Assembly (NCBI GenBank): GCA_016839605.1
Contig: JAEOTX010000044.1
Location: 42,171 to 106,170 of the forward strand
Length of the DNA: 64,000 nucleotides
From: Candidatus Thorarchaeota archaeon
Lineage (GTDB): Archaea; Asgardarchaeota; Thorarchaeia; Thorarchaeales; Thorarchaeaceae
Direction: 5' to 3'
Shown: positions 1 to 64,000 of the stretch, one piece after another
How positions within the stretch are numbered: the first letter of the stretch is position 1
How the letters are laid out: each line of letters starts with the position of its first letter
Notes under the pieces: generated by a model
Databases searched by the model: none
The model's input: the letters and a program-made list of their open reading frames with translations, nothing else
Told to the model about the DNA's origin: nothing
Made by a program: the position numbers and the translations under genes

Positions 1-1317
1 GTTGAAGAGCTAGAAACTCTGCTTTCATTTCAGACGATAAGTGATCCGCTGGATAAGGGAGCAAATCTGGGCTGTGCCCAGTACATTGGTAATCGGCTAG
101 AAGAAGCTGGATTCCTCTCAGAGATTCTGGAGTTCGAAGGATATCACACAGTTTTTGGTCGCTATGGTCAAGGTGAGTTCAAAATCCTATTTCTTGCCCA
201 CTTTGATGTAGTACCAGTAGGAGAAGGATGGGAGTCGGACCCCTTCAAGCTTCGTGTTGATGGTGACGTTGCCTATGGCCGAGGCTCTTCTGACAATAAG
301 GGAAACATTGTTTCTCTCCTTCTTCTAGCAGACAGACTGAAGGAGAGTGCGTATCCGTGCACAGTAATGATTGCGGCAAGTGGGGATGAGGAAATCGGCG
401 GCCGAAATGGCGCCTTCAAGCTCAAGGAACATCTCATCAAGCAGGGCTTGTTTCCTGAGTATGCAGTCATTACTGATGGAGTTGATCAGCAGATTATTCA
501 CCGGCGACGCAACGTATTGCCAACATACATCAAGGCAAAGAAATCCATGGCAAAGCTACGAGGGAGATCTGAAACGATACGCTTCGAGACCGATGTGTTC
601 GGTTCATCCTCACGACATTCTGCATACATGCGGCCTAGTGTGGATCGCCACGCGATGCTTGCTGCATCAAAGTATCTTGATGTGAATCCATACACAGTCG
701 TGAAGGATGTAAGAGGATCCTTCCTGAAATCAAATGTGGTACCTGGATGGATAGAGGTTGACCTCCTCCATCCGGATGACTCGCAACCAGAGTCTGACTA
801 TGATGAGGCATTGACTGGTCTCATGAGGTCACTTCTTCCTGTTTCTCAAGCGGCTTTTCCGACAGAACACTCTGACCGTGGAAAAATCATCTCCCCAAAT
901 CTGCTCTCCCTTGAGAGTGATCTCTGGACCTTGTACTGTGATATTCGTGCTATGACAAATGATGGAGAGGCTGTGGAAAAGGCGATTAATAGAGCATTGG
1001 AGGGGCGAGTTGACCTGTTCTCACTGCGTGTGAGTCCTGGTGTTGGGTATGTCGACACAGACCCTAATTCTCGTTTGATAAGAGCAGCACGTTGGGCACT
1101 TGAGAAGGAGGGAATCCCGCACCGAGTGATAGAGGGATATGGGGCCTCCGACTCTCGCTTCTTTGCTGGTGAGGGGTGTGAACTGTTTGACTTCGGTCCT
1201 CGAGGAGGAAACACTCACGGGCCCAATGAATGGGTATCACTATCATCGATAAAGGAGAATGCACAGTTCTACCACACGCTGATTGATGTGCTCCTGCGGA
1301 AACCCGGTGGAATGTGA
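1..1317 (+). CDS. M20 family metallopeptidase (ArgE/DapE-like), 5'-truncated by window edge
   Basis: Frame +1 is open from base 1. Motifs HFDVVP, YGRGSSDNKG, DEEIGG, GASD and C-terminal HGPNE. Confidence 0.9.
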   Translation, partial: VEELETLLSFQTISDPLDKGANLGCAQYIGNRLEEAGFLSEILEFEGYHTVFGRYGQGEFKILFLAHFDVVPVGEGWESDPFKLRVDGDVAYGRGSSDNKGNIVSLLLLADRLKESAYPCTVMIAASGDEEIGGRNGAFKLKEHLIKQGLFPEYAVITDGVDQQIIHRRRNVLPTYIKAKKSMAKLRGRSETIRFETDVFGSSSRHSAYMRPSVDRHAMLAASKYLDVNPYTVVKDVRGSFLKSNVVPGWIEVDLLHPDDSQPESDYDEALTGLMRSLLPVSQAAFPTEHSDRGKIISPNLLSLESDLWTLYCDIRAMTNDGEAVEKAINRALEGRVDLFSLRVSPGVGYVDTDPNSRLIRAARWALEKEGIPHRVIEGYGASDSRFFAGEGCELFDFGPRGGNTHGPNEWVSLSSIKENAQFYHTLIDVLLRKPGGM

Positions 1318-1350
1318 CTCCTATATTGGAGTCATTTCCTCATCTTGGTG

Positions 1351-4300
1351 TTACGATTCACTTAGAGATATCACTACAACGAGTTTTTCTTCACCAAAGG
1401 TATATTCTTCCTTGAAATCTCCTGTGGGCTTCTTTGTTTGCTTCAAGCTGACTGCCAACGTTTCTTCTGTGATGTATGCTTGATGAAACTCAACAGCCTC
1501 AGCTACTCGCCTGCTTGAGGAATATTGAACTTCTATCCTGTCGCTAACGTTTAGATCGGCTGACTTACGTACATCTTGAACTCTTCTAACGAATTCACGT
1601 GCTAATCCTTCTAGCCTAAGCTCATGTGTTATTTCAGTGGTCAAGGCAGCCAGATACCCTCCCTCTGAAGCTGTCGAAAAGCCCTCCTTGGCTTCAACAA
1701 TCACCTCGACTTCATCAGGCAGTATATCGAACTTCTCACCGTTCACCTTTACTTCTACAGATTTGCCATCCTGAAGTTGAGTTGAAGCTTCACGTGGATC
1801 TAGACTCAGTATCGCGTTTCTAAGTACAGGGAACTTGGCACCGTATTTTTGACCGAGTTGCTTAGGCAGTGGTTTGAGCTGATAGCTTACTACTTCTGCA
1901 GCAACATCCAGTAGTCGTACATTCTTAACATTCAATTCGTCGCCAATCAACTCTGCATAGCGGTCCACAACATCTCGTTCTTTGTCTAATCCAACAGCAA
2001 ATGCGATTTCAGATAGTGGTTGACGGAGCTTACGATTTGCTTTATTTCTAGCCGCATGACCCAGCGATACTAGTCGGAGCACTATGGCCATCTCATTATT
2101 TAGCCTCTCGTCTATTGAATCACTCACAGGCCAATCACAATGATGAATGCTCTCAGGTGCTCCTGAATCGACATTTCGGGTTAGATTCTGGTGCATCACT
2201 TCCGATACAAATGGAACAAATGGTGCAAGCAATCTAGAGAGATTTACCAAGACTCGATATGATGTGTCATAGGCTGCATTCTTATCGGCATCAACTTCGT
2301 CACTAGCACCAGCTTCAGCCCAAAAGCGGCGACGACTTCGCCGCAGATACCAATTGCTGAGGTGATCTATGAAGCGTGCTATCGAAGCAGTTGCCATATT
2401 CGGCTCATACGATTCCAAATAGTCTGTGACTTCACGATTGACTTCATTCATCCTTGAGAGTATCCAACTGTCTAACAGGCTTTGAGAGAGTTTCACATTA
2501 TCTCTAGGAACCCATCCATCAATGAGAGCATATGTGACAAAGAATGAATAGACATTCCAGAGTGGAATGAGGAAATGCCGCCGTGCCTCGTCACCGAGAG
2601 AGTACCCAAAGGCAAGGTCCTTCTCAGGTCTGTGAGTACAAAAGACCCAACGCATTACATCTACCCCCATTAAGTCAGCGGCTTCGTTAAATTCAACCAT
2701 ATTGCCCCACGATTTGTGCATCTCTCTTCCATCCTCACCAGTCAACATGGCATAGGTGAAGACATTTCTAAATGGTGCTCTTCGTTCAAGGATTGTGCTC
2801 ATTGCTAGCAGGCTATAGAACCAGTTTCTAAACTGTCCTGGAAAGCTCTCGCTGATTAGTTCTGCAGGAAACCACTTGTTCCAATACTCTCTATCAGAGT
2901 TGTACCTCATTGTACTCAATGAAACTATCCCAGCATCTAGCCAAGGATTTCCGACATCTGGTATTCGCTTCATTCTCTGGCCGCATTCACTGCACTCAAT
3001 CTCAATCTCATCAATAAACGGTCGATGAGGTGAATGACCTTCGAACACATCCCATCCAGTAAGAGCACGATTTTGCAGTTCCTCTCTGCCACCAATCACA
3101 TCAAAATGCCCGCAGTTGGAACACTCCCATATGGGTAATGCAAGTCCCCAATATCGTTTCTTGGAAATCATCCAGTCATCCATATTTCGTAGCCAATCTA
3201 GCTCCCTCTCTTTTCCGAAGGACGGGTACCAGTTGGTTTCGTTAGTAACAACTTCCATGATTTGGTAACGTAGATTGCTTTCTTTTTGATCACCTGTGAC
3301 CTCTTCATAGGGAATATCGAGTTTGGTTCCCATTGAGATGAACCACTCATCAACCAGGCGAAAGACCAATTCCTCTTGGCAACGCCAGCATACAGGATAT
3401 CTGTGAGTGTAGTCCTCTACCTTGTAAGTCAATTCTTTCTTGGTCAGATTATCAAAGATTGGTTGAGCGACCGCACTCACATTCATGCCTGACAACCAAT
3501 CGAATCCGTCAATGAAGATGCCATTCTCAGTAAGCGGCGCGATCGCAACAAGATCAAGTTCTTTGGAGAGCTGGAAGTCTTCTGCTCCGCATCCAGGCGC
3601 AATATGTACAATTCCAGTACCTTCCACTTCTCCTACTTCATCCCACAGTATCACCTTGTGCTTCCCAGCTACTCCACTCTCTTTCTGAGCTGGGAGTTCG
3701 TCAAAGGGACCATGATAGACCCATCCCTCCATATCAAAGCCAACTATCTCTTCCACTACTTCGTAATCACCTTTCAGCATGTGTAGAGTTCCACGACTCA
3801 AGTAGAATGATTCTTCACCTTGACGCACTTTGACATAGGCCAGTTCTGGGCCGACTGCTGCAGCAACATTGCTGCTTAGAGTCCAGGGCGTTGTTGTCCA
3901 TACAAGAAGACTCTCTCCAGGACGATCGACAAGTGGAAATCTCAACGTGATGCTTGGATGGGTTAGCTCCCGGTAGCCCTCAGTAACTATCTCATGTTGA
4001 CTGATGGCTGTTCCACAACGAGCACACCACGGCATAACATCTCGACCTTTGTTTACCCACCCTCTATCATGACATGACTTCAGCATAGACCAGATAGTAT
4101 AGTTATTCTCATCAGAAAATGTGAAGTATGATCCGCCGACCTCTGGTGTACCTAGTCTACCAACGAGCTGCTCAGCAGATCCTGTAACTGGGCCATCTAC
4201 ACCATCGATTGTCATTATTGCTAAAGGGTCATTGCCCAGAGCATCGTGCAATTTCTGAAGATTCTCTAAATTATCCCATTCCATCCAGTAACCCAGGCGT

Positions 4301-4722
4301 ATACTCTGCTTTGTCTGAACTGCAGCATATTGCAGAACACGTTGTTTACATAATATGATGAATTTCTCAAGTCCGTATTCCTCTATGTCTGGCTTGCCCT
4401 TGAAACCCATGTCTCGCTCAACGTTGACCTCGACCCAGAGGCCTTGGCAGTCAAAGCCATTCTGATAGCGCGTCTGATATCCCTGCATGGCCTTGAAACG
4501 ATGATACAGATCTTTGTACGTTCGTCCCCACCCATGATGAACTCCCATAGGATTGTTGGCAGTGATGGGACCATCAAGAAAAGACCATATCGGTCCTTTT
4601 GCCCTGAGTCTTCTCAGCTTATCAAATATCTGCTCATCCTCCCAAAACTTGAGCATATCTTTCTCCTGAGCAACGAAATCAACTTGACTAGGTACTGGTT
4701 TGAACACTTCCATCACCCACAT
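1351..4722 (-). CDS. ileS: Isoleucine--tRNA ligase (type 2 IleRS) with non-canonical GVHH signature
   Basis: FLDGPITAN-x2-MGVHH (HIGH site), GFDCQGLWVE, WTTTPWTL editing domain, GTGIVHIAPG, DWMISKKRYWG, EMHKS (KMSKS site). Start could also be 4713. Confidence 0.95.
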   Translation of the reverse strand: MWVMEVFKPVPSQVDFVAQEKDMLKFWEDEQIFDKLRRLRAKGPIWSFLDGPITANNPMGVHHGWGRTYKDLYHRFKAMQGYQTRYQNGFDCQGLWVEVNVERDMGFKGKPDIEEYGLEKFIILCKQRVLQYAAVQTKQSIRLGYWMEWDNLENLQKLHDALGNDPLAIMTIDGVDGPVTGSAEQLVGRLGTPEVGGSYFTFSDENNYTIWSMLKSCHDRGWVNKGRDVMPWCARCGTAISQHEIVTEGYRELTHPSITLRFPLVDRPGESLLVWTTTPWTLSSNVAAAVGPELAYVKVRQGEESFYLSRGTLHMLKGDYEVVEEIVGFDMEGWVYHGPFDELPAQKESGVAGKHKVILWDEVGEVEGTGIVHIAPGCGAEDFQLSKELDLVAIAPLTENGIFIDGFDWLSGMNVSAVAQPIFDNLTKKELTYKVEDYTHRYPVCWRCQEELVFRLVDEWFISMGTKLDIPYEEVTGDQKESNLRYQIMEVVTNETNWYPSFGKERELDWLRNMDDWMISKKRYWGLALPIWECSNCGHFDVIGGREELQNRALTGWDVFEGHSPHRPFIDEIEIECSECGQRMKRIPDVGNPWLDAGIVSLSTMRYNSDREYWNKWFPAELISESFPGQFRNWFYSLLAMSTILERRAPFRNVFTYAMLTGEDGREMHKSWGNMVEFNEAADLMGVDVMRWVFCTHRPEKDLAFGYSLGDEARRHFLIPLWNVYSFFVTYALIDGWVPRDNVKLSQSLLDSWILSRMNEVNREVTDYLESYEPNMATASIARFIDHLSNWYLRRSRRRFWAEAGASDEVDADKNAAYDTSYRVLVNLSRLLAPFVPFVSEVMHQNLTRNVDSGAPESIHHCDWPVSDSIDERLNNEMAIVLRLVSLGHAARNKANRKLRQPLSEIAFAVGLDKERDVVDRYAELIGDELNVKNVRLLDVAAEVVSYQLKPLPKQLGQKYGAKFPVLRNAILSLDPREASTQLQDGKSVEVKVNGEKFDILPDEVEVIVEAKEGFSTASEGGYLAALTTEITHELRLEGLAREFVRRVQDVRKSADLNVSDRIEVQYSSSRRVAEAVEFHQAYITEETLAVSLKQTKKPTGDFKEEYTFGEEKLVVVISLSES

Positions 4723-5013
4723 TGGTATAGATAATCTCTGCAGCTCTCAAGTGCAGCACTGTTTTGAATATACTTGAAAAATCGAACAGGTTTGTAATCT
4801 GAGAATGGACTACAATGATTTTCACATGAACTAGTGAATTTGGCAATCCATCCTTTTCCACCTATTGTACTCTTTTCAGCATCTGACTCCGTTAAAAAGC
4901 TTAGGCTAATATGACTTGACCCTTCATTGAGTTCACTTGAAACGACCAAGACTTAATTGTCACCTACGAAGAAAGGGTTGCTGTAATCATGAACCTGAAG
5001 GTGAATTGAGGAA

Positions 5014-5682
5014 ATGAGTTCTCTTGAGGACAGACCATTAGACAAACTAGCAGACACCATTCTGAATGTCCTGTGGCAAGACCTTCTTGAGGTCTGGGGT
5101 ATCATTCGAAAGAAGATGGACACAGAGGGAGAAGAGGCCGTTCGAAAGGCGTTCGAAGATGCTACCGGTCGATTCCTTCAGGGACCCTTTGCGGATCATT
5201 TGGAAGTCCGTTGGGGAATGGATCTTTGCGTTCATTGCAACGACAACAACATTGAGAAGAATGGTATTGCCTACGTGAAACCAACTGGAGATGGTCTCGA
5301 GTTCAATCAGTGCCTGAACTGCCAAGTCGGGATTCTCTATGACCTCGAGTCAGCAAAGGCGAAAATGGACAGCTACAATATCGCACTCGGAAAACCTGGG
5401 CAATTCAATGGTATGTCTTTCTACTGGAATGGGATTGTGCCAGACGCGTTGAAGAAATTCCAACCCTCGTACGAAGTCATCCACAATGGACAATGGCTTG
5501 GTACAGTGTCCTTTGACAAATCTCTTACTCCCAAATTTCTCTCTTTTGACGTGATGACTGAGACTACCGCTCGCGATGCTGAAGAGCCATGGACTGCAGA
5601 GATTCCTGCTGACTTGAGAGCCGCCATCGATGCATTTCTCGAAGCAGCTCGTCATCAAGTCGAGGTTGCTCTTATCCTCTGA
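5014..5682 (+). CDS. Hypothetical protein with CxxC...CxxC (possible Zn ribbon)
   Basis: 222-aa ORF with GAGG SD-like sequence upstream. Contains CVHC and CLNC. Confidence 0.7.
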   Translation: MSSLEDRPLDKLADTILNVLWQDLLEVWGIIRKKMDTEGEEAVRKAFEDATGRFLQGPFADHLEVRWGMDLCVHCNDNNIEKNGIAYVKPTGDGLEFNQCLNCQVGILYDLESAKAKMDSYNIALGKPGQFNGMSFYWNGIVPDALKKFQPSYEVIHNGQWLGTVSFDKSLTPKFLSFDVMTETTARDAEEPWTAEIPADLRAAIDAFLEAARHQVEVALIL

Positions 5683-5691
5683 ACTGAGTAC

Positions 5692-6006
5692 TTGGTGGTG
5701 CTTTTGCCAGAAAAGCTAGTTCGAGATAGGATTCCTGAGATCATCAGACAAGATGGTGGGGAACCACGAGTTCGTGTTGTATCTGGAACTGAACTTGACA
5801 AGCTCATCAGATTGAAAATAGTTGAAGAAGCCCAAGAACTGTTGACTTCAGGGGAAGATGAAGAAATCGCAGATATTCTTGAAGCATTGGAGGCTCTCCT
5901 AGTTCACCGTTCTATTGATCGAGCAGCAATAGACGACGCACGGCTGAGGAAACGTGAGGAAAGAGGCGGTTTTGAGAAGGGGTTCGTTCTGGAAACGTCA
6001 GAATGA
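5692..6006 (+). CDS. MazG-like / PRA-PH-like nucleoside triphosphate pyrophosphohydrolase
   Basis: KLVRDRIPEII, LKIVEEAQE, EEIADILE, KREERGGF motifs. Confidence 0.85.
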   Translation: MVVLLPEKLVRDRIPEIIRQDGGEPRVRVVSGTELDKLIRLKIVEEAQELLTSGEDEEIADILEALEALLVHRSIDRAAIDDARLRKREERGGFEKGFVLETSE

Positions 6007-6129
6007 CATACCCCTTTTCATACTCGGAAGTTTCGGACAAAGGTTATATTGCAAGAATCTCGCAGCCAGCTCTAGAATACCACCCTGTTTAGTGGTGGTT
6101 CCATATGGTGATTATGGAGAGGAAGAATT

Positions 6130-7788
6130 TTGGCAACTGATGATGTTAAACCTGTACCAGAGAAGCCAGTACCAGAGCAGCCGATTACTCATGAGCAATC
6201 CGGAGGCTATGACCGATTCAAAGTAGAGAAGTACCCTCCGAGAGATCTGCCCTATACAACTCAGTCGATATGTCCCGACCATCTCTTAGACAATGACGAG
6301 GTCCATGTGATTGATGCGACCCTCTATGAGGAAGATGGCAAAGTGATGTACAAGAAGACATGCGAAACTCATGGTGAGTTCATTGATGTTTACTGGGGTG
6401 ACGCTGAGATGTTTAAGAAGGCCTCGAACTGGTGGTACAAATCCGTAGGTCTAGATAACCCCCGAACTGAGACCGTTAAGGGCTGTCCTGAGGATTGTGG
6501 ACAGTGTCCAGAGCACAAGTCCCACACTGCTCTAGCACTACTTGATGTTACTAACCGCTGCAACCTACGCTGTCCGATATGCTTTGCAGTCGCAGCTGAA
6601 GGTGGCAATGTATTTGAGCCTGAACCAGAGGAGGTACTTGAGATGTTGAAGAACCTCCGCCGAAATGAACCTGTTCCAGCACCAGCGATCCAGTTTGCTG
6701 GTGGAGAGCCCACTGTGACCAAACATCTTCCGCAGTACATCAAGTGGGCCAAGGAGGTCGGCTTCAGGCATGTGCAGATTGCAAGCAACGCCATCCGAAT
6801 TGGCAAGAGCAAGGAGTACCTACAGGAGCTATGTGACGCAGGACTGTCAACCATATACATGCAGTTTGATGGAGTGACCCCTGAACCCTATATTGCAGCC
6901 AGGAACACTAACCTTCTTCCTGTAAAGTTGCAAGCAATTCAAAACGCACGAGAAGTCGGAATGGAGTCACTCGTACTAGTGCCCACAGTAGTACGCGGAG
7001 TGAATGATGACCAAGTTGGCAAGATTGTGGAGTTTGCAGTGGAGAACAATGATGTTATTCGCTGTGTCAACTTCCAGCCAGTCAGCATCACAGGTCGAAT
7101 TGACTACGAAGCAAGGAAGGAGATGCGAATCACAATTCCTGATGTCATCCATCTGATTGAAGAACAGACAGGTGGAAAGATTCCAGCAACTGAGTGGTTC
7201 CCGGTCCCAGCAATGATGCCTGTAGGCCGTGCGCTTGGTCTGATGAAGGATAATCCCCAATTGGAGCTCAGCACTCACTTTGCATGTGGAATGTCTACTT
7301 TCATCTGGATCAACGATGATGGTGACTACGAGCCAATCACAAATCTGATTGAAGTCGGTAAGTTCATCGAGCTACTAGAGGACATCTCAAATCTCTACGC
7401 CGAGCAAAAGAGAGGTGCTGGTGCTCGTGCTAAAGCAAAACTTGCGGCTGGTGCACGTCACATCAAAAGGAAAGGAATCCTCAAAGATCTTCTTAGCGCA
7501 TTCTTGAACCGCGGAGACTACGAATCTCTCGCCAAGTTCATGCGACGCGTCATTATGATTGGAATGATGCACTTCCAAGATCCCTTCAATTTTGACTTGG
7601 AACGCGTTCAGCACTGTGATGTGAACTATGCAGTTCCTGACGGAAGAATAATCCCATTCTGCACCATGAACACAATACACAGGTCAAGGGTCGAGGATAA
7701 ATTCTCTATGCCTGTCAAGGATTGGCGCGCAAAGCACAAGCCAACTCAGGTCGAAGAGGACAGTATCTCAAAGCCTTTCGAGGCATAG
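6130..7788 (+). CDS. tes: Tetraether lipid synthase (Tes / GDGT-MAS, MJ0619-family radical SAM)
   Basis: KKTCETHGEFIDVYWGD, CPEDCGQCPEH, DVTNRCNLRCPICFA (CxxxCxxC), QFAGGEPT, NFQPVS, MHFQDPFNFD, IIPFCTMN. Order and spacing match the MJ0619 family as I recall it. Confidence 0.88.
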   Translation: MATDDVKPVPEKPVPEQPITHEQSGGYDRFKVEKYPPRDLPYTTQSICPDHLLDNDEVHVIDATLYEEDGKVMYKKTCETHGEFIDVYWGDAEMFKKASNWWYKSVGLDNPRTETVKGCPEDCGQCPEHKSHTALALLDVTNRCNLRCPICFAVAAEGGNVFEPEPEEVLEMLKNLRRNEPVPAPAIQFAGGEPTVTKHLPQYIKWAKEVGFRHVQIASNAIRIGKSKEYLQELCDAGLSTIYMQFDGVTPEPYIAARNTNLLPVKLQAIQNAREVGMESLVLVPTVVRGVNDDQVGKIVEFAVENNDVIRCVNFQPVSITGRIDYEARKEMRITIPDVIHLIEEQTGGKIPATEWFPVPAMMPVGRALGLMKDNPQLELSTHFACGMSTFIWINDDGDYEPITNLIEVGKFIELLEDISNLYAEQKRGAGARAKAKLAAGARHIKRKGILKDLLSAFLNRGDYESLAKFMRRVIMIGMMHFQDPFNFDLERVQHCDVNYAVPDGRIIPFCTMNTIHRSRVEDKFSMPVKDWRAKHKPTQVEEDSISKPFEA

Positions 7789-7796
7789 TCCCCCTA

Positions 7797-7833
7797 GGAT
7801 GAAGGAGCTCTGCTCCTCATCCCTCTCTTTCTC
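7797..7833 (+). terminator. Hairpin plus pyrimidine tract after tes
   Basis: GGATGA-A-GGAGC-TCT-GCTCC-TCATCC followed by CTCTCTTTCTC, starting 8 nt after the stop codon. Confidence 0.55.
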
Positions 7834-8044
7834 ATCATGACTTTAAGAAAGCCGCATTTTCCTGTTTTCAACCAATCTCTTAAAGTTTGATACTGCCTTC
7901 ATTTGGAATATTCTCATCCAGTTTGTTATGAAAGAGAATGAATGGACAGCAAACAACGCATAGGCGCGCTTTGCTCCTGTCCCGAAATACGACGTCTGAG
8001 AGCACTTTAACAACACTTTAAGCAGATGACGTACCTGACTGCCA

Positions 8045-8060
8045 TAACTTTAATAAGTTA
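8045..8060 (+). promoter_or_regulatory. TATA box (TTTAATAA 8049-8056) inside inverted repeat TAACTT-TAAT-AAGTTA
   Basis: Lies at about -32 to -25 relative to the GC-rich structured element starting at 8081, which is archaeal TATA spacing. Confidence 0.5.
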
Positions 8061-8080
8061 GCTCTGCCCTCAACTTTGAA

Positions 8081-8210
8081 GGCGGTGGGATTGCGGGACA
8101 TGTCCATCGCTAAAGAGAATGCAAGGCGAGCATGTGGGCTAGTTTTTCGTTACATGCCCTCAATTACGAAACTCCCCCCTCCTACCACGATTTCCCGCGT
8201 GCTCGTCACC
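8081..8210 (+). ncRNA. Putative structured small RNA, family unknown
   Basis: 5' GGCGGTGGGATTGCGGGA pairs with 3' TCCCGCGTGCTCGTCACC (15/18 pairs including G-U). Two internal hairpins, upstream TATA, downstream TTTTACTTTT tract. Confidence 0.5.
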
Positions 8211-8282
8211 TTTTACTTTTCTAATCCTCCAAGAGCTGTCAGATAAAATCCTTAATTAGCGCCCGAACCTTTTCGATGTCGG

Positions 8283-9206
8283 ATGTTCAGCATGAATCAG
8301 CGGCGAGAACTCAAGTTACTTCAGGTTGATGTTTTTACAGACACGCCCTATGGCGGGAATCCTGCGGCAGTCATTCTTGCTCCCGAGAGTCTGAAAGAGA
8401 ATGAGATGGCGAAGATTGCGCAGGAGATGAATGTTCGAGAGACCGTCTTCGTCTTGAAATCAAAAGTGGCTGACCACCGTTTCATATTCATTACTTCTAG
8501 AGGTGAGATTGATTTCTCAGGACATGCAACAATCGCAGCAATTCATGCACTCATTCATGAGGGTCTCGTGGAGATATACAGGGACGAGACTATGGTGAGC
8601 ATTGAGACCAACGCTGGTTTACTGCAGGCTGACATTGTCAAAAATGACACAACACGACTCCACGAAGTACAGATCACGCATCAGAAACCACAATTTCTTG
8701 ACACATACGACCCAAATGACTTCAACGAGGCTCTAGGAATCACTCTAGCTGATATAGACCGCTTAGTGCCAATGCAGACTGTAACTACAGGAATTCCCAT
8801 TCTGGTTGTACCACTCTCCACATTGAAAGCTTTTGAGAAAGTTGTATGTGATTTGAATAGATTGGTTGAACTCCAAAAGGGCTCTGATTTTAGTTCTCTC
8901 TGTGTCTTTACAAGAGCGACCCATGATGAGACTTCTGACGCTCAAGTCCGGCATTTTGCTCCCTCCCTTGGCGTGAACGAAGATGCAGTAAGTGGTGCTG
9001 CAGCTGCATGTGTGGCTAGTTATATGATCCGATATGGAATTATAGACGATACTCTAGGAGTCGCGAGTATTGTTGTCGAACAAGGCCACGCAGTTGGACG
9101 ACCGGGAAAGAGCTTCGTCGAGGTTCGAGGAGACAAAGAGAATATCGAGCTTGTGAAGGTGAGCGGAACGGGTATTGTGATTATGAAAGGGACGCTTTAC
9201 ATCTAG
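8283..9206 (+). CDS. PhzF family epimerase/isomerase
   Basis: QVDVFTD...GGNPAAV, ETVFV, EIDFSGHATIA, EDAVSGAA, EQG...GRPG. Confidence 0.9.
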   Translation: MFSMNQRRELKLLQVDVFTDTPYGGNPAAVILAPESLKENEMAKIAQEMNVRETVFVLKSKVADHRFIFITSRGEIDFSGHATIAAIHALIHEGLVEIYRDETMVSIETNAGLLQADIVKNDTTRLHEVQITHQKPQFLDTYDPNDFNEALGITLADIDRLVPMQTVTTGIPILVVPLSTLKAFEKVVCDLNRLVELQKGSDFSSLCVFTRATHDETSDAQVRHFAPSLGVNEDAVSGAAAACVASYMIRYGIIDDTLGVASIVVEQGHAVGRPGKSFVEVRGDKENIELVKVSGTGIVIMKGTLYI

Positions 9207-9276
9207 TCGGTGCCGTTACTGCTCTTCTCCAAAGCCTTATCTTAGCTGTGCTTTGGTTTCTGCTTAGTGAAAATCC

Positions 9277-10665
9277 ATGCTTGACCTCATGACCAATGCT
9301 ATCGAAGGTATCTCTGATAAGAAAGTAACATTCGCGGACATTCGTCAGGAGTCCAGAGTGGGCACTATGCTTGCTGTTGTCAATGGAGCGCTCAGACGTT
9401 TCAATCGTACAAATAGAGCTGGTACTGTTGCCAGAGTTCTAGTTGGTGAATGTTGGGGGCAGGCATCAACAACCAAAGAAGCAACGAAGGCACGTCTGGA
9501 GATGCTTCTTTCTGAAGCAACGAAGATGGCGAAGGCAAGCGCGAAATACTCGCGAAAGGATATTGACCTCTCTAACGTCAATTCCGAACAGAAATCTGTC
9601 TGGCTTTCTGTGAAGGAAGATCCACAGGATGTTTCTACGGAAGAGAAGATCGATTTTGTTATAGCACTTGACAAAGGCATGAAGATTGATGACCGAATTG
9701 TCAATACCAACACAAGCTACCAAGACGGGAAACTGCTCATTAGGCTAGTCAATTCAGAAGGAGCAAGACTTGAATGGGATGAGCTCCGAATTCGAGCCTT
9801 TGCAAATCCAGTAGCCAGAGAGGGCGATAGGATGCATTATGACTATGATGTAGTCGCTGGGCAAACTGGATACGAGCTGATCAGAGGAGTTGACATAAAT
9901 GAGTTCACCTCAAGAATCGCCCAAGGTGCTCTGGATTTATTATCAGCAGAGAAGCCGCCTTCGGGTAAGATGACCATCATAATGGATGGCGACACATCTG
10001 GAATTATCGCTCACGAGGTCTGTGGTCATGGTAGTGAAGCTGATGAGGTTGTTAAGGAGCGCTCCTTTCTAACTGGCATGGTTGAAAAGAGAGTCGGGTC
10101 AGATCTGGTGACAATGGTAGATGATGGAACTCTACCAGGCAAGTTGGGCTCCTTCCCATATGATTCTGAAGGAACTCCTGCCACTAAGACATTCATCATC
10201 GAAGATGGAATATTCAGAGGTTACATGCATACCCTAGAAACTGCTGCAGTCATGGGTGTAGATCCGACAGGCAATGGACGAGCTCAGGATTATAATCGTA
10301 GAATCTTCGCTCGAATGAGTAACACATTCTTTGGACCCGGCGAATGGTCTACAGAGGAGATGATCTCCGACACCAAGGATGGTCTTTACATCATAAAGCC
10401 AATGAGTGGGATGGAAGACGTAGTGGGTGGTGGAGTCCAAGTGAGTTGTCTGAAAGGCTATGTCATCAAGAATGGTGAGAAACAACAGCTTGTTAGAAGT
10501 AATGCATTGGCCGGCAAAGTGTTAGATATCTTGGCTACAGTCGATGCAGTCAGCAAGGATATGACCTTCTCTGGGGGTACTTGTGGCAAAGGTGAAGAGG
10601 ACTGGGTCTCTGTGACGAGTGGGGGGCCGCATATGCGCGCCGAACTCATCGTTGGAGGTGGGTAG
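9277..10665 (+). CDS. tldD: TldD family metalloprotease subunit
   Basis: HEVCGH (HExxGH), DSEG, TGNGRA, RMSNT, CGKG. Confidence 0.9.
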   Translation: MLDLMTNAIEGISDKKVTFADIRQESRVGTMLAVVNGALRRFNRTNRAGTVARVLVGECWGQASTTKEATKARLEMLLSEATKMAKASAKYSRKDIDLSNVNSEQKSVWLSVKEDPQDVSTEEKIDFVIALDKGMKIDDRIVNTNTSYQDGKLLIRLVNSEGARLEWDELRIRAFANPVAREGDRMHYDYDVVAGQTGYELIRGVDINEFTSRIAQGALDLLSAEKPPSGKMTIIMDGDTSGIIAHEVCGHGSEADEVVKERSFLTGMVEKRVGSDLVTMVDDGTLPGKLGSFPYDSEGTPATKTFIIEDGIFRGYMHTLETAAVMGVDPTGNGRAQDYNRRIFARMSNTFFGPGEWSTEEMISDTKDGLYIIKPMSGMEDVVGGGVQVSCLKGYVIKNGEKQQLVRSNALAGKVLDILATVDAVSKDMTFSGGTCGKGEEDWVSVTSGGPHMRAELIVGGG

Positions 10666-10666
10666 A

Positions 10667-12028
10667 ATGAACCTAAGTGAGATTGCCAGTAAGTTAGTAG
10701 CCAAGTCAGAGGGTGCCGGGGCCTCACAGGCCGAAGCTTATGCAGTTCTAGCTAAGACCTCCAGTATTTACATTGATGACAATATACCAAAGATTGCGGA
10801 TGTCAAGGAAGAAGTTGGCGTTGGACTCAAGTTCATCACAGGCAAGAAAATCGGTTTCACTAGCTCCACTCTTCTGTCAGAGTCTATTGAAGACGTAGTT
10901 GAACGTGCAATGTCAATGGCGAAGGTTTCTGCAGAGGACGCCAAGTTCGTTTCGCTGCCTGATCCTAAGAAACCTGCTGGCTCTTCCGACCGCTTTTATG
11001 ACCAAACTACTGGAGAGGCTGACAGTGATGTCTTACTTGAAAGGACTATGACACTCGTTTCCTCTGCAGTTAGCGACAACGTCAGTGTGCCAAATGGAGT
11101 TCTGAGAGCGAGTTCTACGGATTTCCAAATCACAAACTCTCTCGGAGCAGAAGCAGAATCCAAGTCTACCATGGTCTTTGGTTACTTCACAGCGAAAGCG
11201 GAAGAATCCAATTCTGTTGGTGAAGGTGTGCAGCGATGCTGGTCAAGGAATCTCAATGATGTGGATTTTGCATTTATCGGAGAGAAGCTCAAGCATCAGG
11301 CCCTGGATGTAGTTCAGGCGAAAGGATTCAAGGAGAACTGGAAAGATGCTATAGCAGTGCTCGCTCCCAGTGAGGGCAGTGAGATGCTTGGAAGCATGGT
11401 TGGATTTGCAGTATCAGCGGAGAACGTGAACAATCGTTCCAGTCCATGGACTGACAAAGTAGGTGATTCTGTAGCACATGAGAGTGTGACAATTGCTGAT
11501 AATGGCTTATCTGAGAAAGGTCTGTTGAGTGCAGTAGTAGATGATGAAGGAACACCAATGCAGACAACACCCATACTTGACAAAGGTGTATTGAAATCAT
11601 ATCTCTATGATAGCTATAATGCCTCGCAAGTCGATTTGGCATCCACTGGAAATGGTATTAGACGTGATTCTCGTGACGCGCAGGGCTCATTTTCAAGTCC
11701 AGTTCGATGCAGGTCTACTACACTTGAAATACCTGCCAGCACAAAGAGTATCGATGATATCATCGGCGAAGTGAAGCGTGGTGTCTACATTGAGCACTTT
11801 GCGTGGCCACAGGCCGATCCACTTGCTGGTACATTTTCCAATGAAATACGCAATGCACAGCTGATTGAGAATGGCGAGCTGACGACTAAGATCAAATATG
11901 CACTTCTGGTCGGCAATCTCTATGAGGCCATCCAACGTGAAGTAGTATTTGGCTTCGACTTGGAAGTTCATAACAATCGCGTGATGCCCACCATCGCAAT
12001 CTCGGGTACAGAGATTGTTGGTCAATAA
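10667..12028 (+). CDS. pmbA: PmbA/TldE family protein
   Basis: Starts 1 nt after tldD. Has DDEG and STGNG but no HExxH. Confidence 0.85.
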   Translation: MNLSEIASKLVAKSEGAGASQAEAYAVLAKTSSIYIDDNIPKIADVKEEVGVGLKFITGKKIGFTSSTLLSESIEDVVERAMSMAKVSAEDAKFVSLPDPKKPAGSSDRFYDQTTGEADSDVLLERTMTLVSSAVSDNVSVPNGVLRASSTDFQITNSLGAEAESKSTMVFGYFTAKAEESNSVGEGVQRCWSRNLNDVDFAFIGEKLKHQALDVVQAKGFKENWKDAIAVLAPSEGSEMLGSMVGFAVSAENVNNRSSPWTDKVGDSVAHESVTIADNGLSEKGLLSAVVDDEGTPMQTTPILDKGVLKSYLYDSYNASQVDLASTGNGIRRDSRDAQGSFSSPVRCRSTTLEIPASTKSIDDIIGEVKRGVYIEHFAWPQADPLAGTFSNEIRNAQLIENGELTTKIKYALLVGNLYEAIQREVVFGFDLEVHNNRVMPTIAISGTEIVGQ

Positions 12029-12147
12029 TGCAAACTCAACAAGACCTCAGCTTCGCCTATTCGCTAAGTGTAGTTCGACAGGTTGGAAACCCTAAAAAGG
12101 AGCCTACTTTAGAAGCGAATGTAGATTGCGTGAAGAGAGGATTTTTC

Positions 12148-13230
12148 ATGAGCAGATTCAAGGATACTTGGGATGAAGAGGTTGAGAAGATAAACTTGGC
12201 TCTTGATGAGTTCCTTTCCAAGAAGAGGGAAGCAGCCCTTCACATGGGCCCCATCCATGATCAGTACTATGCCAACATCAAGGAGTACATCATGCGGGGT
12301 GGAAAAAGACTTCGTCCATTGGCTGTAATAATGGCACATAAGGCAGTGAAACGTGATATTGAAGTTGAGTATCTTTACCGAGCCGCTTGTTCGCTTGAGA
12401 TTTTGCATAACGGTTCACTTCTTCACGATGATTTGATAGACCATGACGAAACAAGAAGAGGCGGTCCTACATTCCATGCCCGCTATCGCGACTGGTACAA
12501 GGACCAAATCGATTCCCGGCCTGAGAAGGCTGCAGATTTCGGAATGACACTTGCCATCCTTGGTGGCGATTCTCTCATCAACCTTGGTTCAGAAGCCATC
12601 AATGCGTCTGAGCTGAAGCCTGAGGTGAGCATGAATCTACTTGATCTCTATCAGAAAGGTTTCAGTGATCTAGTTGAGGGTGTGCTGCTAGAGATGACAA
12701 TGATAAACAATCCAGATGTCGATGAAGCTACATACATGGAAATGGTCTATCGAAAAACAGCAACTCTGTTTCAGAAGGCTCTAGAAATGGGTGCCATAGT
12801 AGCTGGAGCAGGCGAAGCTCAACTTGACGCGTTCAGAGAGTTTGGGAGTAAGGTAGGACAAGCTTTCCAAATGCAGGACGATATTCTGGGCTCATTCGGA
12901 GATGAAGCTGTAACTGGTAAGTCAGCATCTGGCGACATTAGAGAAGCGAAGAAGACCATGCTGCTCATACAGGCACTTCGAAGGTCTAATCCAGAGCAAA
13001 AGAAGACTCTAGAAACTCTTCTTGGAAAAGATGATATGACTGAAGATGAAGTAGACAAGGTTCGAACAGTCTTTCGCGATTCTGGAGCTCTAGAAGCCAC
13101 CGAAGCGATCAGAGACAAACTCCTGCAGGAGGCTCAATCTGCTTTGAAGAACACAGAGCCACCACTTGACCCAGAATACCTCGAGTTCTTGATCTCACTC
13201 TCAGAATTTCTCACAACAAGAGCGTTCTAG
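12148..13230 (+). CDS. Polyprenyl (geranylgeranyl) diphosphate synthase
   Basis: GGKRLRP, LHDDLIDHDETRRG, KTA, FQMQDD, GK..SGDIRE. ATG at 12148 with GAGG upstream. Confidence 0.9.
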   Translation: MSRFKDTWDEEVEKINLALDEFLSKKREAALHMGPIHDQYYANIKEYIMRGGKRLRPLAVIMAHKAVKRDIEVEYLYRAACSLEILHNGSLLHDDLIDHDETRRGGPTFHARYRDWYKDQIDSRPEKAADFGMTLAILGGDSLINLGSEAINASELKPEVSMNLLDLYQKGFSDLVEGVLLEMTMINNPDVDEATYMEMVYRKTATLFQKALEMGAIVAGAGEAQLDAFREFGSKVGQAFQMQDDILGSFGDEAVTGKSASGDIREAKKTMLLIQALRRSNPEQKKTLETLLGKDDMTEDEVDKVRTVFRDSGALEATEAIRDKLLQEAQSALKNTEPPLDPEYLEFLISLSEFLTTRAF

Positions 13231-13234
13231 GGAT

Positions 13235-13915
13235 TTATTCATGACTAATCAGACGCAAACTCAGGAGGAGTACATCTTCTCCCTTGGATGCTAGGATATG
13301 CCCCATGGGTTTCCTCATGCCTGGTATATTCTTTCTGATATATCTCAGGAATTCATCTGGCGATTCCAGCAATGCGCGTCGCATTCCTTCTATATGTTGC
13401 ATGAGAATCTCCTTTACCGCATTATCAGACATTTCGCCCCGAATCACCTTGTCTCTCAATGTACTTAGGATGTCTTCTGCAATGATCCTGGATTCGGTCA
13501 CAATCCTTCCATGAGGAGTTTTCTTCTTCCTCCTCTGTTTGTGACGGGCTCTCTTTGCCGCCTCAAGGAGTTCTCGAATCTCGTCCTCGTCCTGGAGCTC
13601 CTCCTCCATGTCTGACTCGATCACAAGTTTCCTCCAAGCTTTCTTTCTCTGAAACTCAAGAGGTGATACGAAGCCTTTTGCGTGCATCTCTTTCAAGTGC
13701 TTCTTAAACTCCTCTTCAAGCATGACTGAACTTGGACCAGACATGTGCAGATATTTCTGAAAGAGTACAGCTTCAAACTCGATTATTGACCATCCAAAAG
13801 CCCTGACTATATTGACCTCTACAGCTCTCTCATAGTCATTGGGTTCAAGTCTTCCATACATCCCTATCCGATGCTCCCTCAACTTATATGGTTTCAGATA
13901 GTCCGTCTGAAGCAA
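13235..13915 (-). CDS. Hypothetical protein (possible winged-helix N-terminus; acidic then polybasic linker)
   Basis: 226-aa ORF that fills the gap between converging neighbours. Confidence 0.65.
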   Translation of the reverse strand: MLQTDYLKPYKLREHRIGMYGRLEPNDYERAVEVNIVRAFGWSIIEFEAVLFQKYLHMSGPSSVMLEEEFKKHLKEMHAKGFVSPLEFQRKKAWRKLVIESDMEEELQDEDEIRELLEAAKRARHKQRRKKKTPHGRIVTESRIIAEDILSTLRDKVIRGEMSDNAVKEILMQHIEGMRRALLESPDEFLRYIRKNIPGMRKPMGHILASKGEDVLLLSLRLISHE

Positions 13916-14042
13916 TATGAAGGTATGCGCGAATCAAAAATCGACAGGTATGACTGCTTGGAATGTGGCTGTTCTTAAAATTGAGAGTAAAAAAAGAAAG
14001 GGGCGTAGTCTGGATGACTTCCAGACTACAGCTGTATTTGGG

Positions 14043-16007
14043 TTATCTTCTTCTCATCACTATGACAATGAGCACTATCACCACTATTGCTCCAACACCG
14101 ACTGCTAGAAGCAGCATTGGATCGATCGGCGGTGGCGGTGGTGGTTCAGTTGTCGTAGTAGTTGTAGTAGTTGTGGTCGTTGTAGTCGTGGTGGTAATGT
14201 CTGGAGTGTTTATTGCGGTATCAATGCCCCACTCAATCGTTTGGAGGACCAAGTTATATCCATCCAAATCAGTTCGGCCTGATTGAGTGTCTTGGTACAT
14301 TGGAGCATGTGAGCCGTAAGGTGGTCCACCTGATACTGCAATGACACCAGTTTCTGTAATTCCAGCATTCACCTCAACAGCCATTGCTACGAATTGGCCA
14401 AATGTCCCATCTGTGTGAGCATATGGCGCAACCAAGTCCTGATCTCCAATTGTCCCGTTGAAGAAGTACAGCACTGGATAGACGTCTTCAATTGAACCAG
14501 TTTCAAGGTCAACTACATCCGCTCCCTCAGTAGCTGATGTGCTGCCATAGATTAGAGTTGGACTGTGGACGAGCACATTGCTGACATCCTGAACTAGGTC
14601 TGCCACGAACGCATCGTCACTGGTGATGTTTGCTACGGGACGGTAGTTTGATCCCGCATAGGAATCGTCGTCTGAAATCGTTGTGGGCTCTGGATAGATG
14701 TGTGAGCCAACATCACTCAGAATCGTAGTAACGTTACTTGTCTTCCATGCACCTCCACCGTAGTCCGAGTCAGCTCCTACCCATAGGAACTTGTGACCCA
14801 TTTCATACCAAGCTTCAATAGCATCATACTCAGCCTGAACAAAAGGTGTTACTCCTGATGAAGCCTCATGATTGATTGCACCAACCAGAAGCGCATCGGC
14901 ACCAGCAAGAACTGATGAGTTTATGCCTCCGAATGCGAACACGACCTCATATCCCATGAGAGTCAGATTTCGCTCCATCCATGTGTCAAAGCTGTCGAAG
15001 ATGTAGTCCTCATATTGACCATGACTCATGTCAAAGACAACCTTGCCCTTGTAGTCAGTCATCCGAATACCCCACTCAATAGTTTGGAGGACCAAGTTAT
15101 ATCCATCCAAATCAGTTCGGCCTGATTGAGTGTCTTGGTACATTGGAGCATGTGAGCCGTAAGGTGGTCCACCTGATACTGCAAGGACTCCGGTTCCTGC
15201 ACTTCCAGCATTCACCTCAACAGCCATTGCTACGAATTGGCCAAATGTCCCATCTGTGTGGGCATATGGCAAGGTCAAGTCCTGATCTCCAATAGTCCCA
15301 TTGAAGAAGTACAGTACTGGGTAGACATTATCAACTGATCCAGTCTCAAGAGCGACCGCATCCTGTCCCTCAGTAGCTGATGTGCTGCCATAGATCAGAG
15401 TTGGACTGTGGACGAGCACATTGCTGACATCCTGAACTAACTCTGCCACGAACGCATCGTCACTGGTGATGTTTGCTACGGGACGGTAGTTTGATCCCGC
15501 ATAGGAATCGTCGTCTGAAATCGTTGTGGGCTCTGGATAGATGTGTGAGCCAACATCACTCAGAATCTGAGTCACATTGCTTGTCTTCCATGCACCTCCA
15601 CCGTAGTCCGAGTCAGCTCCTACCCATAGGAACTTGTGACCAGTTGCATACCAATCTGAAATCGCATCATACTCAGCCTGAACAAAAGGTGTTACTCCTG
15701 ATGAAGCCTCATGATTGATTGCACCAACCAGAAGCGCATCGGCATTAGCTAATATTGATGCGTTTATACCTCCCCAGGCAAAAACTACATCATAACCCAT
15801 GAGTGTGAGGTTTCCCTCCATCCATGTGTCAAAACTATCGAATATGTAGTCCTCATACTGACCGTGGCTCATATCAAAGACTATAGTGCGCGATGGTAGA
15901 GCAGCACTCGCCTCCATAGGGCCAAAGCCAAGGATGACGACGCCAGGAACAACAACAAGTCCAACTATCATCATCAAGAGGATACTACTCGAGTATTTCT
16001 TTTTCAT
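14043..16007 (-). CDS. Cell-surface glycoprotein with two tandem ~281-aa domains (GIFT/GldG-like), Thr/Pro linker and C-terminal TM anchor
   Basis: N-terminal signal/TM segment, FDMSHGQY twice, many NxS/T sequons, poly-T and poly-P, hydrophobic helix followed by RRR. Confidence 0.8.
   Translation of the reverse strand: MKKKYSSSILLMMIVGLVVVPGVVILGFGPMEASAALPSRTIVFDMSHGQYEDYIFDSFDTWMEGNLTLMGYDVVFAWGGINASILANADALLVGAINHEASSGVTPFVQAEYDAISDWYATGHKFLWVGADSDYGGGAWKTSNVTQILSDVGSHIYPEPTTISDDDSYAGSNYRPVANITSDDAFVAELVQDVSNVLVHSPTLIYGSTSATEGQDAVALETGSVDNVYPVLYFFNGTIGDQDLTLPYAHTDGTFGQFVAMAVEVNAGSAGTGVLAVSGGPPYGSHAPMYQDTQSGRTDLDGYNLVLQTIEWGIRMTDYKGKVVFDMSHGQYEDYIFDSFDTWMERNLTLMGYEVVFAFGGINSSVLAGADALLVGAINHEASSGVTPFVQAEYDAIEAWYEMGHKFLWVGADSDYGGGAWKTSNVTTILSDVGSHIYPEPTTISDDDSYAGSNYRPVANITSDDAFVADLVQDVSNVLVHSPTLIYGSTSATEGADVVDLETGSIEDVYPVLYFFNGTIGDQDLVAPYAHTDGTFGQFVAMAVEVNAGITETGVIAVSGGPPYGSHAPMYQDTQSGRTDLDGYNLVLQTIEWGIDTAINTPDITTTTTTTTTTTTTTTTEPPPPPPIDPMLLLAVGVGAIVVIVLIVIVMRRR
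14227..15881. repeat. Intragenic direct duplication, copies 14227-15038 and 15070-15881 (period 843 bp)
   Basis: Long identical blocks, for example 14241-14341 equals 15084-15184. Confidence 0.95.
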
Positions 16008-16266
16008 TATGTATTAATCCTCCTTCGTTTCCTAATCTTTTTTGCAGAACGAAGATACATGTTTACCGAGTGAGTACTATTTAGACTTTTAGGCCTGTTT
16101 CAAACGCGCATAACATCATGATTTGCCAGGTGCAAAACAACATTGGAGCTTTAGCTCACTTGTTCTTAAATTGATGAGAACAGATTTATAGCCATGAGTG
16201 AAGACATATGAACCTGACAAGACCTGAATGACTGCTAGGTCACTTAAAAGGAGAGAGGAATAATAA

Positions 16267-17754
16267 ATGAGCGAGTTCGAAGCCGCAGGTGGTTCGAGAA
16301 ATGCTATCTTGGCGGTAGTTGTAATAGTCATCATCGGGGTGGCAGGTGTCACATGGGTGTTTCTTGGTGGACTTCCACCCGTTACAACAACAACGACGAC
16401 GACAACAACAACCACCACCACTACTACTACCACTACTACTAGCCCCGTAGGGCCAAAGACGCTTGTTGTTTTAACAAGACATGACGTCGCAATTCACAAT
16501 GTATTTGAACCTGCGTTCTTGGCATCTGATTTTGCTATAGCGAACGATATTGTTGAAATTACTTGGAAGACGCCAGACTTTCAATTCTGGGATGATGTGA
16601 TAGACACAAATGGGGCTGATGTATGCTGGGGAGGCGGTCCGACATCGTTTGATCAGTTAGCGCAAGACGGTCGTCTATCTCCCTTGACCAGCACACTGAT
16701 GGTAGATGCGGCTGCCAGAGTCAATGATACCATTGCAGGGGCTAATATGAAGCGACTTAACGCTCAATCGCAGCTTGTGTGGATTGCTGCAGCCATCTCA
16801 TCATTTGGATTCACTGTCAACCACGACTTCCTCACAACGCATTCACTGCCAGTTCCCAACAACTGGACAGACCTTGCACAACCAATCTATGGAAGCTTGC
16901 TGCCAACAACTCCTACTATTGCTATGGGTCATGCACCGGGCACGACTTCCAATACCCGTATCTATGAAATCATTACTCAGGGTCTCGGGTGGGATGCGGG
17001 CTGGGCTACCATGGCAAGGATGGCTGGGAGCTCAAATATCTATGGTGGTTCAGTAGACACTCAACAGGCGGCTGAAACTGGAGAAGTCGGGATTTCTATG
17101 TCAATCGATTTCTATGGTTATCAGACACAAGAGAACAATCCTGACTGTGAATACATTATACCTCAGGATCAGACAATTGTGAACGGGGATCCAATTGCCA
17201 TTGCCTCGACAAGCTCTCAGAAGCAATTGGCAGAGGGTTTCATTGACTTTGTGCTCACCCCATATGGCCAATCACTTTGGCTAGATGACAACATTCTACG
17301 GATGCCTGTCATGAGGGAGGCTTTTGATGAGCCAGGAGCTGCTGGAAAGGATAGATTGTACTCTGTGTTCAATCAGACCACCAAGACATTAGGGATTGAT
17401 TTCAATGACACACTTTCCTTAGAGATCAATGCTGCTTTCGTTCAATACTGGGGATCAGTCTTCACCGATGCACAATCTGAGCTAGTAAACTGCTGGACAA
17501 CGATTCTAAATGCATATGACAATGGCTGGATAGATGCCAGCGAGTTGGAAACGTATGCCGCTGAGATGGGAGCTCCAATTACCATTCAGGATCCAGATAC
17601 CTTGGTGCTTGAAGAGTTCACAATCGACTATGCTAGACGGATAAACCATGACATGATCTACGACGCATCATACAAGGCTGACGTAAAAGCTGCCTGGACA
17701 AACCAAGCCAAGTCACACTACAACACAGTTGCTGCTTCAGTACCAACATCCTGA
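16267..17754 (+). CDS. ABC transporter substrate-binding protein (Fe3+/thiamine-type), N-terminal TM plus poly-Thr linker
   Basis: LTRHD, DVCWGGG, TSNTRIYEI, IDFYG, DPIAI, FIDFVL. Confidence 0.85.
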   Translation: MSEFEAAGGSRNAILAVVVIVIIGVAGVTWVFLGGLPPVTTTTTTTTTTTTTTTTTTTSPVGPKTLVVLTRHDVAIHNVFEPAFLASDFAIANDIVEITWKTPDFQFWDDVIDTNGADVCWGGGPTSFDQLAQDGRLSPLTSTLMVDAAARVNDTIAGANMKRLNAQSQLVWIAAAISSFGFTVNHDFLTTHSLPVPNNWTDLAQPIYGSLLPTTPTIAMGHAPGTTSNTRIYEIITQGLGWDAGWATMARMAGSSNIYGGSVDTQQAAETGEVGISMSIDFYGYQTQENNPDCEYIIPQDQTIVNGDPIAIASTSSQKQLAEGFIDFVLTPYGQSLWLDDNILRMPVMREAFDEPGAAGKDRLYSVFNQTTKTLGIDFNDTLSLEINAAFVQYWGSVFTDAQSELVNCWTTILNAYDNGWIDASELETYAAEMGAPITIQDPDTLVLEEFTIDYARRINHDMIYDASYKADVKAAWTNQAKSHYNTVAASVPTS

Positions 17755-17770
17755 CAGGCGGCAGTTGAAA

Positions 17771-19897
17771 ATGACGGCGAGTGAGGAGGATCCAGTAGAG
17801 GTCCAAGAACCCTCAGCCATAGATTCCGAGATGGTCCCGGACAGCATCCGGGACTCTCTCACATCTAGTATCAGAAGTGCACCAAGACGGTTTTCATCTT
17901 GGACTTCAGGGAAAGTACGCTCATCAGGTTCTTGGGTAAAGGGAGGTATAACCCGATTTATTGGATTCTTTAGAAATCCAGTTGCAAACTCACGGCAGGC
18001 AGCGTCGCAGATCCGTACTAGATCAAAATCAGGATGGCGCCAGCTGCGGAGAGAGATGGACTCGCTAACATGGGTTCAGTTAATTGGAGTTATTGCAGTA
18101 TTTGCTTTATTCCTCATCATTCCTCTTCTAAGCGTTGTTTGGACTTCATTCACTGATTCCGATACAGGAGTCTTTACTCTACAGCACTTCATTCGCCTTT
18201 TCAACGACTCGAATATTTGGCCGTGGGTCTATAATCCAGTTACAGGAAACACTGACTTCTTCGCCAATCTGACACCAGCAATTTATGATCCTGATTTGAA
18301 TCTCCTAGTGATATACGGTTGGGATTTAGGAGGTGTGCTAAACTCAATCTATGTCGCAATTTTAGTGACAATATTCTCTGTCATTCTAGGGGTCTTCTTT
18401 GCCTTCATCGTGGCTCGATATGATTTCTTTGGCAAGAAGGTAATCCGCACACTTCTCATATTTCCAATCTTAGCCACTCCCTTCGTAGGAGCAATTGGCA
18501 TCAAGGAGTTCCTTGGTGCGGATGGCTTCATCAATAAGCTCTTCGAACCAATTAGAGACATACTGAACATGGTACTACTTCCTCTCGGGGCACCAATCCC
18601 TGCAATATGGCTTCGTGGTCTTGCTGCTATTATCTTCGTTCAGTCTCTCTCGTTCTTCTCACTCGTATACCTCAACGCCTATTCTTCGTTCATGAGCATT
18701 GATCCATCACTCGAAGAGCAAGCTGAGAATCTCGGAGCACAAGGACTTGGACTATTTCGTTCTGTGACATTCCCCTTGGCGATGCCTGGGGTTCAGGCTG
18801 GAGCCATTTTGACTTTCATTCTAAGCATAGAGGACCTTGGAACACCAATTGTGTTCCAAGATCATGTATCAGCTAGAAATACACTAGCATTTCAGGTCTT
18901 CAACAACGTAGCAACTCAGGCTGGAGGTTTGGATCCAAAAGGACCCACAATAGGTATCCTCCTCCTTGTGTTTGCCTTAGTTGGATTCATGGCAATTCGC
19001 AAATATACAGCCTTAAGGTCCTACGATTCCGGAACCAAAGGTGGACAATGGAATCCAAGGACTCGCAGGATTAGCAGGAAAGCAACTACACTCCTATACT
19101 GCCTCTTGGTTCCACTCCTATTCTTGGCTCTCATACCTCAAGTCAGTGTAATTGTCCTCTCTTTCGCAGGCACGTGGTCGACGGATAGTCTGTTACCAGA
19201 TGTATGGACTTTAGATAACTACCAGGTTTTATGGGCATATCCCGATGTGACCCAATCAATATATCTCACACTGATATACGGAGCCATTGCTACTGTTGTT
19301 ATTGTGCTATTGGGAGCTAGCGCTGCGTATCTGATTGCCCGGAGAGACATTCCTGGAAAGACAGCGCTTGATCTACTCGTGACTTCCCCGATCGCGCTTC
19401 CAGGCATCGTAATCGCGACAGGCTACTTTACGCTCTTTTACAATACTCCGATATTCCCAGTTGGGGGTCCTGCGTTTCTCATAATTATGTCATATACCGT
19501 TCGGAAATTCCCATTCACTGTCAGAGCGGCGTATGCGGGACTGATGTCAACGCCCGTTGTTCTAGAGGAAGCGTCTCAGAATCTGGGTGCTAGCAGGAAC
19601 CGGACTTTCTTCAAGATTACCATGCCGCTGATTGGAGTAAGCGTCCTTGCAGGCTCCTTGCTTTCCTACGTATATTCTGTGAGTGAAGTAAGCACAAGTC
19701 TCATTCTGGGCAGTGTAGGACGAGAGCAAGCACCGATGACGTTCTGGACGGCTGAAATACTCGATATGACAGGGCAGTATGGTGGGGCTAACAATGCGGC
19801 ATGCCTTGGAGTTTTAATGATGGCCCTGCAAATGGCAGTCATAACAGTCACTACAAAAATACTAGGAGCCAGATCTTCTGCTATCACGGGCATTTGA
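17771..19897 (+). CDS. ABC transporter permease (FbpB/ThiP-like, duplicated domain)
   Basis: Two EAA loops (LEEQAENLGA, LEEASQNLGA) and multiple TM helices. Confidence 0.9.
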   Translation: MTASEEDPVEVQEPSAIDSEMVPDSIRDSLTSSIRSAPRRFSSWTSGKVRSSGSWVKGGITRFIGFFRNPVANSRQAASQIRTRSKSGWRQLRREMDSLTWVQLIGVIAVFALFLIIPLLSVVWTSFTDSDTGVFTLQHFIRLFNDSNIWPWVYNPVTGNTDFFANLTPAIYDPDLNLLVIYGWDLGGVLNSIYVAILVTIFSVILGVFFAFIVARYDFFGKKVIRTLLIFPILATPFVGAIGIKEFLGADGFINKLFEPIRDILNMVLLPLGAPIPAIWLRGLAAIIFVQSLSFFSLVYLNAYSSFMSIDPSLEEQAENLGAQGLGLFRSVTFPLAMPGVQAGAILTFILSIEDLGTPIVFQDHVSARNTLAFQVFNNVATQAGGLDPKGPTIGILLLVFALVGFMAIRKYTALRSYDSGTKGGQWNPRTRRISRKATTLLYCLLVPLLFLALIPQVSVIVLSFAGTWSTDSLLPDVWTLDNYQVLWAYPDVTQSIYLTLIYGAIATVVIVLLGASAAYLIARRDIPGKTALDLLVTSPIALPGIVIATGYFTLFYNTPIFPVGGPAFLIIMSYTVRKFPFTVRAAYAGLMSTPVVLEEASQNLGASRNRTFFKITMPLIGVSVLAGSLLSYVYSVSEVSTSLILGSVGREQAPMTFWTAEILDMTGQYGGANNAACLGVLMMALQMAVITVTTKILGARSSAITGI

Positions 19898-19908
19898 GGT
19901 GATATGAA

Positions 19909-21066
19909 TTGGTTGAGATTAGACTAGAAAACTTGCGGAAAACCTTTGGTGAAGTAGTCGCTACTGACGAAGTGACAATGGTCCTAGAGGAGGGAGAACT
20001 TTCTACACTCTTGGGACCATCTGGTTGCGGGAAGACAACCCTTCTGCGCTTGATTGCTGGTTTCTACGTACCTGACAGAGGGACGATTCACTTTGACGAC
20101 AAGGAAGTCACAGGTGTGCCTCCACATAAGAGGAACACGGGAATGTGCTTCCAGAACTACGCACTGTGGCCACATATGACTGTGGCCGATAATGTATCAT
20201 ATGGACTGAAGCTGAAACGAGTCGATGGCATGAAGTATACCAAGGGTGCTATCGAAAAACGAGTCAACACCGCATTGGGTCTTGTGCACATGGAGGAACT
20301 TGGCAAGCGCCATATCCATCAGCTATCTGGTGGTCAACAGCAACGTGTGGCACTTGCACGAGCACTTGTGATTGAACCAGGCGTACTCCTCCTCGATGAG
20401 CCACTCTCAAATCTTGATGCAAAGCTGCGGCTTGAGATGAGAGAGGAAATAATGAGAATCCAGAGTGAGCTATCAATAACCACAGTCTACGTGACGCACG
20501 ACCAACATGAAGCACTGAGTATCTCAGATAGAGTGGCTGTTATGGATCTGGGATATGTGCAACAATTTGCATCTCCCAGAGAGATTTACTCAGATCCTCA
20601 GACAGTCTTTGTTGCAGACTTCATAGGTCAATGTACATTCCTTGACGGTGTCATTCAATCGGTAGGTGAATACATCGATGTCACCCTGCCGGATGGACAG
20701 GCAATCAAGGGAAGGACCACCATTGAAGGATATCCATTCGAGAAAGGCGAGGCGGTCAAGTGTGCCTTTAGGCCAGAAGACCTTCATCTTCAGCAAATGG
20801 ATCCATCCGATAACAAGATCACAGGCAAGGTGACTAGAACCATCTATATCGGAAATGGTCTTGAGGTGTATTTTGAAGTTGGGGGAGTCAGTGCACAGTC
20901 GCTCCTGGATCCCGACCTTGATATGAAAGCGGGGGACAGTATTACTCTCTTCGCACCGCATCGTGAAGTGATGGTTCTACCATTGGGCGGAGTAGAGGCT
21001 CTGAGGAAAGTTCCGGGGCATCCCATGGCTACAGGTAAGATGCCATCTATGGCTTCGAATGTCTAG
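19909..21066 (+). CDS. ABC transporter ATP-binding protein (FbpC/PotA-like with TOBE domain)
   Basis: GPSGCGKT, LSGGQQQR, LLLDEP, VTHD. Confidence 0.95.
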   Translation: MVEIRLENLRKTFGEVVATDEVTMVLEEGELSTLLGPSGCGKTTLLRLIAGFYVPDRGTIHFDDKEVTGVPPHKRNTGMCFQNYALWPHMTVADNVSYGLKLKRVDGMKYTKGAIEKRVNTALGLVHMEELGKRHIHQLSGGQQQRVALARALVIEPGVLLLDEPLSNLDAKLRLEMREEIMRIQSELSITTVYVTHDQHEALSISDRVAVMDLGYVQQFASPREIYSDPQTVFVADFIGQCTFLDGVIQSVGEYIDVTLPDGQAIKGRTTIEGYPFEKGEAVKCAFRPEDLHLQQMDPSDNKITGKVTRTIYIGNGLEVYFEVGGVSAQSLLDPDLDMKAGDSITLFAPHREVMVLPLGGVEALRKVPGHPMATGKMPSMASNV

Positions 21067-23071
21067 TAGTGACCGCAACGCCCCTCGAGAAAGCCCTCAT
21101 CTCTGAGCCATTGAGAAGAGCTCTTCCTACACCTAACAAACTGCCCTGTTCATCAGTCACTATAACCTCCTCTCCAGCCCGCAGTAAGGGGTCTGCATGT
21201 GTGACAAATTTGGCAAGCGCAGACTTTCCCTTGACCACAAACTCACTCACTTCATTCTTGATGGCGACACGATATCTAGCATCAAGGTTCATCTGAATGA
21301 GCTCAAGACCTCCTTCATATGTAGGAGTGAAGAGCCCAGTTGTGGGGACTAGCGTAAAGAGGATCTTATCATTACGCTTCACATAACGTATTTTCCCTGT
21401 GCTCCTAGACGTGACAAACTGCAGCTTCTGGCTATCCTGCATTTTCGAGAAGTCGATATCCCATTGATATGCTAAAAGCGCATGCAGCTTTCTCTTTTCC
21501 CAGCTGGCATTGTCATCGATGGGGATCTCTTCTATGCGTTCCAGATTTTCAATCCGCTCTAGTCCATACTGCCGCTGAATGTCTGGTCCCACTTTATCAG
21601 TGGCAGTATCGCGTGTAAGCCAGAACCCATGCTTGAAAGTGAGATTATCCAACATTTCGTGAATGCGTTGTAATGTAACAACGAGCTCGATCTCCCCAAA
21701 ATGCTGTGGAAAAATGCATTGCTGAGCAGGATGTACATGTTCCAATTCCCAGGGTATTGCACCTGAAGGAGTGACGAAAATCAGCAGGAGGCGTTCATTA
21801 CTCCGTTTTCGAATCTCTTCAACAGCCTTGGGAAGGGTATCTGCGAAGGGTCTATCGCCAAGATGGGGTACCAGAAGCACCGTTTCAGTGGTGTGATACG
21901 GATATCGCTCAATGACTCTTGAATGGAATGTGACCATCTCTGGTCGATGTAGCGTTTCCGGACCGGTGTACATAATCGATGCTGATTTGCCTAAGGGGTC
22001 TGATTGGACAATCTGTTCTGAGTTTCTCATCATTGTAGAGAATGCCTCAAGAAGAGTAGGATGACCTACTGATCGCGCAGCAGCGAGCTCAAACAACTTC
22101 CCGTCTCTTATCGCCTGTCGTACCCTACGCATTTCAGCAGCGCTTGCGTGGAGGTTGTGGCTCATCAAACTCAGGTCTCGATCAGGTTTGTCAAGCTTCA
22201 GGAGCTCTTTGACATCTGTTGTGCTGCAGATTGGACACTCACATGGGAGTTCTTCCAACTGGTCTAGGTGCATTGTCCCGGTGGGGAAGAGCATTCGACC
22301 TGACTCTGCAAACTTGGCATATGATGCTGAATCGAAGAGGTCACAGCCCAATAGCGCAGCTTGAGCAAAGAGCATCGGATGCCCACATCCAAACAAATGG
22401 ACTGGTCTGTCTGGTGGAAGGTGTTTCTTTGAAGCGAGTACTATTCGTACAATCTCTGAGTAGCGATACTGCTCCATCAGAGGGACTACTCCGCCAATGG
22501 GATGTACGTCGAAGTCCATCAAAGCCAGTTCTTTCGCTGAGCTCTCTCTAAGGTCCTCGTAGATGCCTCCTTGGATTGTTCCCGCGAGCATCATTTCTCC
22601 TTTCTCTGGCACTGAGAGCCGTGCTCGCTCTAGCGAAACCGCGACATCCTGTTCTACCTTAGTCCTTCCAACTTTTGGATCCGAGAAAACGTCTAGAATA
22701 GTTCCTATATCTGAACCAATACTCTTCTGAAATTCGACAATTTCTAGTGGGTCGATTTCTCCTTCAGCTAGACCATGGAAATACATCTGAAATGTTCCAG
22801 AGTCTGTCATGATCGGACCATCAAAATCGAGCAGCCCATGAACACCTGATTCAATTGCTTTTGCACGGAAACGGTCGTGCGACCGAATGATGTATGAGTT
22901 TGTAATCACCATCTGAAAACCAAACTTGTCAATCAAATCCCGAGGAGTGATTGCAGATTTGCCTGGATGTACTACTGGCATAAGGAGCGGTGTCTTTACA
23001 GTACCATGGGCTGTGGTGAATCTTCCAAGCCTTGCCAGTCCATCCTTTGCACGTATTTCGAAGTGGCTCAT
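21047..23071 (-). CDS. tgtA: Archaeosine tRNA-guanine(15) transglycosylase with PUA domain
   Basis: TDSGTFQ, GGVVPLME, HLFGCGHP, FDSASY, CECPIC, C-terminal PUA domain. Confidence 0.92.
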   Translation of the reverse strand: MSHFEIRAKDGLARLGRFTTAHGTVKTPLLMPVVHPGKSAITPRDLIDKFGFQMVITNSYIIRSHDRFRAKAIESGVHGLLDFDGPIMTDSGTFQMYFHGLAEGEIDPLEIVEFQKSIGSDIGTILDVFSDPKVGRTKVEQDVAVSLERARLSVPEKGEMMLAGTIQGGIYEDLRESSAKELALMDFDVHPIGGVVPLMEQYRYSEIVRIVLASKKHLPPDRPVHLFGCGHPMLFAQAALLGCDLFDSASYAKFAESGRMLFPTGTMHLDQLEELPCECPICSTTDVKELLKLDKPDRDLSLMSHNLHASAAEMRRVRQAIRDGKLFELAAARSVGHPTLLEAFSTMMRNSEQIVQSDPLGKSASIMYTGPETLHRPEMVTFHSRVIERYPYHTTETVLLVPHLGDRPFADTLPKAVEEIRKRSNERLLLIFVTPSGAIPWELEHVHPAQQCIFPQHFGEIELVVTLQRIHEMLDNLTFKHGFWLTRDTATDKVGPDIQRQYGLERIENLERIEEIPIDDNASWEKRKLHALLAYQWDIDFSKMQDSQKLQFVTSRSTGKIRYVKRNDKILFTLVPTTGLFTPTYEGGLELIQMNLDARYRVAIKNEVSEFVVKGKSALAKFVTHADPLLRAGEEVIVTDEQGSLLGVGRALLNGSEMRAFSRGVAVTTRHSKP

Positions 23072-23166
23072 TTCCGTCCTTTTGGTGTGTCCTTGGATTT
23101 ACCCAAGAATCTTTCCTTTTGACAAGAATGGAACGCTTTAAGATGGTTCAGTCTAGCCAAATATCA

Positions 23167-24453
23167 ATGACTGTCGTCAAAGCTTTACTTGTACAGAGGC
23201 GAGGTCACAAAGACCCGAATCTACTCAGTGAGTTTGAGGCTTTGGCAACCACAGCAGGCTATGAGGTATCGGGGGTCTTTGACATTGTAAGTGCGCCATC
23301 AGCTAAGTATGGCATCAGAAGTGGAAAAGTTGAGGAGATTGAAACTTGGATTGAAGTAAATGAACCAGACTTCGTTCTATTCTCACCGACCCTGAAATCG
23401 GGTCAAATGTTTCGACTTATTGAGCGATGGGAGATTGAAGTACGAGACAGAACTCAGGTGATTCTTGAGATATTTGATCGTCACGCACGTACCCCACAGG
23501 CCAAATTACAGATAGAGCAAGCGCGTCTCAGCTATGAACTTCCGTTTCAGCGTCATCAGATTCGAATTCGACTTCAGCAAGAACATGTCGGTGATAGACC
23601 AATCGCAGATCAGGTGGGCCCTGGAGAAAGCCCCTTGGAAATTCACATTAAGCACATTCGAAAGCGGATTGCATACATCCAGGAAAAGTTGGACACAATC
23701 TCCAGAAAACAGAGTTTGAAGAGAAGGGGTCGGGCAAAGAAAGGATTCGAGGAAGTAACACTTGCAGGCTATACGAATGCTGGAAAGAGCACCCTGCATA
23801 ATGCAATAACTGGCTCGGAAGTTGAAGTCGCTGACCAGTTGTTTACGACACTATCAACAAAGACCTCTACAATTGCAATACCGGGTCGTCAGGCTGTCCT
23901 CACTGATTCTGTTGGATTCATCAGTGATCTGCCGCGCTCTCTCCTTCGTGCATTCAATACGACGCTGATGGAGATTGGGGAAGCTGACGTCATTGTGTTA
24001 GTGGTTGACGGTTCTGACCCGTTAGACGAGATTGAGCGCAAGTTGAACACGTGCTTGGATACCTTTGTGGATATTGAAGCAAATGGCATCCCCGTTGTTA
24101 TCGCCCTAAACAAGATGGATCTCCTTGCTGAAGAAGAATTGACTCAACGCACTGAACTAATTCAAACTACCCACTCAGAAATCGTTCCTATTTCCGCAAA
24201 GAATGAAACGAATCTTGAAGAATTAATTGTGGCAGTAGAGCAAAGTCTAACACCACTAGCGAACTACCGCCTCGTTCTTCCTTATGATGATACGTCAATG
24301 TCATTGCTCTCCTGGCTTCATGATGTGACTTCAGTTATCAACCAAGAGTACAGCAAAGACACAATATCTGTTGATGTGACATTGGATGCCGTGCTTGCCC
24401 AGAAATTATCCAAGATGGTCACAGATGGGTCCCTTACTAAGATTGATGAGTGA
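23167..24453 (+). CDS. hflX: GTPase HflX
   Basis: DRTQVILEIF, GPGE, GYTNAGKST, LFTTL, DSVGFI, NKMD, ISA. Start chosen about 24 nt after a TTTAAG box. Confidence 0.93.
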   Translation: MTVVKALLVQRRGHKDPNLLSEFEALATTAGYEVSGVFDIVSAPSAKYGIRSGKVEEIETWIEVNEPDFVLFSPTLKSGQMFRLIERWEIEVRDRTQVILEIFDRHARTPQAKLQIEQARLSYELPFQRHQIRIRLQQEHVGDRPIADQVGPGESPLEIHIKHIRKRIAYIQEKLDTISRKQSLKRRGRAKKGFEEVTLAGYTNAGKSTLHNAITGSEVEVADQLFTTLSTKTSTIAIPGRQAVLTDSVGFISDLPRSLLRAFNTTLMEIGEADVIVLVVDGSDPLDEIERKLNTCLDTFVDIEANGIPVVIALNKMDLLAEEELTQRTELIQTTHSEIVPISAKNETNLEELIVAVEQSLTPLANYRLVLPYDDTSMSLLSWLHDVTSVINQEYSKDTISVDVTLDAVLAQKLSKMVTDGSLTKIDE

Positions 24454-24558
24454 GAACTCTGAAAACACACCAAAGTAGTTAAGAGGCTCACAACGGTTGC
24501 CTCTTCAACATCCACTAACAGGGAGGCCTCAAAACTGCCGGATACTCGTCTTGGACAG

Positions 24559-25455
24559 ATGTTGCAGAGCGGCCAGTTTGTAGTAACTGCTGAGATAAGC
24601 GCACCTCGAGGGTCGGACTACCTTTCGTTGCTTGAGAAGACGAGTATGCTCAAGGACTTTTGTGATGCAATCAATATACCGGACAATCCCCGCAGAATAC
24701 CAAGAATGAGCAGCATCGCCAGTGCACGTTTTGTTCTCGATGCTGGATCCGAACCGGTCTTACATATTGCAATGAGAGACCGCAATAGAGTTGCATTGAT
24801 GAGTGACCTATATGGCGCACATGCTTTAGGAATCCGCAACGTTCTATTCGTTACTGGGGACCTTCCAGGTCTTGGGTCAGACACCCAAGCCGAGATAGTT
24901 TCTGATATTGATTCAGTTCAGGCCTTGCAATTGGCTACTCGAATGATGGCTGGCAATGATCACGCTGGCGAAGAGCTAGAAGGAGTGCCCAATCTCTATC
25001 TGGGTGCGACCTTTGACCCATTTATTGAACCAATCAACGAACAGATTCGAAGAACAAGGTTGAAACATGAATCGGGTGCCCAGTTCTTCCAGACCCAAGC
25101 TGTTTACGATGTAGACCGCTTCGCAGAGTTTGTAGAATCTATTGAGGACCTGAATACGTATGTTCTGGCTGGTGTGGTCCCTCTGCAGGGACTCGAAATG
25201 GCCGAGTTTATGACTGAACATGTATCAGGCATCAACATACCTGATGCAATACTCCAGCGGCTAGAGAATTCTGCTGAGGGACTTGATGATGAGGAACAGG
25301 CAGCCCAGCAAGAAGGTCTGTTAATCGCGACGGAAACTATCAATTCACTGAGAATGATTGATGGTGTGGATGGTGTTCATATAATGGCAGTAGGCTGGGA
25401 ATCCTGCGTTCCAGAACTTGTCAAGTCTGCAGGTCTCTACCCCCGACCCAGTTGA
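24559..25455 (+). CDS. metF: Methylenetetrahydrofolate reductase (MetF family)
   Basis: FVVTAE, DAINIPDN, MRDRNR, VTGD, GAQFFQTQ, GVHIMA. The true start may be CTG at 24535. Confidence 0.88.
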   Translation: MLQSGQFVVTAEISAPRGSDYLSLLEKTSMLKDFCDAINIPDNPRRIPRMSSIASARFVLDAGSEPVLHIAMRDRNRVALMSDLYGAHALGIRNVLFVTGDLPGLGSDTQAEIVSDIDSVQALQLATRMMAGNDHAGEELEGVPNLYLGATFDPFIEPINEQIRRTRLKHESGAQFFQTQAVYDVDRFAEFVESIEDLNTYVLAGVVPLQGLEMAEFMTEHVSGINIPDAILQRLENSAEGLDDEEQAAQQEGLLIATETINSLRMIDGVDGVHIMAVGWESCVPELVKSAGLYPRPS

Positions 25456-25467
25456 GGTAGAACAAAG

Positions 25468-26385
25468 ATGTTTGTCTTCAAGAAAGAACAGAAGTCGTTT
25501 GACATCAGAGGTATCACAATCGGAGGCTATCCCGGAGAGAACCCAACTGTCCTTATAGGGGGCCTCTTCTTCAAGGGACAATCCATTGTTGAGAATACAA
25601 AGGAGGGTCTATTTGACAAGAAAGCAGCAAAAGACTGGCTTGACACAGGGATTAGCATGGCTGAGAGAACCGGCCACCCACTCATTGTAGAAGCATATGG
25701 CAGATCTGCTGTTGCTATGGAGCGGCATCTATCATGGCTTGTTGATAATTATGATGGGCCTTTCATGTACGAATCATCCAACGTAAGTGCTAGGAAGAGC
25801 GCCACTGAGTTCTGCAACGAGGCTGGTCTCACTGAGAGGGCCATTTACAATTCGGTCAATATATCGATGGATGAAGCTGAACGGGCATTCTTGAAAGAGA
25901 GTTCAATAAGCATGGCCGTATTGTTGGGATGGTCTCCAAAAGCAAGCTCCCTAAAGGACAGGATGGAAGTAATTGAAAACACAGTTGTCGAGGCGAAGAC
26001 ATTTGGAATAGAGAAATTCCTAGTCGACCCTGGTACTATGCCCGTAGGTGCAGGGTATGGTCTAGAACTAAGAACGACCATGGCAGTAAAATCAGAGTTG
26101 GGTCTGCCTACCTGTCTTGCACCTCATAATGCACCATCCGCATGGAAGTTCATCAGGGAAGAGGATTTAGACCAAGAGGAAACAGCCAGCTCAGCAGTTA
26201 TCGCGTCAATAGTTGCCGCTCAGTTGTTCGCAACCGATTGCATAATGTATGGTTCAATGAGAAGATCGCGAGAAGTCTTCACTGCAGTAGCTCTTACACA
26301 GAACGCAATTGCCGCTTCTGTTGCAGAGGCAAATCAGGTGCTCGGAGTGGAGAAACATCTTTTCGAGCCTATAGCAAGTGAGTAG
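25468..26385 (+). CDS. MtrH-family pterin methyltransferase, divergent copy (MtgA-like features)
   Basis: IGGYPGENPTVLIG, IYNS, GIEKFLVDPG, APHNAPSAW, MYG. Confidence 0.85.
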   Translation: MFVFKKEQKSFDIRGITIGGYPGENPTVLIGGLFFKGQSIVENTKEGLFDKKAAKDWLDTGISMAERTGHPLIVEAYGRSAVAMERHLSWLVDNYDGPFMYESSNVSARKSATEFCNEAGLTERAIYNSVNISMDEAERAFLKESSISMAVLLGWSPKASSLKDRMEVIENTVVEAKTFGIEKFLVDPGTMPVGAGYGLELRTTMAVKSELGLPTCLAPHNAPSAWKFIREEDLDQEETASSAVIASIVAAQLFATDCIMYGSMRRSREVFTAVALTQNAIAASVAEANQVLGVEKHLFEPIASE

Positions 26386-26396
26386 GAGGTCAGGAG

Positions 26397-27080
26397 ATGT
26401 CGGGAAATGCATGGCCTCATGTGCCTGGGGACTTCGAAGTGGGAGACCCAAGTGGATCTGTTGCAATCTGTACCTTAGGTAAGAAGTTTCCAGTTCCTGG
26501 CAGCTATGCTATCATAGGCACATGCAAGACTGAGAATATTGGGATCGAACGGGTCATCATCAACATAATCTCGAATCCTTCTATCCGCTTTCTAATTCTA
26601 TCAGGACCTGAAGTACCAGGCCACCTGACAGGATCTTCAATGAAGTCGCTTTATGAGAACGGAGTTGACCCTGACACACGCAAGATCATAGATGCCCCTG
26701 GAGCTATTCCCTATATCGAAAATGTGCCACTTGAAGGAGTGGAGCGGTTTAGAAATCAGATTGAGTTTGTAGATATGATGAATATTTCCCGTGCAGAAGA
26801 GATTGCAGCAATGGCTGCAGAGTTGCATGCTAGAAACCCAGGCTCATTTTCTGGCGATCCTATGTTTGTAGATTTCAGAAGAGCTTCAAGTTCGACTCAG
26901 AGAATGGGAATCGGAGGTTCGATAACACTTCTCCCTGAATTTGGAGTATCACTGAGTCCCTTCTCCTTTTTAGTTGGTCCTCAGGAAACAAGCGCTGTAC
27001 TCACTGCACATCCAACATCCATTGGCATAGAAGTGCAATCTAGCGAATCAGGGACGATTCTCATTGGAAAGGAGATATAG
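26397..27080 (+). CDS. mtrA: MtrA/MtxA-like corrinoid protein without membrane anchor, novel C-terminal extension
   Basis: WPHVPGDF, CKTENIGIERVIINIISNPSIRFLILSG, VPGHLTG (Co-ligating His), GAIPYIEN. No hydrophobic C-terminal helix. Confidence 0.88.
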   Translation: MSGNAWPHVPGDFEVGDPSGSVAICTLGKKFPVPGSYAIIGTCKTENIGIERVIINIISNPSIRFLILSGPEVPGHLTGSSMKSLYENGVDPDTRKIIDAPGAIPYIENVPLEGVERFRNQIEFVDMMNISRAEEIAAMAAELHARNPGSFSGDPMFVDFRRASSSTQRMGIGGSITLLPEFGVSLSPFSFLVGPQETSAVLTAHPTSIGIEVQSSESGTILIGKEI

Positions 27081-27083
27081 ACA

Positions 27084-28019
27084 TTGTTTGTGTTTCAAAA
27101 AGAGCAATACATCTACGATATTGGTGGTGTAAAGATAGGTGGCAATCCAGGTGAGACTCCCACTGTTCTAGCTGGGACAATATTCTACGGAGGACATAAG
27201 ATAATTCGGGATGCATCCAAGGGAATAGTGGATGAGTCTGCTGCTGAGGAGCTTATCAATAAACAGGAAACAATGTCCGAAACAACTGGCAATCCCGCGA
27301 TGGTTCAGATATTCTCCGAAACTGCAAATGCAATGAAGAGGTACATAGATTTCGTATGCTCACATACAGAATCTCCATTCATCATCGATTCTACTGATCC
27401 TATGGTGCGGGTAGCAGGCTTGCATCATGCCGAAGAGATTGGACTCATTGACCGAGCAGTATACAACTCAATCAATATATCCGTAACTGAAGAAGAGCTG
27501 GATTCACTACGCGAACTCCAGCATGAGTGTGCCATTGTCCTTGCTTTCAACCCTCAAGATCCATCGACGGCAGGACGTAGAGCAGTGCTTGACGAGGGCG
27601 CAGCATCGCTAAAGCAAGGACTTCTGTCAATCGCAGAGGATGTAGGAGTGACAAAGCCACTAATTGACACAGCCACGACAGCTATGGGCGCAGGAGCTGG
27701 CGCTGCTGTTTCATTTACTTTTGTATCCAAGACCCTTTATGGACACCCAACAGGGTCCGGAATTCATAACGCTGCATCATCATGGACCTGGCTCAAGAAG
27801 TATAGAAAGGAGAACCGGGATGCCTACCAGATTTGTGATATCGCCTCGAATCTAGTCGTCCAGTCTTTAGGCGCTGACTTTATCCTCTATGGGCCAATTG
27901 CTAACGCCAACAGAGTCTTTCCAGCAGTTGCAATGGCTGACATCTTCTCAGCCGAGTCTGCAAAGATGGAAATGGGTTTAGAACCTCCTGAAAATCATCC
28001 TTTTAGGAAACTCCTCTAA
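27084..28019 (+). CDS. mtrH: MtrH-family methyl-H4MPT methyltransferase (canonical-like copy)
   Basis: IGGNPGETPTVLAGTIFYGGH, FIIDST, YNSIN, LAFN, GSGIHNA, GADFILYGPI, HPFRKLL. Confidence 0.9.
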   Translation: MFVFQKEQYIYDIGGVKIGGNPGETPTVLAGTIFYGGHKIIRDASKGIVDESAAEELINKQETMSETTGNPAMVQIFSETANAMKRYIDFVCSHTESPFIIDSTDPMVRVAGLHHAEEIGLIDRAVYNSINISVTEEELDSLRELQHECAIVLAFNPQDPSTAGRRAVLDEGAASLKQGLLSIAEDVGVTKPLIDTATTAMGAGAGAAVSFTFVSKTLYGHPTGSGIHNAASSWTWLKKYRKENRDAYQICDIASNLVVQSLGADFILYGPIANANRVFPAVAMADIFSAESAKMEMGLEPPENHPFRKLL

Positions 28020-28033
28020 GCGGAGGAAAAAAG

Positions 28034-29440
28034 ATGTCAAGAAAGCCGATTGTGGTTCGTCCCCGTAGCATTGGGCTTTCTTCACTGCGCATGGGGCGGT
28101 TCTATACTGTTGCATCGGTTGAACTAGGCAACACGACCACGAAATGCATAATCGTAACAACGAATCTGGAGACCGCAGAGATTTTCGAGATTGAAAAGGA
28201 GATTCGGATGACCAGAGGTGTTCGTCCACCAGTGAAGGGCGAGGAGGTCTTTGGCCGTACCCTCACAGGTGTAGATCTGACCCGAGAATCAGTTACTGAG
28301 TTGGTGTCAGACATTCTCAGAACCGCATTGAATCGTGCACGCCTTGACATTGAGAATGACCTTCATTTCGTTGTACGTTCCACGGGGGTGACCGCTGGAT
28401 TTGCCGATCCGGAGGAGGTTGGAGCGATTGTAAAAGCACTTGCAGAAGGCTGTCTTCATGCAGGTGTAGCACCTAGAAAAATGGCTGCCGCTATATCGCC
28501 AGAGAATCTTCCTCCTAGTCTGAGGGACTTCACCTGGCTTCACAAAGTATATTTCGATGGTGCAGTTGCTAGTTCGCTTCCTCCATCAAATGCAGAGATA
28601 GTTGCTAACGAGATGGAGGGTGAGTTAGTAACAGCTGGATTGAAAGGAGCGGCAAAGAGTACAGATGTCGACTTCAGAAATCCAGTCATGACACTTGATT
28701 TTGGAACTACCCTCGCAGGAAGAATAACAGATAACGGGCATCCGTATGCAAAGACCATCGGCTCATTTGCAGGTCTGGCAGGAGCGATTCCTGATGCGTT
28801 GGTCAGGGGAACGGGAAATGTGGAAGAACAGACTGGTTGTATCCTTGATATCAAAAACTCCGAGCGCCCTCGGAAAAATCAGATAGACGATTCTTGGGTA
28901 GATGAAATTCTTGCACATATACGAGTTGTACGAGTACCAACCGGAATTAGCAGATTTGGGACAGTTCCTGTCAACGTGAAAGCTGCAGAGGAATCTGACG
29001 TAATTCTGATGGGAGTAGATGCAGGAGAAAATGGATCTGGCCTATTAGACCTGGAACTAATCGGAAGGAAGATTGCTGAAGAATCCAGCATTGATACACT
29101 GTTGGCTCTCATCGATGTTGTGCAATTTCATGTTGTGCAACGTCTGGTCAACTTAGCGATTTCTGAGGGACTAATTCTTGATGACACTTCTTTCGGACTC
29201 ACAGGAAGAGCAATCACGACTGGAAATAAGCCCAGATTAATCAATTCACAGCTCTCGCTAGAAGATGGCAAAAGGTGGACTGAGTCGCATCAATTGCTCT
29301 TTGTGGAAGATGGTCTAGCAATGGGTGCGGCAGTTGCCGCTCGGTGTATGAATTCAATGGGAACGATTCATAATCCAATGGGCGGCCGAAAGGGGGACAA
29401 GTGTATAATGGGTGCTCGAATGAAGCGTCAGCGGTCATAG
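28034..29440 (+). CDS. Methanogenesis marker 14 protein (DUF2114, ASKHA-type ATPase fold)
   Basis: VASVELGNTTTKC, FVVRSTGVTAGF, NEMEGELVTAG, DFGTTLAGR, DGLAMGAAVAARCMNS. Confidence 0.82.
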   Translation: MSRKPIVVRPRSIGLSSLRMGRFYTVASVELGNTTTKCIIVTTNLETAEIFEIEKEIRMTRGVRPPVKGEEVFGRTLTGVDLTRESVTELVSDILRTALNRARLDIENDLHFVVRSTGVTAGFADPEEVGAIVKALAEGCLHAGVAPRKMAAAISPENLPPSLRDFTWLHKVYFDGAVASSLPPSNAEIVANEMEGELVTAGLKGAAKSTDVDFRNPVMTLDFGTTLAGRITDNGHPYAKTIGSFAGLAGAIPDALVRGTGNVEEQTGCILDIKNSERPRKNQIDDSWVDEILAHIRVVRVPTGISRFGTVPVNVKAAEESDVILMGVDAGENGSGLLDLELIGRKIAEESSIDTLLALIDVVQFHVVQRLVNLAISEGLILDDTSFGLTGRAITTGNKPRLINSQLSLEDGKRWTESHQLLFVEDGLAMGAAVAARCMNSMGTIHNPMGGRKGDKCIMGARMKRQRS

Positions 29441-29516
29441 GGATTCAATGCTTCAAATCTGCTCATTGAGAGGTTTTATCTTAGTATGCCGCCTCGCCCG
29501 ATTTGAGGAATCCTTT

Positions 29517-30329
29517 ATGGAAATCATCCCCATTCAGACACGAGTCATCTCTGAAGATGATGATATACTAGAAGTTCTTGTCACTTCATTGCAGGATGTC
29601 GGTCTTGATTTGAAAGACAATGATATTCTCGGTATCGCAGAAACTCCATTGGGAACAACAGAAGGCCGCGTAATCAACCTTGCAGACGTTGAGCTCAGTG
29701 AGGAGGCGATTGAGCTTGCAGATGAGTATGACCTCATTCCTGAAGTGGCTGAACTCGTATTAAGGGAAGCAGATGAGATTCTGGGAGGGATTCCACATAT
29801 TCTTCTGACCATCAAGAACAACACACTCATGGCCAATGCTGGTGTAGACAAATCCAACGTTCCTCCTGACCATGCATCTCTCTTACCTGTTGATTCAAGG
29901 AGCAGTGCAGAACGAATCAGGCTGGAAGCAAGGAACCGGTATGGAAGAGATATCGGGGTCTTGGTGATTGACAGTAGAACCCAACCACTGCGTTTGGGGA
30001 ATATCGGCATGGCGCTAGGTGTGGCTGGATTCCGACCAGTTGCGGATGACAGAGGAAGACTTGATTTATTCGGCAACGAGATGCGGATAACTAGGAGGGC
30101 AATTGCAGACAATCTTGCGTCGGCGTGTACAGCAGTGATGGGTGAGTCAGATGAATCAATACCTGGAGTATTAATTCGCTCTGCACCAGTGGAGTTTATT
30201 GACGAATCATTTGACTCCTCTGCAATGTGGATTAGTCCGCAGGAATGCATGTATATGGCCATATTCGACCAATGGCGAGTTGGCAGCTCAGCAGCGAAAA
30301 ACGATGCGCGGATAGCATTCGAAGAATGA
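29517..30329 (+). CDS. cofE: Coenzyme F420-0:L-glutamate ligase (CofE family)
   Basis: EGRVINL, ANAGVDKSN, IDSRTQPLRLG, DDRGRLDLFG, ADNLASA, MGES. Confidence 0.85.
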   Translation: MEIIPIQTRVISEDDDILEVLVTSLQDVGLDLKDNDILGIAETPLGTTEGRVINLADVELSEEAIELADEYDLIPEVAELVLREADEILGGIPHILLTIKNNTLMANAGVDKSNVPPDHASLLPVDSRSSAERIRLEARNRYGRDIGVLVIDSRTQPLRLGNIGMALGVAGFRPVADDRGRLDLFGNEMRITRRAIADNLASACTAVMGESDESIPGVLIRSAPVEFIDESFDSSAMWISPQECMYMAIFDQWRVGSSAAKNDARIAFEE

Positions 30330-30579
30330 GTCCGAATCGAAGAGTCCTCTGAAAGATCGGATGTACATCCTCAGATGTAGATGAATGCTGGGTCTCCAGA
30401 ATTCATTACTTCAGTTATGCTGCTGAGCCATATGTTCGTGCTATGAACATTATTTAGGCTGCCCGCAAGAATGATTTGTTGACCGCGAGCAAGCACTACT
30501 TGCTCACACGAAAGAGAAAAAAGGGCAGCTCGGTTTGCGCCATGAGCTGAATATATCGACCAGACCGGAGAATGATGAT

Positions 30580-31935
30580 TTGACGAAGATAGTCCTCATT
30601 GATGTCAAGACAGCTGGCACATCAGGGGACATGTTTCTTTCTGCATTGGTGGACTTTCTGGGTGAAGATGACGCTCTTCTTCCTGTGGCTGCAAGCCTAC
30701 TAATATTTGACCCATCATTGCGAGTCCGATTTGCAACTAAAAGTGATGATGATATTTCAGGTGTTCAATTGAAGGTTTCAAAGGACTCAGGTATGCGCTT
30801 CAAACCGAACGATTTGATTGAGATGATGGATGCCGTAGCTGAGGAGTTGGAGCTTTCACCTGCCGCAAAGCAGATTTCCCAAAGGGCATTGAATGAGATT
30901 CTGAAAGCTGAATCAAGGGCCCATGAGACCCCGATAGACAAGTTGCACCTTCATGAAACTGGTTCAGTCGATACCATTCTCGATTTGGTTGGAACTGCAT
31001 ATCTCATGGAACGCGCAGGACTTCTTATTGATTCAAAGATAATTGCCACTCACGTTGCGGTGGGGAGTGGTACAATTGAGACAGAGCATGGCCTTCTCGA
31101 AGTGCCTGTTCCAGCAGTAGCTGAGATACTTGTTGCTAATGACGTTCCGTTCATAATGGGTGAGGCTAAGACTGAAGTCCTAACACCCACTGGCGCGGCT
31201 CTTCTCGCAACTTTGGCTTCTGAATTCATCGAGTCCTCAGAAGGATTCGTTGTCAAACAGCAGGGCATCGGATTCGGCTCTCGTGACTTGGGCGAGGTGG
31301 CCAACCGCATGAGGGTCGTTGTGGGCGAGTTCGTTGATGAATCAAAGGTTAAACCAAAGAAGCCTGAAAAGAAGCCTGAGAAGAAGGAACGACCTAAAAA
31401 AGAACCTACAAAGAAGAAAGCTGCACCAAAGAAGAAAAAGGAGGATCGAGCTGAGATGATTGATTCCTGGAGCGCGGATGAAGTAATCGTCATCGAGACC
31501 AATGTTGACGATATCGATGGTGAAGTCATGGGGACAATGTTCGATACTCTCCTGTCTGAGGGCTTGGCATATGATGTGGTGATGATTCCAGCCTATGGTA
31601 AGAAAAATCGTCCCAGTTATGTGGTCAAGGTAATTGCAGCCAAATCTGGGCTGAAGAGCATAGCGGAGATTTTGATCAAACATCTTGGAACTCTAGGAAT
31701 TCGATACGCGACTTGGGACAGACTCAAAGCTGCTAGAGAGACCATTGTATGCAAAATGGAAATTGAGGGTCTGGAGTTCATGGTCCGTGTGAAGGTCTCT
31801 CGAGGCATTGATGGGAGCATAATCAACATCAAGCCCGAAGCTGATGATGTCATGAAGGTTTCAAGGGAAACCGGAATTCCAGTACGTGCGCTTAAACCTA
31901 GGATTGCTATGCAAGCTCACGCAATTACCGAATAG
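30580..31935 (+). CDS. larC: Nickel pincer cofactor nickel insertase LarC
   Basis: GTSGDMFL, AESRAH, HLHETG, HGLLEVPVPA, TPTGAA, ETNVDD, KKNRP, TLGIR, KPE. Confidence 0.88.
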   Translation: MTKIVLIDVKTAGTSGDMFLSALVDFLGEDDALLPVAASLLIFDPSLRVRFATKSDDDISGVQLKVSKDSGMRFKPNDLIEMMDAVAEELELSPAAKQISQRALNEILKAESRAHETPIDKLHLHETGSVDTILDLVGTAYLMERAGLLIDSKIIATHVAVGSGTIETEHGLLEVPVPAVAEILVANDVPFIMGEAKTEVLTPTGAALLATLASEFIESSEGFVVKQQGIGFGSRDLGEVANRMRVVVGEFVDESKVKPKKPEKKPEKKERPKKEPTKKKAAPKKKKEDRAEMIDSWSADEVIVIETNVDDIDGEVMGTMFDTLLSEGLAYDVVMIPAYGKKNRPSYVVKVIAAKSGLKSIAEILIKHLGTLGIRYATWDRLKAARETIVCKMEIEGLEFMVRVKVSRGIDGSIINIKPEADDVMKVSRETGIPVRALKPRIAMQAHAITE

Positions 31936-31942
31936 TGTTTTC

Positions 31943-34222
31943 TCAGTGTTTTGGTGCGTGAGCGAGAACATCTTTCTTCGAAGGTAAGTCCTGTTCATCA
32001 AGATACTGGTGAGGTATTAGATTCTCAAATGCTCTGAAACAGAGGTCTGCATACGCTTTCGGGTCGTATCTTGTCGCGTCATCGAACAATTCCAATGCTC
32101 TGACACGACGCAGTGGGCTCTCTGAGTCAGCACTCACAAGAACATAGCGTACTTTCTGGCCTGCATTCAATTCTCGACCGCTCTCTACAAGCTGTTGAGC
32201 AACTATCGCCGCTCTTGATGTGGCACGATATTCATGTGGCGCACGTGTTAGGCGATTGTGTAGAACCAAGTCCCTGATGTCGACATTTCCTTGGTAGAGC
32301 CTCTCAATGAACTCCTGACACACCAAATGCGCCTCTGGTATCTTCTCTATGAACTCAGTCTTGTTGTGGGCCTGAGCGAATACCTTGATCATTGAAATCT
32401 GACAATCGCCCACATACAGGCAGGTGTCACGCCTTCTAGTTTCAATCCCCCGTGTCTTGATACCTCCGTTGGTATAGACGCCATAATACCGATTCAATGG
32501 TGCAATAGATGGATGAAGTCGTGATGAGGGAATCACCATCCACTTGAATATCCCCTTCAGGGACATCTTGATATTGGTCTTCTCCGTGACGCGTCTACAG
32601 AACTCTTGAAGTGTGTCATAGTCAGGGCCTTTTTTGGATCTGAGCCAAACTGAGTCAACAATGCCATGTATTAGCTCAAGACCCATGTCTTCCCCTATGT
32701 CCTGTGTCTGTAAGAGCACATCTCTTGCCAATCCAGTGACTGCTGTGTGTGCCTCCACTCTCCCAAACCTGGCATTCTTGAAGCCCAGGTATCCAAAACA
32801 TGAAACCAGTATGCCCTTGAGAGTGTTCTGCATTCGTTCGTACTTCTTGGCCTCATAGCCTCGCTCTATCAGCTGTGTGAAGGCTTCACGTTTCTCTAAT
32901 ACTAGCTCCAGTGACCGAGCCACAATGCCTCTCTTTCGTTGACAGATGCGAATTGGCACCTCGGGGACATCGACGCAGTTCTCGGGGCTGTCTGGACAAT
33001 CTTCAACCGTGCAGATGGTCTCCGGACTTATGTTCCGTGTCACCATTAGTGTCGGATACATCGATGAGAAGTCACATTCCGAGATGTTCTCATAGATGTC
33101 TGGCTTTGGTTGCAGGATGAGGCCCCCTCTATCTATGGACGCCAAGTCGTTTATGGTCTTCAGAAACTCGGGGTTCTTCTTCACAGGTGGTATCAGGATA
33201 CCCATCTTGAAGGCATTATAGTACTGGACAGCCGCATTGATTGTGCCAATTGACATCCGAGATGCTCTCTGTGGTCTTGCATATGCAAGCCTGCAGCCCT
33301 CCATCACCCCCTCAAGGCCTGTTGGTGAGTAATAGAAGCTCTGCATTCTGTCAATGTGGAGTCGCCCCTTAAACATGACCTGGTTACCTGATCGAAAGAA
33401 GACCTGATTGTATACCCAGAATGACTTGGCCTCCTTCTTCTTGACATTCAAGGGTGACCCATCCCGTGACATGACAAGCTTCACGCCATTCAACTTTGCT
33501 CGTAGTGTCAAGTACCTGAACAGGGTCGCATCGCCATCTCTGGTGACTATCACATCCGGGTCAATTCCATCAATGGTCCTCTGGAACTCCTGTAGAATCT
33601 CTCTCTCACTCTCACCCTCAATTCGAATGGTGAGTCCTTTGTGATATACGTCAATATGGTGAATCTTGTCCTCTATTCTAGGAAAGATTCGTCTAGCGTC
33701 AATGAATACCTCAAAGCCAATCTCTTCCAGATCTGGCATCTCATAGTCAGAGTCCCCTCGTCTGTCGATACATCGTATCGCGGTGACAATGTTTCCCTCT
33801 GACTCGAAGACGACCTTACCGAACGGGAAGATGTCATCATGGATGAAGAATTGATGTACGGGGTCGATGTCGCCATGAAAGACAGTGGCTCCCGGAAGCC
33901 GCTCTAGGTCTTCTGCCACCTCCCTGTGAGCATCTGGTGTGGTGGAGACCTCCAATACGCGACTCATCTCTTGGTCATAGACACTGACACGTTTCTGAGT
34001 GAATCCTGTCTTAGTCACCTTGGGATGCGCACGAACCACCTTGAGGATGTCATCATAACTCCAGTCCAGTCCTTTCTTCTTCTCACGGCTGACAAAGACT
34101 GAGGGATGGAACCCTCTGTACACATAGCCGAGGGTCTTTCCACTGGCCTTGATCCACAACGTCAGTGCCTGATTCCTGTAGTCGACGGTGGCATCAAGGA
34201 GCCATCCGACTTGCTTCATCAT
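31943..34222 (-). CDS. polB2: Family B DNA polymerase, PolB2 (Dpo2) group
   Basis: N-terminal GWLLD, DRGG, DFSSMYP, LKGILVSCFGYLG, HGIVDSVW in place of YGDTDS, RGIETRRRD. Confidence 0.88.
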   Translation of the reverse strand: MMKQVGWLLDATVDYRNQALTLWIKASGKTLGYVYRGFHPSVFVSREKKKGLDWSYDDILKVVRAHPKVTKTGFTQKRVSVYDQEMSRVLEVSTTPDAHREVAEDLERLPGATVFHGDIDPVHQFFIHDDIFPFGKVVFESEGNIVTAIRCIDRRGDSDYEMPDLEEIGFEVFIDARRIFPRIEDKIHHIDVYHKGLTIRIEGESEREILQEFQRTIDGIDPDVIVTRDGDATLFRYLTLRAKLNGVKLVMSRDGSPLNVKKKEAKSFWVYNQVFFRSGNQVMFKGRLHIDRMQSFYYSPTGLEGVMEGCRLAYARPQRASRMSIGTINAAVQYYNAFKMGILIPPVKKNPEFLKTINDLASIDRGGLILQPKPDIYENISECDFSSMYPTLMVTRNISPETICTVEDCPDSPENCVDVPEVPIRICQRKRGIVARSLELVLEKREAFTQLIERGYEAKKYERMQNTLKGILVSCFGYLGFKNARFGRVEAHTAVTGLARDVLLQTQDIGEDMGLELIHGIVDSVWLRSKKGPDYDTLQEFCRRVTEKTNIKMSLKGIFKWMVIPSSRLHPSIAPLNRYYGVYTNGGIKTRGIETRRRDTCLYVGDCQISMIKVFAQAHNKTEFIEKIPEAHLVCQEFIERLYQGNVDIRDLVLHNRLTRAPHEYRATSRAAIVAQQLVESGRELNAGQKVRYVLVSADSESPLRRVRALELFDDATRYDPKAYADLCFRAFENLIPHQYLDEQDLPSKKDVLAHAPKH

Positions 34223-34488
34223 GCATCCTTCTCTAACTCGGCGACCTTCTGACGGAGCCCATCAATCTCGCTTCGCATATTGAGAAACATGGACACAAAG
34301 GCGACCTCTAGTACACGTGGTGTGACTATCATCGTTCCAGCATCGGCATACTCTCTGGCACTGTCGAATATGTAATCAAGTAATTCTCGTTCCTGTGGTG
34401 TCAATACCCTTCGGAATCCTTTCCACTTTGATTCCTCTATGTTTATGCTTTGGCGAAAAGTTCTAGCTGTTCTACCTATGATTCTCAT
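34219..34488 (-). CDS. Small PolB2-associated protein (arCOG07300-like)
   Basis: GRT..TFRQ...WKGFRRVL...D.IF..A motif. 4-nt overlap with the polB2 start, the known conserved pairing. Confidence 0.75.
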   Translation of the reverse strand: MRIIGRTARTFRQSINIEESKWKGFRRVLTPQERELLDYIFDSAREYADAGTMIVTPRVLEVAFVSMFLNMRSEIDGLRQKVAELEKDA

Positions 34489-34601
34489 CTCCTATCAGGC
34501 GGCACGTGGCGTAAAGTCTTGCAGGTGCAGAACAGTATGCATCCAATGATTGTGGGTCTTTTGGAGTGCCTTTGTTCACCAGATGGGAGACGTATGTGGG
34601 G

Positions 34602-34623
34602 GACTGATTCCCGAAAGTAAACC
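34602..34623 (-). promoter_or_regulatory. Conserved upstream motif, copy 1 (GACTGATTCCCGAAAGTAAA on + strand)
   Basis: 19/20 identical to 35647-35666, about 114 nt upstream of the polB2 operon. Confidence 0.55.
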
Positions 34624-34652
34624 GGTGACAACTGACTGGTCGTGTAAGTAGT

Positions 34653-35543
34653 CTAGCTTCGTTTCACAGTAGCAACAATTGCAGCGGCTACTACTGCAAT
34701 ACCGACTGCCGACCCAGCTGCTAGTATCATTAGACCAAGTCTATCAGTGTCTCTTGGTATGCCGCTAATCACATCTGCAAACTGCGTGGTCCGTAGGTGA
34801 TACTCAACGGTGAACTCCCCTGTAACTGATGCAGACATATCTTCCTTGAGTCGGAGCCCGCTATTCTTCTCAAATTGGATTTGATGAGAGAAATCTGAAA
34901 CAGCAAGAGGAATTTCATTGGCTTGAGTAATCCAAGTATCGTATCCTTGGTACTCGCCATCGCCAGATATCGTGAATTCTGGATGAGCAGATACACCAAT
35001 GCTTGCAATTGAAGAATTCGCAAGATAGACGGTAGTCACCGTTCCTACTCCTTCTAGTTGCCATGCTGGATAAATCGCCGTCCACTCGAAGCAAGTTGGT
35101 TCATCGAAATAGGCCGCCATAGCTGCGAACGATGCTTCGTATGGAACCTGAGATAACGTAACCTCGCCAGTACCCTTCCTCACCTGTCGGAGCATCTCAA
35201 ATGATGATTCGCCGATGCCGACTAGCTGCATCTCGTCATCGTAGAACCTCAGACCGTAGCTGGTAGCATTGTACCTGTTCCCCGTAGTAATCTGATATGC
35301 CTCCTTTACAGCATATTCCAAATTGTAATCAAACTGGACTATGGTGTCAGAAATGGATTTGACTGCAATGGTCTCTTTGATGCTGACATTCATGGCAAAT
35401 ATCGTGCAAACTTCGAAGTGTGAATAATGCCATCCTTCAGAAATCATAACGCCATCATTGATGTGGAAGGTTAAACCCGCATTGTTATTTGGTACCAACA
35501 ATACCGCTACTATAAGAAAGACAAGTGTTGCAGTACTTCTCAT
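34653..35543 (-). CDS. Hypothetical secreted / membrane-anchored protein
   Basis: Start MRSTATLVFLIVAVLL (signal-like, GGGAG upstream) and a C-terminal TM helix. The longer ORF-track start at 35828 overlaps the divergent gene. Confidence 0.65.
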   Translation of the reverse strand: MRSTATLVFLIVAVLLVPNNNAGLTFHINDGVMISEGWHYSHFEVCTIFAMNVSIKETIAVKSISDTIVQFDYNLEYAVKEAYQITTGNRYNATSYGLRFYDDEMQLVGIGESSFEMLRQVRKGTGEVTLSQVPYEASFAAMAAYFDEPTCFEWTAIYPAWQLEGVGTVTTVYLANSSIASIGVSAHPEFTISGDGEYQGYDTWITQANEIPLAVSDFSHQIQFEKNSGLRLKEDMSASVTGEFTVEYHLRTTQFADVISGIPRDTDRLGLMILAAGSAVGIAVVAAAIVATVKRS

Positions 35544-35646
35544 AGCTTCTCCCATCTGAATCTTCATTGGAAAAGTCTGTTGATATGGGATACCAGTCAG
35601 GCTTGCCGAAAGTAACGACCAGATGTTATGCCATTGCTTTGAGGGT

Positions 35647-35669
35647 GACTGATTTCCGAAAGTAAAACC
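35647..35669 (-). promoter_or_regulatory. Conserved upstream motif, copy 2 (GACTGATTTCCGAAAGTAAA); core CCGAAAGTAA also at 35606-35615
   Basis: Direct repeat of 34602-34621. Confidence 0.55.
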
Positions 35670-35754
35670 AGCGTGCTGTTTACCATGTCGTAACAGATAA
35701 CAGTAGGCACCCCAACATATCATTTTGAACAAAATGCCTTTCCCAGCAAGGTCT

Positions 35755-36438
35755 ATGATTCGAATTCGAAGAGCTAATGGATACAAGATATTAGCTATCT
35801 TGCTTTCCTCGTCAGTTCTGATCACCACAACAATTGCATGCTTTCCTATCGCCTCATACGATTTACCACCCGGGCCTCTGTTTGATGAATTTCTCCTGGA
35901 AGGAAAGTTCTTGGGCTATGATCTGTGGATTGATGCGGGTGTTTGGGTAGTTATTGAGGTGTTTTCTGAATTCAATGCGAGAATCAGAATCGAAACTTGG
36001 GTTGAGAGTGAGAGGGCTGCATATATTCTGAGCGATTCAACATCCACGCATGAGGAGTTCACACTGGGAAAATCCTCCCAGGGACAGTCTGTGTTTATCT
36101 TGATCATTCCTAGACTAGATACCAATGTCCGGGCTGAGATAATAGATTCCTCTTCCACTGCTACTAACAAAATAGATGTTCTCCCCACTCATTCCTGGTT
36201 TCTGATTCTATCATTTTCAGCTGTTTTTGTAGACGCTCATTTGTTTTCTGGCTGGCTGAGAGACACAACTGAACAGAAGAGAGAACGAAAGGTGCGAGCA
36301 AAGAAGAAGCGTTCTGATGATGAAGTCTGTATACCTTTGGAATATGTCCTGATTTCAAGGGTAAGAAGCCTGTATGCCAAGCGGGATAAATCCGATAGAT
36401 ACTGCTTATGCGAGCGCCTTAAACACACGAGAGGCTAA
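35755..36438 (+). CDS. Hypothetical membrane protein
   Basis: N-terminal hydrophobic segment, second TM near residue 150, basic tail. Confidence 0.55.
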   Translation: MIRIRRANGYKILAILLSSSVLITTTIACFPIASYDLPPGPLFDEFLLEGKFLGYDLWIDAGVWVVIEVFSEFNARIRIETWVESERAAYILSDSTSTHEEFTLGKSSQGQSVFILIIPRLDTNVRAEIIDSSSTATNKIDVLPTHSWFLILSFSAVFVDAHLFSGWLRDTTEQKRERKVRAKKKRSDDEVCIPLEYVLISRVRSLYAKRDKSDRYCLCERLKHTRG

Positions 36439-37050
36439 AAACCAGCTAATGTCCCCAAGCATCTCGTGGGGCTGGTAATAGATCGAGTTCTTGTCGTAAA
36501 GCAGTCGAACATTGGCTGGAAACTCCTCGTCTGCCTCGTCGAATATGAGCAGGACCTTCACTTTTGGTAGGAACTCTAATTCAAATCCAGCATCTCCATA
36601 GTCCACTCTCTTTGCACCAAGGCGTTCCAAGGTCTTGAATAGCTTCTCTTTCTTCTCAACGAACACTGAAGTCAGTGCTTTGACATCCTCCTCATCAAAG
36701 GAGTATCTACAAGCCCAGGAACCTTGAAGTGCATTGTATTTGGACCACTCACCAGCAACACCCACATCTTTTGCCTTAGTGTAGTAGTAAAGGTGAGGGA
36801 TTATGCGACTAGTATGGAATTCTTTGCCAGTCATTAGATCCTCCGTTTTTCCCGTTTCAAAGTTGATTCGAAGACCTAGAACGTCAAGAAACCCTCCCTC
36901 AAGGTCCAAGACTTTCTTTAGCTTGACAATTTCCTCCCCAAAATTGTCCCAGTTCCAGAATTCTGAGCTCTTATCGAAATCATTGATATTGAACCTTGCC
37001 GCGAGTTCGCGCGCTTCAGCCATCCAATATTCTAGAATATCATCCGCCAT
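36406..37050 (-). CDS. DUF3786 domain protein
   Basis: LPKVKVLLIFDEADEEFPANVRLLYD motif. Confidence 0.7.
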   Translation of the reverse strand: MADDILEYWMAEARELAARFNINDFDKSSEFWNWDNFGEEIVKLKKVLDLEGGFLDVLGLRINFETGKTEDLMTGKEFHTSRIIPHLYYYTKAKDVGVAGEWSKYNALQGSWACRYSFDEEDVKALTSVFVEKKEKLFKTLERLGAKRVDYGDAGFELEFLPKVKVLLIFDEADEEFPANVRLLYDKNSIYYQPHEMLGDISWFLASRVFKALA

Positions 37051-37195
37051 TGCAGGTCGTCAGACCTAAGCGGCAACCATCTTTGTATCTTTGGTTATGT
37101 CAGATTCTAGCAATTCATTCAATCGGCATAGACTCAAATATCACAAACGTAAAATAACGCCTAAGTCCCCGACAAAGGGATTAAGAGGTTTATAG

Positions 37196-37762
37196 ATGGT
37201 CACAGCACTCTTCAAAGTGATCTTGATGGGCGACGGATCTGTCGGAAAGACAAGTCTCAGGCGCCAGTACATGGGTGAAGGCTTTAGAGCCAACTACATG
37301 ATCACCATAGGCGCTGACTTCGCAGTCAAGAAGATGACCCTTGAGGGAGGGCATGATGTCAGTATTCAAATTTGGGATCTTGCCGGGCAAGAGCACTTCA
37401 AGAATGTACGTTCTACGTTTTATAGGGGCGCACAGGGTGCACTAACCGTCTACTCCACTGTGGAACGCACTTCTTTTGACAACATCGGAAACTGGCTTGA
37501 CGAATGCTGGAGCAATGCAGGCAAGAAGATTCCAATCGTTCTGATAGGCAATAAGATAGACCTCAGAGAGCAGTTCAAAGACAATCCAGTGATGCAACAG
37601 ACAATTGTGACCACAGAAGAAGGTCAGACTATGGCGAATCGAATAGCCGAACGCGGTGCACATGTCAGCTTCCTTGAGACTTCAGCCAAGACCGGCCTGA
37701 ATGTCGAGGCATCTTTCCTCGAACTAGCTATTAAAATCCTAGAAGTGGGTGGTCTGACCTAA
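37196..37762 (+). CDS. Rab-like small GTPase (Ras superfamily)
   Basis: G1 GDGSVGKT, G2 TIGADF, G3 WDLAGQ, G4 NKID, G5 ETSAK. No C-terminal Cys prenylation motif. Confidence 0.93.
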   Translation: MVTALFKVILMGDGSVGKTSLRRQYMGEGFRANYMITIGADFAVKKMTLEGGHDVSIQIWDLAGQEHFKNVRSTFYRGAQGALTVYSTVERTSFDNIGNWLDECWSNAGKKIPIVLIGNKIDLREQFKDNPVMQQTIVTTEEGQTMANRIAERGAHVSFLETSAKTGLNVEASFLELAIKILEVGGLT

Positions 37763-37789
37763 CCAATTCATACTCTAGGCGAAACAGAC

Positions 37790-38188
37790 ATGGCATTAGG
37801 TGATTTTCTCTTTCCACATCTCGACCTGAAATTGGTGATAGCCCACTCCTTCGAGGTTGACATTGAGGCTGAGAAGGATAAGAAATCAAAGGAATATCAG
37901 GACCTCGCGGCAAGGGCGTCCTTTAGTAAGAGTGATTTCCAGAAGCTAGGCATCAAGGAAGGCGGTTCTGTCAACATCAAATCGAAGTCGGGCCAAGTCG
38001 TTGTGGGCGGATTCATTGATGAGCGGCTTGAAGATAGTGTGTCATCAATGCCTCGCGGACCTTGGGCACTATCTCTCGTAGCAGTTCCAACTGACGGTTC
38101 GCCTCCGCAATTGCATGGAATACAGGTCACAGCCACAAAATCGGACGATAAGATTACTTCTCTTGACTCTCTTTTGGAGGGCCCTTGA
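37790..38188 (+). CDS. FwdD-like (molybdopterin dinucleotide-binding fold) protein, degenerate
   Basis: EY..AA...D..KLGIKEG..V.I.S..G.VVV and MPRGPWA. Lacks the usual N-terminal TGR..QG. Confidence 0.7.
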   Translation: MALGDFLFPHLDLKLVIAHSFEVDIEAEKDKKSKEYQDLAARASFSKSDFQKLGIKEGGSVNIKSKSGQVVVGGFIDERLEDSVSSMPRGPWALSLVAVPTDGSPPQLHGIQVTATKSDDKITSLDSLLEGP

Positions 38189-39506
38189 TTTTTGAAACAA
38201 CTTTGTCCATTTGACCCCGCTCTACCTGCAGTGTCAATCTAGGACTTGATTTGAGCAGATTCAATGTACGCTGAGCGACCTTCATCGCTTTATCTCGGAC
38301 TCCATCCTCCGATTCCCATCCCTGTCCTTCTCGTATATTGACCCGTGCCCTCTCAGCAGCTAAGACAGTGATTTCCCTTTCAAAGAGTCCGCTTTTTGGA
38401 GGGTCATTGCCAATGACCGCTTCAAAGAACAGCCTTCTAGCCTTCTCCCACTCACGAACTTTCTCAAGCTCCTCAACATTGTAGCCATCACGTTTTGCTT
38501 CCAGAACATCATATGGGCAAGAATGCTCGCATGCTCCGCAGTAGAGGCAGTGCTCGGATATGTCGATTTTCTCTTCAGTTCCTGTCGGATGGATTGCTTT
38601 GACTGGACATATGTTGAAGCAGTTGTGACAGCCAACTGGATCACATTTGTCACGCCTTACTATGACTACTTCTCCTGAGAATGGCTTAGTGACCTTAAGA
38701 GCATCATAAGGACAGACCTGAGCGCATAGGCCACACTTCACGCAGGTCTCATCATTGTGGTGCAGCTCGCCTGATATCTTAGGATCTTTAATGGTCCTGG
38801 GACTGGACTTGGTACATTCGACAGTTATAGCTTCATCTGGACATATCTTTGCACACAATCCACAGTAGTCGCATTCTTCGTCTATGGCTCTGATACTTAC
38901 TGCTGGTCTGAAATCAGGCGGTTCAGCTGATTCCGACCAGAAGATTTTGATTGCTTCAGGACAAAGGAGTTCGCACAACCCACAAAGTGAACACTTGTCC
39001 TCGTCTATCTTTATTGTGCCTTCAGCTGATTCTTCACCCTCATACTTGACGAGGTCCTTCTTCCATTCGACTTTGACTTCAGCGTCGAGTGACTCAGTTG
39101 GGCAGACCTTTGCACAAAGTAAGCAGGGCGCACACTTCTCCTCATCAATTGTGTGGACTCCGTCGATGTTGACAAAGTCGTTGATAGCTCCTTCTCCCTC
39201 ATATTTGGCATCAAAGGCATTGAAAATGCAGGAAGAGTCGCAGAGTCCACAGAAGGTGCATAGCTCAGGATCGACATTCACGAGCGGAGCTCCCTCAATC
39301 CTTCCTGCTGCTGTTTCCTGAACAGGTCCAAGGGTAATTGCCTCCCAGGGGCAAGGTAGGCATAGACTGCAACCCACGCATTTGTCAATTGCATGGTCAA
39401 GAGTCTTCTTGAGCAACGAGGTTTTCCAGGCAAATTTCACCTTGCCATCTTCAATGTCCATGGACACGACAGGCTTCTCGCCAACTGTAATATTATGTCG
39501 CTCCAT
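38154..39506 (-). CDS. Polyferredoxin (FwdF-like)
   Basis: About eight CxxCxxCxxxCP-type motifs. Confidence 0.85.
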   Translation of the reverse strand: MERHNITVGEKPVVSMDIEDGKVKFAWKTSLLKKTLDHAIDKCVGCSLCLPCPWEAITLGPVQETAAGRIEGAPLVNVDPELCTFCGLCDSSCIFNAFDAKYEGEGAINDFVNIDGVHTIDEEKCAPCLLCAKVCPTESLDAEVKVEWKKDLVKYEGEESAEGTIKIDEDKCSLCGLCELLCPEAIKIFWSESAEPPDFRPAVSIRAIDEECDYCGLCAKICPDEAITVECTKSSPRTIKDPKISGELHHNDETCVKCGLCAQVCPYDALKVTKPFSGEVVIVRRDKCDPVGCHNCFNICPVKAIHPTGTEEKIDISEHCLYCGACEHSCPYDVLEAKRDGYNVEELEKVREWEKARRLFFEAVIGNDPPKSGLFEREITVLAAERARVNIREGQGWESEDGVRDKAMKVAQRTLNLLKSSPRLTLQVERGQMDKVVSKIKGPPKESQEK

Positions 39507-39510
39507 GATG

Positions 39511-41961
39511 TTAGCCTCCGACTGCCTCTCTTGCATCCTGGGGCGGTTTGACAGTAGGCTTTTCTACTATTTCTCTGCCTAATGGTCCAAGACGTGTTAT
39601 TCTATTTACAAATCTCGTTACTTGCTCTGCGAAACTATCAGCTTCAGATGCGGAAGCACTACCAAAGTAAAGGCGTCCCCCATCGATTCCTGAAGCCCTG
39701 AGCAACTCCCTTACCTTGCCCATCCTGTTCTGAGCATATCCGGCACCTGACCGATAGTGACAATCTTGAATGTGACATCCCATGACTGCCACGCCATCAG
39801 CGCCCTCTGCAAACGCAGTCATTATAGTTACCACATTCAGACGTCCAGTACATGGAACCTGTATCGGTATCATATTCGGTGGATAGGTAATCCTAGCAGT
39901 CCCGGCTCTATCTGCAGCCCCATAGGCACACCATCGACAAAGATATCCAACGATAGCTGGCTTCTGAGGATTATATTCCACCGCGGCCTTTGTTGCACTC
40001 AATAGCTGTTCATTCGTTAGGCATGGAAGATCAAGAGCCCCAGATGGGCACGCGGCCGCACATGATCCACATCCCCTGCAAGCAGCCATGTTAATCAATG
40101 GATGCTTTTCGTCATTGAAAGAAATCGCATCGGGAGTACAGTTCTGTTCGCACAAGCGGCAGCTGATGCATAGAGATGGATCAAGAGATGGAACACATGC
40201 CTCTGTAATCACCTTGCCACTAGTGAGCAAGGTCTTGACCTTTGATGCAGCAAGTCCGGCATGGGCTACAGTGTCAGAGATGTCCTTTGGACCCTGAGCT
40301 ACTCCTGATAGAAAGACGCCCTTCGTCGGGGTTGTGCTTGGTCCAAGTTTGGGGTGTTGCTCAAGGAAGAAGCCGTTCTCATCTAATGGTACTTTGAGTA
40401 GCCTCGACAGAGCGATATTACTTGGCTCTGCATCCATTCCAACCATTAGGACAACAAGATCCACATCCATCTCGAGTTGCCGTCTTAGTGTTATGTCCTC
40501 TGCACGAATGCTTGTCTGACCAGTGACCGGATCTAGGACAACCTCACCGATCGCTCCTCGGACGAAATTCACCTTGTATTCCTTTGCCGCCCGGACTTGG
40601 AGTTCTTCATGTCCCTTTCCAAAGGTCCTTAAGTCGGAATGAAAGACGAAGGCCTCGATCTCAGGTATCTGCTGTTTGATTTGAACTACTTCTTTGACAG
40701 ACGCTGTGCAACAAGCTCTACTGCAATACGGTCGTCCGAAGCGCTCTGAACGACTGCCTACACAAGGCACGAATACGACTCTTCTAGGCACTTCGCCGCT
40801 TGAAGGTCTGACAAGCTTTCCGCCACTCGGCCCTCCTGGGTTCAATAGCCTCTCGAGCTCCAATGATGTTATGACATCAGGATTCTCCCCGTATCCAAGT
40901 TCCTCGACAATTCGTGGGTCAAATGGCATAAACCCTGTTGCAACAACAATAGCGCCTACGGTGACTGTTTCAGTAGACTCCTCTTCCTCATATCGAAGAG
41001 ATTTTGGTTCGCATACCCCTGCACAGGATTGGCATCCAATACAGTTCTGAGTGTCTATGTAAGGTGCGAGAGGCACCAAGTCAATCAATGGCCTCACCAT
41101 AGCTTTTCTCTTTCCGAGCCCGTAATTGTACTCATCAGGGACCTCTACAGGACATACCTCTATACACTTGTTGCAGCCAGTGCAGGACTCTAGGTCAACA
41201 AATCTGGGTCGTTTTCTCAATGTCACATTGTAATGACCAACCGCACCTCTCACGTCAATGATGTCGGTCAAGGTCGATATCTGGATATTCTCATGCCTTG
41301 CGACCCTTGCCATCATAGGACCAAGAATACAGATTCCACAGTCAAATGTTGGGAACAGCTTGTCCCACTTTGCCATGTGACCTCCGAGGAATCCTTCCCT
41401 CTCTACTACAACCGTGCTTATGCCAGAATCAGCAAGCTCGAGCGCAGTGGTTAGTCCCGCAACACCGCCACCAATCACTAGCGCTTTCTGAGTCACAGGC
41501 ACATCATGTGTGGTGATTGGATAGGATTTGTCTACTTTGGCTAATCCAGTGTCTATAATAGCTGCAGCTTTGGCAGTTGCTACTTCTGGGTCATCATAAT
41601 GTACCCAACTGCATTGCTCTCTGATGTTTGCCATATGGAGGTGTCCTGGGTTTAGTCCCGCCTCCTTCACAGCGTCAGAGAACAGTTCCCTATGAAGGAG
41701 AGGCGAACATGCAGCAATAACAGCTTTGCCCACCTTGCTTTTCTTGATAGACTTAATCAGATCTACTACTCCTTGTTCTGAACAAAAATGGTCGTTTACC
41801 TCAACAAGCGAGATTCCCTTGGCCTCGTATTTTGCCTTCAATGAGTCAACATCGATGGTGTCTGCGATATTTGAGCCGCATCGACAAAGGTAGACTGCAG
41901 TCTTGTCAGTCTTTTTCTCTTTCTTCTTCTTGCTTTTCTTTTTGCGACTCACAATTTCCAC
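39511..41961 (-). CDS. hdrA: HdrA-MvhD fusion (heterodisulfide reductase subunit A plus [2Fe-2S] MvhD domain)
   Basis: CRCGSNIA, ACSP, NIREQCSWVH, GGGVAG, DKLFPTFDCGICIL, CVGSR, CSRACC, GPKDI, then CRWCAYGAAD, PCTGR, GCH..DCHY. Confidence 0.92.
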   Translation of the reverse strand: MEIVSRKKKSKKKKEKKTDKTAVYLCRCGSNIADTIDVDSLKAKYEAKGISLVEVNDHFCSEQGVVDLIKSIKKSKVGKAVIAACSPLLHRELFSDAVKEAGLNPGHLHMANIREQCSWVHYDDPEVATAKAAAIIDTGLAKVDKSYPITTHDVPVTQKALVIGGGVAGLTTALELADSGISTVVVEREGFLGGHMAKWDKLFPTFDCGICILGPMMARVARHENIQISTLTDIIDVRGAVGHYNVTLRKRPRFVDLESCTGCNKCIEVCPVEVPDEYNYGLGKRKAMVRPLIDLVPLAPYIDTQNCIGCQSCAGVCEPKSLRYEEEESTETVTVGAIVVATGFMPFDPRIVEELGYGENPDVITSLELERLLNPGGPSGGKLVRPSSGEVPRRVVFVPCVGSRSERFGRPYCSRACCTASVKEVVQIKQQIPEIEAFVFHSDLRTFGKGHEELQVRAAKEYKVNFVRGAIGEVVLDPVTGQTSIRAEDITLRRQLEMDVDLVVLMVGMDAEPSNIALSRLLKVPLDENGFFLEQHPKLGPSTTPTKGVFLSGVAQGPKDISDTVAHAGLAASKVKTLLTSGKVITEACVPSLDPSLCISCRLCEQNCTPDAISFNDEKHPLINMAACRGCGSCAAACPSGALDLPCLTNEQLLSATKAAVEYNPQKPAIVGYLCRWCAYGAADRAGTARITYPPNMIPIQVPCTGRLNVVTIMTAFAEGADGVAVMGCHIQDCHYRSGAGYAQNRMGKVRELLRASGIDGGRLYFGSASASEADSFAEQVTRFVNRITRLGPLGREIVEKPTVKPPQDAREAVGG

Positions 41962-42229
41962 CTAGGTGTGACAAAGACCCTTGGGCCAGGTGTTATCTGA
42001 TTGTTTGTGTTACTTCGGTCTTTCAACTTGATGAGCTTCTTTCTATCCAGTATAAGTGTGAGCATTCAGGATTCAGAGCCAACATTCTACGATAAGAAGA
42101 CTGTGATATCTGGAGAAATGGACTTTCCAATGAGCCCTGTGCCATACCGCATCATTCTTTTTAGGAGAAAACTGGATTCCCACAGGCAATGGCTAGTGAT
42201 AACACACCCGCCAAGGGAGACCCGAAGAC

Positions 42230-42688
42230 TTGAAACTCAATCCCATGGAGCTTTACAATCTATTACCCAAGACAAACTGCCGTCTATGCGAACCAAAGAC
42301 CTGCATGGCTTTTGCGACTAAGATGGCGCTTGGTGACGTTCTCCCTGATGACTGCCCCCCTCTCCTGGAAGAGGGATTTGAGAAGAACCTTGAGAAGCTA
42401 AGAGAACTTGTCGCTCCGATGCAATCAGCAGAGGAAACTGGAATAAAACTGGATGATTCCAAGTGCACTGGTTGTGGCAACTGTGTTGTTGTCTGTCCAG
42501 TAGATGTAGCCGTCGAGCCTGAAACAGGTCATGGTAAGGCTGGCAAAAGTCGTGACACAGTCTTCATTGTTGAGAACGGGATTTCAAAGATAATCAATCT
42601 GGAGAAGTGCAGGCGATTTCCCCCTGATCGGCTCAATTGCAGAGTCTGTGAACAGTATTGCTGCACAGATGCCATCGAGATTTGGTAG
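42230..42688 (+). CDS. Fe-S protein: N-terminal LPKTNCxxC...C domain plus 2x[4Fe-4S] ferredoxin (FwdG-like)
   Basis: LLPKTNCRLCEPKTCMAFA, CTGCGNCVVVCP, CRVCEQYC. Confidence 0.8.
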   Translation: MKLNPMELYNLLPKTNCRLCEPKTCMAFATKMALGDVLPDDCPPLLEEGFEKNLEKLRELVAPMQSAEETGIKLDDSKCTGCGNCVVVCPVDVAVEPETGHGKAGKSRDTVFIVENGISKIINLEKCRRFPPDRLNCRVCEQYCCTDAIEIW

Positions 42689-42696
42689 GTGATACT

Positions 42697-43932
42697 ATGG
42701 AAGATATCGTCTGCAGTGGATGCGCGTTACTTTGTGATGATGTGGCCGCAGAGGTGAAAGGTGAGGAAATTAGCTCATTGGGCCTCTGTAGACTCGGTCA
42801 TCAACACTTGATCTCCTCAATAAAGATGCACGACGCGAAATCTGTGGTCCGCGATACCGGTACAGAAAAGACGGTCTCTATAGGTGTGGCACTGAAGAAA
42901 GCATCAGAGATTCTGCTCACTGCAAAGCGTCCTCTTCTTTATGGGTGGTCTCACTCAACAGATGAAACCATCACGAAAGGAATTGAGCTGGCAAAGTCCA
43001 TAGGAGCCGCTTTCGATACTACCGCTAGTCTTGGATTGGTTCAGGCACTCATCCATAAGCTTCACTCCAAGCAGCTGGAAATCGATCTTGATTATGTCCG
43101 AAATAATGGTGAGTTCATTCTGTATTGGGGATCTAATCCAACAGAGAGCAGTCATCGACATCCCAGTAAGTTTGCAGTCTTGCCGCGTGGCGAAAACATA
43201 CCTGAGGGAATCGAGAGTAGGACTATCGGAGTCGTGGATGTTCGAAATACGGAGACAATGAAGATGGCCAATCATCGACTGATTATCCCTCCCGGGGCAG
43301 ACGCAGAGTTACTTGATGCATTGTCATCTGATATTTTAGGAAAGAGTCCTATCACTGGAGATGTAGCTGGTATTTCTGCTCAGGAGCTGCTTGGGCTTGT
43401 TCGCAATGTAAAGAAATCCGACTGCACAGTGATATTCTATGGCAGCGGATTGATTAACTCAGGAAATACAGAGGCGAATCTTTCTGGGCTCCAAACACTA
43501 ATCGAGTCTGTGAGGGAGGCTGGGAAGCAGGCATTCGCTTTGCCCATGGCAACAGAACCCAACATCATGGGTGTCACTAAGAACGCAGTTGAAGCAGGAG
43601 ATGGGGATACACTTCGTAGGCTTGTGGCTGGAGAGTTCGAAGCTGCACTCATAGTTGGCGACGATTCACTTGTAGAGCTGCCTGGACCTGCAGCTAAGGC
43701 ATTCGCTAGCATTCCACTGATTTACGTTGGTCCACCTGGCGGCATCACCGATGCCAAAGCAAGAGTTTCTATTCACGTTGCAGACAGTATGCTATTGGGA
43801 TCTGGCAAAATGCATCGGCTCGATTTTGTTGAGGTTCCGTACAAGCAGTGGAGCGCTCATCCAAAGCAACCTGCAGCTGAATTTGACGTGATATCAAGAC
43901 TACATGAACTTGTGACTAAGGGGTTGAAATAG
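42697..43932 (+). CDS. FwdB-like protein lacking Mo/W active-site residues
   Basis: CSGCALLCDD..CRLG, AKRPLLYGWS, YWGSNP...H.RH, VVDVRNT. TASLGL in place of TASVCH. Confidence 0.82.
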   Translation: MEDIVCSGCALLCDDVAAEVKGEEISSLGLCRLGHQHLISSIKMHDAKSVVRDTGTEKTVSIGVALKKASEILLTAKRPLLYGWSHSTDETITKGIELAKSIGAAFDTTASLGLVQALIHKLHSKQLEIDLDYVRNNGEFILYWGSNPTESSHRHPSKFAVLPRGENIPEGIESRTIGVVDVRNTETMKMANHRLIIPPGADAELLDALSSDILGKSPITGDVAGISAQELLGLVRNVKKSDCTVIFYGSGLINSGNTEANLSGLQTLIESVREAGKQAFALPMATEPNIMGVTKNAVEAGDGDTLRRLVAGEFEAALIVGDDSLVELPGPAAKAFASIPLIYVGPPGGITDAKARVSIHVADSMLLGSGKMHRLDFVEVPYKQWSAHPKQPAAEFDVISRLHELVTKGLK

Positions 43933-43935
43933 ACA

Positions 43936-44733
43936 ATGAAGATAGCTGTAGCAGGTAAGGGAGGGGTCGGAAAGACCACAGTTGCTGGTACAATCGCTCG
44001 ACTCTTGGGACAAGATGGTTTGAGCATTCTTGCTGTAGATGCAGATCCAAGCTATACCCTATGGTCTGCGTTAGGCATTCCAGCTGAACAGGCTGAGAAA
44101 ATTGTCCCTTTGACAGAGAATGAGGACTTATTGAAAGAGCGAATGGAGATTTCAGGTGCAGGCTCTTACAAAGAAGTCTTCAAACTGAATCCGCGTGTTG
44201 ATGACCTCAGTGGTCTGTTTGCAGTCGAGGGGCCGGATAACGTAAGCCTACTTGTCGCAGGCACCGTAGAACTTGGAGGTTCAGGATGCATGTGTCCATC
44301 TGCTACTCTCCTCAAGGCGCTTATGCGGTTCCTGGTTCTAGGTTCTGATGAAGCGTTTGTGATGGACATGGATGCTGGAGTGGAGAACCTTGGTCGAGGG
44401 ACAACCACCGGAATGGACGCGCTCATCGTAGTTGCAGAACCAGGGCGTAGGTCTCTAGCAATCCTGTCCAAGATTAAGCAGCTAGCACTTGACATTAACG
44501 TTGGTCGCATACTAGCTGTAGGCAACAAGGTCGCTGATCCTGAGGATGAAGAAATGATTCGGAAAAGAGTGGAATCCGAAGGAATACCCCTTCTCGGAAT
44601 GGTCCCACTTGATGAATCGATCAAAGCCGCTGACCGAAAAGGCATGGCTCCGATAGACCTTGATGCTGACTCACCAGGGATGGTGGCAATTCGAGAGATA
44701 AAACAACGTCTTGTTGATGAGTTTCGAGAATGA
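43936..44733 (+). CDS. cooC: CooC/AcsF nickel-insertion ATPase
   Basis: GKGGVGKTT, VDADP, GCMCP, DMDAGVE. Confidence 0.9.
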   Translation: MKIAVAGKGGVGKTTVAGTIARLLGQDGLSILAVDADPSYTLWSALGIPAEQAEKIVPLTENEDLLKERMEISGAGSYKEVFKLNPRVDDLSGLFAVEGPDNVSLLVAGTVELGGSGCMCPSATLLKALMRFLVLGSDEAFVMDMDAGVENLGRGTTTGMDALIVVAEPGRRSLAILSKIKQLALDINVGRILAVGNKVADPEDEEMIRKRVESEGIPLLGMVPLDESIKAADRKGMAPIDLDADSPGMVAIREIKQRLVDEFRE

Positions 44734-44912
44734 ACACGCTTTTCTTAAAGTTACACTGTGAACGTTCAAATCGGTGTCATATAATTTACCGAAAGAATAC
44801 GGATTCATTTGGTTAACGATTGATTCGTATACTTGTTCTCGATATCGTTGATGATTCATAACCTTATTATGCTGCTTTTTGTCACGACCAGCATATTAGC
44901 CACAGGGTTTGT

Positions 44913-47261
44913 ATGCATATGAAAAAGAAAGCACACTTCAAAGCTGATGAAGCGAGAACCGATTTAGGTGTCTTCAAAGGTCTTGAGGTTCGAATCGGGC
45001 AGATCGTGGATGACGAATGGGATGAACCAATGGGTCCAACCCCAATGCCGAGTCCAACCGGTCTCCGATCTTGGGACCACAAGCTCTTGACGAAATATAC
45101 GCCATCCTACATGCCTTATTGTCAGGTCTGTTGTCTATGTACATTTGGCAAATGTGACCTCTCCGGAGACAAGCGGGGTGCCTGTGGGATTGATATGAAG
45201 GGGCAACAGGCAAGAATTGTGCTCGCAGCAGCCAATATAGGCAATGCAGCACACTTGGCTCATGCAAGACACTTGGTTGATCACTTGATTGATGAGTTCG
45301 GTCCTCGAACTGATCTTATTCAAGGACCTGGCACCGAGATACACGCACCTGTTTCTCGTTTGGTGACGGGAACGAGACCAAGAACTCTTGAGGATGCCAG
45401 CATAATTCTTGACTATTGTGAGAGTCAACTAGCTCACACACTCTCAGCCACACACACGGGCCAAGAGGGGAGCTGGTTAGACTTCGAGAGTAAGGTTCTC
45501 CATGTTGGGATGATAGATCAAGTAAGCATGGAGATTGCAGACCTAGTTCAGATTTCGACACTTGGCTTTCCGAAAGCCGATCCAGAAGCGCCGCTTGTTG
45601 ACTCTGGCATAGGCATGATGGATCTAAACAAGGCAATCATCCTGACTATTGGTCACAACATTGTACCAGCAGCCTCGATAACCGACTATATTACTGAGAA
45701 GAAACTTGGAGCCAAAGTTGAGGTAGGTGGCATGTGCTGCACTGCATGGGATATCACACGCCGTGATCCAAGTGCCAAGGTGATTGGGCCAATCTCTTGG
45801 CAGCTTAGATATATTCGAAGCGGCAAGGCTGATGTTGTAGTAGTGGACGAGCAATGTGTCCGGACTGATGTGGTTTCTGAGGCTCAGAAAGTAAAGGCTC
45901 CAGTTATTTCAACGAGTGACAAAGCAGTAATGGGACTGCCGGACAGATCTGATGATGCAATTGACTCGATAGTTGATGAACTTGTATCAGGAAAGATACC
46001 TGGTGCATATATCTCCGATCACCATAAGGTTGGAGCGGTTGCAACCAAAGTAGCCCTTGCTGTCATGCCAAAAAGAAGGAAGATGAAATTCTTCCCGACA
46101 AAGAAACAGATTCAGAAGATGGCTCAAGAATGTAAGAAATGTAGTGAATGCATTCGGTCGTGTCCAAATGACCAGCCAGTTATGGAGGCTGTCTTAGCGG
46201 CTCAGACGGGGAATTTCGAGCCACTACGTGATGTCTATCGGAACTGTATTGGATGTGCACGGTGCGAATCTGCATGTCCCAACGATTATGACTTACATAG
46301 TTGGATGGTTGTTGCAGCTGAAGCTGACTGCGAAGCTGAAACCTACAAGGTTCGAACAGGAAGGGGTGCAATTCAGGATACCGAAATCCGCAGCGTTGGC
46401 CAGCCCATCGTCTTCGGAGAGATTCCTGGAGTAATTGCACATGTTGGTTGTGCTAATTATCCTGGTGGAGGCGCTGATATCCACGAAATGGCCGAAGAAT
46501 TCGCCAAACGAAGGTATATCATAGTGACTTCAGGATGTGCAGCAATATCAGCTGGTCATGTAAAAGATGAAAATGGCCAATCCATATATGAGAGACGTGG
46601 TGGCGAATTCGATGCAGGCTGCGTTCTCAATGTTGGTTCATGTGTATCCAATCCTCACATAGCTGGCGCTGCGATTAAAATCGCTGCGATTTTCGCCAAG
46701 AGAAATCTACGAGCCAACTACGCTGAAATTGCTGACTACATTCACAATCGGGTTGGTGCTGTAGGTATCTCTTGGGGCGCGATGTCGCAGAAGGCTGCAT
46801 CAATTGCAGCTGGTTTCTGGCGACTCGGAGTTCCAGTGATTGTTGGCCCTCATGGTTCCAAGTACCGAAGAATGTTGCTTGGTAAAGCTGAGGAAGAACG
46901 AGCTTGGACTGTCTATGATGCACGTACTGGAGATCGTGTAGTGACTGCGCCTGGTCCCGAACACCTATTCTATGCCGCTGAAACTGTCGCAGAAGCTAAT
47001 GTGATGACAGCAAAGCTCTGTCTTAGGCCCAATGATACAAGTAGGGGGCGCTCCATCAAACTGAGCCACTACATTGACATCCATGAGAATTCATACGGCT
47101 TTTTCCCGGAGGATGTTTGGAACTACATCCGTCGTGAATCGGATATTCCAATCACATTGAAGGACAAGATTTTGGCTCAAATGAAGGAGAACAAATGGAA
47201 GGAAAGAACAATCCCAGATCCGACGCTTCTCAAGGAGCTAGTCATGGGAGGTGGCAAATAA
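44913..47261 (+). CDS. cdhA: CO dehydrogenase/acetyl-CoA synthase alpha subunit
   Basis: CQVCCLCTFGKC, IGHN, GMCCT, DEQC, two ferredoxin motifs, GCAN, SGC, GSCVSN. Confidence 0.96.
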   Translation: MHMKKKAHFKADEARTDLGVFKGLEVRIGQIVDDEWDEPMGPTPMPSPTGLRSWDHKLLTKYTPSYMPYCQVCCLCTFGKCDLSGDKRGACGIDMKGQQARIVLAAANIGNAAHLAHARHLVDHLIDEFGPRTDLIQGPGTEIHAPVSRLVTGTRPRTLEDASIILDYCESQLAHTLSATHTGQEGSWLDFESKVLHVGMIDQVSMEIADLVQISTLGFPKADPEAPLVDSGIGMMDLNKAIILTIGHNIVPAASITDYITEKKLGAKVEVGGMCCTAWDITRRDPSAKVIGPISWQLRYIRSGKADVVVVDEQCVRTDVVSEAQKVKAPVISTSDKAVMGLPDRSDDAIDSIVDELVSGKIPGAYISDHHKVGAVATKVALAVMPKRRKMKFFPTKKQIQKMAQECKKCSECIRSCPNDQPVMEAVLAAQTGNFEPLRDVYRNCIGCARCESACPNDYDLHSWMVVAAEADCEAETYKVRTGRGAIQDTEIRSVGQPIVFGEIPGVIAHVGCANYPGGGADIHEMAEEFAKRRYIIVTSGCAAISAGHVKDENGQSIYERRGGEFDAGCVLNVGSCVSNPHIAGAAIKIAAIFAKRNLRANYAEIADYIHNRVGAVGISWGAMSQKAASIAAGFWRLGVPVIVGPHGSKYRRMLLGKAEEERAWTVYDARTGDRVVTAPGPEHLFYAAETVAEANVMTAKLCLRPNDTSRGRSIKLSHYIDIHENSYGFFPEDVWNYIRRESDIPITLKDKILAQMKENKWKERTIPDPTLLKELVMGGGK

Positions 47262-47809
47262 TGGTGATGAGACCAGTACCCTGGCAGACAGGAGAGATTT
47301 GCGGCCCTGACAGTGCAAAATCACTCAACAAGGCCACCCAGCTAAAAAGAGTCTTCACGAAATCAAAGAAACCCCTATTGATTGTGGGATCTGATGCAGT
47401 TGGCATGCCGCATGGGAAGGGTGACATGATTGACTATGCAATAGCCCTTTCAGAGGCTGGTAAGATACCTGTTGTTGCTACTGGAGGCGCAATCAAGGCC
47501 TTTATTGAGAAGGGTTTTGAAGGCGCAAAATCAAAAGGCGCAATGGAATTGGCGAACTACCTTCAGGATGAATCGTGGCCAGGTCCCCATGGAAAGGGAC
47601 CTCACGATTTGATTCTGGTTTATGGTATCCCATACTACATGCAGTGGACGCTGCTATCTGCAGTTATGAACTTTGGGACTCATCTGGCAAAGGTTACCCT
47701 GGGGCGTTATTATCAACCACATGCAGATTGGTCATTCCCAAACATGAAGGAGAAGCAATGGCACAAAACTCTGGATGAAATTCTGGAGTTTGTAGGAGGA
47801 GGTAAGTAA
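47261..47809 (+). CDS. cdhB: CODH/ACS epsilon subunit
   Basis: PWQ, KKPLLIVG, D.SW.G..G.G.HDL, YYQPHADWSFPN; operon position. Confidence 0.92.
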   Translation: MVMRPVPWQTGEICGPDSAKSLNKATQLKRVFTKSKKPLLIVGSDAVGMPHGKGDMIDYAIALSEAGKIPVVATGGAIKAFIEKGFEGAKSKGAMELANYLQDESWPGPHGKGPHDLILVYGIPYYMQWTLLSAVMNFGTHLAKVTLGRYYQPHADWSFPNMKEKQWHKTLDEILEFVGGGK

Positions 47810-47810
47810 C

Positions 47811-49214
47811 ATGTCATTTGAAGACATTCCAGTAGATGTAGGCGTAGTATACGAAGGTGAGCGAGTCCGAGGAAAGGACATGTATGTAGAGCTCGGCGGT
47901 CCAAAAATGGAACAGAAATTCGAACTTGCTCTGGCACGAGAAATGGGCGACATCGAAGATGAGAAAGTCACTGTCATCGGACCCGACTTGAAGGACATGG
48001 AGGAAGGGAGCTATCATCCATTTGGCATCCTAATAGAGGTGGCTGGAAAGGAGATAGAACCTGACCTTGAAGGCGTCATTGAAAGGCGCATTCACGAATA
48101 TGTGAACTTCGTTGAAGGAATGATGCACCTGAACCAGAGATACGACATCTGGATTCGGCTCAACAAGAGGTCTTTCGAAAAGGGATTCAATACCTTTGAG
48201 TTTCTGGGTAAGGTCCTAGTTCGGCTCTTCAAGAGTGAGATGAATATCATTGAGAAAATACAGGTTACGTTCTTCACAGACCCTGAGAAGATAGCCGAAC
48301 GATATGATGAGGCCATAAACAGATACAACGAGAGAGATGCTCGTGCAAGAGGACTCAGTGATCCAGATGTAGACACATTCTACGGATGCTCATTGTGTCA
48401 GTCTTTCGCTCCAACTCACATCTGTGTGATAACACCGCAGAGATATGCAAATTGCGGAGCAATAAGTTGGTTCGATGGTCGTGCAGCCGCAAGAGTTGAC
48501 CCTAAAGGGCCCCTCTATGCAATCTCGAAAGGTGACACGATAGATGAGTTTTCTGGTGAGTACACAGGTGTGAATCAGATCAGCGCGGAGAAATCGCTTG
48601 GTAAGGTCACCTCAGTAGCTCTCTACAGTGCCTTTGACAAGCCACACACAAGCTGTGGTTGCTTTGAGGCAATCGCGTTTGTGATTCCTGAGGTAGACGG
48701 TCTTGGAGTTGTCCACAGAGACTTCAAGGGTGAAACAGTGAACGGACTGCCCTTTTCAAGCATGGCTGACTCCACGGCTGGAGGCCGACAGGTGCCTGGT
48801 TTCCATGGGCTCTCAATAGAGTACATGCGTTCACCTCGTTTCCTACAGGTTGACGGTGGCTATGATAGAGTCGTATGGATGCCTGACTCAGTGAAACAAC
48901 GAATCTATGAGTTCATGCCTGAAGATATCAGAGACAAGATCCCGACCGAGAACGATGTCATGACCATTGGCGATCTCAAGACCTTCCTCAAGGAGAAGAA
49001 CCATCCAGTTGTGGAACGTTGGGTGGAGATTGAGGAGGACGAGACAGCTCTGGCAGAGGTTTCTGATACTGGCGATTATGTTTCTGTACCTGGTGAAATG
49101 ACTGCCATGGTTGGTGGTATTGGTGGCGGCCTTGAAATCATCTTCAAGAATGCCAAAATATACGCTGAGAAGGTCATTATCCGCAAGACAGGGAAGGGTG
49201 GAAAGAAGAAATGA
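47811..49214 (+). CDS. cdhC: CODH/ACS beta subunit (acetyl-CoA synthase)
   Basis: YEGERVR, FYGCSLCQSFAPTHIC, PHTSCGCFE. Confidence 0.96.
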   Translation: MSFEDIPVDVGVVYEGERVRGKDMYVELGGPKMEQKFELALAREMGDIEDEKVTVIGPDLKDMEEGSYHPFGILIEVAGKEIEPDLEGVIERRIHEYVNFVEGMMHLNQRYDIWIRLNKRSFEKGFNTFEFLGKVLVRLFKSEMNIIEKIQVTFFTDPEKIAERYDEAINRYNERDARARGLSDPDVDTFYGCSLCQSFAPTHICVITPQRYANCGAISWFDGRAAARVDPKGPLYAISKGDTIDEFSGEYTGVNQISAEKSLGKVTSVALYSAFDKPHTSCGCFEAIAFVIPEVDGLGVVHRDFKGETVNGLPFSSMADSTAGGRQVPGFHGLSIEYMRSPRFLQVDGGYDRVVWMPDSVKQRIYEFMPEDIRDKIPTENDVMTIGDLKTFLKEKNHPVVERWVEIEEDETALAEVSDTGDYVSVPGEMTAMVGGIGGGLEIIFKNAKIYAEKVIIRKTGKGGKKK

Positions 49215-50404
49215 CGTCCCATGAGGAAGGAAGAGGGCAGTCGCTAGACGACATCTTCGGTGAATTCGCCGAGTTGGAGCTGGAGGATGTCACGATACAG
49301 GTTGACGAACTCAAGCTTGCTCTCCGTCCCATGGTCCAACGGATAGCTCAGGCTGCAGCAAAGGCTGCAATTGAGAGGCCAAAGTCCCTCATACCCACGC
49401 AGCTCAAGGCTCCCCTTGGTGAGTATCCCGGTGTCATTCGGGAGATTACTATTGGGGCCACGAAGAAAGAGGGAGGCTCAAGGAGCAATACCGTGACCAT
49501 TGGTGGTCATACTGCACCAGCATGGGACCTGTTTCAATCACCACCGAAGAATCCACCAATCATAGCGGCTGATGTCTTTGATATGCCTATTCCACTGGCA
49601 AAGGCGGTGAAGACACATTACAGAGAAGTTCTTGAGGATCCCGCAGAGTGGGCGAAGCTCTGTGTGGACAAGTTCGGAGCTGATTTGATAACAATTCATC
49701 TCATCAGTACCGATAGACAACTCGGAGACACATCACCTGCAAAAGCCGCAAAGACTGTCGAGGAGGTTTTACAAGCAGTAAAGGTTCCTGTGCTTATTGG
49801 TTCTGCAGGAGACCCTGAGAAAGACGGTCCTGTCCTAGCAAAGGCTGCAGAGGTGTGTGAGGGTGAACGGACCCTGCTATGTTCGGCTACAATCGATGTC
49901 TATGAACCCGTTGCAGTAGCTGCAAAGGAGCATGACCAGATTGTCTTGTCTTGGACCTCACTCGACATCAATGATCAGAAGGAACTGAACCGAAGGCTTA
50001 TCGAATGGGTAACGCCCGATCAGATAGTCATTGATCCTACAACAGCTGCTCTTGGATATGGTCTTGAATATGCCTTCACCATGATGCAGAGGATGCGTCT
50101 GGCTGGGCTCTTAGGCGACAGCGAGCTACAATACCCAATCAGTTCTGGTACTACAAATGCCTGGGCTGCTAGAGAGGCATGGCTAAAGGCACCTGAACTT
50201 GGTCCGAGAGAACTTCGTGGACCAATCTGGGAGAGTGTGACTGCGTTGTCACTTCTGCTGGCAGGAAACGACCTCTTCATGATGATGCATCCTGCAGCGA
50301 TGAAGACAGTCCATGATCTTATTGAGTGGCTTCGAGAGAGGCGGCCGATACCAGTCGAGGAATACGCAGACTGGACATCAATCGAAATACCGGAGGGGAT
50401 CTAA
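49211..50404 (+). CDS. cdhD: CODH/ACS delta subunit (CFeSP small subunit)
   Basis: DPAEWAK, DPTTAALGYGLEY, NAWAAREAW, MMMHP. Confidence 0.94.
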   Translation: MTSHEEGRGQSLDDIFGEFAELELEDVTIQVDELKLALRPMVQRIAQAAAKAAIERPKSLIPTQLKAPLGEYPGVIREITIGATKKEGGSRSNTVTIGGHTAPAWDLFQSPPKNPPIIAADVFDMPIPLAKAVKTHYREVLEDPAEWAKLCVDKFGADLITIHLISTDRQLGDTSPAKAAKTVEEVLQAVKVPVLIGSAGDPEKDGPVLAKAAEVCEGERTLLCSATIDVYEPVAVAAKEHDQIVLSWTSLDINDQKELNRRLIEWVTPDQIVIDPTTAALGYGLEYAFTMMQRMRLAGLLGDSELQYPISSGTTNAWAAREAWLKAPELGPRELRGPIWESVTALSLLLAGNDLFMMMHPAAMKTVHDLIEWLRERRPIPVEEYADWTSIEIPEGI

Positions 50405-51820
50405 ATGGTCAAACTTCCAGGTCCATTGGACATCTACCCTCTTTTGCCTGGTACAAACTGCGAGGAGTGCGGAGAGGCCAACTGCATGGCTTTTGCAACG
50501 AAGCTCGCCGAATACACGGTGAAGCTTGCTGCTTGTGCTCCTCTCTACAAAGAGGCTCAGTATGTCAAGAAGCTGACCAAGCTAGAGGATCTAATTCGTC
50601 CTCCAGTCAGAGAAGTTGTGATTGGCACAGGTGAAAAAGCTGCTTCGATAGGTGGAAAGCTAGTCCTGTATAGACATGATCTTAGATACTCGAATCCGAT
50701 TGCATTCTTTGTTGATGTAGCTGACACACTTGAGGGCGATGCCCTCTCCCAGAGAGTCAAGGCTATTGAAGACTGGACGTACATGTACATTGGTCAGAAT
50801 CTACGGTTAGATGGAGTAGCACTACGAGGTGTATCACAAGATCCGCAGACTTTTGCTAAGGCTGCAAAGAAATTGTCTGAGCTCACTGACTGGCCAATTA
50901 TCCTATGCTCGCTAAATTCTGAGATGCTGGCCGCTGCAGCTAACGCAATCGCTGATAAGCGACCTTTGCTCTATGCAGCGACACTGGATACATGGTCCGA
51001 TGTTGGAGATATTGCAGTCAAGCACAATCTCCCCTTGGTGGCTTATGCACCAAGCGGGTTAGACGACATTGCAACGCTTGTCAATACTCTGAGAGCCATG
51101 GGAGTAGAGGAAATTGTACTCGATCCAGGCACAGCTTCAAGAGCTGGTCTTGGTACCACTGTTGACAGCTTTACGCAGCTCAGGAGAGCTGCTACACTAG
51201 AGGAGAACGAACTAGTTGGGTATCCACTACTTGCGACTCCAATCTCAGTATGGGCGGACCATAAGGAGGGTGCTGCACCAGAGTTAACTAAATGGGACGA
51301 GGTCCTCACTGCGGCAGCAATGATAGTCCGTTACTCTGATGCAATCGTTGTCCATAGTTTGGACATGTGGACCAATCTGCCACTAACCTTTCTACGAAGC
51401 AATCTCTACACCGATCCAGTCAAGCCCGTAGCCGTTGAGGCCGGACTACAGGAATTCGGTAAGGTTGATGCAGACTCTCCAGTGATGTATACAACAAACT
51501 TTGCGCTTACCTACTTTACTGTAGAGAGCGACATCAAACAGGCTGGCGTCAATGCCTATCTCGTGGTGGTTGATACGGAGGGAATGAGTGTCCAATCCGC
51601 AGTTGCAGGTAGAAGACTGACTGCAGAGAAAGTGGCGGAAAGCCTAGAGGAATACAAGGTGTCTGACAAGGTCAAACACAAGGTTCTCATCAGTCCAGGA
51701 ATGGCCGCGAGAATTAGTGGTGAAACCGAAGAGGTCTCTGGTTGGACTGTCAAAGTAGGTCCCCAGGACTCCAGCGGAATACCCAAGTATCTCCAATCAG
51801 GTAAATGGAAAGAAGAGTAA
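50405..51820 (+). CDS. cdhE: CODH/ACS gamma subunit (CFeSP large subunit)
   Basis: LPGTNCEECGEANCMAFA, YTDP.KPV.VE, TTNFALTYFTVESD. Confidence 0.95.
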   Translation: MVKLPGPLDIYPLLPGTNCEECGEANCMAFATKLAEYTVKLAACAPLYKEAQYVKKLTKLEDLIRPPVREVVIGTGEKAASIGGKLVLYRHDLRYSNPIAFFVDVADTLEGDALSQRVKAIEDWTYMYIGQNLRLDGVALRGVSQDPQTFAKAAKKLSELTDWPIILCSLNSEMLAAAANAIADKRPLLYAATLDTWSDVGDIAVKHNLPLVAYAPSGLDDIATLVNTLRAMGVEEIVLDPGTASRAGLGTTVDSFTQLRRAATLEENELVGYPLLATPISVWADHKEGAAPELTKWDEVLTAAAMIVRYSDAIVVHSLDMWTNLPLTFLRSNLYTDPVKPVAVEAGLQEFGKVDADSPVMYTTNFALTYFTVESDIKQAGVNAYLVVVDTEGMSVQSAVAGRRLTAEKVAESLEEYKVSDKVKHKVLISPGMAARISGETEEVSGWTVKVGPQDSSGIPKYLQSGKWKEE

Positions 51821-51883
51821 GAGGCCATACCTAAACGGTCTTAGGGGCTAAATGCCCCCTCTTTCCTATTGAGAGTAAGAAGA

Positions 51884-52687
51884 ATGAAAGAACGTCTAGT
51901 GATATCTGTGTCTGGCAAGGGTGGAGTCGGTAAGACCACTACTTCAGGACTCCTCTCCAGAATAATTGCAGAGCAGACCCAAAGGTCACTTCTCCTGGTT
52001 GATGCAGATCCAGTCATGAATCTTCCTCGCGCCTTGGGAGTTGATGTTCCAGCATCGGTGGGAGAGATAGCTTCCCAAATGAGGAAGAAAATTGATGATG
52101 GAACACTTCCAGCATCTGCCGCGAAACAAGATATTCTGGAAGGAGAAATCTTTGAAGCACTCATTGAGGGGGACCGTTTTGATTTCTTAGCTATGGGGCG
52201 AACAGAAGGTGAAGGTTGCTACTGTTATGTCAACAGAATATTAACACAGATTCTTGACACACTCACGATGAATTATGAGATTACTCTTCTTGATATGACC
52301 GCAGGTCTTGAGCACTTCAGTCGGCGCACTGACAGGAATGTAGACATCCTCATTATTGTGATTGATTCCTCAAGAGCCGCTTTTGAAGCAGCACTGCGAA
52401 TAAGAGACCTCGCCAAAGAGGTTCATATTGACTTCAAGAAGCTAGTAGTGATTGGAAATCGTATTCCCGCCAATCTTGTTGATGCGGTCTCACAAGGGCT
52501 TGAAGAGAATGACCTCTTTCTAGCCGGAATGATTCCTAATGATGATGAGGTCGCGAAGCTCAATTACATGGGGAAACCGGTTTTCGACCTGCCAGATGAT
52601 TCACCTGCATTTCAGGCCGTTGAGGGAATTGCAGAGAAGCTGGGTCTTCTCAGTGAAGTGACATTGTTGAAATTGTTGGGCCAGTAA
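51884..52687 (+). CDS. Second CooC/AcsF nickel-insertion ATPase
   Basis: GKGGVGKTT, VDADP, GEGCYC, AGLEHFSRR. Confidence 0.9.
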   Translation: MKERLVISVSGKGGVGKTTTSGLLSRIIAEQTQRSLLLVDADPVMNLPRALGVDVPASVGEIASQMRKKIDDGTLPASAAKQDILEGEIFEALIEGDRFDFLAMGRTEGEGCYCYVNRILTQILDTLTMNYEITLLDMTAGLEHFSRRTDRNVDILIIVIDSSRAAFEAALRIRDLAKEVHIDFKKLVVIGNRIPANLVDAVSQGLEENDLFLAGMIPNDDEVAKLNYMGKPVFDLPDDSPAFQAVEGIAEKLGLLSEVTLLKLLGQ

Positions 52688-52693
52688 GACGAA

Positions 52694-53899
52694 TCATTCG
52701 ATATCCTGTATCTCAATTTGCAGGCGCTCAAAAAACTCGCTTGCGGCTATTTGTATTAATTCTGAATCATCCGAGATTGTGTCTATTCTGACTTTGGAGA
52801 TTCCTTCTCCGACCTTTCCAACGAGAGTTATAGTGACGGTCAATCGGGCGTCAGTGAATTTTCCTTTTCCAGTGCCTGCGACAACTCCCATCAACATTCC
52901 GTCTTTGACTGAGGACTCCGTTCTAAGGGAATGAAGGTTATACCGTTCGGACAGTTTCTTTACGATTTTGAAAAGCGTCTTTGCTTCTACCTCAACGACG
53001 TGTTCACGATTCCAAGTAGTCTTTCCTTTCTTCATTGCTTGGAACTCGTCCGCGTTCATCTCAAATGGTTCAATTTGGGAATAGATTGATCTGATGAAGC
53101 AGTTGCCTGATTTTGCGGCAATCCTCTCACCATCACCGTTCACGAAAATCACTGATGATACGATCTCACCTTCAATTGCTTCTGAGTTAACATAGAATTC
53201 GAACTCGACGGATTCGGACTTACCAGGCTTAATTGAAGATATGATCTGCGTTCTTCCATAGGGCTGCAATAGGCTATCTGGAGGAAAGGACAGAATTGCG
53301 ATAGTCACTTCCGAGATGGTTTCAGAAGTCTTATTGGCAATGGTGCTTCTGAACTGCAACTTAGTGTCAGATACTTGGTAGCCATTAGTTACAATGACAT
53401 CGTCACTGGTTCGAATCGGAGTGGCCTCAAGGATTTGCTCTCCTCCCGCGAACAACGCTTCAGGCATCAAAGGTTCGTCGACAACATCCTCGCCACGTGT
53501 CTGTAGCCAGTCTAGAGCGAAGCTAATGGCATCTCTGACTATTTCATCATCGTCAGAGGTGTGTGCTTCTAGGATTGGTATTGCTCTGTTATCAGCTAAT
53601 GAAGCGAGTACTCCTGCGGTCATAGCCCGAATGATTTTACTCTCATCGTTTAGAGCGATATCTAGTGTGTCGAAAGACTTTGAACCAAAATCTCCCAGTC
53701 TGCATACTGCAAGTAGTCTGAGATTTTCCTCTCCCGTTATGGCTGCGTCTTTGCATGCCTGAATCGATGAAATGGTTGCTAGCGCGTTTTCGAGCTTGTC
53801 TTCCTTTGATTTGAATAATCTGCCCATAGCTCTCTTGAAGCCTCCTATTGGGTCGCCACTTTGTGTTGGAGTCGATGTATCATCATCTTTGTCGGACAT
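52694..53899 (-). CDS. HEAT-repeat protein with C-terminal Ig-like plus platform (adaptin/COP appendage-like) domains
   Basis: HEAT pattern LNDESKIIRAMTAGVL and SDDDEIVRDAISFAL, a beta-sandwich (N.T...I.EV.I; I.PG.S.SVEF), then IEP...EF-type platform entry. Confidence 0.6.
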   Translation of the reverse strand: MSDKDDDTSTPTQSGDPIGGFKRAMGRLFKSKEDKLENALATISSIQACKDAAITGEENLRLLAVCRLGDFGSKSFDTLDIALNDESKIIRAMTAGVLASLADNRAIPILEAHTSDDDEIVRDAISFALDWLQTRGEDVVDEPLMPEALFAGGEQILEATPIRTSDDVIVTNGYQVSDTKLQFRSTIANKTSETISEVTIAILSFPPDSLLQPYGRTQIISSIKPGKSESVEFEFYVNSEAIEGEIVSSVIFVNGDGERIAAKSGNCFIRSIYSQIEPFEMNADEFQAMKKGKTTWNREHVVEVEAKTLFKIVKKLSERYNLHSLRTESSVKDGMLMGVVAGTGKGKFTDARLTVTITLVGKVGEGISKVRIDTISDDSELIQIAASEFFERLQIEIQDIE

Positions 53900-54035
53900 A
53901 CTAGGCCTCGCTATTCGTGGTCGTCTGCGCTTGTCTTAATACTTATTGCGATGGCTCAGTCATTTGAGCCTTTCACAACCTTTTTAGCACGGCCTCAGGT
54001 CGGGGCAAATAGAACCGGCTCAAAAGGTGCATTGC

Positions 54036-55163
54036 ATGGAGCAAAGAGATCTTTCACTCTTCCTTCAACCAAAAATAATGAAGCCCCAAGCTGAATATGG
54101 ATCGGAAATCACACGCCGATTTGTTATGAACAAGGTTGGAAGGATGATTGCAGTAGCAATGCAGGACCGAAGTGTTAGACTCTACAACGCACAAAACTGC
54201 GAAGAGATGCAGCGCATCCAAGATGAGTTTCTATGCACATCTATAGCTTTCAGCCCTCAGGGCGATGTTGTTGCTACCGGTGGTGTGGACAGAATCGTCA
54301 AGCTATGGGACATCCGCACAGGAGCCTTGCTTGCTAAGCTGGAGGGTCATACATATCCTGTATTGACACTTGCATTCTCTCCTGATGGTGGTCGTCTTGT
54401 TTCAGGGAGTGGTGATACTACATTGCGCATTTGGGACGTGGGGACTCGGACTGAGCTCAACCATCTAACTGGGCATTCGCTATACGTAGTTACATGTGAC
54501 TGGTCCCCTGATGGCACACGAATAATCTCTGGAGAAGTCGATGGCACAATCGCAGTTTGGGATGCTGATAGTGGACAGCTGTTGAACCGTCTTAAGGACC
54601 ATCGCACTGCAGTCCATGTTGTGAAATTTACACCCGACGGTAAGGGAATGGCTTCGGGTTCTTCAGACCTTAGGATCATCATTTGGAAATCAGACGGCGA
54701 TTCATTCAAGCCAGAACGAACTTTGATGGGACATGATGGCGAGGTTCGAGCGCTTTCATATAGCTGGGATGGCAAGTACATGGCATCAGGATCAAGCGAG
54801 AAGGAGCTCTTTGTCTGGGCTACTGACTCCTACACGATAGAGGGCGAGGGCACAACAGTCAGCGAAATCGATGGCATTGAGTGGTATCCCGATATAGATG
54901 CGTTCATCACTGCTGATGGCTCGGGTGCCATTATCCGCTGGGAGGCAAAGGAGATGCAGGCAATGCTCGCTCCATTCAAGAGTCTACTAGCTGAAATCGA
55001 AGCTGACGCCGATAAGAGCCGTCAGGAAGAGCTCATTCTAAAGTTCAATGACATTTCTGAGCAATTTGATGCAGAAGTCCTCAGAGATAAGCGAGTGTTC
55101 TATATCCTATGGCAATGCAAGAGAGCACTAGGTCTTTTGAAAGGTACACCTAGACGAGCCTAG
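54036..55163 (+). CDS. WD40 beta-propeller protein with short helical C-terminal domain
   Basis: Repeated GH...(F/W)SPDG...SGS.D..IW motifs, about 7 blades. Confidence 0.93.
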   Translation: MEQRDLSLFLQPKIMKPQAEYGSEITRRFVMNKVGRMIAVAMQDRSVRLYNAQNCEEMQRIQDEFLCTSIAFSPQGDVVATGGVDRIVKLWDIRTGALLAKLEGHTYPVLTLAFSPDGGRLVSGSGDTTLRIWDVGTRTELNHLTGHSLYVVTCDWSPDGTRIISGEVDGTIAVWDADSGQLLNRLKDHRTAVHVVKFTPDGKGMASGSSDLRIIIWKSDGDSFKPERTLMGHDGEVRALSYSWDGKYMASGSSEKELFVWATDSYTIEGEGTTVSEIDGIEWYPDIDAFITADGSGAIIRWEAKEMQAMLAPFKSLLAEIEADADKSRQEELILKFNDISEQFDAEVLRDKRVFYILWQCKRALGLLKGTPRRA

Positions 55164-55168
55164 CATCA

Positions 55169-55723
55169 TCAACTGTTTCTGTTTGCTTCTGTCGCTCGGG
55201 CCTTTCCTTCCATTAGGATGATTCTACAAAGAGCAAAATAGGCTTCCTCTACGTTCTCCCCCGTGAGTGCACTAGATTCAACATATAGGAATTTGTGCTT
55301 CTTGGCATACTTCTCGCCTTCTTCTCTTGATACAACCCGGCTGTCTGCAAGGTCTACCTTGTTGGCCACAACTATAAGCGGGATTGGATTGGCTAGATTG
55401 GAGAAACATTCATTCTTCCAATTGTCAATGTTGAGAAATGTACGGCGGCGAGTAACGTCATATACTAAGAGCCCTCCACGAGCACCTCGATAGAAGCCCT
55501 GGCGGACCGTTTCAAAACGCGGCTGCCCGGCGAGATCCCAAACAACACAGGTCACACTGGCATTCAGGTCTTTCAGCTGAAGGTCCTTGAGGGCGAAATC
55601 TGTGCCAATGGTTCTCTTGTAGTCCGCCTGAAATCCTCCTTCGGTGAACCTAATCGTCAGTGCGGTTTTCCCCACTGCACCATCACCTAGCATAGTGATT
55701 TTCAGGCGATACTCACCCGGCAT
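55169..55723 (-). CDS. Rab-like small GTPase (Ras superfamily)
   Basis: GDGAVGKT, TIGTDF, WDLAGQ, NKVD, ESSAL. Confidence 0.93.
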   Translation of the reverse strand: MPGEYRLKITMLGDGAVGKTALTIRFTEGGFQADYKRTIGTDFALKDLQLKDLNASVTCVVWDLAGQPRFETVRQGFYRGARGGLLVYDVTRRRTFLNIDNWKNECFSNLANPIPLIVVANKVDLADSRVVSREEGEKYAKKHKFLYVESSALTGENVEEAYFALCRIILMEGKARATEANRNS

Positions 55724-55916
55724 TCAGTGGTCTCCTAGCCCTTTCAGATTACTGAAACCCTCTTTTAATTGTAATGCGGCATCATGCTGGGTTACGAGCC
55801 ATCTCTCATCCGACTGTATTTTAGCTGGTTTCAAAGAATCTGCCACTTTGATAATAGACTGCCCAGCACGTTTAATAAGGAAATGCGCAAATCGTTTCCC
55901 GCCAAGGGATGATGCT

Positions 55917-56306
55917 ATGACCTCAGAGCGCCCGGACTATCGAGCTTTGACTGAAACGTTAGAGGAGATGAACAAGGAGGGCGGATTTACTACGTCGGTC
56001 CTTGCGAGAGATGATGGTCTGGTCATGGCTTATGCTGTGTCCCCCACTACCAATATTGATGTAGTCGCTGCGATGGCTGGACACATCGCAGACACAGTTG
56101 AAAGGGTCAGAAATGAGCTCTCACTGGGAGAGACCAAGGACATTTCCGTGCGATGCTCTGAAGGGAAAGCGGTATTCAGAAGGATATCATCTCAAGGTAA
56201 TCAGGCATTGATTCTTGGCACAATTATGCCCAAGAATGTGCGCTATCATTCAAGAGCAGTTGGCAAGGCTGCAACTAAGATTAGGAAGATACTGAGATTT
56301 AGATGA
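55917..56306 (+). CDS. Roadblock/LC7 (MglB-like) protein
   Basis: 129 aa with SVLARDDGLVMA and VAAMA. TTTAATAA box at 55871. Confidence 0.88.
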   Translation: MTSERPDYRALTETLEEMNKEGGFTTSVLARDDGLVMAYAVSPTTNIDVVAAMAGHIADTVERVRNELSLGETKDISVRCSEGKAVFRRISSQGNQALILGTIMPKNVRYHSRAVGKAATKIRKILRFR

Positions 56307-56401
56307 TATCCGACGTTTGCTATCTGACTAGGTCGTCAAAACTATTAAGTTACTTATTTTGCTTCAAGTTGATAATCCCTAGGCGTAGGAGTGCCATTTT
56401 T

Positions 56402-56740
56402 TTGGCTGATGATGCAGAACCAAAGAAATCCCCGAAAGGGGAGGACGAAGAAGAGGACGATCCTGTTGAGGTAGTCCTATTCAAGTCTGATTCATGTGCG
56501 TTCTGCCCAAGGGCTGAAGAGGTGCTGAGAGAGACTCTTACCGATTTCGGAGGAGGATTCTTCGTTCTGAAAGTCATCAATGTGAGCGAGAATCCCGAAG
56601 CGGCAGAGGAGTTTGGAATCTTCGCACTGCCTACTACTATGATCGGTGGTGTTTCAGTGACGGGAATTCCAGAACCCGATATGATAATGAAGATGATTCT
56701 GGGAGCGAAAGTGAGTTCCAAAAGAGGTGCATCCAAATGA
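56402..56740 (+). CDS. Thioredoxin-fold protein with CxxC (KaiB-like middle segment), acidic N-terminus
   Basis: TTG start with AGGAG upstream. CAFC, LKVINVSENPEAAEEFGIFALPT. Confidence 0.8.
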   Translation: MADDAEPKKSPKGEDEEEDDPVEVVLFKSDSCAFCPRAEEVLRETLTDFGGGFFVLKVINVSENPEAAEEFGIFALPTTMIGGVSVTGIPEPDMIMKMILGAKVSSKRGASK

Positions 56741-57483
56741 GTGATTTCGTTATAGAGAGAGTAAAGACCGGGATTCCAGGGTTGGACGAGCTAATTGAGG
56801 GAGGATTCCCCAAAGGTGATACAATCCTCCTCGCGGGACGAGCAGGGACAGGAAAGAGCATCATGGCAAACCAGTTCCTGTACAATGGAGCAACAGAGTA
56901 CGATGAACCAGGAGTTCTTGTGACTTTGGAGGAATCTCCACATCTGATAAAGAGAAACATGATGAGGTTTGGAATGGACCTGGATGCGCTAGTAAAGAAG
57001 AAGAAACTTGCTATTGTGGACCTGTCTCCTTCAAAGGAGGCCACACCGATGAAGATTGGCGAATATCCTAGCTTTGACCTCTCTGGCTTGGAAGCGATTA
57101 TCCTCAATCATGTCAAGAAGCTGGGTGCCAAACGTGTAGTGATTGACACACTTGCTATTCTAGCATACAAGTTTCGAAGCCGGGACATCTTGCGGGAGGA
57201 GTTCTTCAAGCTTGCAGCCAATATAACTCGTGCAGATACAACTCTTATCCTGACAAGTGAAATTCAATCTCAACATGATGGTCTCGGCGTGTTTGATATC
57301 GAAGCATTCTTGGCCAGCGGCGTTATTGTACTCTACAATGAGATGATTAGCGAAACATCTCGGTCAAGGTCGATAGAAGTATTGAAACTCAGAGGTTCAA
57401 AACACAGCTCGCGAATCCATTCGATGAGGATAACAGACGAAGGCATCAGAGTATGGCCAGCAGAAATCAGTACTGGAGTATAG
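56737..57483 (+). CDS. Single-domain KaiC/RAD55-family ATPase (CI-like)
   Basis: TGIPGLDELIEGGFP, GRAGTGKS, TLEE, VVIDT, EVLKLRG. Confidence 0.9.
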   Translation: MSDFVIERVKTGIPGLDELIEGGFPKGDTILLAGRAGTGKSIMANQFLYNGATEYDEPGVLVTLEESPHLIKRNMMRFGMDLDALVKKKKLAIVDLSPSKEATPMKIGEYPSFDLSGLEAIILNHVKKLGAKRVVIDTLAILAYKFRSRDILREEFFKLAANITRADTTLILTSEIQSQHDGLGVFDIEAFLASGVIVLYNEMISETSRSRSIEVLKLRGSKHSSRIHSMRITDEGIRVWPAEISTGV

Positions 57484-57509
57484 AATCCGAAAAACTTGAG
57501 GCGTGACTC

Positions 57510-58220
57510 TTGGGTGAAGAAACGAAATCAAAAAGCACCGAACCTCCACCAGTTACTGCACGGCCAATGATTGGGGATCTGGTTAAGTTCGGTCAGCTCA
57601 CACAGGTTTCCTACATACTACTTGGCCCTCTCGGGGCGGGAAAGACAACATACGCTGAAGCTTTTCTTTACGACGGTCTCAAGCTTGGATTCCCTGCAGT
57701 ATTTGTGACAACTGATGTCTCTCCTAGAGTCATCAGGAATGATATGAGCCGACATGGTTGGTCAATTGACGAGTATGAGAATTCAGGTCAGTTTGTTTTC
57801 ATTGACGGCTATTCTGAACGCATGGGTGCACCAATGTCAAGCACTGTCCACTCCCTTGCCAAGATTGATGACATTAGTGAGCTTGGAATTGTACTGGCTG
57901 ATGTATTAGACCGCCTGGTTGTTTCTCGTGTTGTGGTAGACAGTCTGTCCACACTTATTCTTCACTCAAATCCCGTAACAATGCCGAGAGCTGTCCAAAG
58001 ACTTAGTGGCAGAGTTACTCAAAGTTCGCATAGTATAATGTTCATCCTTGAGGAAGGCGTCCATGAAGAGAAGACCTATGCAACATTCTCGTACATGGCA
58101 GATGCAGTCCTTAGATTCAAGATAGACGATGATGGTGATCTGCCTAATCACAAGGTCCGGATGGAGCGAATGCGTGGTACGGACACATCAAGAGTCTGGA
58201 ACGACTTCGTTCTAGAATGA
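57510..58220 (+). CDS. Single-domain KaiC/RAD55-family ATPase (degenerate catalytic EE)
   Basis: GPLGAGKT, TTDVSP in place of xxEE, VVVDSLS, FSYMAD, ERMRG. Confidence 0.85.
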   Translation: MGEETKSKSTEPPPVTARPMIGDLVKFGQLTQVSYILLGPLGAGKTTYAEAFLYDGLKLGFPAVFVTTDVSPRVIRNDMSRHGWSIDEYENSGQFVFIDGYSERMGAPMSSTVHSLAKIDDISELGIVLADVLDRLVVSRVVVDSLSTLILHSNPVTMPRAVQRLSGRVTQSSHSIMFILEEGVHEEKTYATFSYMADAVLRFKIDDDGDLPNHKVRMERMRGTDTSRVWNDFVLE

Positions 58221-58293
58221 TGAGTCCTTTCTGTGAAGACTTTAAAGCGATATGTTTCCTCGAAGAGCTGAGATTGGAAGAGGAGAGTCCAAC

Positions 58294-60591
58294 GTGGAGT
58301 CTTTGTTGATTGCGACACTGAGAGATGTTCTATGTTCATCACTTTCTCTTGATGATGGTCTCTCCGCAATTCAGAATCTGGCAATAGGCACCACGAGTGA
58401 AAATGAGCTGTTATTTGAGATCGCCCGTGTAATTGAGGAGATCATTCTTCGTAGGCCTGGCCTGGCTAGTGCCAAACTTACTGAACTGACTGTCCGTCTA
58501 TCCTTTAATGAGGACCGCGTTCTTCCTGAGATGCTCTCTCTTCTGGATGTTCGCTACACAAACAGCTTCCGTCGAAGTGAAACTGAACTACTACCTGATA
58601 TTGAGGCAATACCTCAACTGCTTGATATCCTGGGTCAACTAGCACAATCAATGACTGCCGCCCTAAATCTCAATCTGAGACCTCTATTACCTTTCTTAAC
58701 TGACGAAGTATCGATGATACTGGATGCCATTATAACACGAGGACACGAAGCTTCCACAGCCTTAGCTATTCATGAGGTGCACTATCTTACCAGCATCTTG
58801 ATTCAAGAGGGCTTTTTTGTTGGTGCCGAGCTCTTGCTCAACCGGCTTTCAAAGATCACAGCTAGATTGGGAAATCAGGATCTTCTCTTCGAAACAATGT
58901 TCGATTATTCATGCGTGCTCACAGAACTTGGAATGTTTCAGGAATCAAGAAACATCCTTCATGATCTAGAGAAATCCGTTGGTGCCGATCCTGACAAAGA
59001 ACGCCTTGCAGCTGTTGTTCTTCAATTGGGAGTAAATGACACGCGTGACGATGCGGTCCATCATGAGGATGCACGGGCTGTCAGTGATAGGGCCGCACAG
59101 CTGTATGAAGAGAGTGGTGATCCCTTTCCCAGAACTAAGGATGATATTGGTCTGGCTCATCTCATCATTGGATCAAGTATTCTTGCGAATGGTTGGAGAG
59201 AGGGTGTTCCTGAGGCAATAGACCGCCTAGAAAAGGGTCTTCAAGTCTATGAACGGATTGAGGCACCCAATTTTCATCAATCCCTTCACTTGTTCAGAAT
59301 TCTAGCGGGACTCGGTTTCGCTCATGGCCTTTTGAGTGACCATGACAATACTGGGAAGAGTATTGAGTATCTAGAACGAGCCAAGGCCATTTTAGAACAA
59401 ATGGAATCCTCTGGTCATGACATGGCAGTGGACTTAGCAAGGGCTGAGAATACGTTGGGTTGGGTGTGTCTGAGTACCGAATCAGATGAGTATTGGGACA
59501 TAGGAGTTGCTGCCTTCCAACGTGCGATTCAACTACGTGAAGCACTTCAAAAAAGGGGTAGGGTATCTGAGCTGGAAATCTTGGGCAGCAAGCTTGGCCT
59601 TTCATTATCCATGATGCGGTCTCATGAATATTCTGATGAAGCTCAGAGATCACTGCGAGAAGTGCTTGTTCAGTTCGTTCCCCTATTTCCTACAGATCCT
59701 CGTGCTTTTGTCGAGGTGGCGATAGCAACTTACAATGTTGTCTGGATTACTTTCCGACATGGAGAGAAGCTCCCCCCTCGGGTCTTACGTCTGCTAGATG
59801 ATATAGACAGACTCCTAGCGGATGCTAGGGCTCAGGATGATTCGATATTTGTGCAAGGAGTTTCTTTGGTGCTTCCATATCTAGATGAATCTTGGTCTGT
59901 TTTGAAAAGCCGTGCAAGCAACCTTACTACTCACCGATCCGACCTATCGAGGGTCGGGGTTTTGATGGAAGCTCTGTCAACTTCCAAACTCAATCAGGAA
60001 TCGGTCAATCTAGGACCCACAGCTCGGATTGAGGACCCTGTCACGACCAGAGTCGAAGAGATTGATGCACTTCTTGCCATGTACTGGAGGGGGCAGACAG
60101 CTCTGGCGGAAACAGTGAAGTCCTTTTTCGAAAATCAGGACTATAGCAACCTTGCCACAGGGCTGTATCGTGCAGCGCTTTCGCTTCGAACCGTAGGTGT
60201 AGTTGAACCCTCATTTTCAGAGTCTACCGAGTTTATTCAAGCAACATGCGTATCACTTTCAGATGTTCTTCTCCGATTTGCTCTTTCTCTGGAGAATCAG
60301 TATGATGCTGTAATCGACCGGGACCGGTTCGAAACATTCCCCGAGAGCGCGGATCGAGGTCAATATCAATTCATTCTTGCTGATGACTGGCTAGGCTTAG
60401 TGAAAATAGCAGATGCCTATCTCCAGATGGTAGAGCAATCCGAGATGGTTGAAGCAAAACCCTATCTCAATGCAGTGTTTTCGAATATCTCACGTGCCCT
60501 CAGGATGATGGATGACATATCAATGGTCGATAGAAGACTGCTCTCAATGCTTGGCGAAGTTATGAATCGTAGGTACTATCTTCGGAGCTAA
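58294..60591 (+). CDS. Large alpha-solenoid / TPR-like protein
   Basis: Helical repeats such as LAGLGFAHG..SIEYLERAKAI and LARAENTLG...AFQRAIQL. GTG start with AGGAG upstream. Confidence 0.7.
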   Translation: MESLLIATLRDVLCSSLSLDDGLSAIQNLAIGTTSENELLFEIARVIEEIILRRPGLASAKLTELTVRLSFNEDRVLPEMLSLLDVRYTNSFRRSETELLPDIEAIPQLLDILGQLAQSMTAALNLNLRPLLPFLTDEVSMILDAIITRGHEASTALAIHEVHYLTSILIQEGFFVGAELLLNRLSKITARLGNQDLLFETMFDYSCVLTELGMFQESRNILHDLEKSVGADPDKERLAAVVLQLGVNDTRDDAVHHEDARAVSDRAAQLYEESGDPFPRTKDDIGLAHLIIGSSILANGWREGVPEAIDRLEKGLQVYERIEAPNFHQSLHLFRILAGLGFAHGLLSDHDNTGKSIEYLERAKAILEQMESSGHDMAVDLARAENTLGWVCLSTESDEYWDIGVAAFQRAIQLREALQKRGRVSELEILGSKLGLSLSMMRSHEYSDEAQRSLREVLVQFVPLFPTDPRAFVEVAIATYNVVWITFRHGEKLPPRVLRLLDDIDRLLADARAQDDSIFVQGVSLVLPYLDESWSVLKSRASNLTTHRSDLSRVGVLMEALSTSKLNQESVNLGPTARIEDPVTTRVEEIDALLAMYWRGQTALAETVKSFFENQDYSNLATGLYRAALSLRTVGVVEPSFSESTEFIQATCVSLSDVLLRFALSLENQYDAVIDRDRFETFPESADRGQYQFILADDWLGLVKIADAYLQMVEQSEMVEAKPYLNAVFSNISRALRMMDDISMVDRRLLSMLGEVMNRRYYLRS

Positions 60592-62687
60592 TAGACTGGT
60601 TCCTCTTCATCGTCTGCTCCGACCTTTCTAAATCCCCCAGGCTTTGCACCCCACGTAGCCCAACCAGATGTCGAAGTTCTGATCTCCCTTGCAAGCCCGA
60701 AAGACTCGCGCACTGGAATCTCGGCGTTTATGCGGTATAGGGACCTCTCCGAGTCGATTTCATGCACTCTTCCCTTTCTTCTCGCGAGAATCGCGGTAAG
60801 CTCGCCTACATGTTCTTCAGGCGCACTAATCTCAAGTCGCACCCAAGGTTCCAACGTCTGAGGGTTCCCGGATGCCACACTACATCTCATGGCTTGAATT
60901 AACGGATTAGTCACATCTCTCCAAGATGTTTCTGGTGCCTCGAATCTAAGCTGCACCTCTTTTATTATGATTGCGAGGTGCCGGAGCCTTTCCCCACTAG
61001 AAGGGCCGCTCCGGACAAGTGCCCTGAATGCTTCTCTAATCCATTCAAGCTCCTCACCGTAAGGATTGATTTTGCCTGTTGAGTCCAAGAGATAGCACCC
61101 GCCCATCGGTTCAGAGTCGAGGAGAGTTCCATATTCTTCTGCCTTGAATCCTTCCTCTGGGAGAATGGCTTGAACAGTGAAGATACTTGTAGAGTCATCC
61201 CCACTTTTGCATGATATTCCATCCCTTGTCATCTGCTCTTTGAGGAGAACCATTGGTTTGCCAATCACAACTTCAATTCCCTGTCGAGCGAGCTTCTCGA
61301 TGCTCACCTCGATGTGTAGCTCGCCTGCGCCAGAAAGAAGCATTTCCCCAGTTTCCGGATTAACCTCAAACTCCAGAGCAGGGTCTGTCATTACATATTG
61401 GGATATTGGCTCCTGAATCTCACTGAGCTGAGACAGTTTCTTCGGCTCAATAGAGTATGTGACTACCGGTTCTGTAGGGTATTCGAGTTCCATCATTGGT
61501 GAGATGCCTTCAGCGCCCTTTGTCACAAGAGTATCTCCTACAGCGATATCCTTGATACCTGTGATGAATGCAAGATTCCCTGCAGGAACTTCAGGAAGTG
61601 CTATTCTAGACTTAGACATGAAGATGCCAACCTGGAGCGATTTCCCCTCTTTTCCAGTTCTAAGATTAATCAGTGGTTCTGCACGGTTGAGAGTCCCTGA
61701 GAAGACTCGAACTGCAGCAACAAGTCCTGCGTGTCTGTCTGGTTGCACATCCCCCACAAGTAGAACAGCCGGGCCATCACTGCTAGATTCTAGAAGGCTC
61801 TTGTCATGTTCGCCACCTTGTTGTGTCCAGAACACCGGAAGACGATAAGACTGGGCTACAGTCGGATCGGGAACCGTCTTGACAACCGAGTCCAATAAGA
61901 CCTTGGCGATAGGATATTTCTCTGTCAAGCTACCTTCCTCTTCCCTTGAGTAAGATTCAACTACTTCCTCCAGTATCGCAATGAACGCATTAGCCAAGTC
62001 ACCTTTAGCTTCACTTCCTCCAGCAGCTTTATTCAGAACTGACAGATCTAATCCCCACTTATGCAGCGCCGAACCTATGCAAAGTGACGATTTGTTGAAT
62101 GATACTTCCCACTTTTCTAGAGAATCATCATCAAGATACTTGCCTAACATCGCGTTGAATTCCCGGACAGTCTTGTTAATCTCCTCAGCTACTCGCTTAG
62201 CATCTAGCCTTCTCTCTTTGATGAGCCGATCAACCTTATTGACGAATAATATAGGACGCACAAGCTCGCTCATTGCTTGTCTTGAAACCGTTTCAGTCTG
62301 GACCATTATTCCCTCAATGACATCGACAACGATGATCGCCCCATCGGTGAGTCGCAGTCCTCTTGTGACATGGCTAGAGAAGTCGATGTGTCCTGGTGTA
62401 TCAATTAAATGAATGAGATAGTCCTGTCCATCTAGTTCGTGAATAAGTGATATGCCCGAAGCCTTGATTGTAATTCCTCGTTCCTGTTCTATCATATCAT
62501 AGTCCAAAAGACGCGCCGTGGCGGCTACTTCCTTCGACAAAAGTCCGGATGATGCAATGAGTGAATCGGTAAGTGTGGTCTTTCCGTGGTCAATGTGAGC
62601 TATCACAGTGCAATTCCGAATCCGAGTTGTTTTATCTATGAGCGCTACAGCGCGTTCATTGACGAATTTCTTGTAGATATGTGACAC
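60588..62687 (-). CDS. Elongation factor 2 paralog (aEF-2p), no diphthamide motif
   Basis: AHIDHGKTT, ERGITIK, DTPGH, NKVD, GAGELH, LEP, RTSTSG. Domain IV is shortened and lacks HRG. Confidence 0.85.
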   Translation of the reverse strand: MSHIYKKFVNERAVALIDKTTRIRNCTVIAHIDHGKTTLTDSLIASSGLLSKEVAATARLLDYDMIEQERGITIKASGISLIHELDGQDYLIHLIDTPGHIDFSSHVTRGLRLTDGAIIVVDVIEGIMVQTETVSRQAMSELVRPILFVNKVDRLIKERRLDAKRVAEEINKTVREFNAMLGKYLDDDSLEKWEVSFNKSSLCIGSALHKWGLDLSVLNKAAGGSEAKGDLANAFIAILEEVVESYSREEEGSLTEKYPIAKVLLDSVVKTVPDPTVAQSYRLPVFWTQQGGEHDKSLLESSSDGPAVLLVGDVQPDRHAGLVAAVRVFSGTLNRAEPLINLRTGKEGKSLQVGIFMSKSRIALPEVPAGNLAFITGIKDIAVGDTLVTKGAEGISPMMELEYPTEPVVTYSIEPKKLSQLSEIQEPISQYVMTDPALEFEVNPETGEMLLSGAGELHIEVSIEKLARQGIEVVIGKPMVLLKEQMTRDGISCKSGDDSTSIFTVQAILPEEGFKAEEYGTLLDSEPMGGCYLLDSTGKINPYGEELEWIREAFRALVRSGPSSGERLRHLAIIIKEVQLRFEAPETSWRDVTNPLIQAMRCSVASGNPQTLEPWVRLEISAPEEHVGELTAILARRKGRVHEIDSERSLYRINAEIPVRESFGLAREIRTSTSGWATWGAKPGGFRKVGADDEEEPVY

Positions 62688-62694
62688 GAGCTCT

Positions 62695-63294
62695 CTACCT
62701 GACCATTTTCTTGTAATCAGACATAGAGATAGTGATCTCCTCTTTACATTTTCCACACGCAAAGGTGACACTGACTTTTTGCAGCCGAACTTCATCTTTC
62801 AGAGGCTGACCACATTTACATGCAAAGCCTGCAATTCCAGCTGGATTGCCAACAACCAATGCGTGAGCCGGAACATCCTTTGTGACAACCGCCCCGCTAC
62901 CGATCATGCAATAATTCCCAAGTACGATTCCACAGAGAATGGTGGCATTCGCTCCAATCGAAGTACCACGCTTGACGAGTGTGTCTGTTATCTCCCAAGA
63001 ATCACCATACGCTCTTGGATACAAATCATTGGTGAACGTCATATGTGGTCCGCAGAATACGTCGTCTTCTATTGTGACACCTTGATAGACTGATACGCCA
63101 TTCTGAATCTTCACATTATTTCCGATGACCACGTTTGCATCAACATACACATCTTTCCCGATGATGCATCCACTGCCAATATTGGCTGAGCTCCTGATAT
63201 GGGCAAAGTGCCAGACTTTCGTTCCTTCACCAATCTGTGCCCCCTCATCAACAACAGCCAGGGGGTGGATGAAGACGTCAACCATTGAACTCAC
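62695..63294 (-). CDS. Hexapeptide-repeat N-acetyltransferase (WbpD-like) with C-terminal Zn ribbon
   Basis: IHPLAVVD, KVWHF, FTND.YPR, IGANATI, VVGNPA, CKCG...CGKC. Confidence 0.88.
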   Translation of the reverse strand: MSSMVDVFIHPLAVVDEGAQIGEGTKVWHFAHIRSSANIGSGCIIGKDVYVDANVVIGNNVKIQNGVSVYQGVTIEDDVFCGPHMTFTNDLYPRAYGDSWEITDTLVKRGTSIGANATILCGIVLGNYCMIGSGAVVTKDVPAHALVVGNPAGIAGFACKCGQPLKDEVRLQKVSVTFACGKCKEEITISMSDYKKMVR

Positions 63295-63319
63295 AGGATT
63301 CAGGAATCCCCTGATGATG

Positions 63320-63934
63320 TTAACTCTTCCTCTTACCTCGGCGCTTTCTCTCTGTGAGGGATGATGACCAGAGCTTTCCTCTATAAACAGAAGTGGGAGG
63401 GCACCCTACGCATTTCTCATCTATGTATCGTTTACAAGTAGCACAGTCTACTTTGCATGGTGATTTGGAGCCGTTTGCATTTTCAGGTGCAAGATTCAGC
63501 TGAAGAAACGTTGGTACAATAGGAGCATTGCCGAACCAGCTCTCAGATCTTCTGACACCCTGTTCAGTTCTCATACTACAAGTGCCCACAATCGATTGAA
63601 GACTCCAGGTATCTTCCGCTGCCATAACTGCAATCAGGTTATAGCTGCCTGTTACAGGAGCAAGCATGAGTAATCGAGGACAGTGCTGATATTTCTCCTT
63701 GATGCGCTCTGCTACATCTATATTGTCAACTTCTAAGCCCATGAACAAGAGCTTCACGTCTAGCTCCTCTGCATTCACACCAGCAGTGACATGGACTTTG
63801 TCTTCCTTGACTAACTTGTCCAATCGCTTGCTAACGGCAACATGCGACATTTCTAGTTTCTTTCCTATCTCTGAAAGGCTTTTTCTGCCATTTTCTTGGA
63901 GGAGTGTGACTAACCGTTTGTCTACGTTATCCAA
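63320..63934 (-). CDS. Lrp/AsnC family regulator with C-terminal Cys cluster
   Basis: DKRLVTLLQENGRKSLSEIG HTH, TGSYNL, CKVDCATC-x7-CVGC. Confidence 0.85.
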   Translation of the reverse strand: MDNVDKRLVTLLQENGRKSLSEIGKKLEMSHVAVSKRLDKLVKEDKVHVTAGVNAEELDVKLLFMGLEVDNIDVAERIKEKYQHCPRLLMLAPVTGSYNLIAVMAAEDTWSLQSIVGTCSMRTEQGVRRSESWFGNAPIVPTFLQLNLAPENANGSKSPCKVDCATCKRYIDEKCVGCPPTSVYRGKLWSSSLTERKRRGKRKS

Positions 63935-64000
63935 TGCATCTACGCTCCGGATGTTACTAGAGTATACTCCCTAGTTAACACGTGTAACCTGGGCTTACAA

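Follow-up and report, generated by a model that had tools for sequence, protein, structure and literature searches.

In Firmicutes, RsaE/RoxS and other small RNAs (sRNAs) with UCCC or CCCC seeds use at least two C-rich seeds to pair with G-rich Shine-Dalgarno (SD) regions, and both their targets and their Hfq-independent mechanism have been shown experimentally. In Methanosarcina mazei, sRNA41, sRNA154 and sRNA162 are archaeal, intergenic and trans-acting RNAs that have been proposed, or shown, to mask ribosome-binding sites. For the Asgard archaea, the closest prokaryotic relatives of eukaryotes, almost nothing is known, to our knowledge, about non-coding RNAs. The cuckoo RNAs of alphaproteobacteria consist of two to four adjacent hairpins, each with an anti-SD loop of sequence CCUCCUCCC, and are present in up to nine copies within conserved neighbourhoods (PMC4615179).

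The locus described here lies in the window, that is, the whole stretch of 64,000 nucleotides of Candidatus Thorarchaeota DNA that was analysed. A 494-bp intergenic gap between a Tes-like gene and phzF hosts an RNA element at positions 8081-8210 of the forward strand, which from its sequence is predicted to be a genuine, separately promoted gene for a folded non-coding RNA of about 130 nt (Table 1). A stand-alone structured RNA with its own promoter was the core of the original prediction, and the conserved promoter box, the fold and the conservation throughout the class support it. The element is, as judged from the genomes searched, a member of a Thorarchaeota-specific, multi-copy and uncatalogued sRNA family.

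Table 1. Features of the RNA gene, its neighbours and its second copy in the same genome (window positions except for the last row).
Feature	Position	Strand	Remarks
Tes-like gene	6130-7788	+	552-aa radical-SAM protein with HMPTM-type zinc ribbon; upstream of the RNA
BRE/TATA promoter	8044-8061	+	TTTAATAA at 8049-8056; ends about 24 nt ahead of the RNA 5' end
5' hairpin H0	8081-8111	+	G-rich 5' strand GGUGGG pairs with UCCAUCGCU; in MFE and centroid structures
A-rich linker	8112-8124	+	variable; unconserved in alignment A6
P1 clamp helix, 5' strand GGCGAGCAUGUGGG	8125-8138	+	partner 8194-8207
P2 hairpin, AGUUU-UU-CGU / ACG-AAACU	8141-8173	+	apical loop CAUGCCCUCAA at 8153-8163
Tract CCCCCCUCCUACCACGAUUU	8174-8193	+	single-stranded, anti-SD-like; unpaired in MFE and consensus fold
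P1 clamp helix, 3' strand CCCGCGUGCUCGUC	8194-8207	+	partner 8125-8138
ACC tail, then U-rich run TTTTACTTTTC	8208-8221	+	ACC conserved in tes-linked copies
PhzF-family gene	8283-9206	+	downstream of the RNA; ATG at 8283
Second, diverged copy	C88:19254-19331	-	between an OsmC gene and a VWA gene

The upstream gene, tes, presumably encodes a tetraether-synthase-like lipid enzyme. Directly 3' of its stop codon, a hairpin formed by GGAUGAAGGAGC and GCUCCUCAUCC and followed by a pyrimidine run (7797-7830) is likely to be the tes terminator, and the stretch of the gap that holds it (about 7794-7859, gap positions 6-71) has BLAST matches in several genomes of the genus. On the other side of the RNA, an AT-rich box had been noticed near 8250, and a TATA-like sequence, CCTTAATTAG, is indeed seen some 24-33 nt ahead of the phzF initiation codon (8240-8283). 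The phzF mRNA is probably leaderless, or nearly so.

The promoter of the RNA itself is present as described from the window sequence, with the box lying within a TAACTT/AAGTTA inverted repeat and the GC-rich element beginning about 25 nt after it. Of 29 tes-linked homologues from eight genera, all except one or two have a BRE/TATA box similar to AAACTTTAATAAG, at a distance from the RNA that is constant in nearly all of them, and the box in the window resembles those ahead of the tRNA genes of the same genome. RNA copies at other loci have boxes of their own, of the TTTATTAGG type, 25-55 nt upstream. At the opposite end, the U-rich run that had been reported after the element is present, pyrimidine-rich runs also follow the RNA in homologues, and the covariance-model match to the window copy ends at 8210; the ACC tail and the run are likely to mark the RNA 3' end or a terminator. 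In a BLAST comparison of the whole gap with 40 related genomes, a core of about 90 nt (approximately 8122-8211) is 90-99% identical in 24 of 24 other genomes sampled from family f1, often in multiple copies, with flanks that are about 80% identical or cannot be aligned. Across the whole class, the identity of the element is 90-100%.

The comparative fold consists of the 5' hairpin H0 and a 14-bp clamp helix, P1, that encloses hairpin P2 and the single-stranded tract. The MFE and centroid structures of 8081-8210, with a 5' hairpin at 8081-8111 followed by P1, match this arrangement. In MAFFT alignments, 98-99% of the P1 cells are paired, and in one such alignment of 20 copies the figure for P1 and P2 together is 99.5%, against 32-51% with slid partners, with double changes at three pairs. 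On alignment A6, a MAFFT alignment of 21 tes-linked copies, 94% of the cells of the whole fold are paired. Among 31 diverse members, P1 has double (compensatory) changes at 13 of its 14 pairs, and 95% of cells are paired against 38-47% when slid, values that were reached by 0 of 500 shuffles; this alignment was fitted to a covariance model and leans towards the structure, a bias from which the MAFFT-based counts are free. RNAalifold did not recover P1 from a MAFFT alignment in which both classes of copies were mixed and poorly aligned, whereas the model-guided alignment recovers it.

The strands flanking the interior of the core, GGCGAGCAUGUGGG and CCCGCGUGCUCGCC, vary in concert; for instance, GGCGGGUACGUGGG is found with CCCACGGACCCGCC. 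The interior of about 55 nt that the P1 strands bracket, CUAGUUUUUCGUUACAUGCCCUCAAUUACGAAACUCCCCCCUCCUACCACGAUUU, shows only three single-copy differences, all of them within the 3' tract. Across 20 tes-linked copies the tract varies only by one C-to-A change and one deleted U, it is nearly invariant in 40 family members, and both P2 and its loop are invariant in tes-linked copies. Diverged paralogues preserve P2 through CGU/ACG, UGU/ACA and GAA/UUC variants, with insertions at the apex only. An alternative from RNAfold pairs AGUU with GAUU instead of AACU, and the pairing with AAACU is preferred because AAACU, and not GAUU, is retained in diverged members. Hairpin H0 is confined to the tes-linked class of copies, where its 5' strand reads GGUAGG or GGAGGG in relatives; its seven core pairs are 87% paired in A6, three of them with compensatory changes, as in GGUGG/CCAUC to GGUAGG/CCUAUC. 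The 86-nt core folds with a z-score of -5.2, equalled by 0 of 200 shuffles. For the minus strand the z-score is -0.2 which, together with three G-U pairs in P1, fixes the RNA on the plus strand.

This fold retains only part of the structure that had been drawn from the window sequence, namely a three-way junction in which paired ends enclose hairpins A and B. Hairpin B is present as P2, and the tract following it (CCCCCCUCCUACC, 8174-8186) is confirmed as unpaired. The end helix, 8081-8098 with 8193-8210, does form 15 of 18 pairs in the window sequence, but is not conserved among homologues; in the 21 copies of A6, 75% of its cells are paired, covariation is absent, and 485 of 500 shuffles give at least as much pairing. 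Hairpin A is paired in merely 15-56% of cells in the same alignment. With an end helix devoid of covariation and a poorly paired hairpin A, the three-way junction is ruled out. A proposed switch, in which GGUGGGA would pair with UCCUACC, also finds no support; the 5' G-rich strand covaries with its local H0 partner instead. In the right register, about 78% of cells can form the switch pairing, against 37-63% in other registers, and the invariance of the tract leaves no covariation possible. The 5' strand of H0 is always GGURGG or GGAGGR, and each of these forms has complementarity to the invariant tract in one register or another.

Two covariance models, both including the window's own copy, define the distribution of the family: R1, from alignment A2, and the broader R2, from alignment A4. 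The window copy scores 114 bits with R1 (8125-8210, E about 1e-21) and 106 bits with R2, and it has the features that define the family, a covarying terminal helix that encloses a UAGUUU...UGCCCUCA...AACU hairpin and a CCCCUCCUA strand. With R1, the family is found in 84 of 87 genomes of the class (96%) and in all 17 of its genera, at one to nine copies per genome; R2 finds it in 27 of 27 genomes from both families of the class and gives no match elsewhere in the phylum (123 genomes, 25 families). In an exact-motif scan of the genomes of 185,579 species, the matches listed are labelled Candidatus Thorarchaeota, generic Promethearchaeota or uncultured archaeon, together with one MAG labelled Candidatus Hermodarchaeota. 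The latter (JBHLLF010000039.1, locus L111) has the motif pair in exact form, and represents a mislabelled Thorarchaeota bin or else the sole occurrence outside the class among the matches listed. A published description of the RNA was not found in the literature searched. In the genome that holds the window, which is 80% complete, the second copy represents a paralogue class that is conserved across the genus. Tandem RNA copies are seen in genomes G094 (L060) and G095.

In each genome, the copy with the best score is found shortly 3' of a Tes-like gene and on the same strand, with adjacency in 12 genera (a count that merges neighbouring ORFs with coordinates from a Tes search) and a spacing of about 170-470 nt in the adjacent cases. 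The 31 upstream ORFs, from 30 loci, form a single protein cluster. In four further genera the copy is found 2-4.5 kb from tes, and the class's second family has lost the linkage. The gene downstream of tes-linked copies is variable, with PhzF at 18 loci. Across all copies, the downstream genes also include GH3, BNR, H+-PPase, flotillin, UvrB, VWA and TBP-domain genes, and they are often on the opposite strand. Copies away from tes lie next to genes for an H+-pyrophosphatase (twice), a flotillin, a PAS histidine kinase, UvrB, an adenosine deaminase and a TBP-domain protein, and next to an AbiEi-like gene; the neighbours of these copies show no shared partner and include neither mobile-element nor defence genes. 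In one genome (G024:C1:305255-306823), two fragments of the tes 3' end, one of them with stop codons, lie directly upstream of an RNA copy and 3 kb from an intact tes, an arrangement that suggests segmental duplication of a unit made up of the tes 3' end and the sRNA.

Comparison with known RNA classes assigns the element to none of those searched. Rfam 15, with models for tRNA, 5S, SRP, RNase P, C/D and H/ACA sRNAs, riboswitches, ribozymes and ar14/cuckoo-type RNAs among others, gave no matches in the whole window at gathering thresholds, a permissive search at 7780-8300 returned noise only (E = 7-9), and the diverged paralogues are likewise without a match; the Rfam search suggested along with the original prediction thus leaves the element without a known family. 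ARAGORN found no tRNA genes in the window and none at 14 homologous loci, and the earlier statement that the element does not resemble tRNA, 5S or SRP RNA stands. A T-loop motif is absent, and only the GGCGAGC/GCUCGYC ends with ACC are acceptor-stem-like. SRP RNA (RF01857) and RNase P RNA (RF00373), each expected as a single essential copy, are located elsewhere in the same genome (C101:3124-3434 and C46:1987-2324, respectively), so the window element is neither. For a box C/D RNA, UGAUGA and CUGA are both absent from 8081-8210. For an H/ACA RNA, the 3' tail is ACC, and the diverged paralogues that do end in ACA have no two-sided pocket. A riboswitch or leader is contradicted by the heterogeneity and frequent opposite orientation of the downstream genes, by their own TATA boxes, and by the U-rich or pyrimidine run that follows the RNA.

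Two C-rich strands are exposed in the fold, the P2 loop CAUGCCCUCAA and the tract CCCCCCUCCUACCAC, in unpaired regions that are almost free of G and that contain two CCCUC-type motifs; the RNA also has an AGUUUUU run. The likeness of the tract to an anti-SD sequence, claimed at the outset, is borne out by the 16S rRNA of the same genome, the 3' end of which is ...AUCACCUCCUAAG and has the heptamer CCUCCUA in common with the tract. The flanks of the heptamer differ, reading AUCACCUCCUAAG in the 16S and CCCCCCUCCUACCAC in the sRNA, and the sRNA would therefore favour GGUAGGAGGGG-type sites, of which the genome has few. At positions -20 to -4 of first ATGs in this genome, GGAGG is enriched 5.8-fold and TAGGAGG about 20-fold, indicating that SD-led initiation is used, and these SD sites show no preference for the sRNA-type GGAGGG over the 16S-type GGAGGU.

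Scans for targets yielded no clear signal. Predicted binding of the tract at -12 kcal/mol or lower is seen in 20.9% of start-region windows versus 15.9% of internal ATG windows. Perfect 11-nt complements outside the family's own genes, genome- and genus-wide, are not commoner than those of a reversed-pattern control, and nearly all 11-mer matches are the family's own genes, the exceptions being the SD of a methyltransferase gene in two genomes and one intergenic element. The methyltransferase gene encodes a SAM-methyltransferase-like protein of 211 aa (L081:1517-2149, plus strand, in G011; L087:863-1495, minus strand, in G002) and is a candidate target; its leader AUGGUAGGAGGGGA (GGUAGGAGGGGA) sits 5 nt before the ATG and is a 13-nt complement of the tract, within chance expectation. 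Complementarity to 16S is confined to an 8-nt stretch, GGGGGGAG, near h44/h45 and is compatible with chance.

Related C-rich sequences are found elsewhere. In the same genome, on the minus strand of contig C154 (L058:1915-1965), the stop codon of a 446-aa gene is immediately followed by a hairpin, CUCUGU[ACCCCCCUCCUACCAUAGGAA]ACAGAG, whose loop presents the same C-rich motif, and just upstream is an AUGGUAG that is complementary to CUACCAU. In genomes G004 and G006, a conserved intergenic element (L077:1432-1566 and L083) reads GUGGUAGGAGGGG in one orientation and CCCCUCCUACCAC in the other, is flanked by GC-rich inverted repeats, and has no match in Rfam; this element may be a target, a sponge or a further C-rich RNA. 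The 16S gene of the window's genome (L090; C82:4569-6699, minus strand) is itself unusual, at 2131 nt versus a model of 1478 positions, indicating large insertions. About 27-30 extra bases, CUGAGCCAGAUAUCCUGGCUUGGCAGCAA, lie between GGAUC and the anti-SD tail AUCACCUCCU, and may represent a mini-intron or an expansion, in either case at a site critical to function.

With CCUCCUA exposed and SD-led initiation in use in the genome, a trans-acting regulator that binds SD or other G-rich sequences is the most economical reading of the RNA, and, by analogy with the bacterial sRNAs with C-rich seeds (cuckoo/CcsR, RsaE/RoxS) and the Methanosarcina anti-RBS sRNAs, action in trans on G-rich or SD-like mRNA sequences is the most likely function. 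The full model, to which we give tentative preference at a little under an even chance, is that of a Thorarchaeota-specific, tes-linked sRNA with its own promoter and a clamp fold that pairs in trans with SD-like mRNA sites. Here, the tes-linked member in the window would be the ancestral copy of the family, transcribed from its own BRE/TATA promoter and folding into the 5' hairpin and the 14-bp clamp. The clamp would keep open the two G-poor, C-rich strands, loop CAUGCCCUCAA and tract CCCCCCUCCUACCAC, for pairing in trans with G-rich, Shine-Dalgarno-like mRNA sequences, and such pairing would modulate the translation or the stability of the mRNAs.

The extent of the near-invariant interior, about 55 nt with the paired P2 included, exceeds what a pairing seed would need and so indicates a protein or other macromolecular partner. 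The RNA might then be the subunit, scaffold or sponge of a Thorarchaeota-specific RNP, with mRNA pairing secondary or absent, an explanation that we regard as unlikely overall while taking it seriously. The partner could be a KH or Sm protein, some other binder of C- or U-rich RNA, or a factor whose normal ligand is the 16S 3' tail. The sameness of the interior across genera and paralogues extends to P2 and its UU bulge, a constraint typical of RNAs with extensive macromolecular contacts, and the pair of CCCUC-type motifs with the AGUUUUU run, as well as the weakness of the target scans, point the same way. However, tes aside, no protein gene co-localises with the RNA copies, the diverged paralogues tolerate changes in P2, insertions and variation in C-run length, and known protein-binding motifs (K-turn, C/D and H/ACA boxes) are absent. 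A bolder variant, improbable in our view, has an abundant Thorarchaeota-specific RNP RNA mimicking the CCUCCUA of the 16S tail and titrating, on a global scale, either SD-led mRNAs or a 16S-tail-binding factor; it would thereby switch between SD-dependent and leaderless translation, with the ancestral copy kept beside tes for co-regulation. The constant position of the best copy, on the same strand and shortly after tes in 12 genera, and the tes 3' fragments that precede an RNA copy in one genome, consistent with segmental duplication, would also suit a cis element of the tes transcript, such as a 3'-UTR stabiliser, a processing site or a terminator module. This is very unlikely, given that tes has a 3' hairpin and pyrimidine run of its own, that a conserved BRE/TATA box lies 24 nt ahead of the RNA, that many members reside at unrelated loci with their own promoters, and that the second family of the class has lost the linkage; the complementarity of the RNA to tes mRNA is also ordinary, at -17.4 kcal/mol where background minima range from -17 to -28, with nothing beyond background.

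The copy number, up to nine per genome, the tandem pairs and the many copies at contig ends in the R1 search could be read as the spread of a mobile or selfish repeat, or of a self-cleaving ribozyme, within Thorarchaeota. Contig breaks at the copies are to be expected of an 86-nt exact repeat, though, and the paralogous loci keep a stable synteny from genus to genus. The surroundings of the copies lack transposase and integrase genes as well as terminal repeats and target duplications, viral contigs have no match to the family, and Rfam ribozymes have none to the RNA, leaving this explanation highly improbable. There is, finally, an open frame in the window sequence (8076/8100-8246), and the original prediction had offered a 48-codon ORF beginning at ATG 8100 as its own alternative; a 31-codon ORF from the internal ATG 8154 is another form of the same idea. 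The upstream ATG, however, is retained in only 3-4 of 29 homologues, stops both upstream and downstream are widely scattered among them, indels of lengths not divisible by three occur in the linker and the 5' hairpin, and the core, hence also the would-be peptide, has 1-nt indels and a C-run that varies between 5, 6 and 7. All three codon positions are equally invariant, the changes are compensatory across the helix, and Pfam has no match to the ORF. A small protein thus has next to no probability, and the 48-codon ORF is rejected on its unconserved start and stops and the frame-breaking indels in the core; the gene is non-coding.

Returning to the sRNA as the preferred reading, four traits of the family are notable: its presence in 84 of the 87 genomes of the class, its multiple copies, its position outside Rfam, and a level of conservation otherwise usual only for rRNA, tRNA and snRNA. 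The family provides a concrete handle on post-transcriptional control in the uncultured Thorarchaeota, and is suitable as an Rfam entry and as a lineage marker.

Among known systems, the anti-RBS sRNAs of Methanosarcina mazei are alike in being archaeal and intergenic, with action in trans only proposed for the Thorarchaeota RNA. They are species- or genus-limited, present in single or few copies, not ultraconserved throughout a class, and unrelated in sequence. RsaE/RoxS RNAs resemble the Thorarchaeota RNA in their multiple C-rich single-stranded seeds, stand-alone genes and own terminators, but there is no homology, the fold and the domain of life are different, and the Thorarchaeota RNA is known from sequence alone. 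The cuckoo/CcsR1-4 family is probably the closest functional parallel. Like the RNA described here, its members are multi-copy, present an invariant, unpaired, C-rich anti-SD-like motif on variable, covarying stems, and include subsets with conserved intergenic neighbourhoods. They are, however, bacterial, and are built of tandem modular hairpins in place of a clamp enclosing a hairpin and a single strand. The cuckoo motif CCUCCUCCC is absent from the Thorarchaeota RNA, which has CCCCCCUCCUACC and UGCCCUCA instead; the conserved part is 9 nt in the one and about 55 nt in the other, and no similarity is seen in sequence or by covariance model. Thus, the Thorarchaeota RNA may work like a cuckoo/CcsR RNA while not being a member of that family, and, if it does act through its anti-SD-like strands, it would represent the first class-wide archaeal counterpart of the bacterial sRNAs with C-rich seeds.

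Follow-up and report, generated by a model that had tools for sequence, protein, structure and literature searches.

The Mtr complex of methanogens (MtrABCDEFGH, the CH3-H4MPT:CoM methyltransferase; 8Q3V, 9QTP/9QTS) shares with an operon of Thorarchaeia the His-ligand corrinoid domain of MtrA, a canonical MtrH, the MtrB docking hairpin and the gene order mtrA...mtrH-mmp14 (loci L145 and L204). The Thorarchaeia module nevertheless lacks MtrCDE, MtrF, MtrG, membrane anchors, the CoM site and Na+ pumping; it carries the hairpin as part of MtrA, encodes a second MtrH (MtrH') and has folate-type genes on its flanks. The MtxXAH system of Methanosarcinales (PMC4632066, PMC12978539) likewise combines a canonical-clade MtrH with a soluble, anchor-less MtrA paralogue, whose tail weakly resembles the MtrB N-terminus (HHalign 61%), but it has one MtrH only, and MtxX instead of MetF and MtrH'. 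Comparison with loci L200–L203 excluded that the module is itself MtxXAH, as it has no mtxX with a single mtxA and mtxH.

MtgA (Desulfitobacterium), CmuB (Methylorubrum) and MtoA (Methermicoccus) share the TIM-barrel family and the pterin-reading residues with MtrH'. These methyl-corrinoid:pterin methyltransferases fall outside the canonical MtrH clade and are paired with Rossmann-type corrinoid proteins, whereas MtrH' falls inside it; metF also adjoins an H4F-using member of the family in metF-cmuB on pCMU01. The folate cluster of Methanosarcinaceae (PMC9012536; L265), which in Methanosarcina reads purN-glyA-folD-folP-metV-metF-cofE-like, has counterparts of MetV, MetF and the CofE-like protein in the same order, but Thorarchaeia insert mtrH'-mtrA-mtrH-mmp14 between metF and cofE and carry the other folate genes elsewhere. 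The B12 maintenance ATPases RACo/RamA (RACE), DdrA/GdrA and EutA share with Mmp14 an ASKHA (actin/Hsp70/sugar-kinase) fold and association with cobamide proteins.

MtrAH and marker 14 (m26/DUF2114) of Thorarchaeia have been published as 'canonical MtrAH' in a study that left open what MtrAH does outside methanogens and what marker 14 is for (Adam et al. 2022, PMC9635834). The text and supplement of that study do not mention MetF, and we found nothing in it about a mechanism, the fused MtrB hairpin, the CofE-like gene or an additional MtrH. The claim of a preliminary description that such a module had not been reported thus fails for MtrAH and marker 14 and holds for MetF, for the additional MtrH and for the way in which the module is built. 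We found no literature description of a methyl-H4folate:H4methanopterin methyltransferase activity.

A conserved operon between folate genes

The window, which is the whole stretch of 64,000 nucleotides analyzed here, contains the following features:

24535..25455, + strand: MetF, methylene-pterin reductase (PF02219; start CTG 24535 or ATG 24559)
25468..26385, + strand: MtrH', divergent but within the canonical MtrH clade by profiles, residues and trees
26397..27080, + strand: MtrA, soluble corrinoid protein with cobalt ligand His77, a disordered short linker and a beta-strand tail replacing the membrane anchor
26916..26981, + strand: MtrA residues 174-195, a fused hairpin resembling the MtrB N-terminus (HHalign 97%, E 2.4e-11; invariant P180-E181)
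27084..28019, + strand: MtrH, canonical type (TIGR01114, 410 bits, cut-off 271)
28034..29440, + strand: Mmp14, methanogenesis marker 14 (DUF2114, m26; TIGR03285, 605 bits, cut-off 274)
29448..30329, + strand: CofE-family gamma-glutamyl ligase of the folate-cluster type (PF01996; start likely near 29517)
43936..52687, + strand: cooC-like gene, cdhABCDE and cooC-like gene, about 15 kb downstream (context only, possible methyl sink)

A GGAGG located 8 nt before CTG 24535 makes this codon a plausible MetF start, and the ATG-start frame spans 24559-25455. Coordinates and profile matches bear out the five co-oriented genes first described, with spacers of 12, 11, 3 and 14 nt, and the motifs quoted at that time are present in the translations. 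Two neighbors had been overlooked: the CofE-like gene, which is probably a sixth operon member, and a metV that lies upstream of metF in about half of the relatives and that our search did not find in the source genome. A synteny survey across Thorarchaeia shows that 19/20 of the family genomes surveyed keep the order metF-mtrH'-mtrA-mtrH-mmp14-cofE, as do nearly all Thorarchaeia contigs of sufficient length, so the arrangement is not due to chance. One genome (G029, 91% complete) holds mtrH'-mtrA-mtrH-mmp14 with MetF not found, and MtrH' is split in another (G030).

The lack of mtrCDE and mcr originally noticed in the window extends genome-wide, as tblastn returned no match to McrABG or MtrBCDEFG in the source genome (80% complete); MtrE was found in none of the 61 genomes searched (0/37 among Thorarchaeia family genomes). 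Judged by gene content, neither the CoM-methylating membrane half (MtrCDE) nor the stalk remains, and MtrH' occupies the former place of mtrEDCB. The locus is confirmed as a soluble, membrane-free Mtr remnant with a second, re-tooled MtrH, set between two folate genes. The word remnant was also used in PMC9635834 and, along with the loss of metV and the split MtrH', could evoke a relic of methanogenesis that is decaying and has no present function, but the reading frames are intact, the gene order is fixed and the active-site residues are invariant across the family, which makes this reading very improbable.

MtrA has exchanged its anchor for a docking hairpin

The corrinoid domain of MtrA matches 8Q3V_A with an E value of 1e-49, and its cobalt ligand His77 (equivalent to His84) is kept in 17/17 sequences. 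That MtrA has no anchor, as initially proposed, is borne out by the hydropathy of its tail (top 19-residue value of at most 1.4 in 16 Thorarchaeia sequences versus at least 2.0 in canonical MtrA) and by the predicted model, which has a beta-strand tail and no membrane helix. Pfam MtrB is the sole family match to the MtrA tails (E 0.004-0.06 in four of eight), in which the P180-E181 pair occurs in 52/52 sequences, Glu181 being invariant. The MtrB N-terminus binds the MtrH dimer via Arg5-Asp5 and Glu9-Arg211 salt bridges (PMC12774963). The Arg211 equivalent (R202) is present in 121/121 MtrH' sequences but missing from every Thorarchaeia MtrH that we examined, and an acidic residue 5 is retained in MtrH and not in MtrH'. 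At the level of sequence, the MtrA anchor has been exchanged for the MtrB hairpin, the element that docks on the MtrH dimer.

Two different MtrH proteins

MtrH was recognized from the outset as methanogen-type, in agreement with its TIGR01114 score and its position in the canonical clade of our tree. It carries T32/Q75/D102/N128/D195/H228/N229 and a basic tail patch. MtrH', which had been likened to MtgA, instead groups with the canonical MtrH/MtxH clade (support 99/95), and its union with an MtgA-like clade (proxies P0179/P0154) is marginally rejected by the AU test (p=0.037). The GIEKFLVDPG motif that had suggested the likeness is exact in only 5/121 MtrH' orthologues, 100 of which have DPA. 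MtrH' also scores only 187 bits against the NF047990 cut-off of 550 and lacks the MtgA active-site set Ser32/Asp75/Asp102 with Tyr35/His38. The genome has a third MtrH next to RACo on contig C117, which, unlike MtrH', belongs to this wider radiation outside the canonical clade.

Clade membership does not fix the pterin, since MtoA accepts H4F in vitro, and the possible promiscuity of the MtrH family for H4F and H4MPT (PMC8630106) means that a bridge between the two carriers does not strictly need two paralogues. MtrH' retains N128/D187/H220/N221 and carries G32, F35, Q38, Q or E75, E102 and C216, among which Gly32 and Glu102 occur in 121/121 sequences and E102, C216 and H220 are invariant. The Asn/Asp/Asn pterin-reading residues (MtgA Asn129/Asp194/Asn227; PMC7154762, PMC12774963) are kept in 121, 120 and 121 of 121 sequences, respectively. 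The equivalent of the tail residue Arg236 is basic in 116/121 MtrH', and the basic patch K242/K243, proposed to serve the methanopterin tail, is gone in MtrH' and retained in MtrH.

Asp102 is catalytic in MtgA, where an Ala mutant abolishes activity (PMC7154762), and its position is Glu in every MtrH'; we assume that MtrH' is active despite this substitution. The exchange of the catalytic Asp, together with that of Ser/Thr32 for Gly and the loss of Tyr35/His38 in all MtrH', could also mean that MtrH' is non-catalytic or regulatory, providing a docking site for MtrA in a heterodimer and maybe binding a pterin effector, while catalysis with one pterin or both would be left to MtrH. Retention of the MtrB-binding Arg in MtrH' only would fit such a role, as would the probable service of MtrA by one dimer subunit only in canonical Mtr (PMC12774963) and the ability of a single enzyme, MtoA, to take H4F (PMC8630106). 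We consider it unlikely because the altered residues are fixed (121/121) and not decayed, and because MtrH' keeps the residues (D196 and N230) that degenerate MtrH-family proteins in the tree drop.

The folate link and the distribution of C1 enzymes

The single MetF of the genome is 39-42% identical to MetF of the Methanosarcinaceae folate cluster versus 29-35% to the ANME-1-like/other-Asgard group, in which the ANME-1 identity of G075 and G086 is deduced from the presence of Mtr and a Mer not over cut-off. A long branch (support 93) separates Thorarchaeia MetF from this group, excluding membership in the ANME-1/Bathyarchaeia/Asgard assemblage. The CofE-like protein is sister to the Methanosarcinaceae folate-cluster paralogues (clade 100/100, long branches flagged), with 46-48% identity versus 31-38% to their other CofE, and falls below the F420 CofE cut-offs (178 bits versus 180.65 and 191 versus 274; TIGR01916/NF009809). 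Sequence relationships of both proteins thus support the folate link of the module and the folate side envisaged in the preliminary description.

The genome encodes a folate set (Fhs, FolD, FolP, GcvT) and a methanopterin-side set (Mch, Mtd, Ftr, Fwd, Cdh), in keeping with the proposed coexistence of bacterial-type and archaeal-type C1 enzymes. In the family, Fhs is found in 35/36 genomes, DHPS in 34/36, Mch in 33/36 and Mtd in 26/36; Mer is above cut-off in most genomes searched and is not assembled in the source MAG. RFAP synthase was found in 1/36 relatives and not in the search of the source genome (1/37 overall), a near-absence that counts against a folate–methanopterin bridge, since methanopterin would have to be scavenged or made by another route; its de novo synthesis is doubtful.

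The rarity of RFAP synthase would also fit one home-made carrier, with all enzymes acting on a single folate-like pterin, or with MetF replacing Mer on methylene-H4MPT; the latter has been proposed for ANME-1, with which Asgard MetFs were grouped (PMC9012536). This is quite improbable, given that Thorarchaeia MetF lies outside the group of Mer-less ANME-1-like genomes and other Asgard MetFs and that most Thorarchaeia have a real Mer; with a single carrier, two pterin sites would amount to futile exchange.

A dedicated feed of the cdh operon, also proposed initially, is not upheld, since cdhC occurs in 13/36 family genomes, nearly all with the module, and the module is present in 20/20 genomes versus 5/20 for cdh. 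In G017 (94% complete) and G025 (93%) the module persists without Mtd and without a Mer above cut-off, which also speaks against a folate–methanopterin bridge. A near-universal module amid patchy Cdh, Mtd, Mer and RFAP synthase could point to a one-way relay, in which CH3-H4F from MetF would pass through a promiscuous MtrH to MtrA and on to a non-pterin acceptor (homocysteine or another thiol) via MtrH' or an unlinked enzyme. In that case it would supply methyl groups for anabolism and might be a new methionine synthase: our searches found neither a MetE/Mes-type synthase in 25 family genomes nor a MetH homocysteine domain in the source genome, a soluble mtxA-mtxH-X-mmp14 lies beside core MetE and ThyA in two small Halobacteriota genomes, and the invariant E102, C216 and H220 of MtrH' are possible metal ligands. 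Methionine auxotrophy is, however, possible in peptide fermenters, the putative ligands C216 and H220 are four residues apart, G045 holds MtrH' plus a core MetE-like gene, and the full Asn/Asp/Asn set would be needless in a thiol-binding barrel, so that we regard a one-way relay as improbable.

Mmp14 has an ASKHA fold and no Fe-S domain

The Mmp14 model (pLDDT 91.6) adopts an ASKHA fold with two phosphate-loop motifs, and its top VIA structural matches are all ASKHA proteins (Z 17.7-17.1, r.m.s.d. 3.4-4.7, 250-312 aligned). Pfam gives DUF2114 only, with no Fe-S domain, and the CX4CX2C motif occurs in 0 of 56 Mmp14 sequences, whereas the real RACo of the genome carries Fer2. Of the ATP-dependent corrinoid activator first envisaged, the ATPase-type fold is borne out, and reductive activation of the RACE type is not supported for want of an Fe-S electron-transfer domain. 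DdrA (2D0O) ranks 36th (Z 12.8, r.m.s.d. 4.3, 272 aligned) and the EutA feature score of 0.83 is a lead only; as none of RACo/RamA, DdrA/GdrA and EutA is the top structural match, Mmp14 appears to form a family of its own. The complex predicted for Mmp14 and MtrA(1-165) scores 0.52 versus 0.00 for the best control, on a scale whose mark is reached by 58/80 solved and 2/110 mismatched pairs, with only seven solved pairs and both mismatches at or below 0.60. At least 82% of the contacts agree between runs, with a partner pLDDT of at least 87, hinting that Mmp14 may bind MtrA. We infer that Mmp14 could be an ATP-dependent maintenance factor for the MtrA cobamide.

A putative folate–methanopterin methyl bridge

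Sequences and predicted models support the soluble relay suggested initially: a methyl relay on a cobamide that stems from Mtr, has MtrA at its center and includes two distinct MtrH proteins. MtrA would be tethered by its hairpin to MtrH', most simply within a heterodimer of MtrH and MtrH', and the corrinoid domain would swing on the short linker from one pterin site to the other. MtrH would give methyl groups to, or take them from, a methanopterin-type carrier, and MtrH' would do so with a glutamylated folate, so that CH3-H4F from or for MetF would be exchanged with CH3-H4MPT, reversibly and without ion-pumping coupling. A likely use would be to pass folate C1 units from glycine, serine and histidine breakdown, after reduction by MetF, to the H4MPT side, where the methyl group would be oxidized (Mer/Mtd/Mch/Ftr/Fwd) or, in genomes that have cdh like this one, enter acetyl-CoA. 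Mmp14 might load, exchange or, with an outside reductant, reactivate the MtrA cobamide. We assign a probability of roughly 0.45 to the sequence-based proposal of a folate–methanopterin methyl bridge through MtrA, MtrH and MtrH'. The fuller proposal, that the tethered assembly is a methyl-H4folate:H4methanopterin methyltransferase whose MtrA cobamide is maintained by Mmp14, as it would also be in methanogen Mtr, is held somewhat more tentatively.

The operon offers a small system, soluble throughout, for testing both MtrAH and marker 14 without membrane proteins, and mutations can be aimed precisely at the fused MtrB hairpin and at the docking residues divided between the two MtrH proteins. A function established for Mmp14 would apply to all methanogens that contain Mtr. 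If the bridge is true, it would account for the linkage of folate and methanopterin enzymes in this Asgard lineage, and an ion-pumping machine would have been rebuilt as a carrier-to-carrier transferase.

Gene content and conservation of the operon

The five co-oriented genes claimed in the preliminary description (metF–mtrH'–mtrA–mtrH–mmp14) were all found, with intergenic spacers of 12, 11, 3 and 14 nt, and are followed by a gene of the CofE family. The features referred to below are:

25468-26385, + strand, MtrH', the first and diverged MtrH
27084-28019, + strand, the second MtrH
28034-29440, + strand, Mmp14 (methanogenesis marker 14; DUF2114, m26)
29448-30329, same strand as the five genes, CofE-family gene 3' of mmp14, likely start near 29517

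Within 24520-24561, the probable start of MetF is a CTG codon (24535) after a GGAGG site, and homologues reach upstream of the first ATG. A promoter and terminator scan, which uses a bacterial model, stayed at chance level.

The order from metF to cofE is kept in 19 of the 20 family genomes whose loci were cut out. Among 55 contigs of the Thorarchaeia type, nearly every one shows it too, to the extent that its length allows. About half of the Thorarchaeia-type loci have metV upstream of metF, a gene looked for and not found in this genome. One relative (G029) has mtrH'–mtrA–mtrH–mmp14 without MetF, and G045, a single genome from another Asgard family, carries mtrH'–mtrA–mtrH. In G045, a gene for an IscB-like RNA-guided nuclease lies after mtrH, at the position of mmp14 in Thorarchaeia (L065:1-593), and in the relative G030 mtrH' is broken near its 5' end by a frameshift or an assembly error (L040:6185-7104).

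This genome, a MAG that is 80% complete, encodes three MtrH proteins and a single copy each of MtrA and MetF. In line with the expected genome-wide absence of mcr and mtrCDE, tblastn of this genome with methanogen McrABG and MtrBCDEFG queries gave no match; MtrE was not found in the 61 relatives searched. As previously stated, mmp14 usually sits beside mtr genes in methanogens, often directly after mtrH or within 2-4 kb (L145, L160, L204), and the Thorarchaeia block can therefore be described as mtrA–mtrH–mmp14 with metVF–mtrH' in place of mtrEDCB. In the genomes G070 and G092 (L198, L199), a full mtr operon ends in two near-identical canonical mtrH genes that are separated by ~2 kb.

Canonical MtrAH and m26/DUF2114 have been reported in Thorarchaeia as remnants without an assigned role (Adam et al. 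2022, PMC9635834), and soluble MtxA/MtxH are known from Methanosarcinales (PMC4632066, PMC12978539). Parts of the module are thus already described. In literature of incomplete coverage, neither the MetF link nor the second MtrH turned up in any paper, and the same holds for the MtrB-hairpin fusion and the proposed folate-cluster origin of the flanks described below.

Two distinct MtrH proteins

The second MtrH is of the canonical methanogen type, as proposed (TIGR01114, 410 bits), and carries T32/Q75/D102/N128/D195/H228/N229 together with the basic patch, which has been put forward as the site for the methanopterin tail (PMC12774963). MtrH' had been likened to MtgA partly on the basis of a GIEKFLVDPG motif, which is exact in just 5 of 121 orthologues. 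Relative to the MtgA active site (PMC7154762), MtrH' retains Asn129, Asp194, Asn227 and a basic equivalent of Arg236, but has Gly at Ser/Thr32, Glu at the catalytic Asp102 and Gln at His38 (each 121/121). It also has a new Cys216 (121/121) and is without K242/K243. Judged from these residues, MtrH' appears to have a re-specialised pterin-binding site rather than a decaying one. We regard it as highly improbable that the operon is a functionless relic.

In the trees, MtrH' forms a long branch nested within the canonical MtrH/MtxH clade (FastTree 0.95; IQ-TREE 99/95; 33 rows in the careful tree), apart from CmuB, the third MtrH and the MtgA-like proxies P0179 and P0154. These proxies stand in for true MtgA and score 355 and 319 bits against its model, both under the cut-off. 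Constraining MtrH' with these proxies cost 30 log-likelihood units (p-AU 0.037). Acquisition of MtrH' as a horizontally transferred MtgA is rejected by residues, by three trees and, marginally, by the AU test. The subfamily is narrow, with one full cluster at 566 bits and the next score at 248 (50% representatives); its orthologues bear Thorarchaeota names, and no close relatives beyond Thorarchaeia and G045 were found among the 50% representatives. Because MtoA, of the same family, takes H4F in vitro despite its presumed partner being H4MPT (PMC8630106), the pterin of MtrH' is not readable from sequence.

The third MtrH belongs to the D75 type and is encoded on another contig (C117:31620-34772, L003), next to a RACo-type activator of the ASKHA superfamily that includes a 2Fe-2S domain. 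Upstream is a gene for a divergent Fe-S protein similar to a reductive dehalogenase or an epoxyqueuosine reductase, and the corresponding loci of relatives (L214, L215) add a B12-binding corrinoid protein. This locus is likely an entry route for methyl groups of methylated substrates.

An MtrB-like tail on MtrA, a putative dock for MtrH

The corrinoid domain of MtrA is complete, with His77 kept, and its model shows a disordered linker (163-173) followed by beta-strands and zero membrane helices. Residues 174-195 resemble the MtrB N-terminus (HHalign 97%, E 2.4e-11), and Pfam MtrB is the only family match of the tail. All but one of 52 tails beat the best of 1040 shuffles, the sole exception being the tail of this window. 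A repeat of the hairpin was also looked for, but the second half of the tail has no detectable likeness to MtrB.

In the M. mazei structure, the MtrB N-terminal element sits on the MtrH dimer interface via Arg5–Asp5 and Glu9–Arg211 (PMC12774963). Glu181 of the MtrA tail, equivalent to MtrB Glu9, is unchanged in 52/52 sequences, and the Arg211 equivalent is Arg in 21/28 canonical MtrH and 121/121 MtrH', and Ala, Ser, Gly or Leu in Thorarchaeia MtrH. Conversely, acidic residue 5 is kept in Thorarchaeia MtrH and is Lys in MtrH'. We infer that MtrA is tethered to MtrH', and a MtrH/MtrH' heterodimer would be the simplest explanation for docking residues divided in this way. Alternatively, MtrH' might be a non-catalytic docking subunit, a reading that we find unlikely.

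A resemblance to the N-terminal hairpin of MtrB is also seen in the tails of MtxA proteins (L176, L180, L183, L196, L197, L202, L203; HHalign 61%, E 8e-5). MtrA proteins without an anchor may therefore bring their own MtrH dock in general.

Folate-type flanking genes

Two MetF types have been distinguished, the H4F-type of the Methanosarcinaceae folate cluster and the ANME-1 type, which is common to many Asgard archaea and may use H4MPT (PMC9012536). Thorarchaeia MetF shares 39-42% identity with the H4F-type and 29-35% with the ANME-1 type, which forms a separate long-branched group in a quick tree (support 93); the tree leaves the join with Methanosarcinaceae open, so this is nearness and no proven clade. 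The Methanosarcina folate cluster has the order purN–glyA–folD–folP–metV–metF–cofE-like, and the operon CofE is the sister of its CofE-like protein (100/100, long branches flagged; 43-51% identity versus 30-40% to other CofEs). In Chlamydia, a CofE homologue stands in place of FolC (PMC1971073). The kinship of MetF and CofE with this cluster presents the operon as an Mtr relic embedded in a folate-type metVF–cofE block, and the flanking genes would point to folate.

This genome also holds an fhs–folD–ftcd cluster (L213:7352-11517, contig C116) and mptE–folP divergent beside gcvT–gcvH (L285:3248-6875, contig C101), which tie folate C1 metabolism to glycine and histidine breakdown. Fhs is present in 35/36 relatives and DHPS in 34/36. 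Genomes of other Asgard families (G043, G048, G058, G113; L239-L242) have an ANME-1-like metV–metF beside or near mer; Fhs was not found in G043, G048 and G058, and G048, G058 and G113 carry an extra, very divergent second MetF-like gene.

Methanopterin side and cdh

Ftr, FwdC, Mch and Mtd are present in this genome; Mer is over the cut-off in most genomes of the genus and missing from this assembly. Across the family, where absences are given as 'not found' since the genomes are MAGs, Mch occurs in 33/36 relatives and Mtd in 26/36, and G017 and G025, in which Mer and Mtd were both not found, retain the module. RFAP synthase catalyses the committed step towards the methanopterin side chain; it was found in 1/36 relatives and not in this genome. 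Its rarity is too consistent for MAG gaps alone, and methanopterin would therefore be scavenged or made by another route. The methanopterin side of the bridge is thus weaker than the folate side. A single-carrier model seems quite improbable to us.

The module had been supposed to feed the cdh operon, which starts ~15 kb downstream. We reject a dedicated feed, as cdhC is patchy (13/36 relatives; 5/20 genomes outside the genus) whereas the MtrH pair is in 20/20 of those outside the genus.

Mmp14 as a candidate partner of MtrA

The proposal that Mmp14 is an ATP-dependent corrinoid activator agrees with its fold. The model (pLDDT 91.6, pTM 0.92) matches the ASKHA superfamily only, among the matches listed and at superfamily level only, and the phosphate-loop motifs are invariant, but the RACE Fe-S domain is lacking. 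RACo was not among the best 50 VIA matches listed, and a PDB sequence search gave no match; similarities to DdrA (Z 12.8, r.m.s.d. 4.3 over 272 aligned residues) and to EutA (with a feature score of 0.83) serve as leads only. C140, C438 and C457 are invariant in 56 sequences and fit no Fe-S motif, and may form a metal or redox site.

A predicted complex of Mmp14 with MtrA(1-165) scored 0.52 (best control 0.00), with at least 82% contact agreement between runs and partner pLDDT of at least 87. This is weak support on our benchmark, whose mark was reached by 58/80 solved and 2/110 mismatched pairs, with just 7 solved and both mismatched pairs at 0.60 or below. Together with MtrA/H synteny, the predicted complex makes a role of Mmp14 in cobamide maintenance plausible.

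A candidate methyl relay

In a rival reading, homocysteine or some other acceptor that is not a pterin would take up the methyl group. Consistent with this, no MetE was found in 25 family genomes, the MetH homocysteine domain was not found in this genome, and a soluble mtxA–mtxH–mmp14 block adjoins core MetE in other archaea; we nonetheless hold this route to be improbable. Methionine synthesis by an unlinked MesA-type MetE was discarded, none being found in those 25 genomes. In the small Halobacteriota genomes G093 (L209:3054-9043) and G071 (L210:4217-9296), mtxA–mtxH, an unknown gene, mmp14, core MetE (PF01717) and thyA lie in one run, probably a second soluble MtrA/H and Mmp14 module, for methionine synthesis.

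The operon is real and family-wide, and its methyl-transfer activity is testable and unproven. The methyl bridge first suggested on the strength of an MtgA-like MtrH' is kept as the best reading, on different grounds: with a probability of roughly 0.45, the module would act in Thorarchaeia as a reversible, uncoupled relay between CH3-H4F and CH3-H4MPT via tethered MtrA.

Follow-up and report, generated by a model that had tools for sequence, protein, structure and literature searches.

Thor-Rab of Candidatus Thorarchaeota SMTZ1-45 (PDB 7EZB, 7EZD, 7EZE) is among the few Asgard small GTPases with both a crystal structure and a measured activity. According to the accessible text of Tran et al. 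2024 (PMC10933270), its unassisted GTPase activity is similar to that of Rab11B and its Arg37 is equated with the intrinsic arginine of MglA, Arg53. The same text reports no partner and describes the pairing of Asgard GTPases with regulators via genome layout as hard. In the accessible part of the preprint by Liu et al. 2021, an Asgard operon of a roadblock (LAMTOR1-like) protein, a Rab-like GTPase and a DENN protein is proposed as a nucleotide-exchange module. Archaeal adaptin-appendage proteins are already in print as well (Liu et al. 2021; Eme et al. 2023, Table S3; Makarova et al. 2024, PMC10936438); in the accessible portions of these sources the ears are linked to ESCRT-I/Vps28 fusions, Zn ribbons, GOLD domains or propellers, and the legend of Eme et al. 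2023 describes five AP domains as 'not fused to each other'. Data S3 of PMC12962969, as accessible, lists two COPB1-matched Thorarchaeial models without sequences or lengths, which may or may not belong to the HEAT-hinge-ear family described below. Our literature search found no published case of KaiC-type ATPases coupled with a roadblock protein and a Rab-like GTPase.

The window, that is, the whole stretch of 64,000 nucleotides that was analysed, contains one end of a Thorarchaeial gene neighbourhood (Table 1). Kept across the order is a core of a GTPase, a roadblock protein, a CxxC thioredoxin-like protein and two single-domain KaiC-like ATPases, to which a TPR solenoid is added in Thorarchaeaceae as last gene of the core operon. 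The analysis established the folds, the orthology to Thor-Rab, how the operon is laid out and how the genes are distributed and ordered across genomes. Our preferred reading, to which we give an even chance, is a KaiC-coupled Rab/roadblock nucleotide switch in the cytosol whose effector or adaptor genes are dispensable.

Table 1. Genes of the neighbourhood, with their positions in the window and the basis of each assignment.
Feature	Position	Strand	Basis
GTPase2, second Rab-like small GTPase	37196..37762	+	tblastn
HEAT-hinge-ear protein ('mini-adaptin'), 401 aa	52694..53899	-	Pfam HEAT_2 E 1.2e-7 + model
WD40 propeller	54036..55163	+	Pfam whole-propeller models + WD40 repeats
GTPase1, Rab-like small GTPase, 184 aa	55169..55723	-	Pfam Ras family E 2.1e-48
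Roadblock/LC7 protein, 129 aa	55917..56306	+	Pfam Robl_LC7 25.3 bits, cut-off 23
Thioredoxin-fold protein	56303..56740	+	Pfam Thioredoxin_3 E 3.2e-7
KaiC1, single-domain KaiC/RadA-like ATPase, 248 aa	56737..57483	+	Pfam KaiC E 7.1e-70
KaiC2, divergent single-domain KaiC-like ATPase, 236 aa	57510..58220	+	Pfam KaiC E 1.6e-28, DUF7504
TPR-like alpha-solenoid, 779 aa	58252..60591	+	AF2 model

All genes named in the preliminary description were confirmed as real by the ORF listing and Pfam. Its gap of 136 bp between the ear and WD40 genes is exact when the latter begins at ATG 54036, a Met that is nearly invariant in 25 orthologs; the longest WD40 frame begins 9 bases earlier (54027) with a GTG start. 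The stops of the WD40 and GTPase1 genes are separated by 5 bp. With the roadblock start at ATG 55917, a divergent spacer of 193 bp to GTPase1 results; a 220-aa roadblock ORF, which runs into the GTPase1 gene, was rejected as the true frame. Five genes share one strand, from the roadblock gene through those of the thioredoxin-like protein, KaiC1 and KaiC2 to the solenoid, with 4-bp overlaps or gaps of 26–31 bp: the thioredoxin-like start and the roadblock stop overlap, and KaiC1 overlaps its upstream gene by 4 bp. We agree with the earlier view that the orientation is mixed and that the cluster is not a single operon.

GTPase1 contains a Ras-superfamily G domain that is nearest to Rabs in Pfam and PDB matches. 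Over residues 1–174 it matches Thor-Rab (7EZB) with E 5.8e-85 and 286.6 bits and is the ortholog of this crystallised protein. The next best PDB matches are the eukaryotic Rab11, Rab18 and Rab8 (~1e-40 to 1e-36), along with Rab14 and Sec4. Among 27 orthologs Q67 is invariant and R37, the MglA-type switch I arginine if the equivalence of Tran et al. 2024 is adopted, nearly so. None of the 27 carries a cysteine for lipidation or geranylgeranylation in the C-terminal tail, the sole conserved cysteine being C166 within the last helix. GTPase2 was identified by tblastn with proteins from nine other loci (72–87% identity, vs 40–43% to GTPase1); ancestrally it borders the cluster on the left.

For the roadblock protein the best solved relative is LAMTOR2 with a weak E of 1e-4, followed by the Asgard roadblock structures 7yh1 and 7f8m (E 2e-3 to 4e-3); MglB is absent from the solved-structure matches at E <=0.01. 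In the thioredoxin-like protein, which is conserved solely from residue ~55 on, the motif C65-x-x-C68 is invariant in all 28 sequences, and among NCBIfam models the MJ0307-family thioredoxin fits best (E 1.8e-12). A KaiB identity was rejected, the KaiB models reaching 21–24 bits vs cut-offs of 27 to 145. Of the Kai-like genes that had been proposed here, the two of the KaiC family stand, and the 'KaiB-like' one is a redox-type thioredoxin-fold protein. KaiC1, with the Walker A GRAGTGKS and a TLEES motif, is strongly conserved across 28 sequences and looks active. KaiC2 combines a Walker A of GPLGAGKT with TTDVS at the TLEES position and is without paired acidic residues; its ortholog in the sister family is 51% identical, and identities outside the class are <=34%. 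A KaiABC clock was rejected, as KaiC1 and KaiC2 are separate single-domain genes far below the circ_KaiC cut-offs and no double-domain KaiC is present.

Gene order was compared in a solenoid-anchored sample (17 loci, 15 genera) and an ear-anchored sample (13 loci). The order GTPase2, WD40, GTPase1, then roadblock to solenoid is kept in 16 of the 17 solenoid-anchored loci, so that the gene order, whose lack of conservation the preliminary description had named among its refuting conditions, is conserved. GTPase2 adjoins either the WD40 or the ear gene in 16/17 of them, and GTPase1 and roadblock are divergent neighbours, likewise in 16/17. The set of roadblock, thioredoxin-like, KaiC1, KaiC2 and solenoid genes is present in all 17 and in ten of the 13 ear-anchored loci, with roadblock orthologs in each of these. 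Two of the other three loci stop at a contig edge; the third, in genome G018, is rearranged. The only sister-family genome examined (G025) shows GTPase1, roadblock, thioredoxin-like protein, KaiC1 and KaiC2 in this order and all co-directional, with overlapping GTPase and roadblock reading frames; solenoid, WD40 and ear genes were all absent from this locus. In a different Asgard family (G146), four KaiC-family genes, including a GvpD-like one, surround a Ras-family GTPase; next to them lie genes for a PAS histidine kinase and a response regulator.

In such a switch, a roadblock dimer would set the nucleotide state of the GTPase, similar to MglB for MglA and Ragulator for the Rags. The KaiC pair would provide an ATP-dependent input and the thioredoxin-like protein, presumably redox-active, a redox-dependent one, with the TPR protein as a likely scaffold of the assembly. 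The GTP-bound GTPases may then recruit the separately transcribed WD40 propeller and, in lineages having it, the HEAT-hinge-ear protein, whose ear could gather further partners. For the switch speak the operon layout, the presence of the five-gene set in both samples, the co-directional sister-family locus, the G146 cluster, the orthology to Thor-Rab with its retained R37, and the invariant CxxC. The five ear-anchored loci without WD40, all from the window's own genus, are a further point in its favour: there GTPase1 immediately precedes the ear gene in the same orientation, and the open frames of the two overlap in three of the five. Four observations speak against the switch. The solved match of the roadblock protein is weak, and the G018 block is broken exactly between GTPase1 and roadblock, which shows that the pair is not inseparable. 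Further, the gene order is shared with unrelated genes, and Tran et al. 2024 saw Thor-Rab activity without assistance and, in the accessible text, no partner.

The shared order leads to a second explanation, which we regard as rather unlikely: the neighbourhood is mostly inherited synteny, with a functional unit of roadblock, thioredoxin-like protein, both KaiCs and, where present, the solenoid, perhaps together with GTPase1, and with WD40, GTPase2 and ear genes as unrelated neighbours, each with a separate role, in a region that rearranges slowly. On one side, the conserved block takes in genes for a nickel-insertion protein and a family-B DNA polymerase; on the other it reaches an EF-2 paralogue, an AsnC regulator and a hexapeptide transferase. 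It is kept across genera from the nickel-insertion/polymerase genes to the AsnC regulator, with the polymerase beyond GTPase2 in 16/16 loci and the EF-2 paralogue in 17/17. Since unrelated housekeeping genes are conserved along with it, conserved order is weak evidence here, and the adjacency of WD40, GTPase2 and ear genes may be regional synteny. The WD40, GTPase2, GTPase1 and ear genes lie on alternating strands and are therefore separate transcription units. In the genus of the window, GTPase2 is even ~15 kb away from the rest of the cluster, with CODH/ACS genes between. Of 87 class genomes, 48 carry the ear gene, and at the level of genera it is seen in seven of 17. WD40 is gone from five of the 13 ear-anchored loci, with no copy found in the rest of those five genomes. 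Small GTPase, WD40 and roadblock genes are moreover very numerous in Asgard according to the accessible parts of Eme et al. 2023 and Liu et al. 2021, so that chance neighbours are to be expected. Against pure inheritance stands the occurrence of two Rab-like GTPases, a propeller and an ear protein, classes that bind each other in eukaryotes, within ~4 kb. In addition, the ear gene is, where present, always inserted at one spot between GTPase2 and WD40, and the identity of GTPase2 across genera is unusually high compared to the 29–45% of the ear protein.

The ear protein begins with a disordered, basic stretch (residues 1–40) and contains an N-terminal helix that is conserved, basic and moderately amphipathic (hydrophobic moment 0.56). 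Three HEAT-like repeats follow at 44–135 (Pfam HEAT_2 at 57–129), to which the helices of the modelled trunk region are confined. A disordered hinge (141–158, pLDDT below 50) parts them from a bipartite appendage of an Ig-like beta-sandwich (163–271) and an alpha/beta platform (276–400). Pfam also places the coatomer-beta appendage platform below its threshold in this protein (E 6e-3). The ear is a true adaptin/COPI-type ear. Thorarchaeaceae also possess Zn-ribbon-tailed and multidomain ear paralogues, as in print. The WD40 protein matches a WDR3-type whole-propeller model (E 1e-59), and seven WD-like repeats were read from its sequence; they are followed by a conserved helical tail of ~65 residues with F358, Y359, W362, C364, L368, G369, L370, L371 and K372 invariant in 25 sequences. 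Ear protein, propeller and both GTPases might together form a GTPase-recruited adaptor system that is set on or off by roadblock, KaiC and thioredoxin-like proteins as timer or redox sensor. We consider this improbable; if true, adaptor recruitment would have a pre-eukaryotic relative with an adaptin-type ear already downstream of a Rab-like switch, and this would also be the first link of KaiC-type ATPases to small-GTPase control.

The preliminary description had seen in these genes the components of a GTPase-regulated membrane coat. In such a proto-coat, an ear adaptor, the WD40 protein and a cage-like TPR scaffold, recruited to membrane by the Rab-like GTPases under roadblock control, would bend or sort membrane. 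At the level of folds the parts hold: ear, propeller, Rab-like GTPase, roadblock and alpha-solenoid are all there. Also in its favour are a true ear behind a HEAT stub and hinge in the domain order of adaptin large subunits, the divergent ear and propeller genes, the conserved N-terminal helix and the conserved neighbourhood. The combination of these parts into one machine is not upheld, and we judge a proto-coat very improbable because its components are dispensable one by one: the ear gene is confined to seven of 17 genera, WD40 is lost from five of 13 loci, and the solenoid is absent from the sister-family genome.

Further points against a coat concern the solenoid. Its model is all-helical with 33 helices (AF2 pLDDT 88.4, pTM 0.79) and suggests a generic TPR superhelix. 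Searched whole with Foldseek, its 779 residues gave Ctr9, Ski3, LGN/Pins TPR, IFT-A and OGT TPRs as top matches (best E 1.6e-6; TMt 0.54–0.72 for Ctr9, Ski3 and LGN/Pins TPR), and the clathrin, Sec31 and COPI solenoids are missing among the matches listed. No Pfam family was matched, and 1.84 billion representatives yielded 19 relatives, three of them full length. Its presence in 79/87 class genomes and 0/1 sister-family genome restricts it to Thorarchaeaceae, the sister family being sampled by one genome. It belongs to the KaiC operon, four genes from WD40 and in another transcription unit. Instead of the chain or tight pair of a protocoatomer, propeller and solenoid are separate units, with the propeller unfused to any solenoid in Pfam, and the sister-family genome lacks both genes. 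The ear protein itself has a HEAT stub of ~90 residues with no Pfam match to Adaptin_N at E <=0.01, and a Pfam scan of the neighbouring genes found neither longin-type medium or small subunits nor a second large subunit. No transmembrane segment or membrane anchor is present in any protein of the cluster, and its GTPases lack a lipidation cysteine. Finally, archaeal ear domains are widespread general interaction hubs tied to ESCRT loci, as far as the accessible text of Makarova et al. 2024 goes, and in Thorarchaeaceae they further occur in fusions with a solute-binding protein domain and with SBBP propellers.

With coat-like parts that are separately dispensable and an order shared with housekeeping genes, the neighbourhood should not by itself be taken for a proto-coat, a negative outcome that is useful in itself. 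At the same time it offers expressible partner candidates for Thor-Rab: the roadblock protein, two KaiC-like ATPases, the thioredoxin-like protein, the TPR scaffold, the WD40 propeller, GTPase2 and the ear protein. Should GTPase and roadblock work with the KaiC pair, archaeal KaiC hubs would be joined to eukaryote-like small GTPases; should the ear protein be a GTPase effector, this would bear on the origin of adaptor complexes.

Compared to AP and COPI large subunits, the mini-adaptin shares hinge and bipartite appendage. Its trunk comprises ~90 residues vs ~600, without Adaptin_N, and no tetramer partners are encoded nearby. The identity of its ear to those of beta-COP, gamma-COP and AP2 alpha/beta2 (PDB 9qpq_H, 1pzd, 1b9k, 1e42) is 9–13%. 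In contrast to eukaryotic appendage proteins it is limited to seven of 17 Thorarchaeial genera. The printed archaeal adaptin-appendage proteins have the same ear fold, whereas the mini-adaptin unites HEAT repeats and both ear lobes in one chain, beside Rab-like GTPases.

KaiC-like ATPase signalling hubs of archaea have reportedly been described by Makarova, Galperin and Koonin in 2017. The locus resembles such hubs in that small sensor or adaptor proteins share an operon with ATPases of the KaiC family, which have a single domain and of which one is divergent. The KaiABC clock differs by its double-domain KaiC and its KaiB, no KaiB being found here above cut-off. As in MglA/MglB and Ragulator (LAMTOR)/Rag, the genes of a small GTPase and a roadblock protein are neighbours; GTPase1 has a switch I arginine resembling that of MglA, and the best solved relative of the roadblock protein belongs to Ragulator. 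The core of GTPase1 is, however, Rab-like and neither MglA-like nor Rag-like, and the roadblock similarity is weak. To our knowledge, neither of these two systems includes KaiC-like ATPases or a thioredoxin-like protein, both of which this module carries. The DENN operon of Liu et al. 2021 shares the pairing of roadblock and Rab-like GTPase, which is conserved in Asgard, with DENN as partner there and thioredoxin-like protein, KaiC and TPR here. With Thor-Rab itself, GTPase1 shares Arg37 and the absence of C-terminal prenylation cysteines; where the accessible text of PMC10933270 gives no gene context, GTPase1 has conserved roadblock and KaiC neighbours.

All genes named in the preliminary description were recovered by the ORF list together with Pfam and NCBIfam scans, in a source genome that is a Thorarchaeia MAG of 80% completeness. 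The five plus-strand genes from roadblock to the solenoid follow each other with 4-bp overlaps or 26-31-bp gaps and, judged by this spacing, look like one operon. The genes of the ear protein (HEAT-hinge-ear), the WD40 propeller and GTPase1 alternate in strand, and each is therefore a separate transcription unit, in agreement with the earlier statement that the neighbourhood is not a single operon. The divergent gap of 136 bp between WD40 and ear genes is exact when counted from the ATG at 54036, a start that is kept in orthologs. A longer roadblock ORF overlapping the GTPase1 gene was rejected as the gene; the true start is 55917. Scanning for promoters and terminators with bacterial-type models gave counts at shuffle level (12 vs 10.3 and 8 vs 6.3), which is uninformative for an archaeon.

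Genes of the locus, with GTPase2 and the EF-2 paralogue, in window coordinates
Product	Position	Strand	Basis
GTPase2, second Rab-like GTPase	37196-37762	+	
HEAT protein (ear protein), 401 aa	52694-53899	-	ORF list, Pfam, NCBIfam
WD40 propeller	54036-55163	+	ORF list, Pfam, NCBIfam
Ras/Rab-family GTPase (GTPase1), 184 aa	55169-55723	-	ORF list, Pfam, NCBIfam
Roadblock/LC7 protein, 129 aa	55917-56306	+	ORF list, Pfam, NCBIfam
Thioredoxin-fold protein (Trx)	56303-56740	+	ORF list, Pfam, NCBIfam
KaiC1	56737-57483	+	ORF list, Pfam, NCBIfam
KaiC2	57510-58220	+	ORF list, Pfam, NCBIfam
Helical protein (solenoid), 779 aa	58252-60591	+	ORF list; without Pfam family
EF-2 paralogue, 735 aa	60588-62795	-	

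The locus was compared across genomes with two anchors, the solenoid (17 loci from 15 genera) and the ear gene (13 loci). The series roadblock-Trx-KaiC1-KaiC2-solenoid, followed by an EF-2 paralogue, was found in 17/17 solenoid-anchored loci, and GTPase1 divergent from roadblock, together with WD40 and GTPase2, in 16 of them. A full ear gene is present in only four of these 17 loci. One more carries a remnant of 59 bits (L042, G003:C17, 10712-11029) with one in-frame TGA at the expected site between WD40 and GTPase2, which looks from its sequence like decay of the ear gene in one member of the window's genus. WD40 adjoins the ear gene in 8/13 ear-anchored loci. The other five, all from the window's own genus, are without WD40, and there GTPase1 immediately precedes the ear gene in the same orientation; no WD40 ortholog was found elsewhere in these genomes at E <=1e-30 (genomes 77-92% complete, search without a positive control of its own).

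At class level the ear protein occurs in 48/87 genomes and 7/17 genera, the solenoid in 79/87 genomes and 16/17 genera, but in 0/1 genome of the sister family. The one sister-family genome has GTPase1, roadblock, Trx, KaiC1 and KaiC2 co-directional and then the EF-2 paralogue; it lacks solenoid, WD40 and ear gene. From locus surveys, genome counts and this arrangement it therefore follows that GTPase, roadblock, Trx and the two KaiC genes are the order-level core. To this operon the family has added the solenoid; the WD40, GTPase2 and ear genes are also add-ons, each losable. In another Asgard family a Ras-family GTPase gene is embedded in a group of four KaiC-family genes (one GvpD-like), next to genes for a PAS histidine kinase and a response regulator. 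One strand of this locus (L051, G146:C28:8000-24000, 3778-12577) carries the response regulator, the GvpD/KaiC-like ATPase, the Ras-family GTPase and a KaiC gene; two KaiC-like genes occupy the opposite strand, followed by an uncharacterised 285-aa protein and the PAS-rich histidine kinase.

Gene order, which the preliminary description had named as its check, is indeed kept in 16/17 to 17/17 solenoid-anchored loci, but unrelated flanks are kept too. Beyond GTPase2 a family-B DNA polymerase was found in 16/16 loci and a nickel-insertion protein in at least nine, and on the opposite flank EF-2 paralogue, hexapeptide transferase and AsnC regulator are retained. Since the conserved order reaches beyond the coat-like genes, adjacency within the Thorarchaeial family is a weak argument that the genes act together, and operon structure and the arrangement in the sister family count for more. 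Plain inherited synteny would be a possible, if rather unlikely, explanation for the three add-on genes WD40, GTPase2 and ear. In one rearranged locus (G018) the block is broken between GTPase1 and roadblock. We rejected this split as a sign that GTPase1 belongs with WD40 and ear: GTPase2 is still flanked there by the polymerase and nickel-insertion genes, and the syntenic block has a single breakpoint.

In other genera GTPase2 flanks the cluster as direct neighbour of the ear gene. Its ortholog in the window (72-87% identity) is separated from that gene by ~15 kb (37763-52693), a gap seen in the window's genus only, which contains a FwdD-like gene, CODH/ACS genes (CdhC, two CdhD-family) and a CooC/MinD-like ATPase. 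The nickel-insertion (LarC-type) and family-B DNA polymerase genes at 30586-34222 are the ones that in other genera lie on the outer side of GTPase2 as conserved neighbours. On the far side, the EF-2 paralogue converges on the solenoid gene with stop regions overlapping by 4 bp. It adjoins the KaiC operon in 17/17 family loci as well as in the sister family and is the most persistent non-operon neighbour; it scores 485.9 bits against an aEF-2 cut-off of 738 and is a divergent translation-GTPase paralogue.

Thor-Rab, for which a crystal structure exists (7EZB) and which can be expressed in E. coli, is orthologous to GTPase1 (E 5.8e-85). Among 27 orthologs Arg37 is nearly invariant and Gln67 invariant, and a C-terminal cysteine occurs in 0/27. 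In the accessible text of Tran et al. 2024 (PMC10933270), Arg37 of Thor-Rab is equated with the intrinsic arginine of MglA, other Thor Rab paralogues are without it, and the gene context of Thor-Rab is not described. In the WD40 protein the most invariant part is the C-terminal tail outside the propeller (residues ~352-375, window 55090-55163), with F358, Y359, W362, C364, L368, G369, L370, L371 and K372 identical in 25 sequences. This tail could be a docking motif.

Within the operon, the roadblock protein scores above the Pfam cut-off and has LAMTOR2 as its best solved relative (E 1e-4). The small thioredoxin-fold protein was also considered as KaiB; this identity was rejected, as its CxxC is invariant in 28 sequences and thioredoxin models fit better than KaiB. 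KaiC1 combines a standard Walker A with a TLEES motif; KaiC2 keeps Walker A and has TTDVS at the TLEES position. The acidic residues of this motif are catalytic in KaiC. The model of the solenoid (779 aa, 33 helices, pLDDT 88.4, pTM 0.79) resembles generic TPR superhelices such as Ctr9, Ski3, LGN/Pins, OGT and IFT-A subunits (Foldseek, best E 1.6e-6), and the solenoids of clathrin, Sec31 and COPI were not among the top matches listed. The ESM Atlas returned generic TPR-labelled clusters only, at a recognition value under the reliable range. The family is tiny, with 19 matches in 1.84 billion representatives, three of them full length.

For the ear protein, an AlphaFold2 model built from 31 orthologs (pLDDT 81.6) predicts a basic, disordered N-terminus (residues 1-40), about three HEAT-like repeats (44-135), a disordered hinge (141-158), a beta-sandwich (163-271) and an alpha/beta platform (276-400). 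The predicted ear is of genuine adaptin/COPI type, because all top Foldseek matches in the PDB (ranks 1-16, 15 listed) belong to COPI or AP2, most of them to appendages, with E 3.9e-12 to 1.4e-7. The trunk resembles designed alphaRep/HEAT proteins, a generic match. Paralogues of the ear are numerous in the Thorarchaeial family, either fused to SBBP propellers, a family-5 solute-binding domain or Zn ribbons, or as tandem duplicates, and the ear behaves there as a general interaction module. A word-indexed protein search with residues 150-401 returned no longer ear-bearing proteins, a blank due to the method, as the six-frame genome search had found such paralogues. The expansion within the family is seen at loci L046, L047 (G020:C18:41000-49000), L048 and L049, which include three tandem ear genes (372-421 aa), of which one carries a LysW-like Zn ribbon and a second gives a faint NZF-type zinc-finger match, a 798-aa protein bearing two ears, and ear proteins of 1199 aa with SBBP propeller repeats and of 945 aa with a family-5 solute-binding domain.

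According to literature, adaptin/COPI C-terminal domains occur in Asgard proteins, and an Asgard roadblock-Rab-DENN operon, different from that in the window, has been reported (both in the accessible part of the Liu et al. 2021 preprint). A figure legend in Eme et al. 2023 describes AP domains as "not fused to each other". The 33 Alpha_adaptinC2 candidates listed in their Table S3 all belong to Lokiarchaeales, Helarchaeales or Sifarchaeia; a search covering part of that table did not find a motif of five residues that is invariant in the ear protein. According to the accessible text of Makarova et al. 2024 (PMC10936438), several archaeal orders have such ears in their ESCRT loci, and the ears are assigned to the last archaeal common ancestor. 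A 2026 structural survey (PMC12962969, Data S3) contains two Thorarchaeial models with beta-COP as best SwissProt match, given without sequences or lengths. Our literature search found no paper treating KaiC, Asgard and small GTPases together.

The best reading is a cytosolic switch, to which, with all its steps taken together, we give roughly an even chance; we infer every binding step. The roadblock protein, probably a dimer, would control which nucleotide the Rab-like GTPase carries. Input into this switch may come from the KaiC pair (ATP-dependent) and from the redox-active Trx (redox-dependent), with the TPR protein as putative scaffold for these parts. GTP-bound GTPases would bind, as effectors or adaptors, the WD40 propeller and, in genomes that encode it, the HEAT-hinge-ear protein.

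The GTPase-regulated membrane coat clustered in 8 kb, as initially proposed, was right in its component identities, with folds and domains confirmed; the coat itself is very improbable, since its parts are dispensable across loci and genomes, the solenoid resembles generic TPR proteins, propeller and solenoid are not paired, and a membrane anchor is missing, with no convincing transmembrane segment in any protein of the set. The locus supplies concrete, testable candidate partners of the crystallised Asgard Rab.

Similar to adaptin large subunits, the ear protein has the domain order HEAT-hinge-ear. In contrast to AP/COPI large subunits, its trunk comprises only ~90 residues without a Pfam Adaptin_N match, and by this feature it falls outside that group. 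Archaeal KaiC-like hubs were reportedly described by Makarova and co-workers in 2017. Taken as a class, the locus combines known kinds of system: a small-GTPase/roadblock switch, archaeal ear-domain proteins and KaiC-like hubs.
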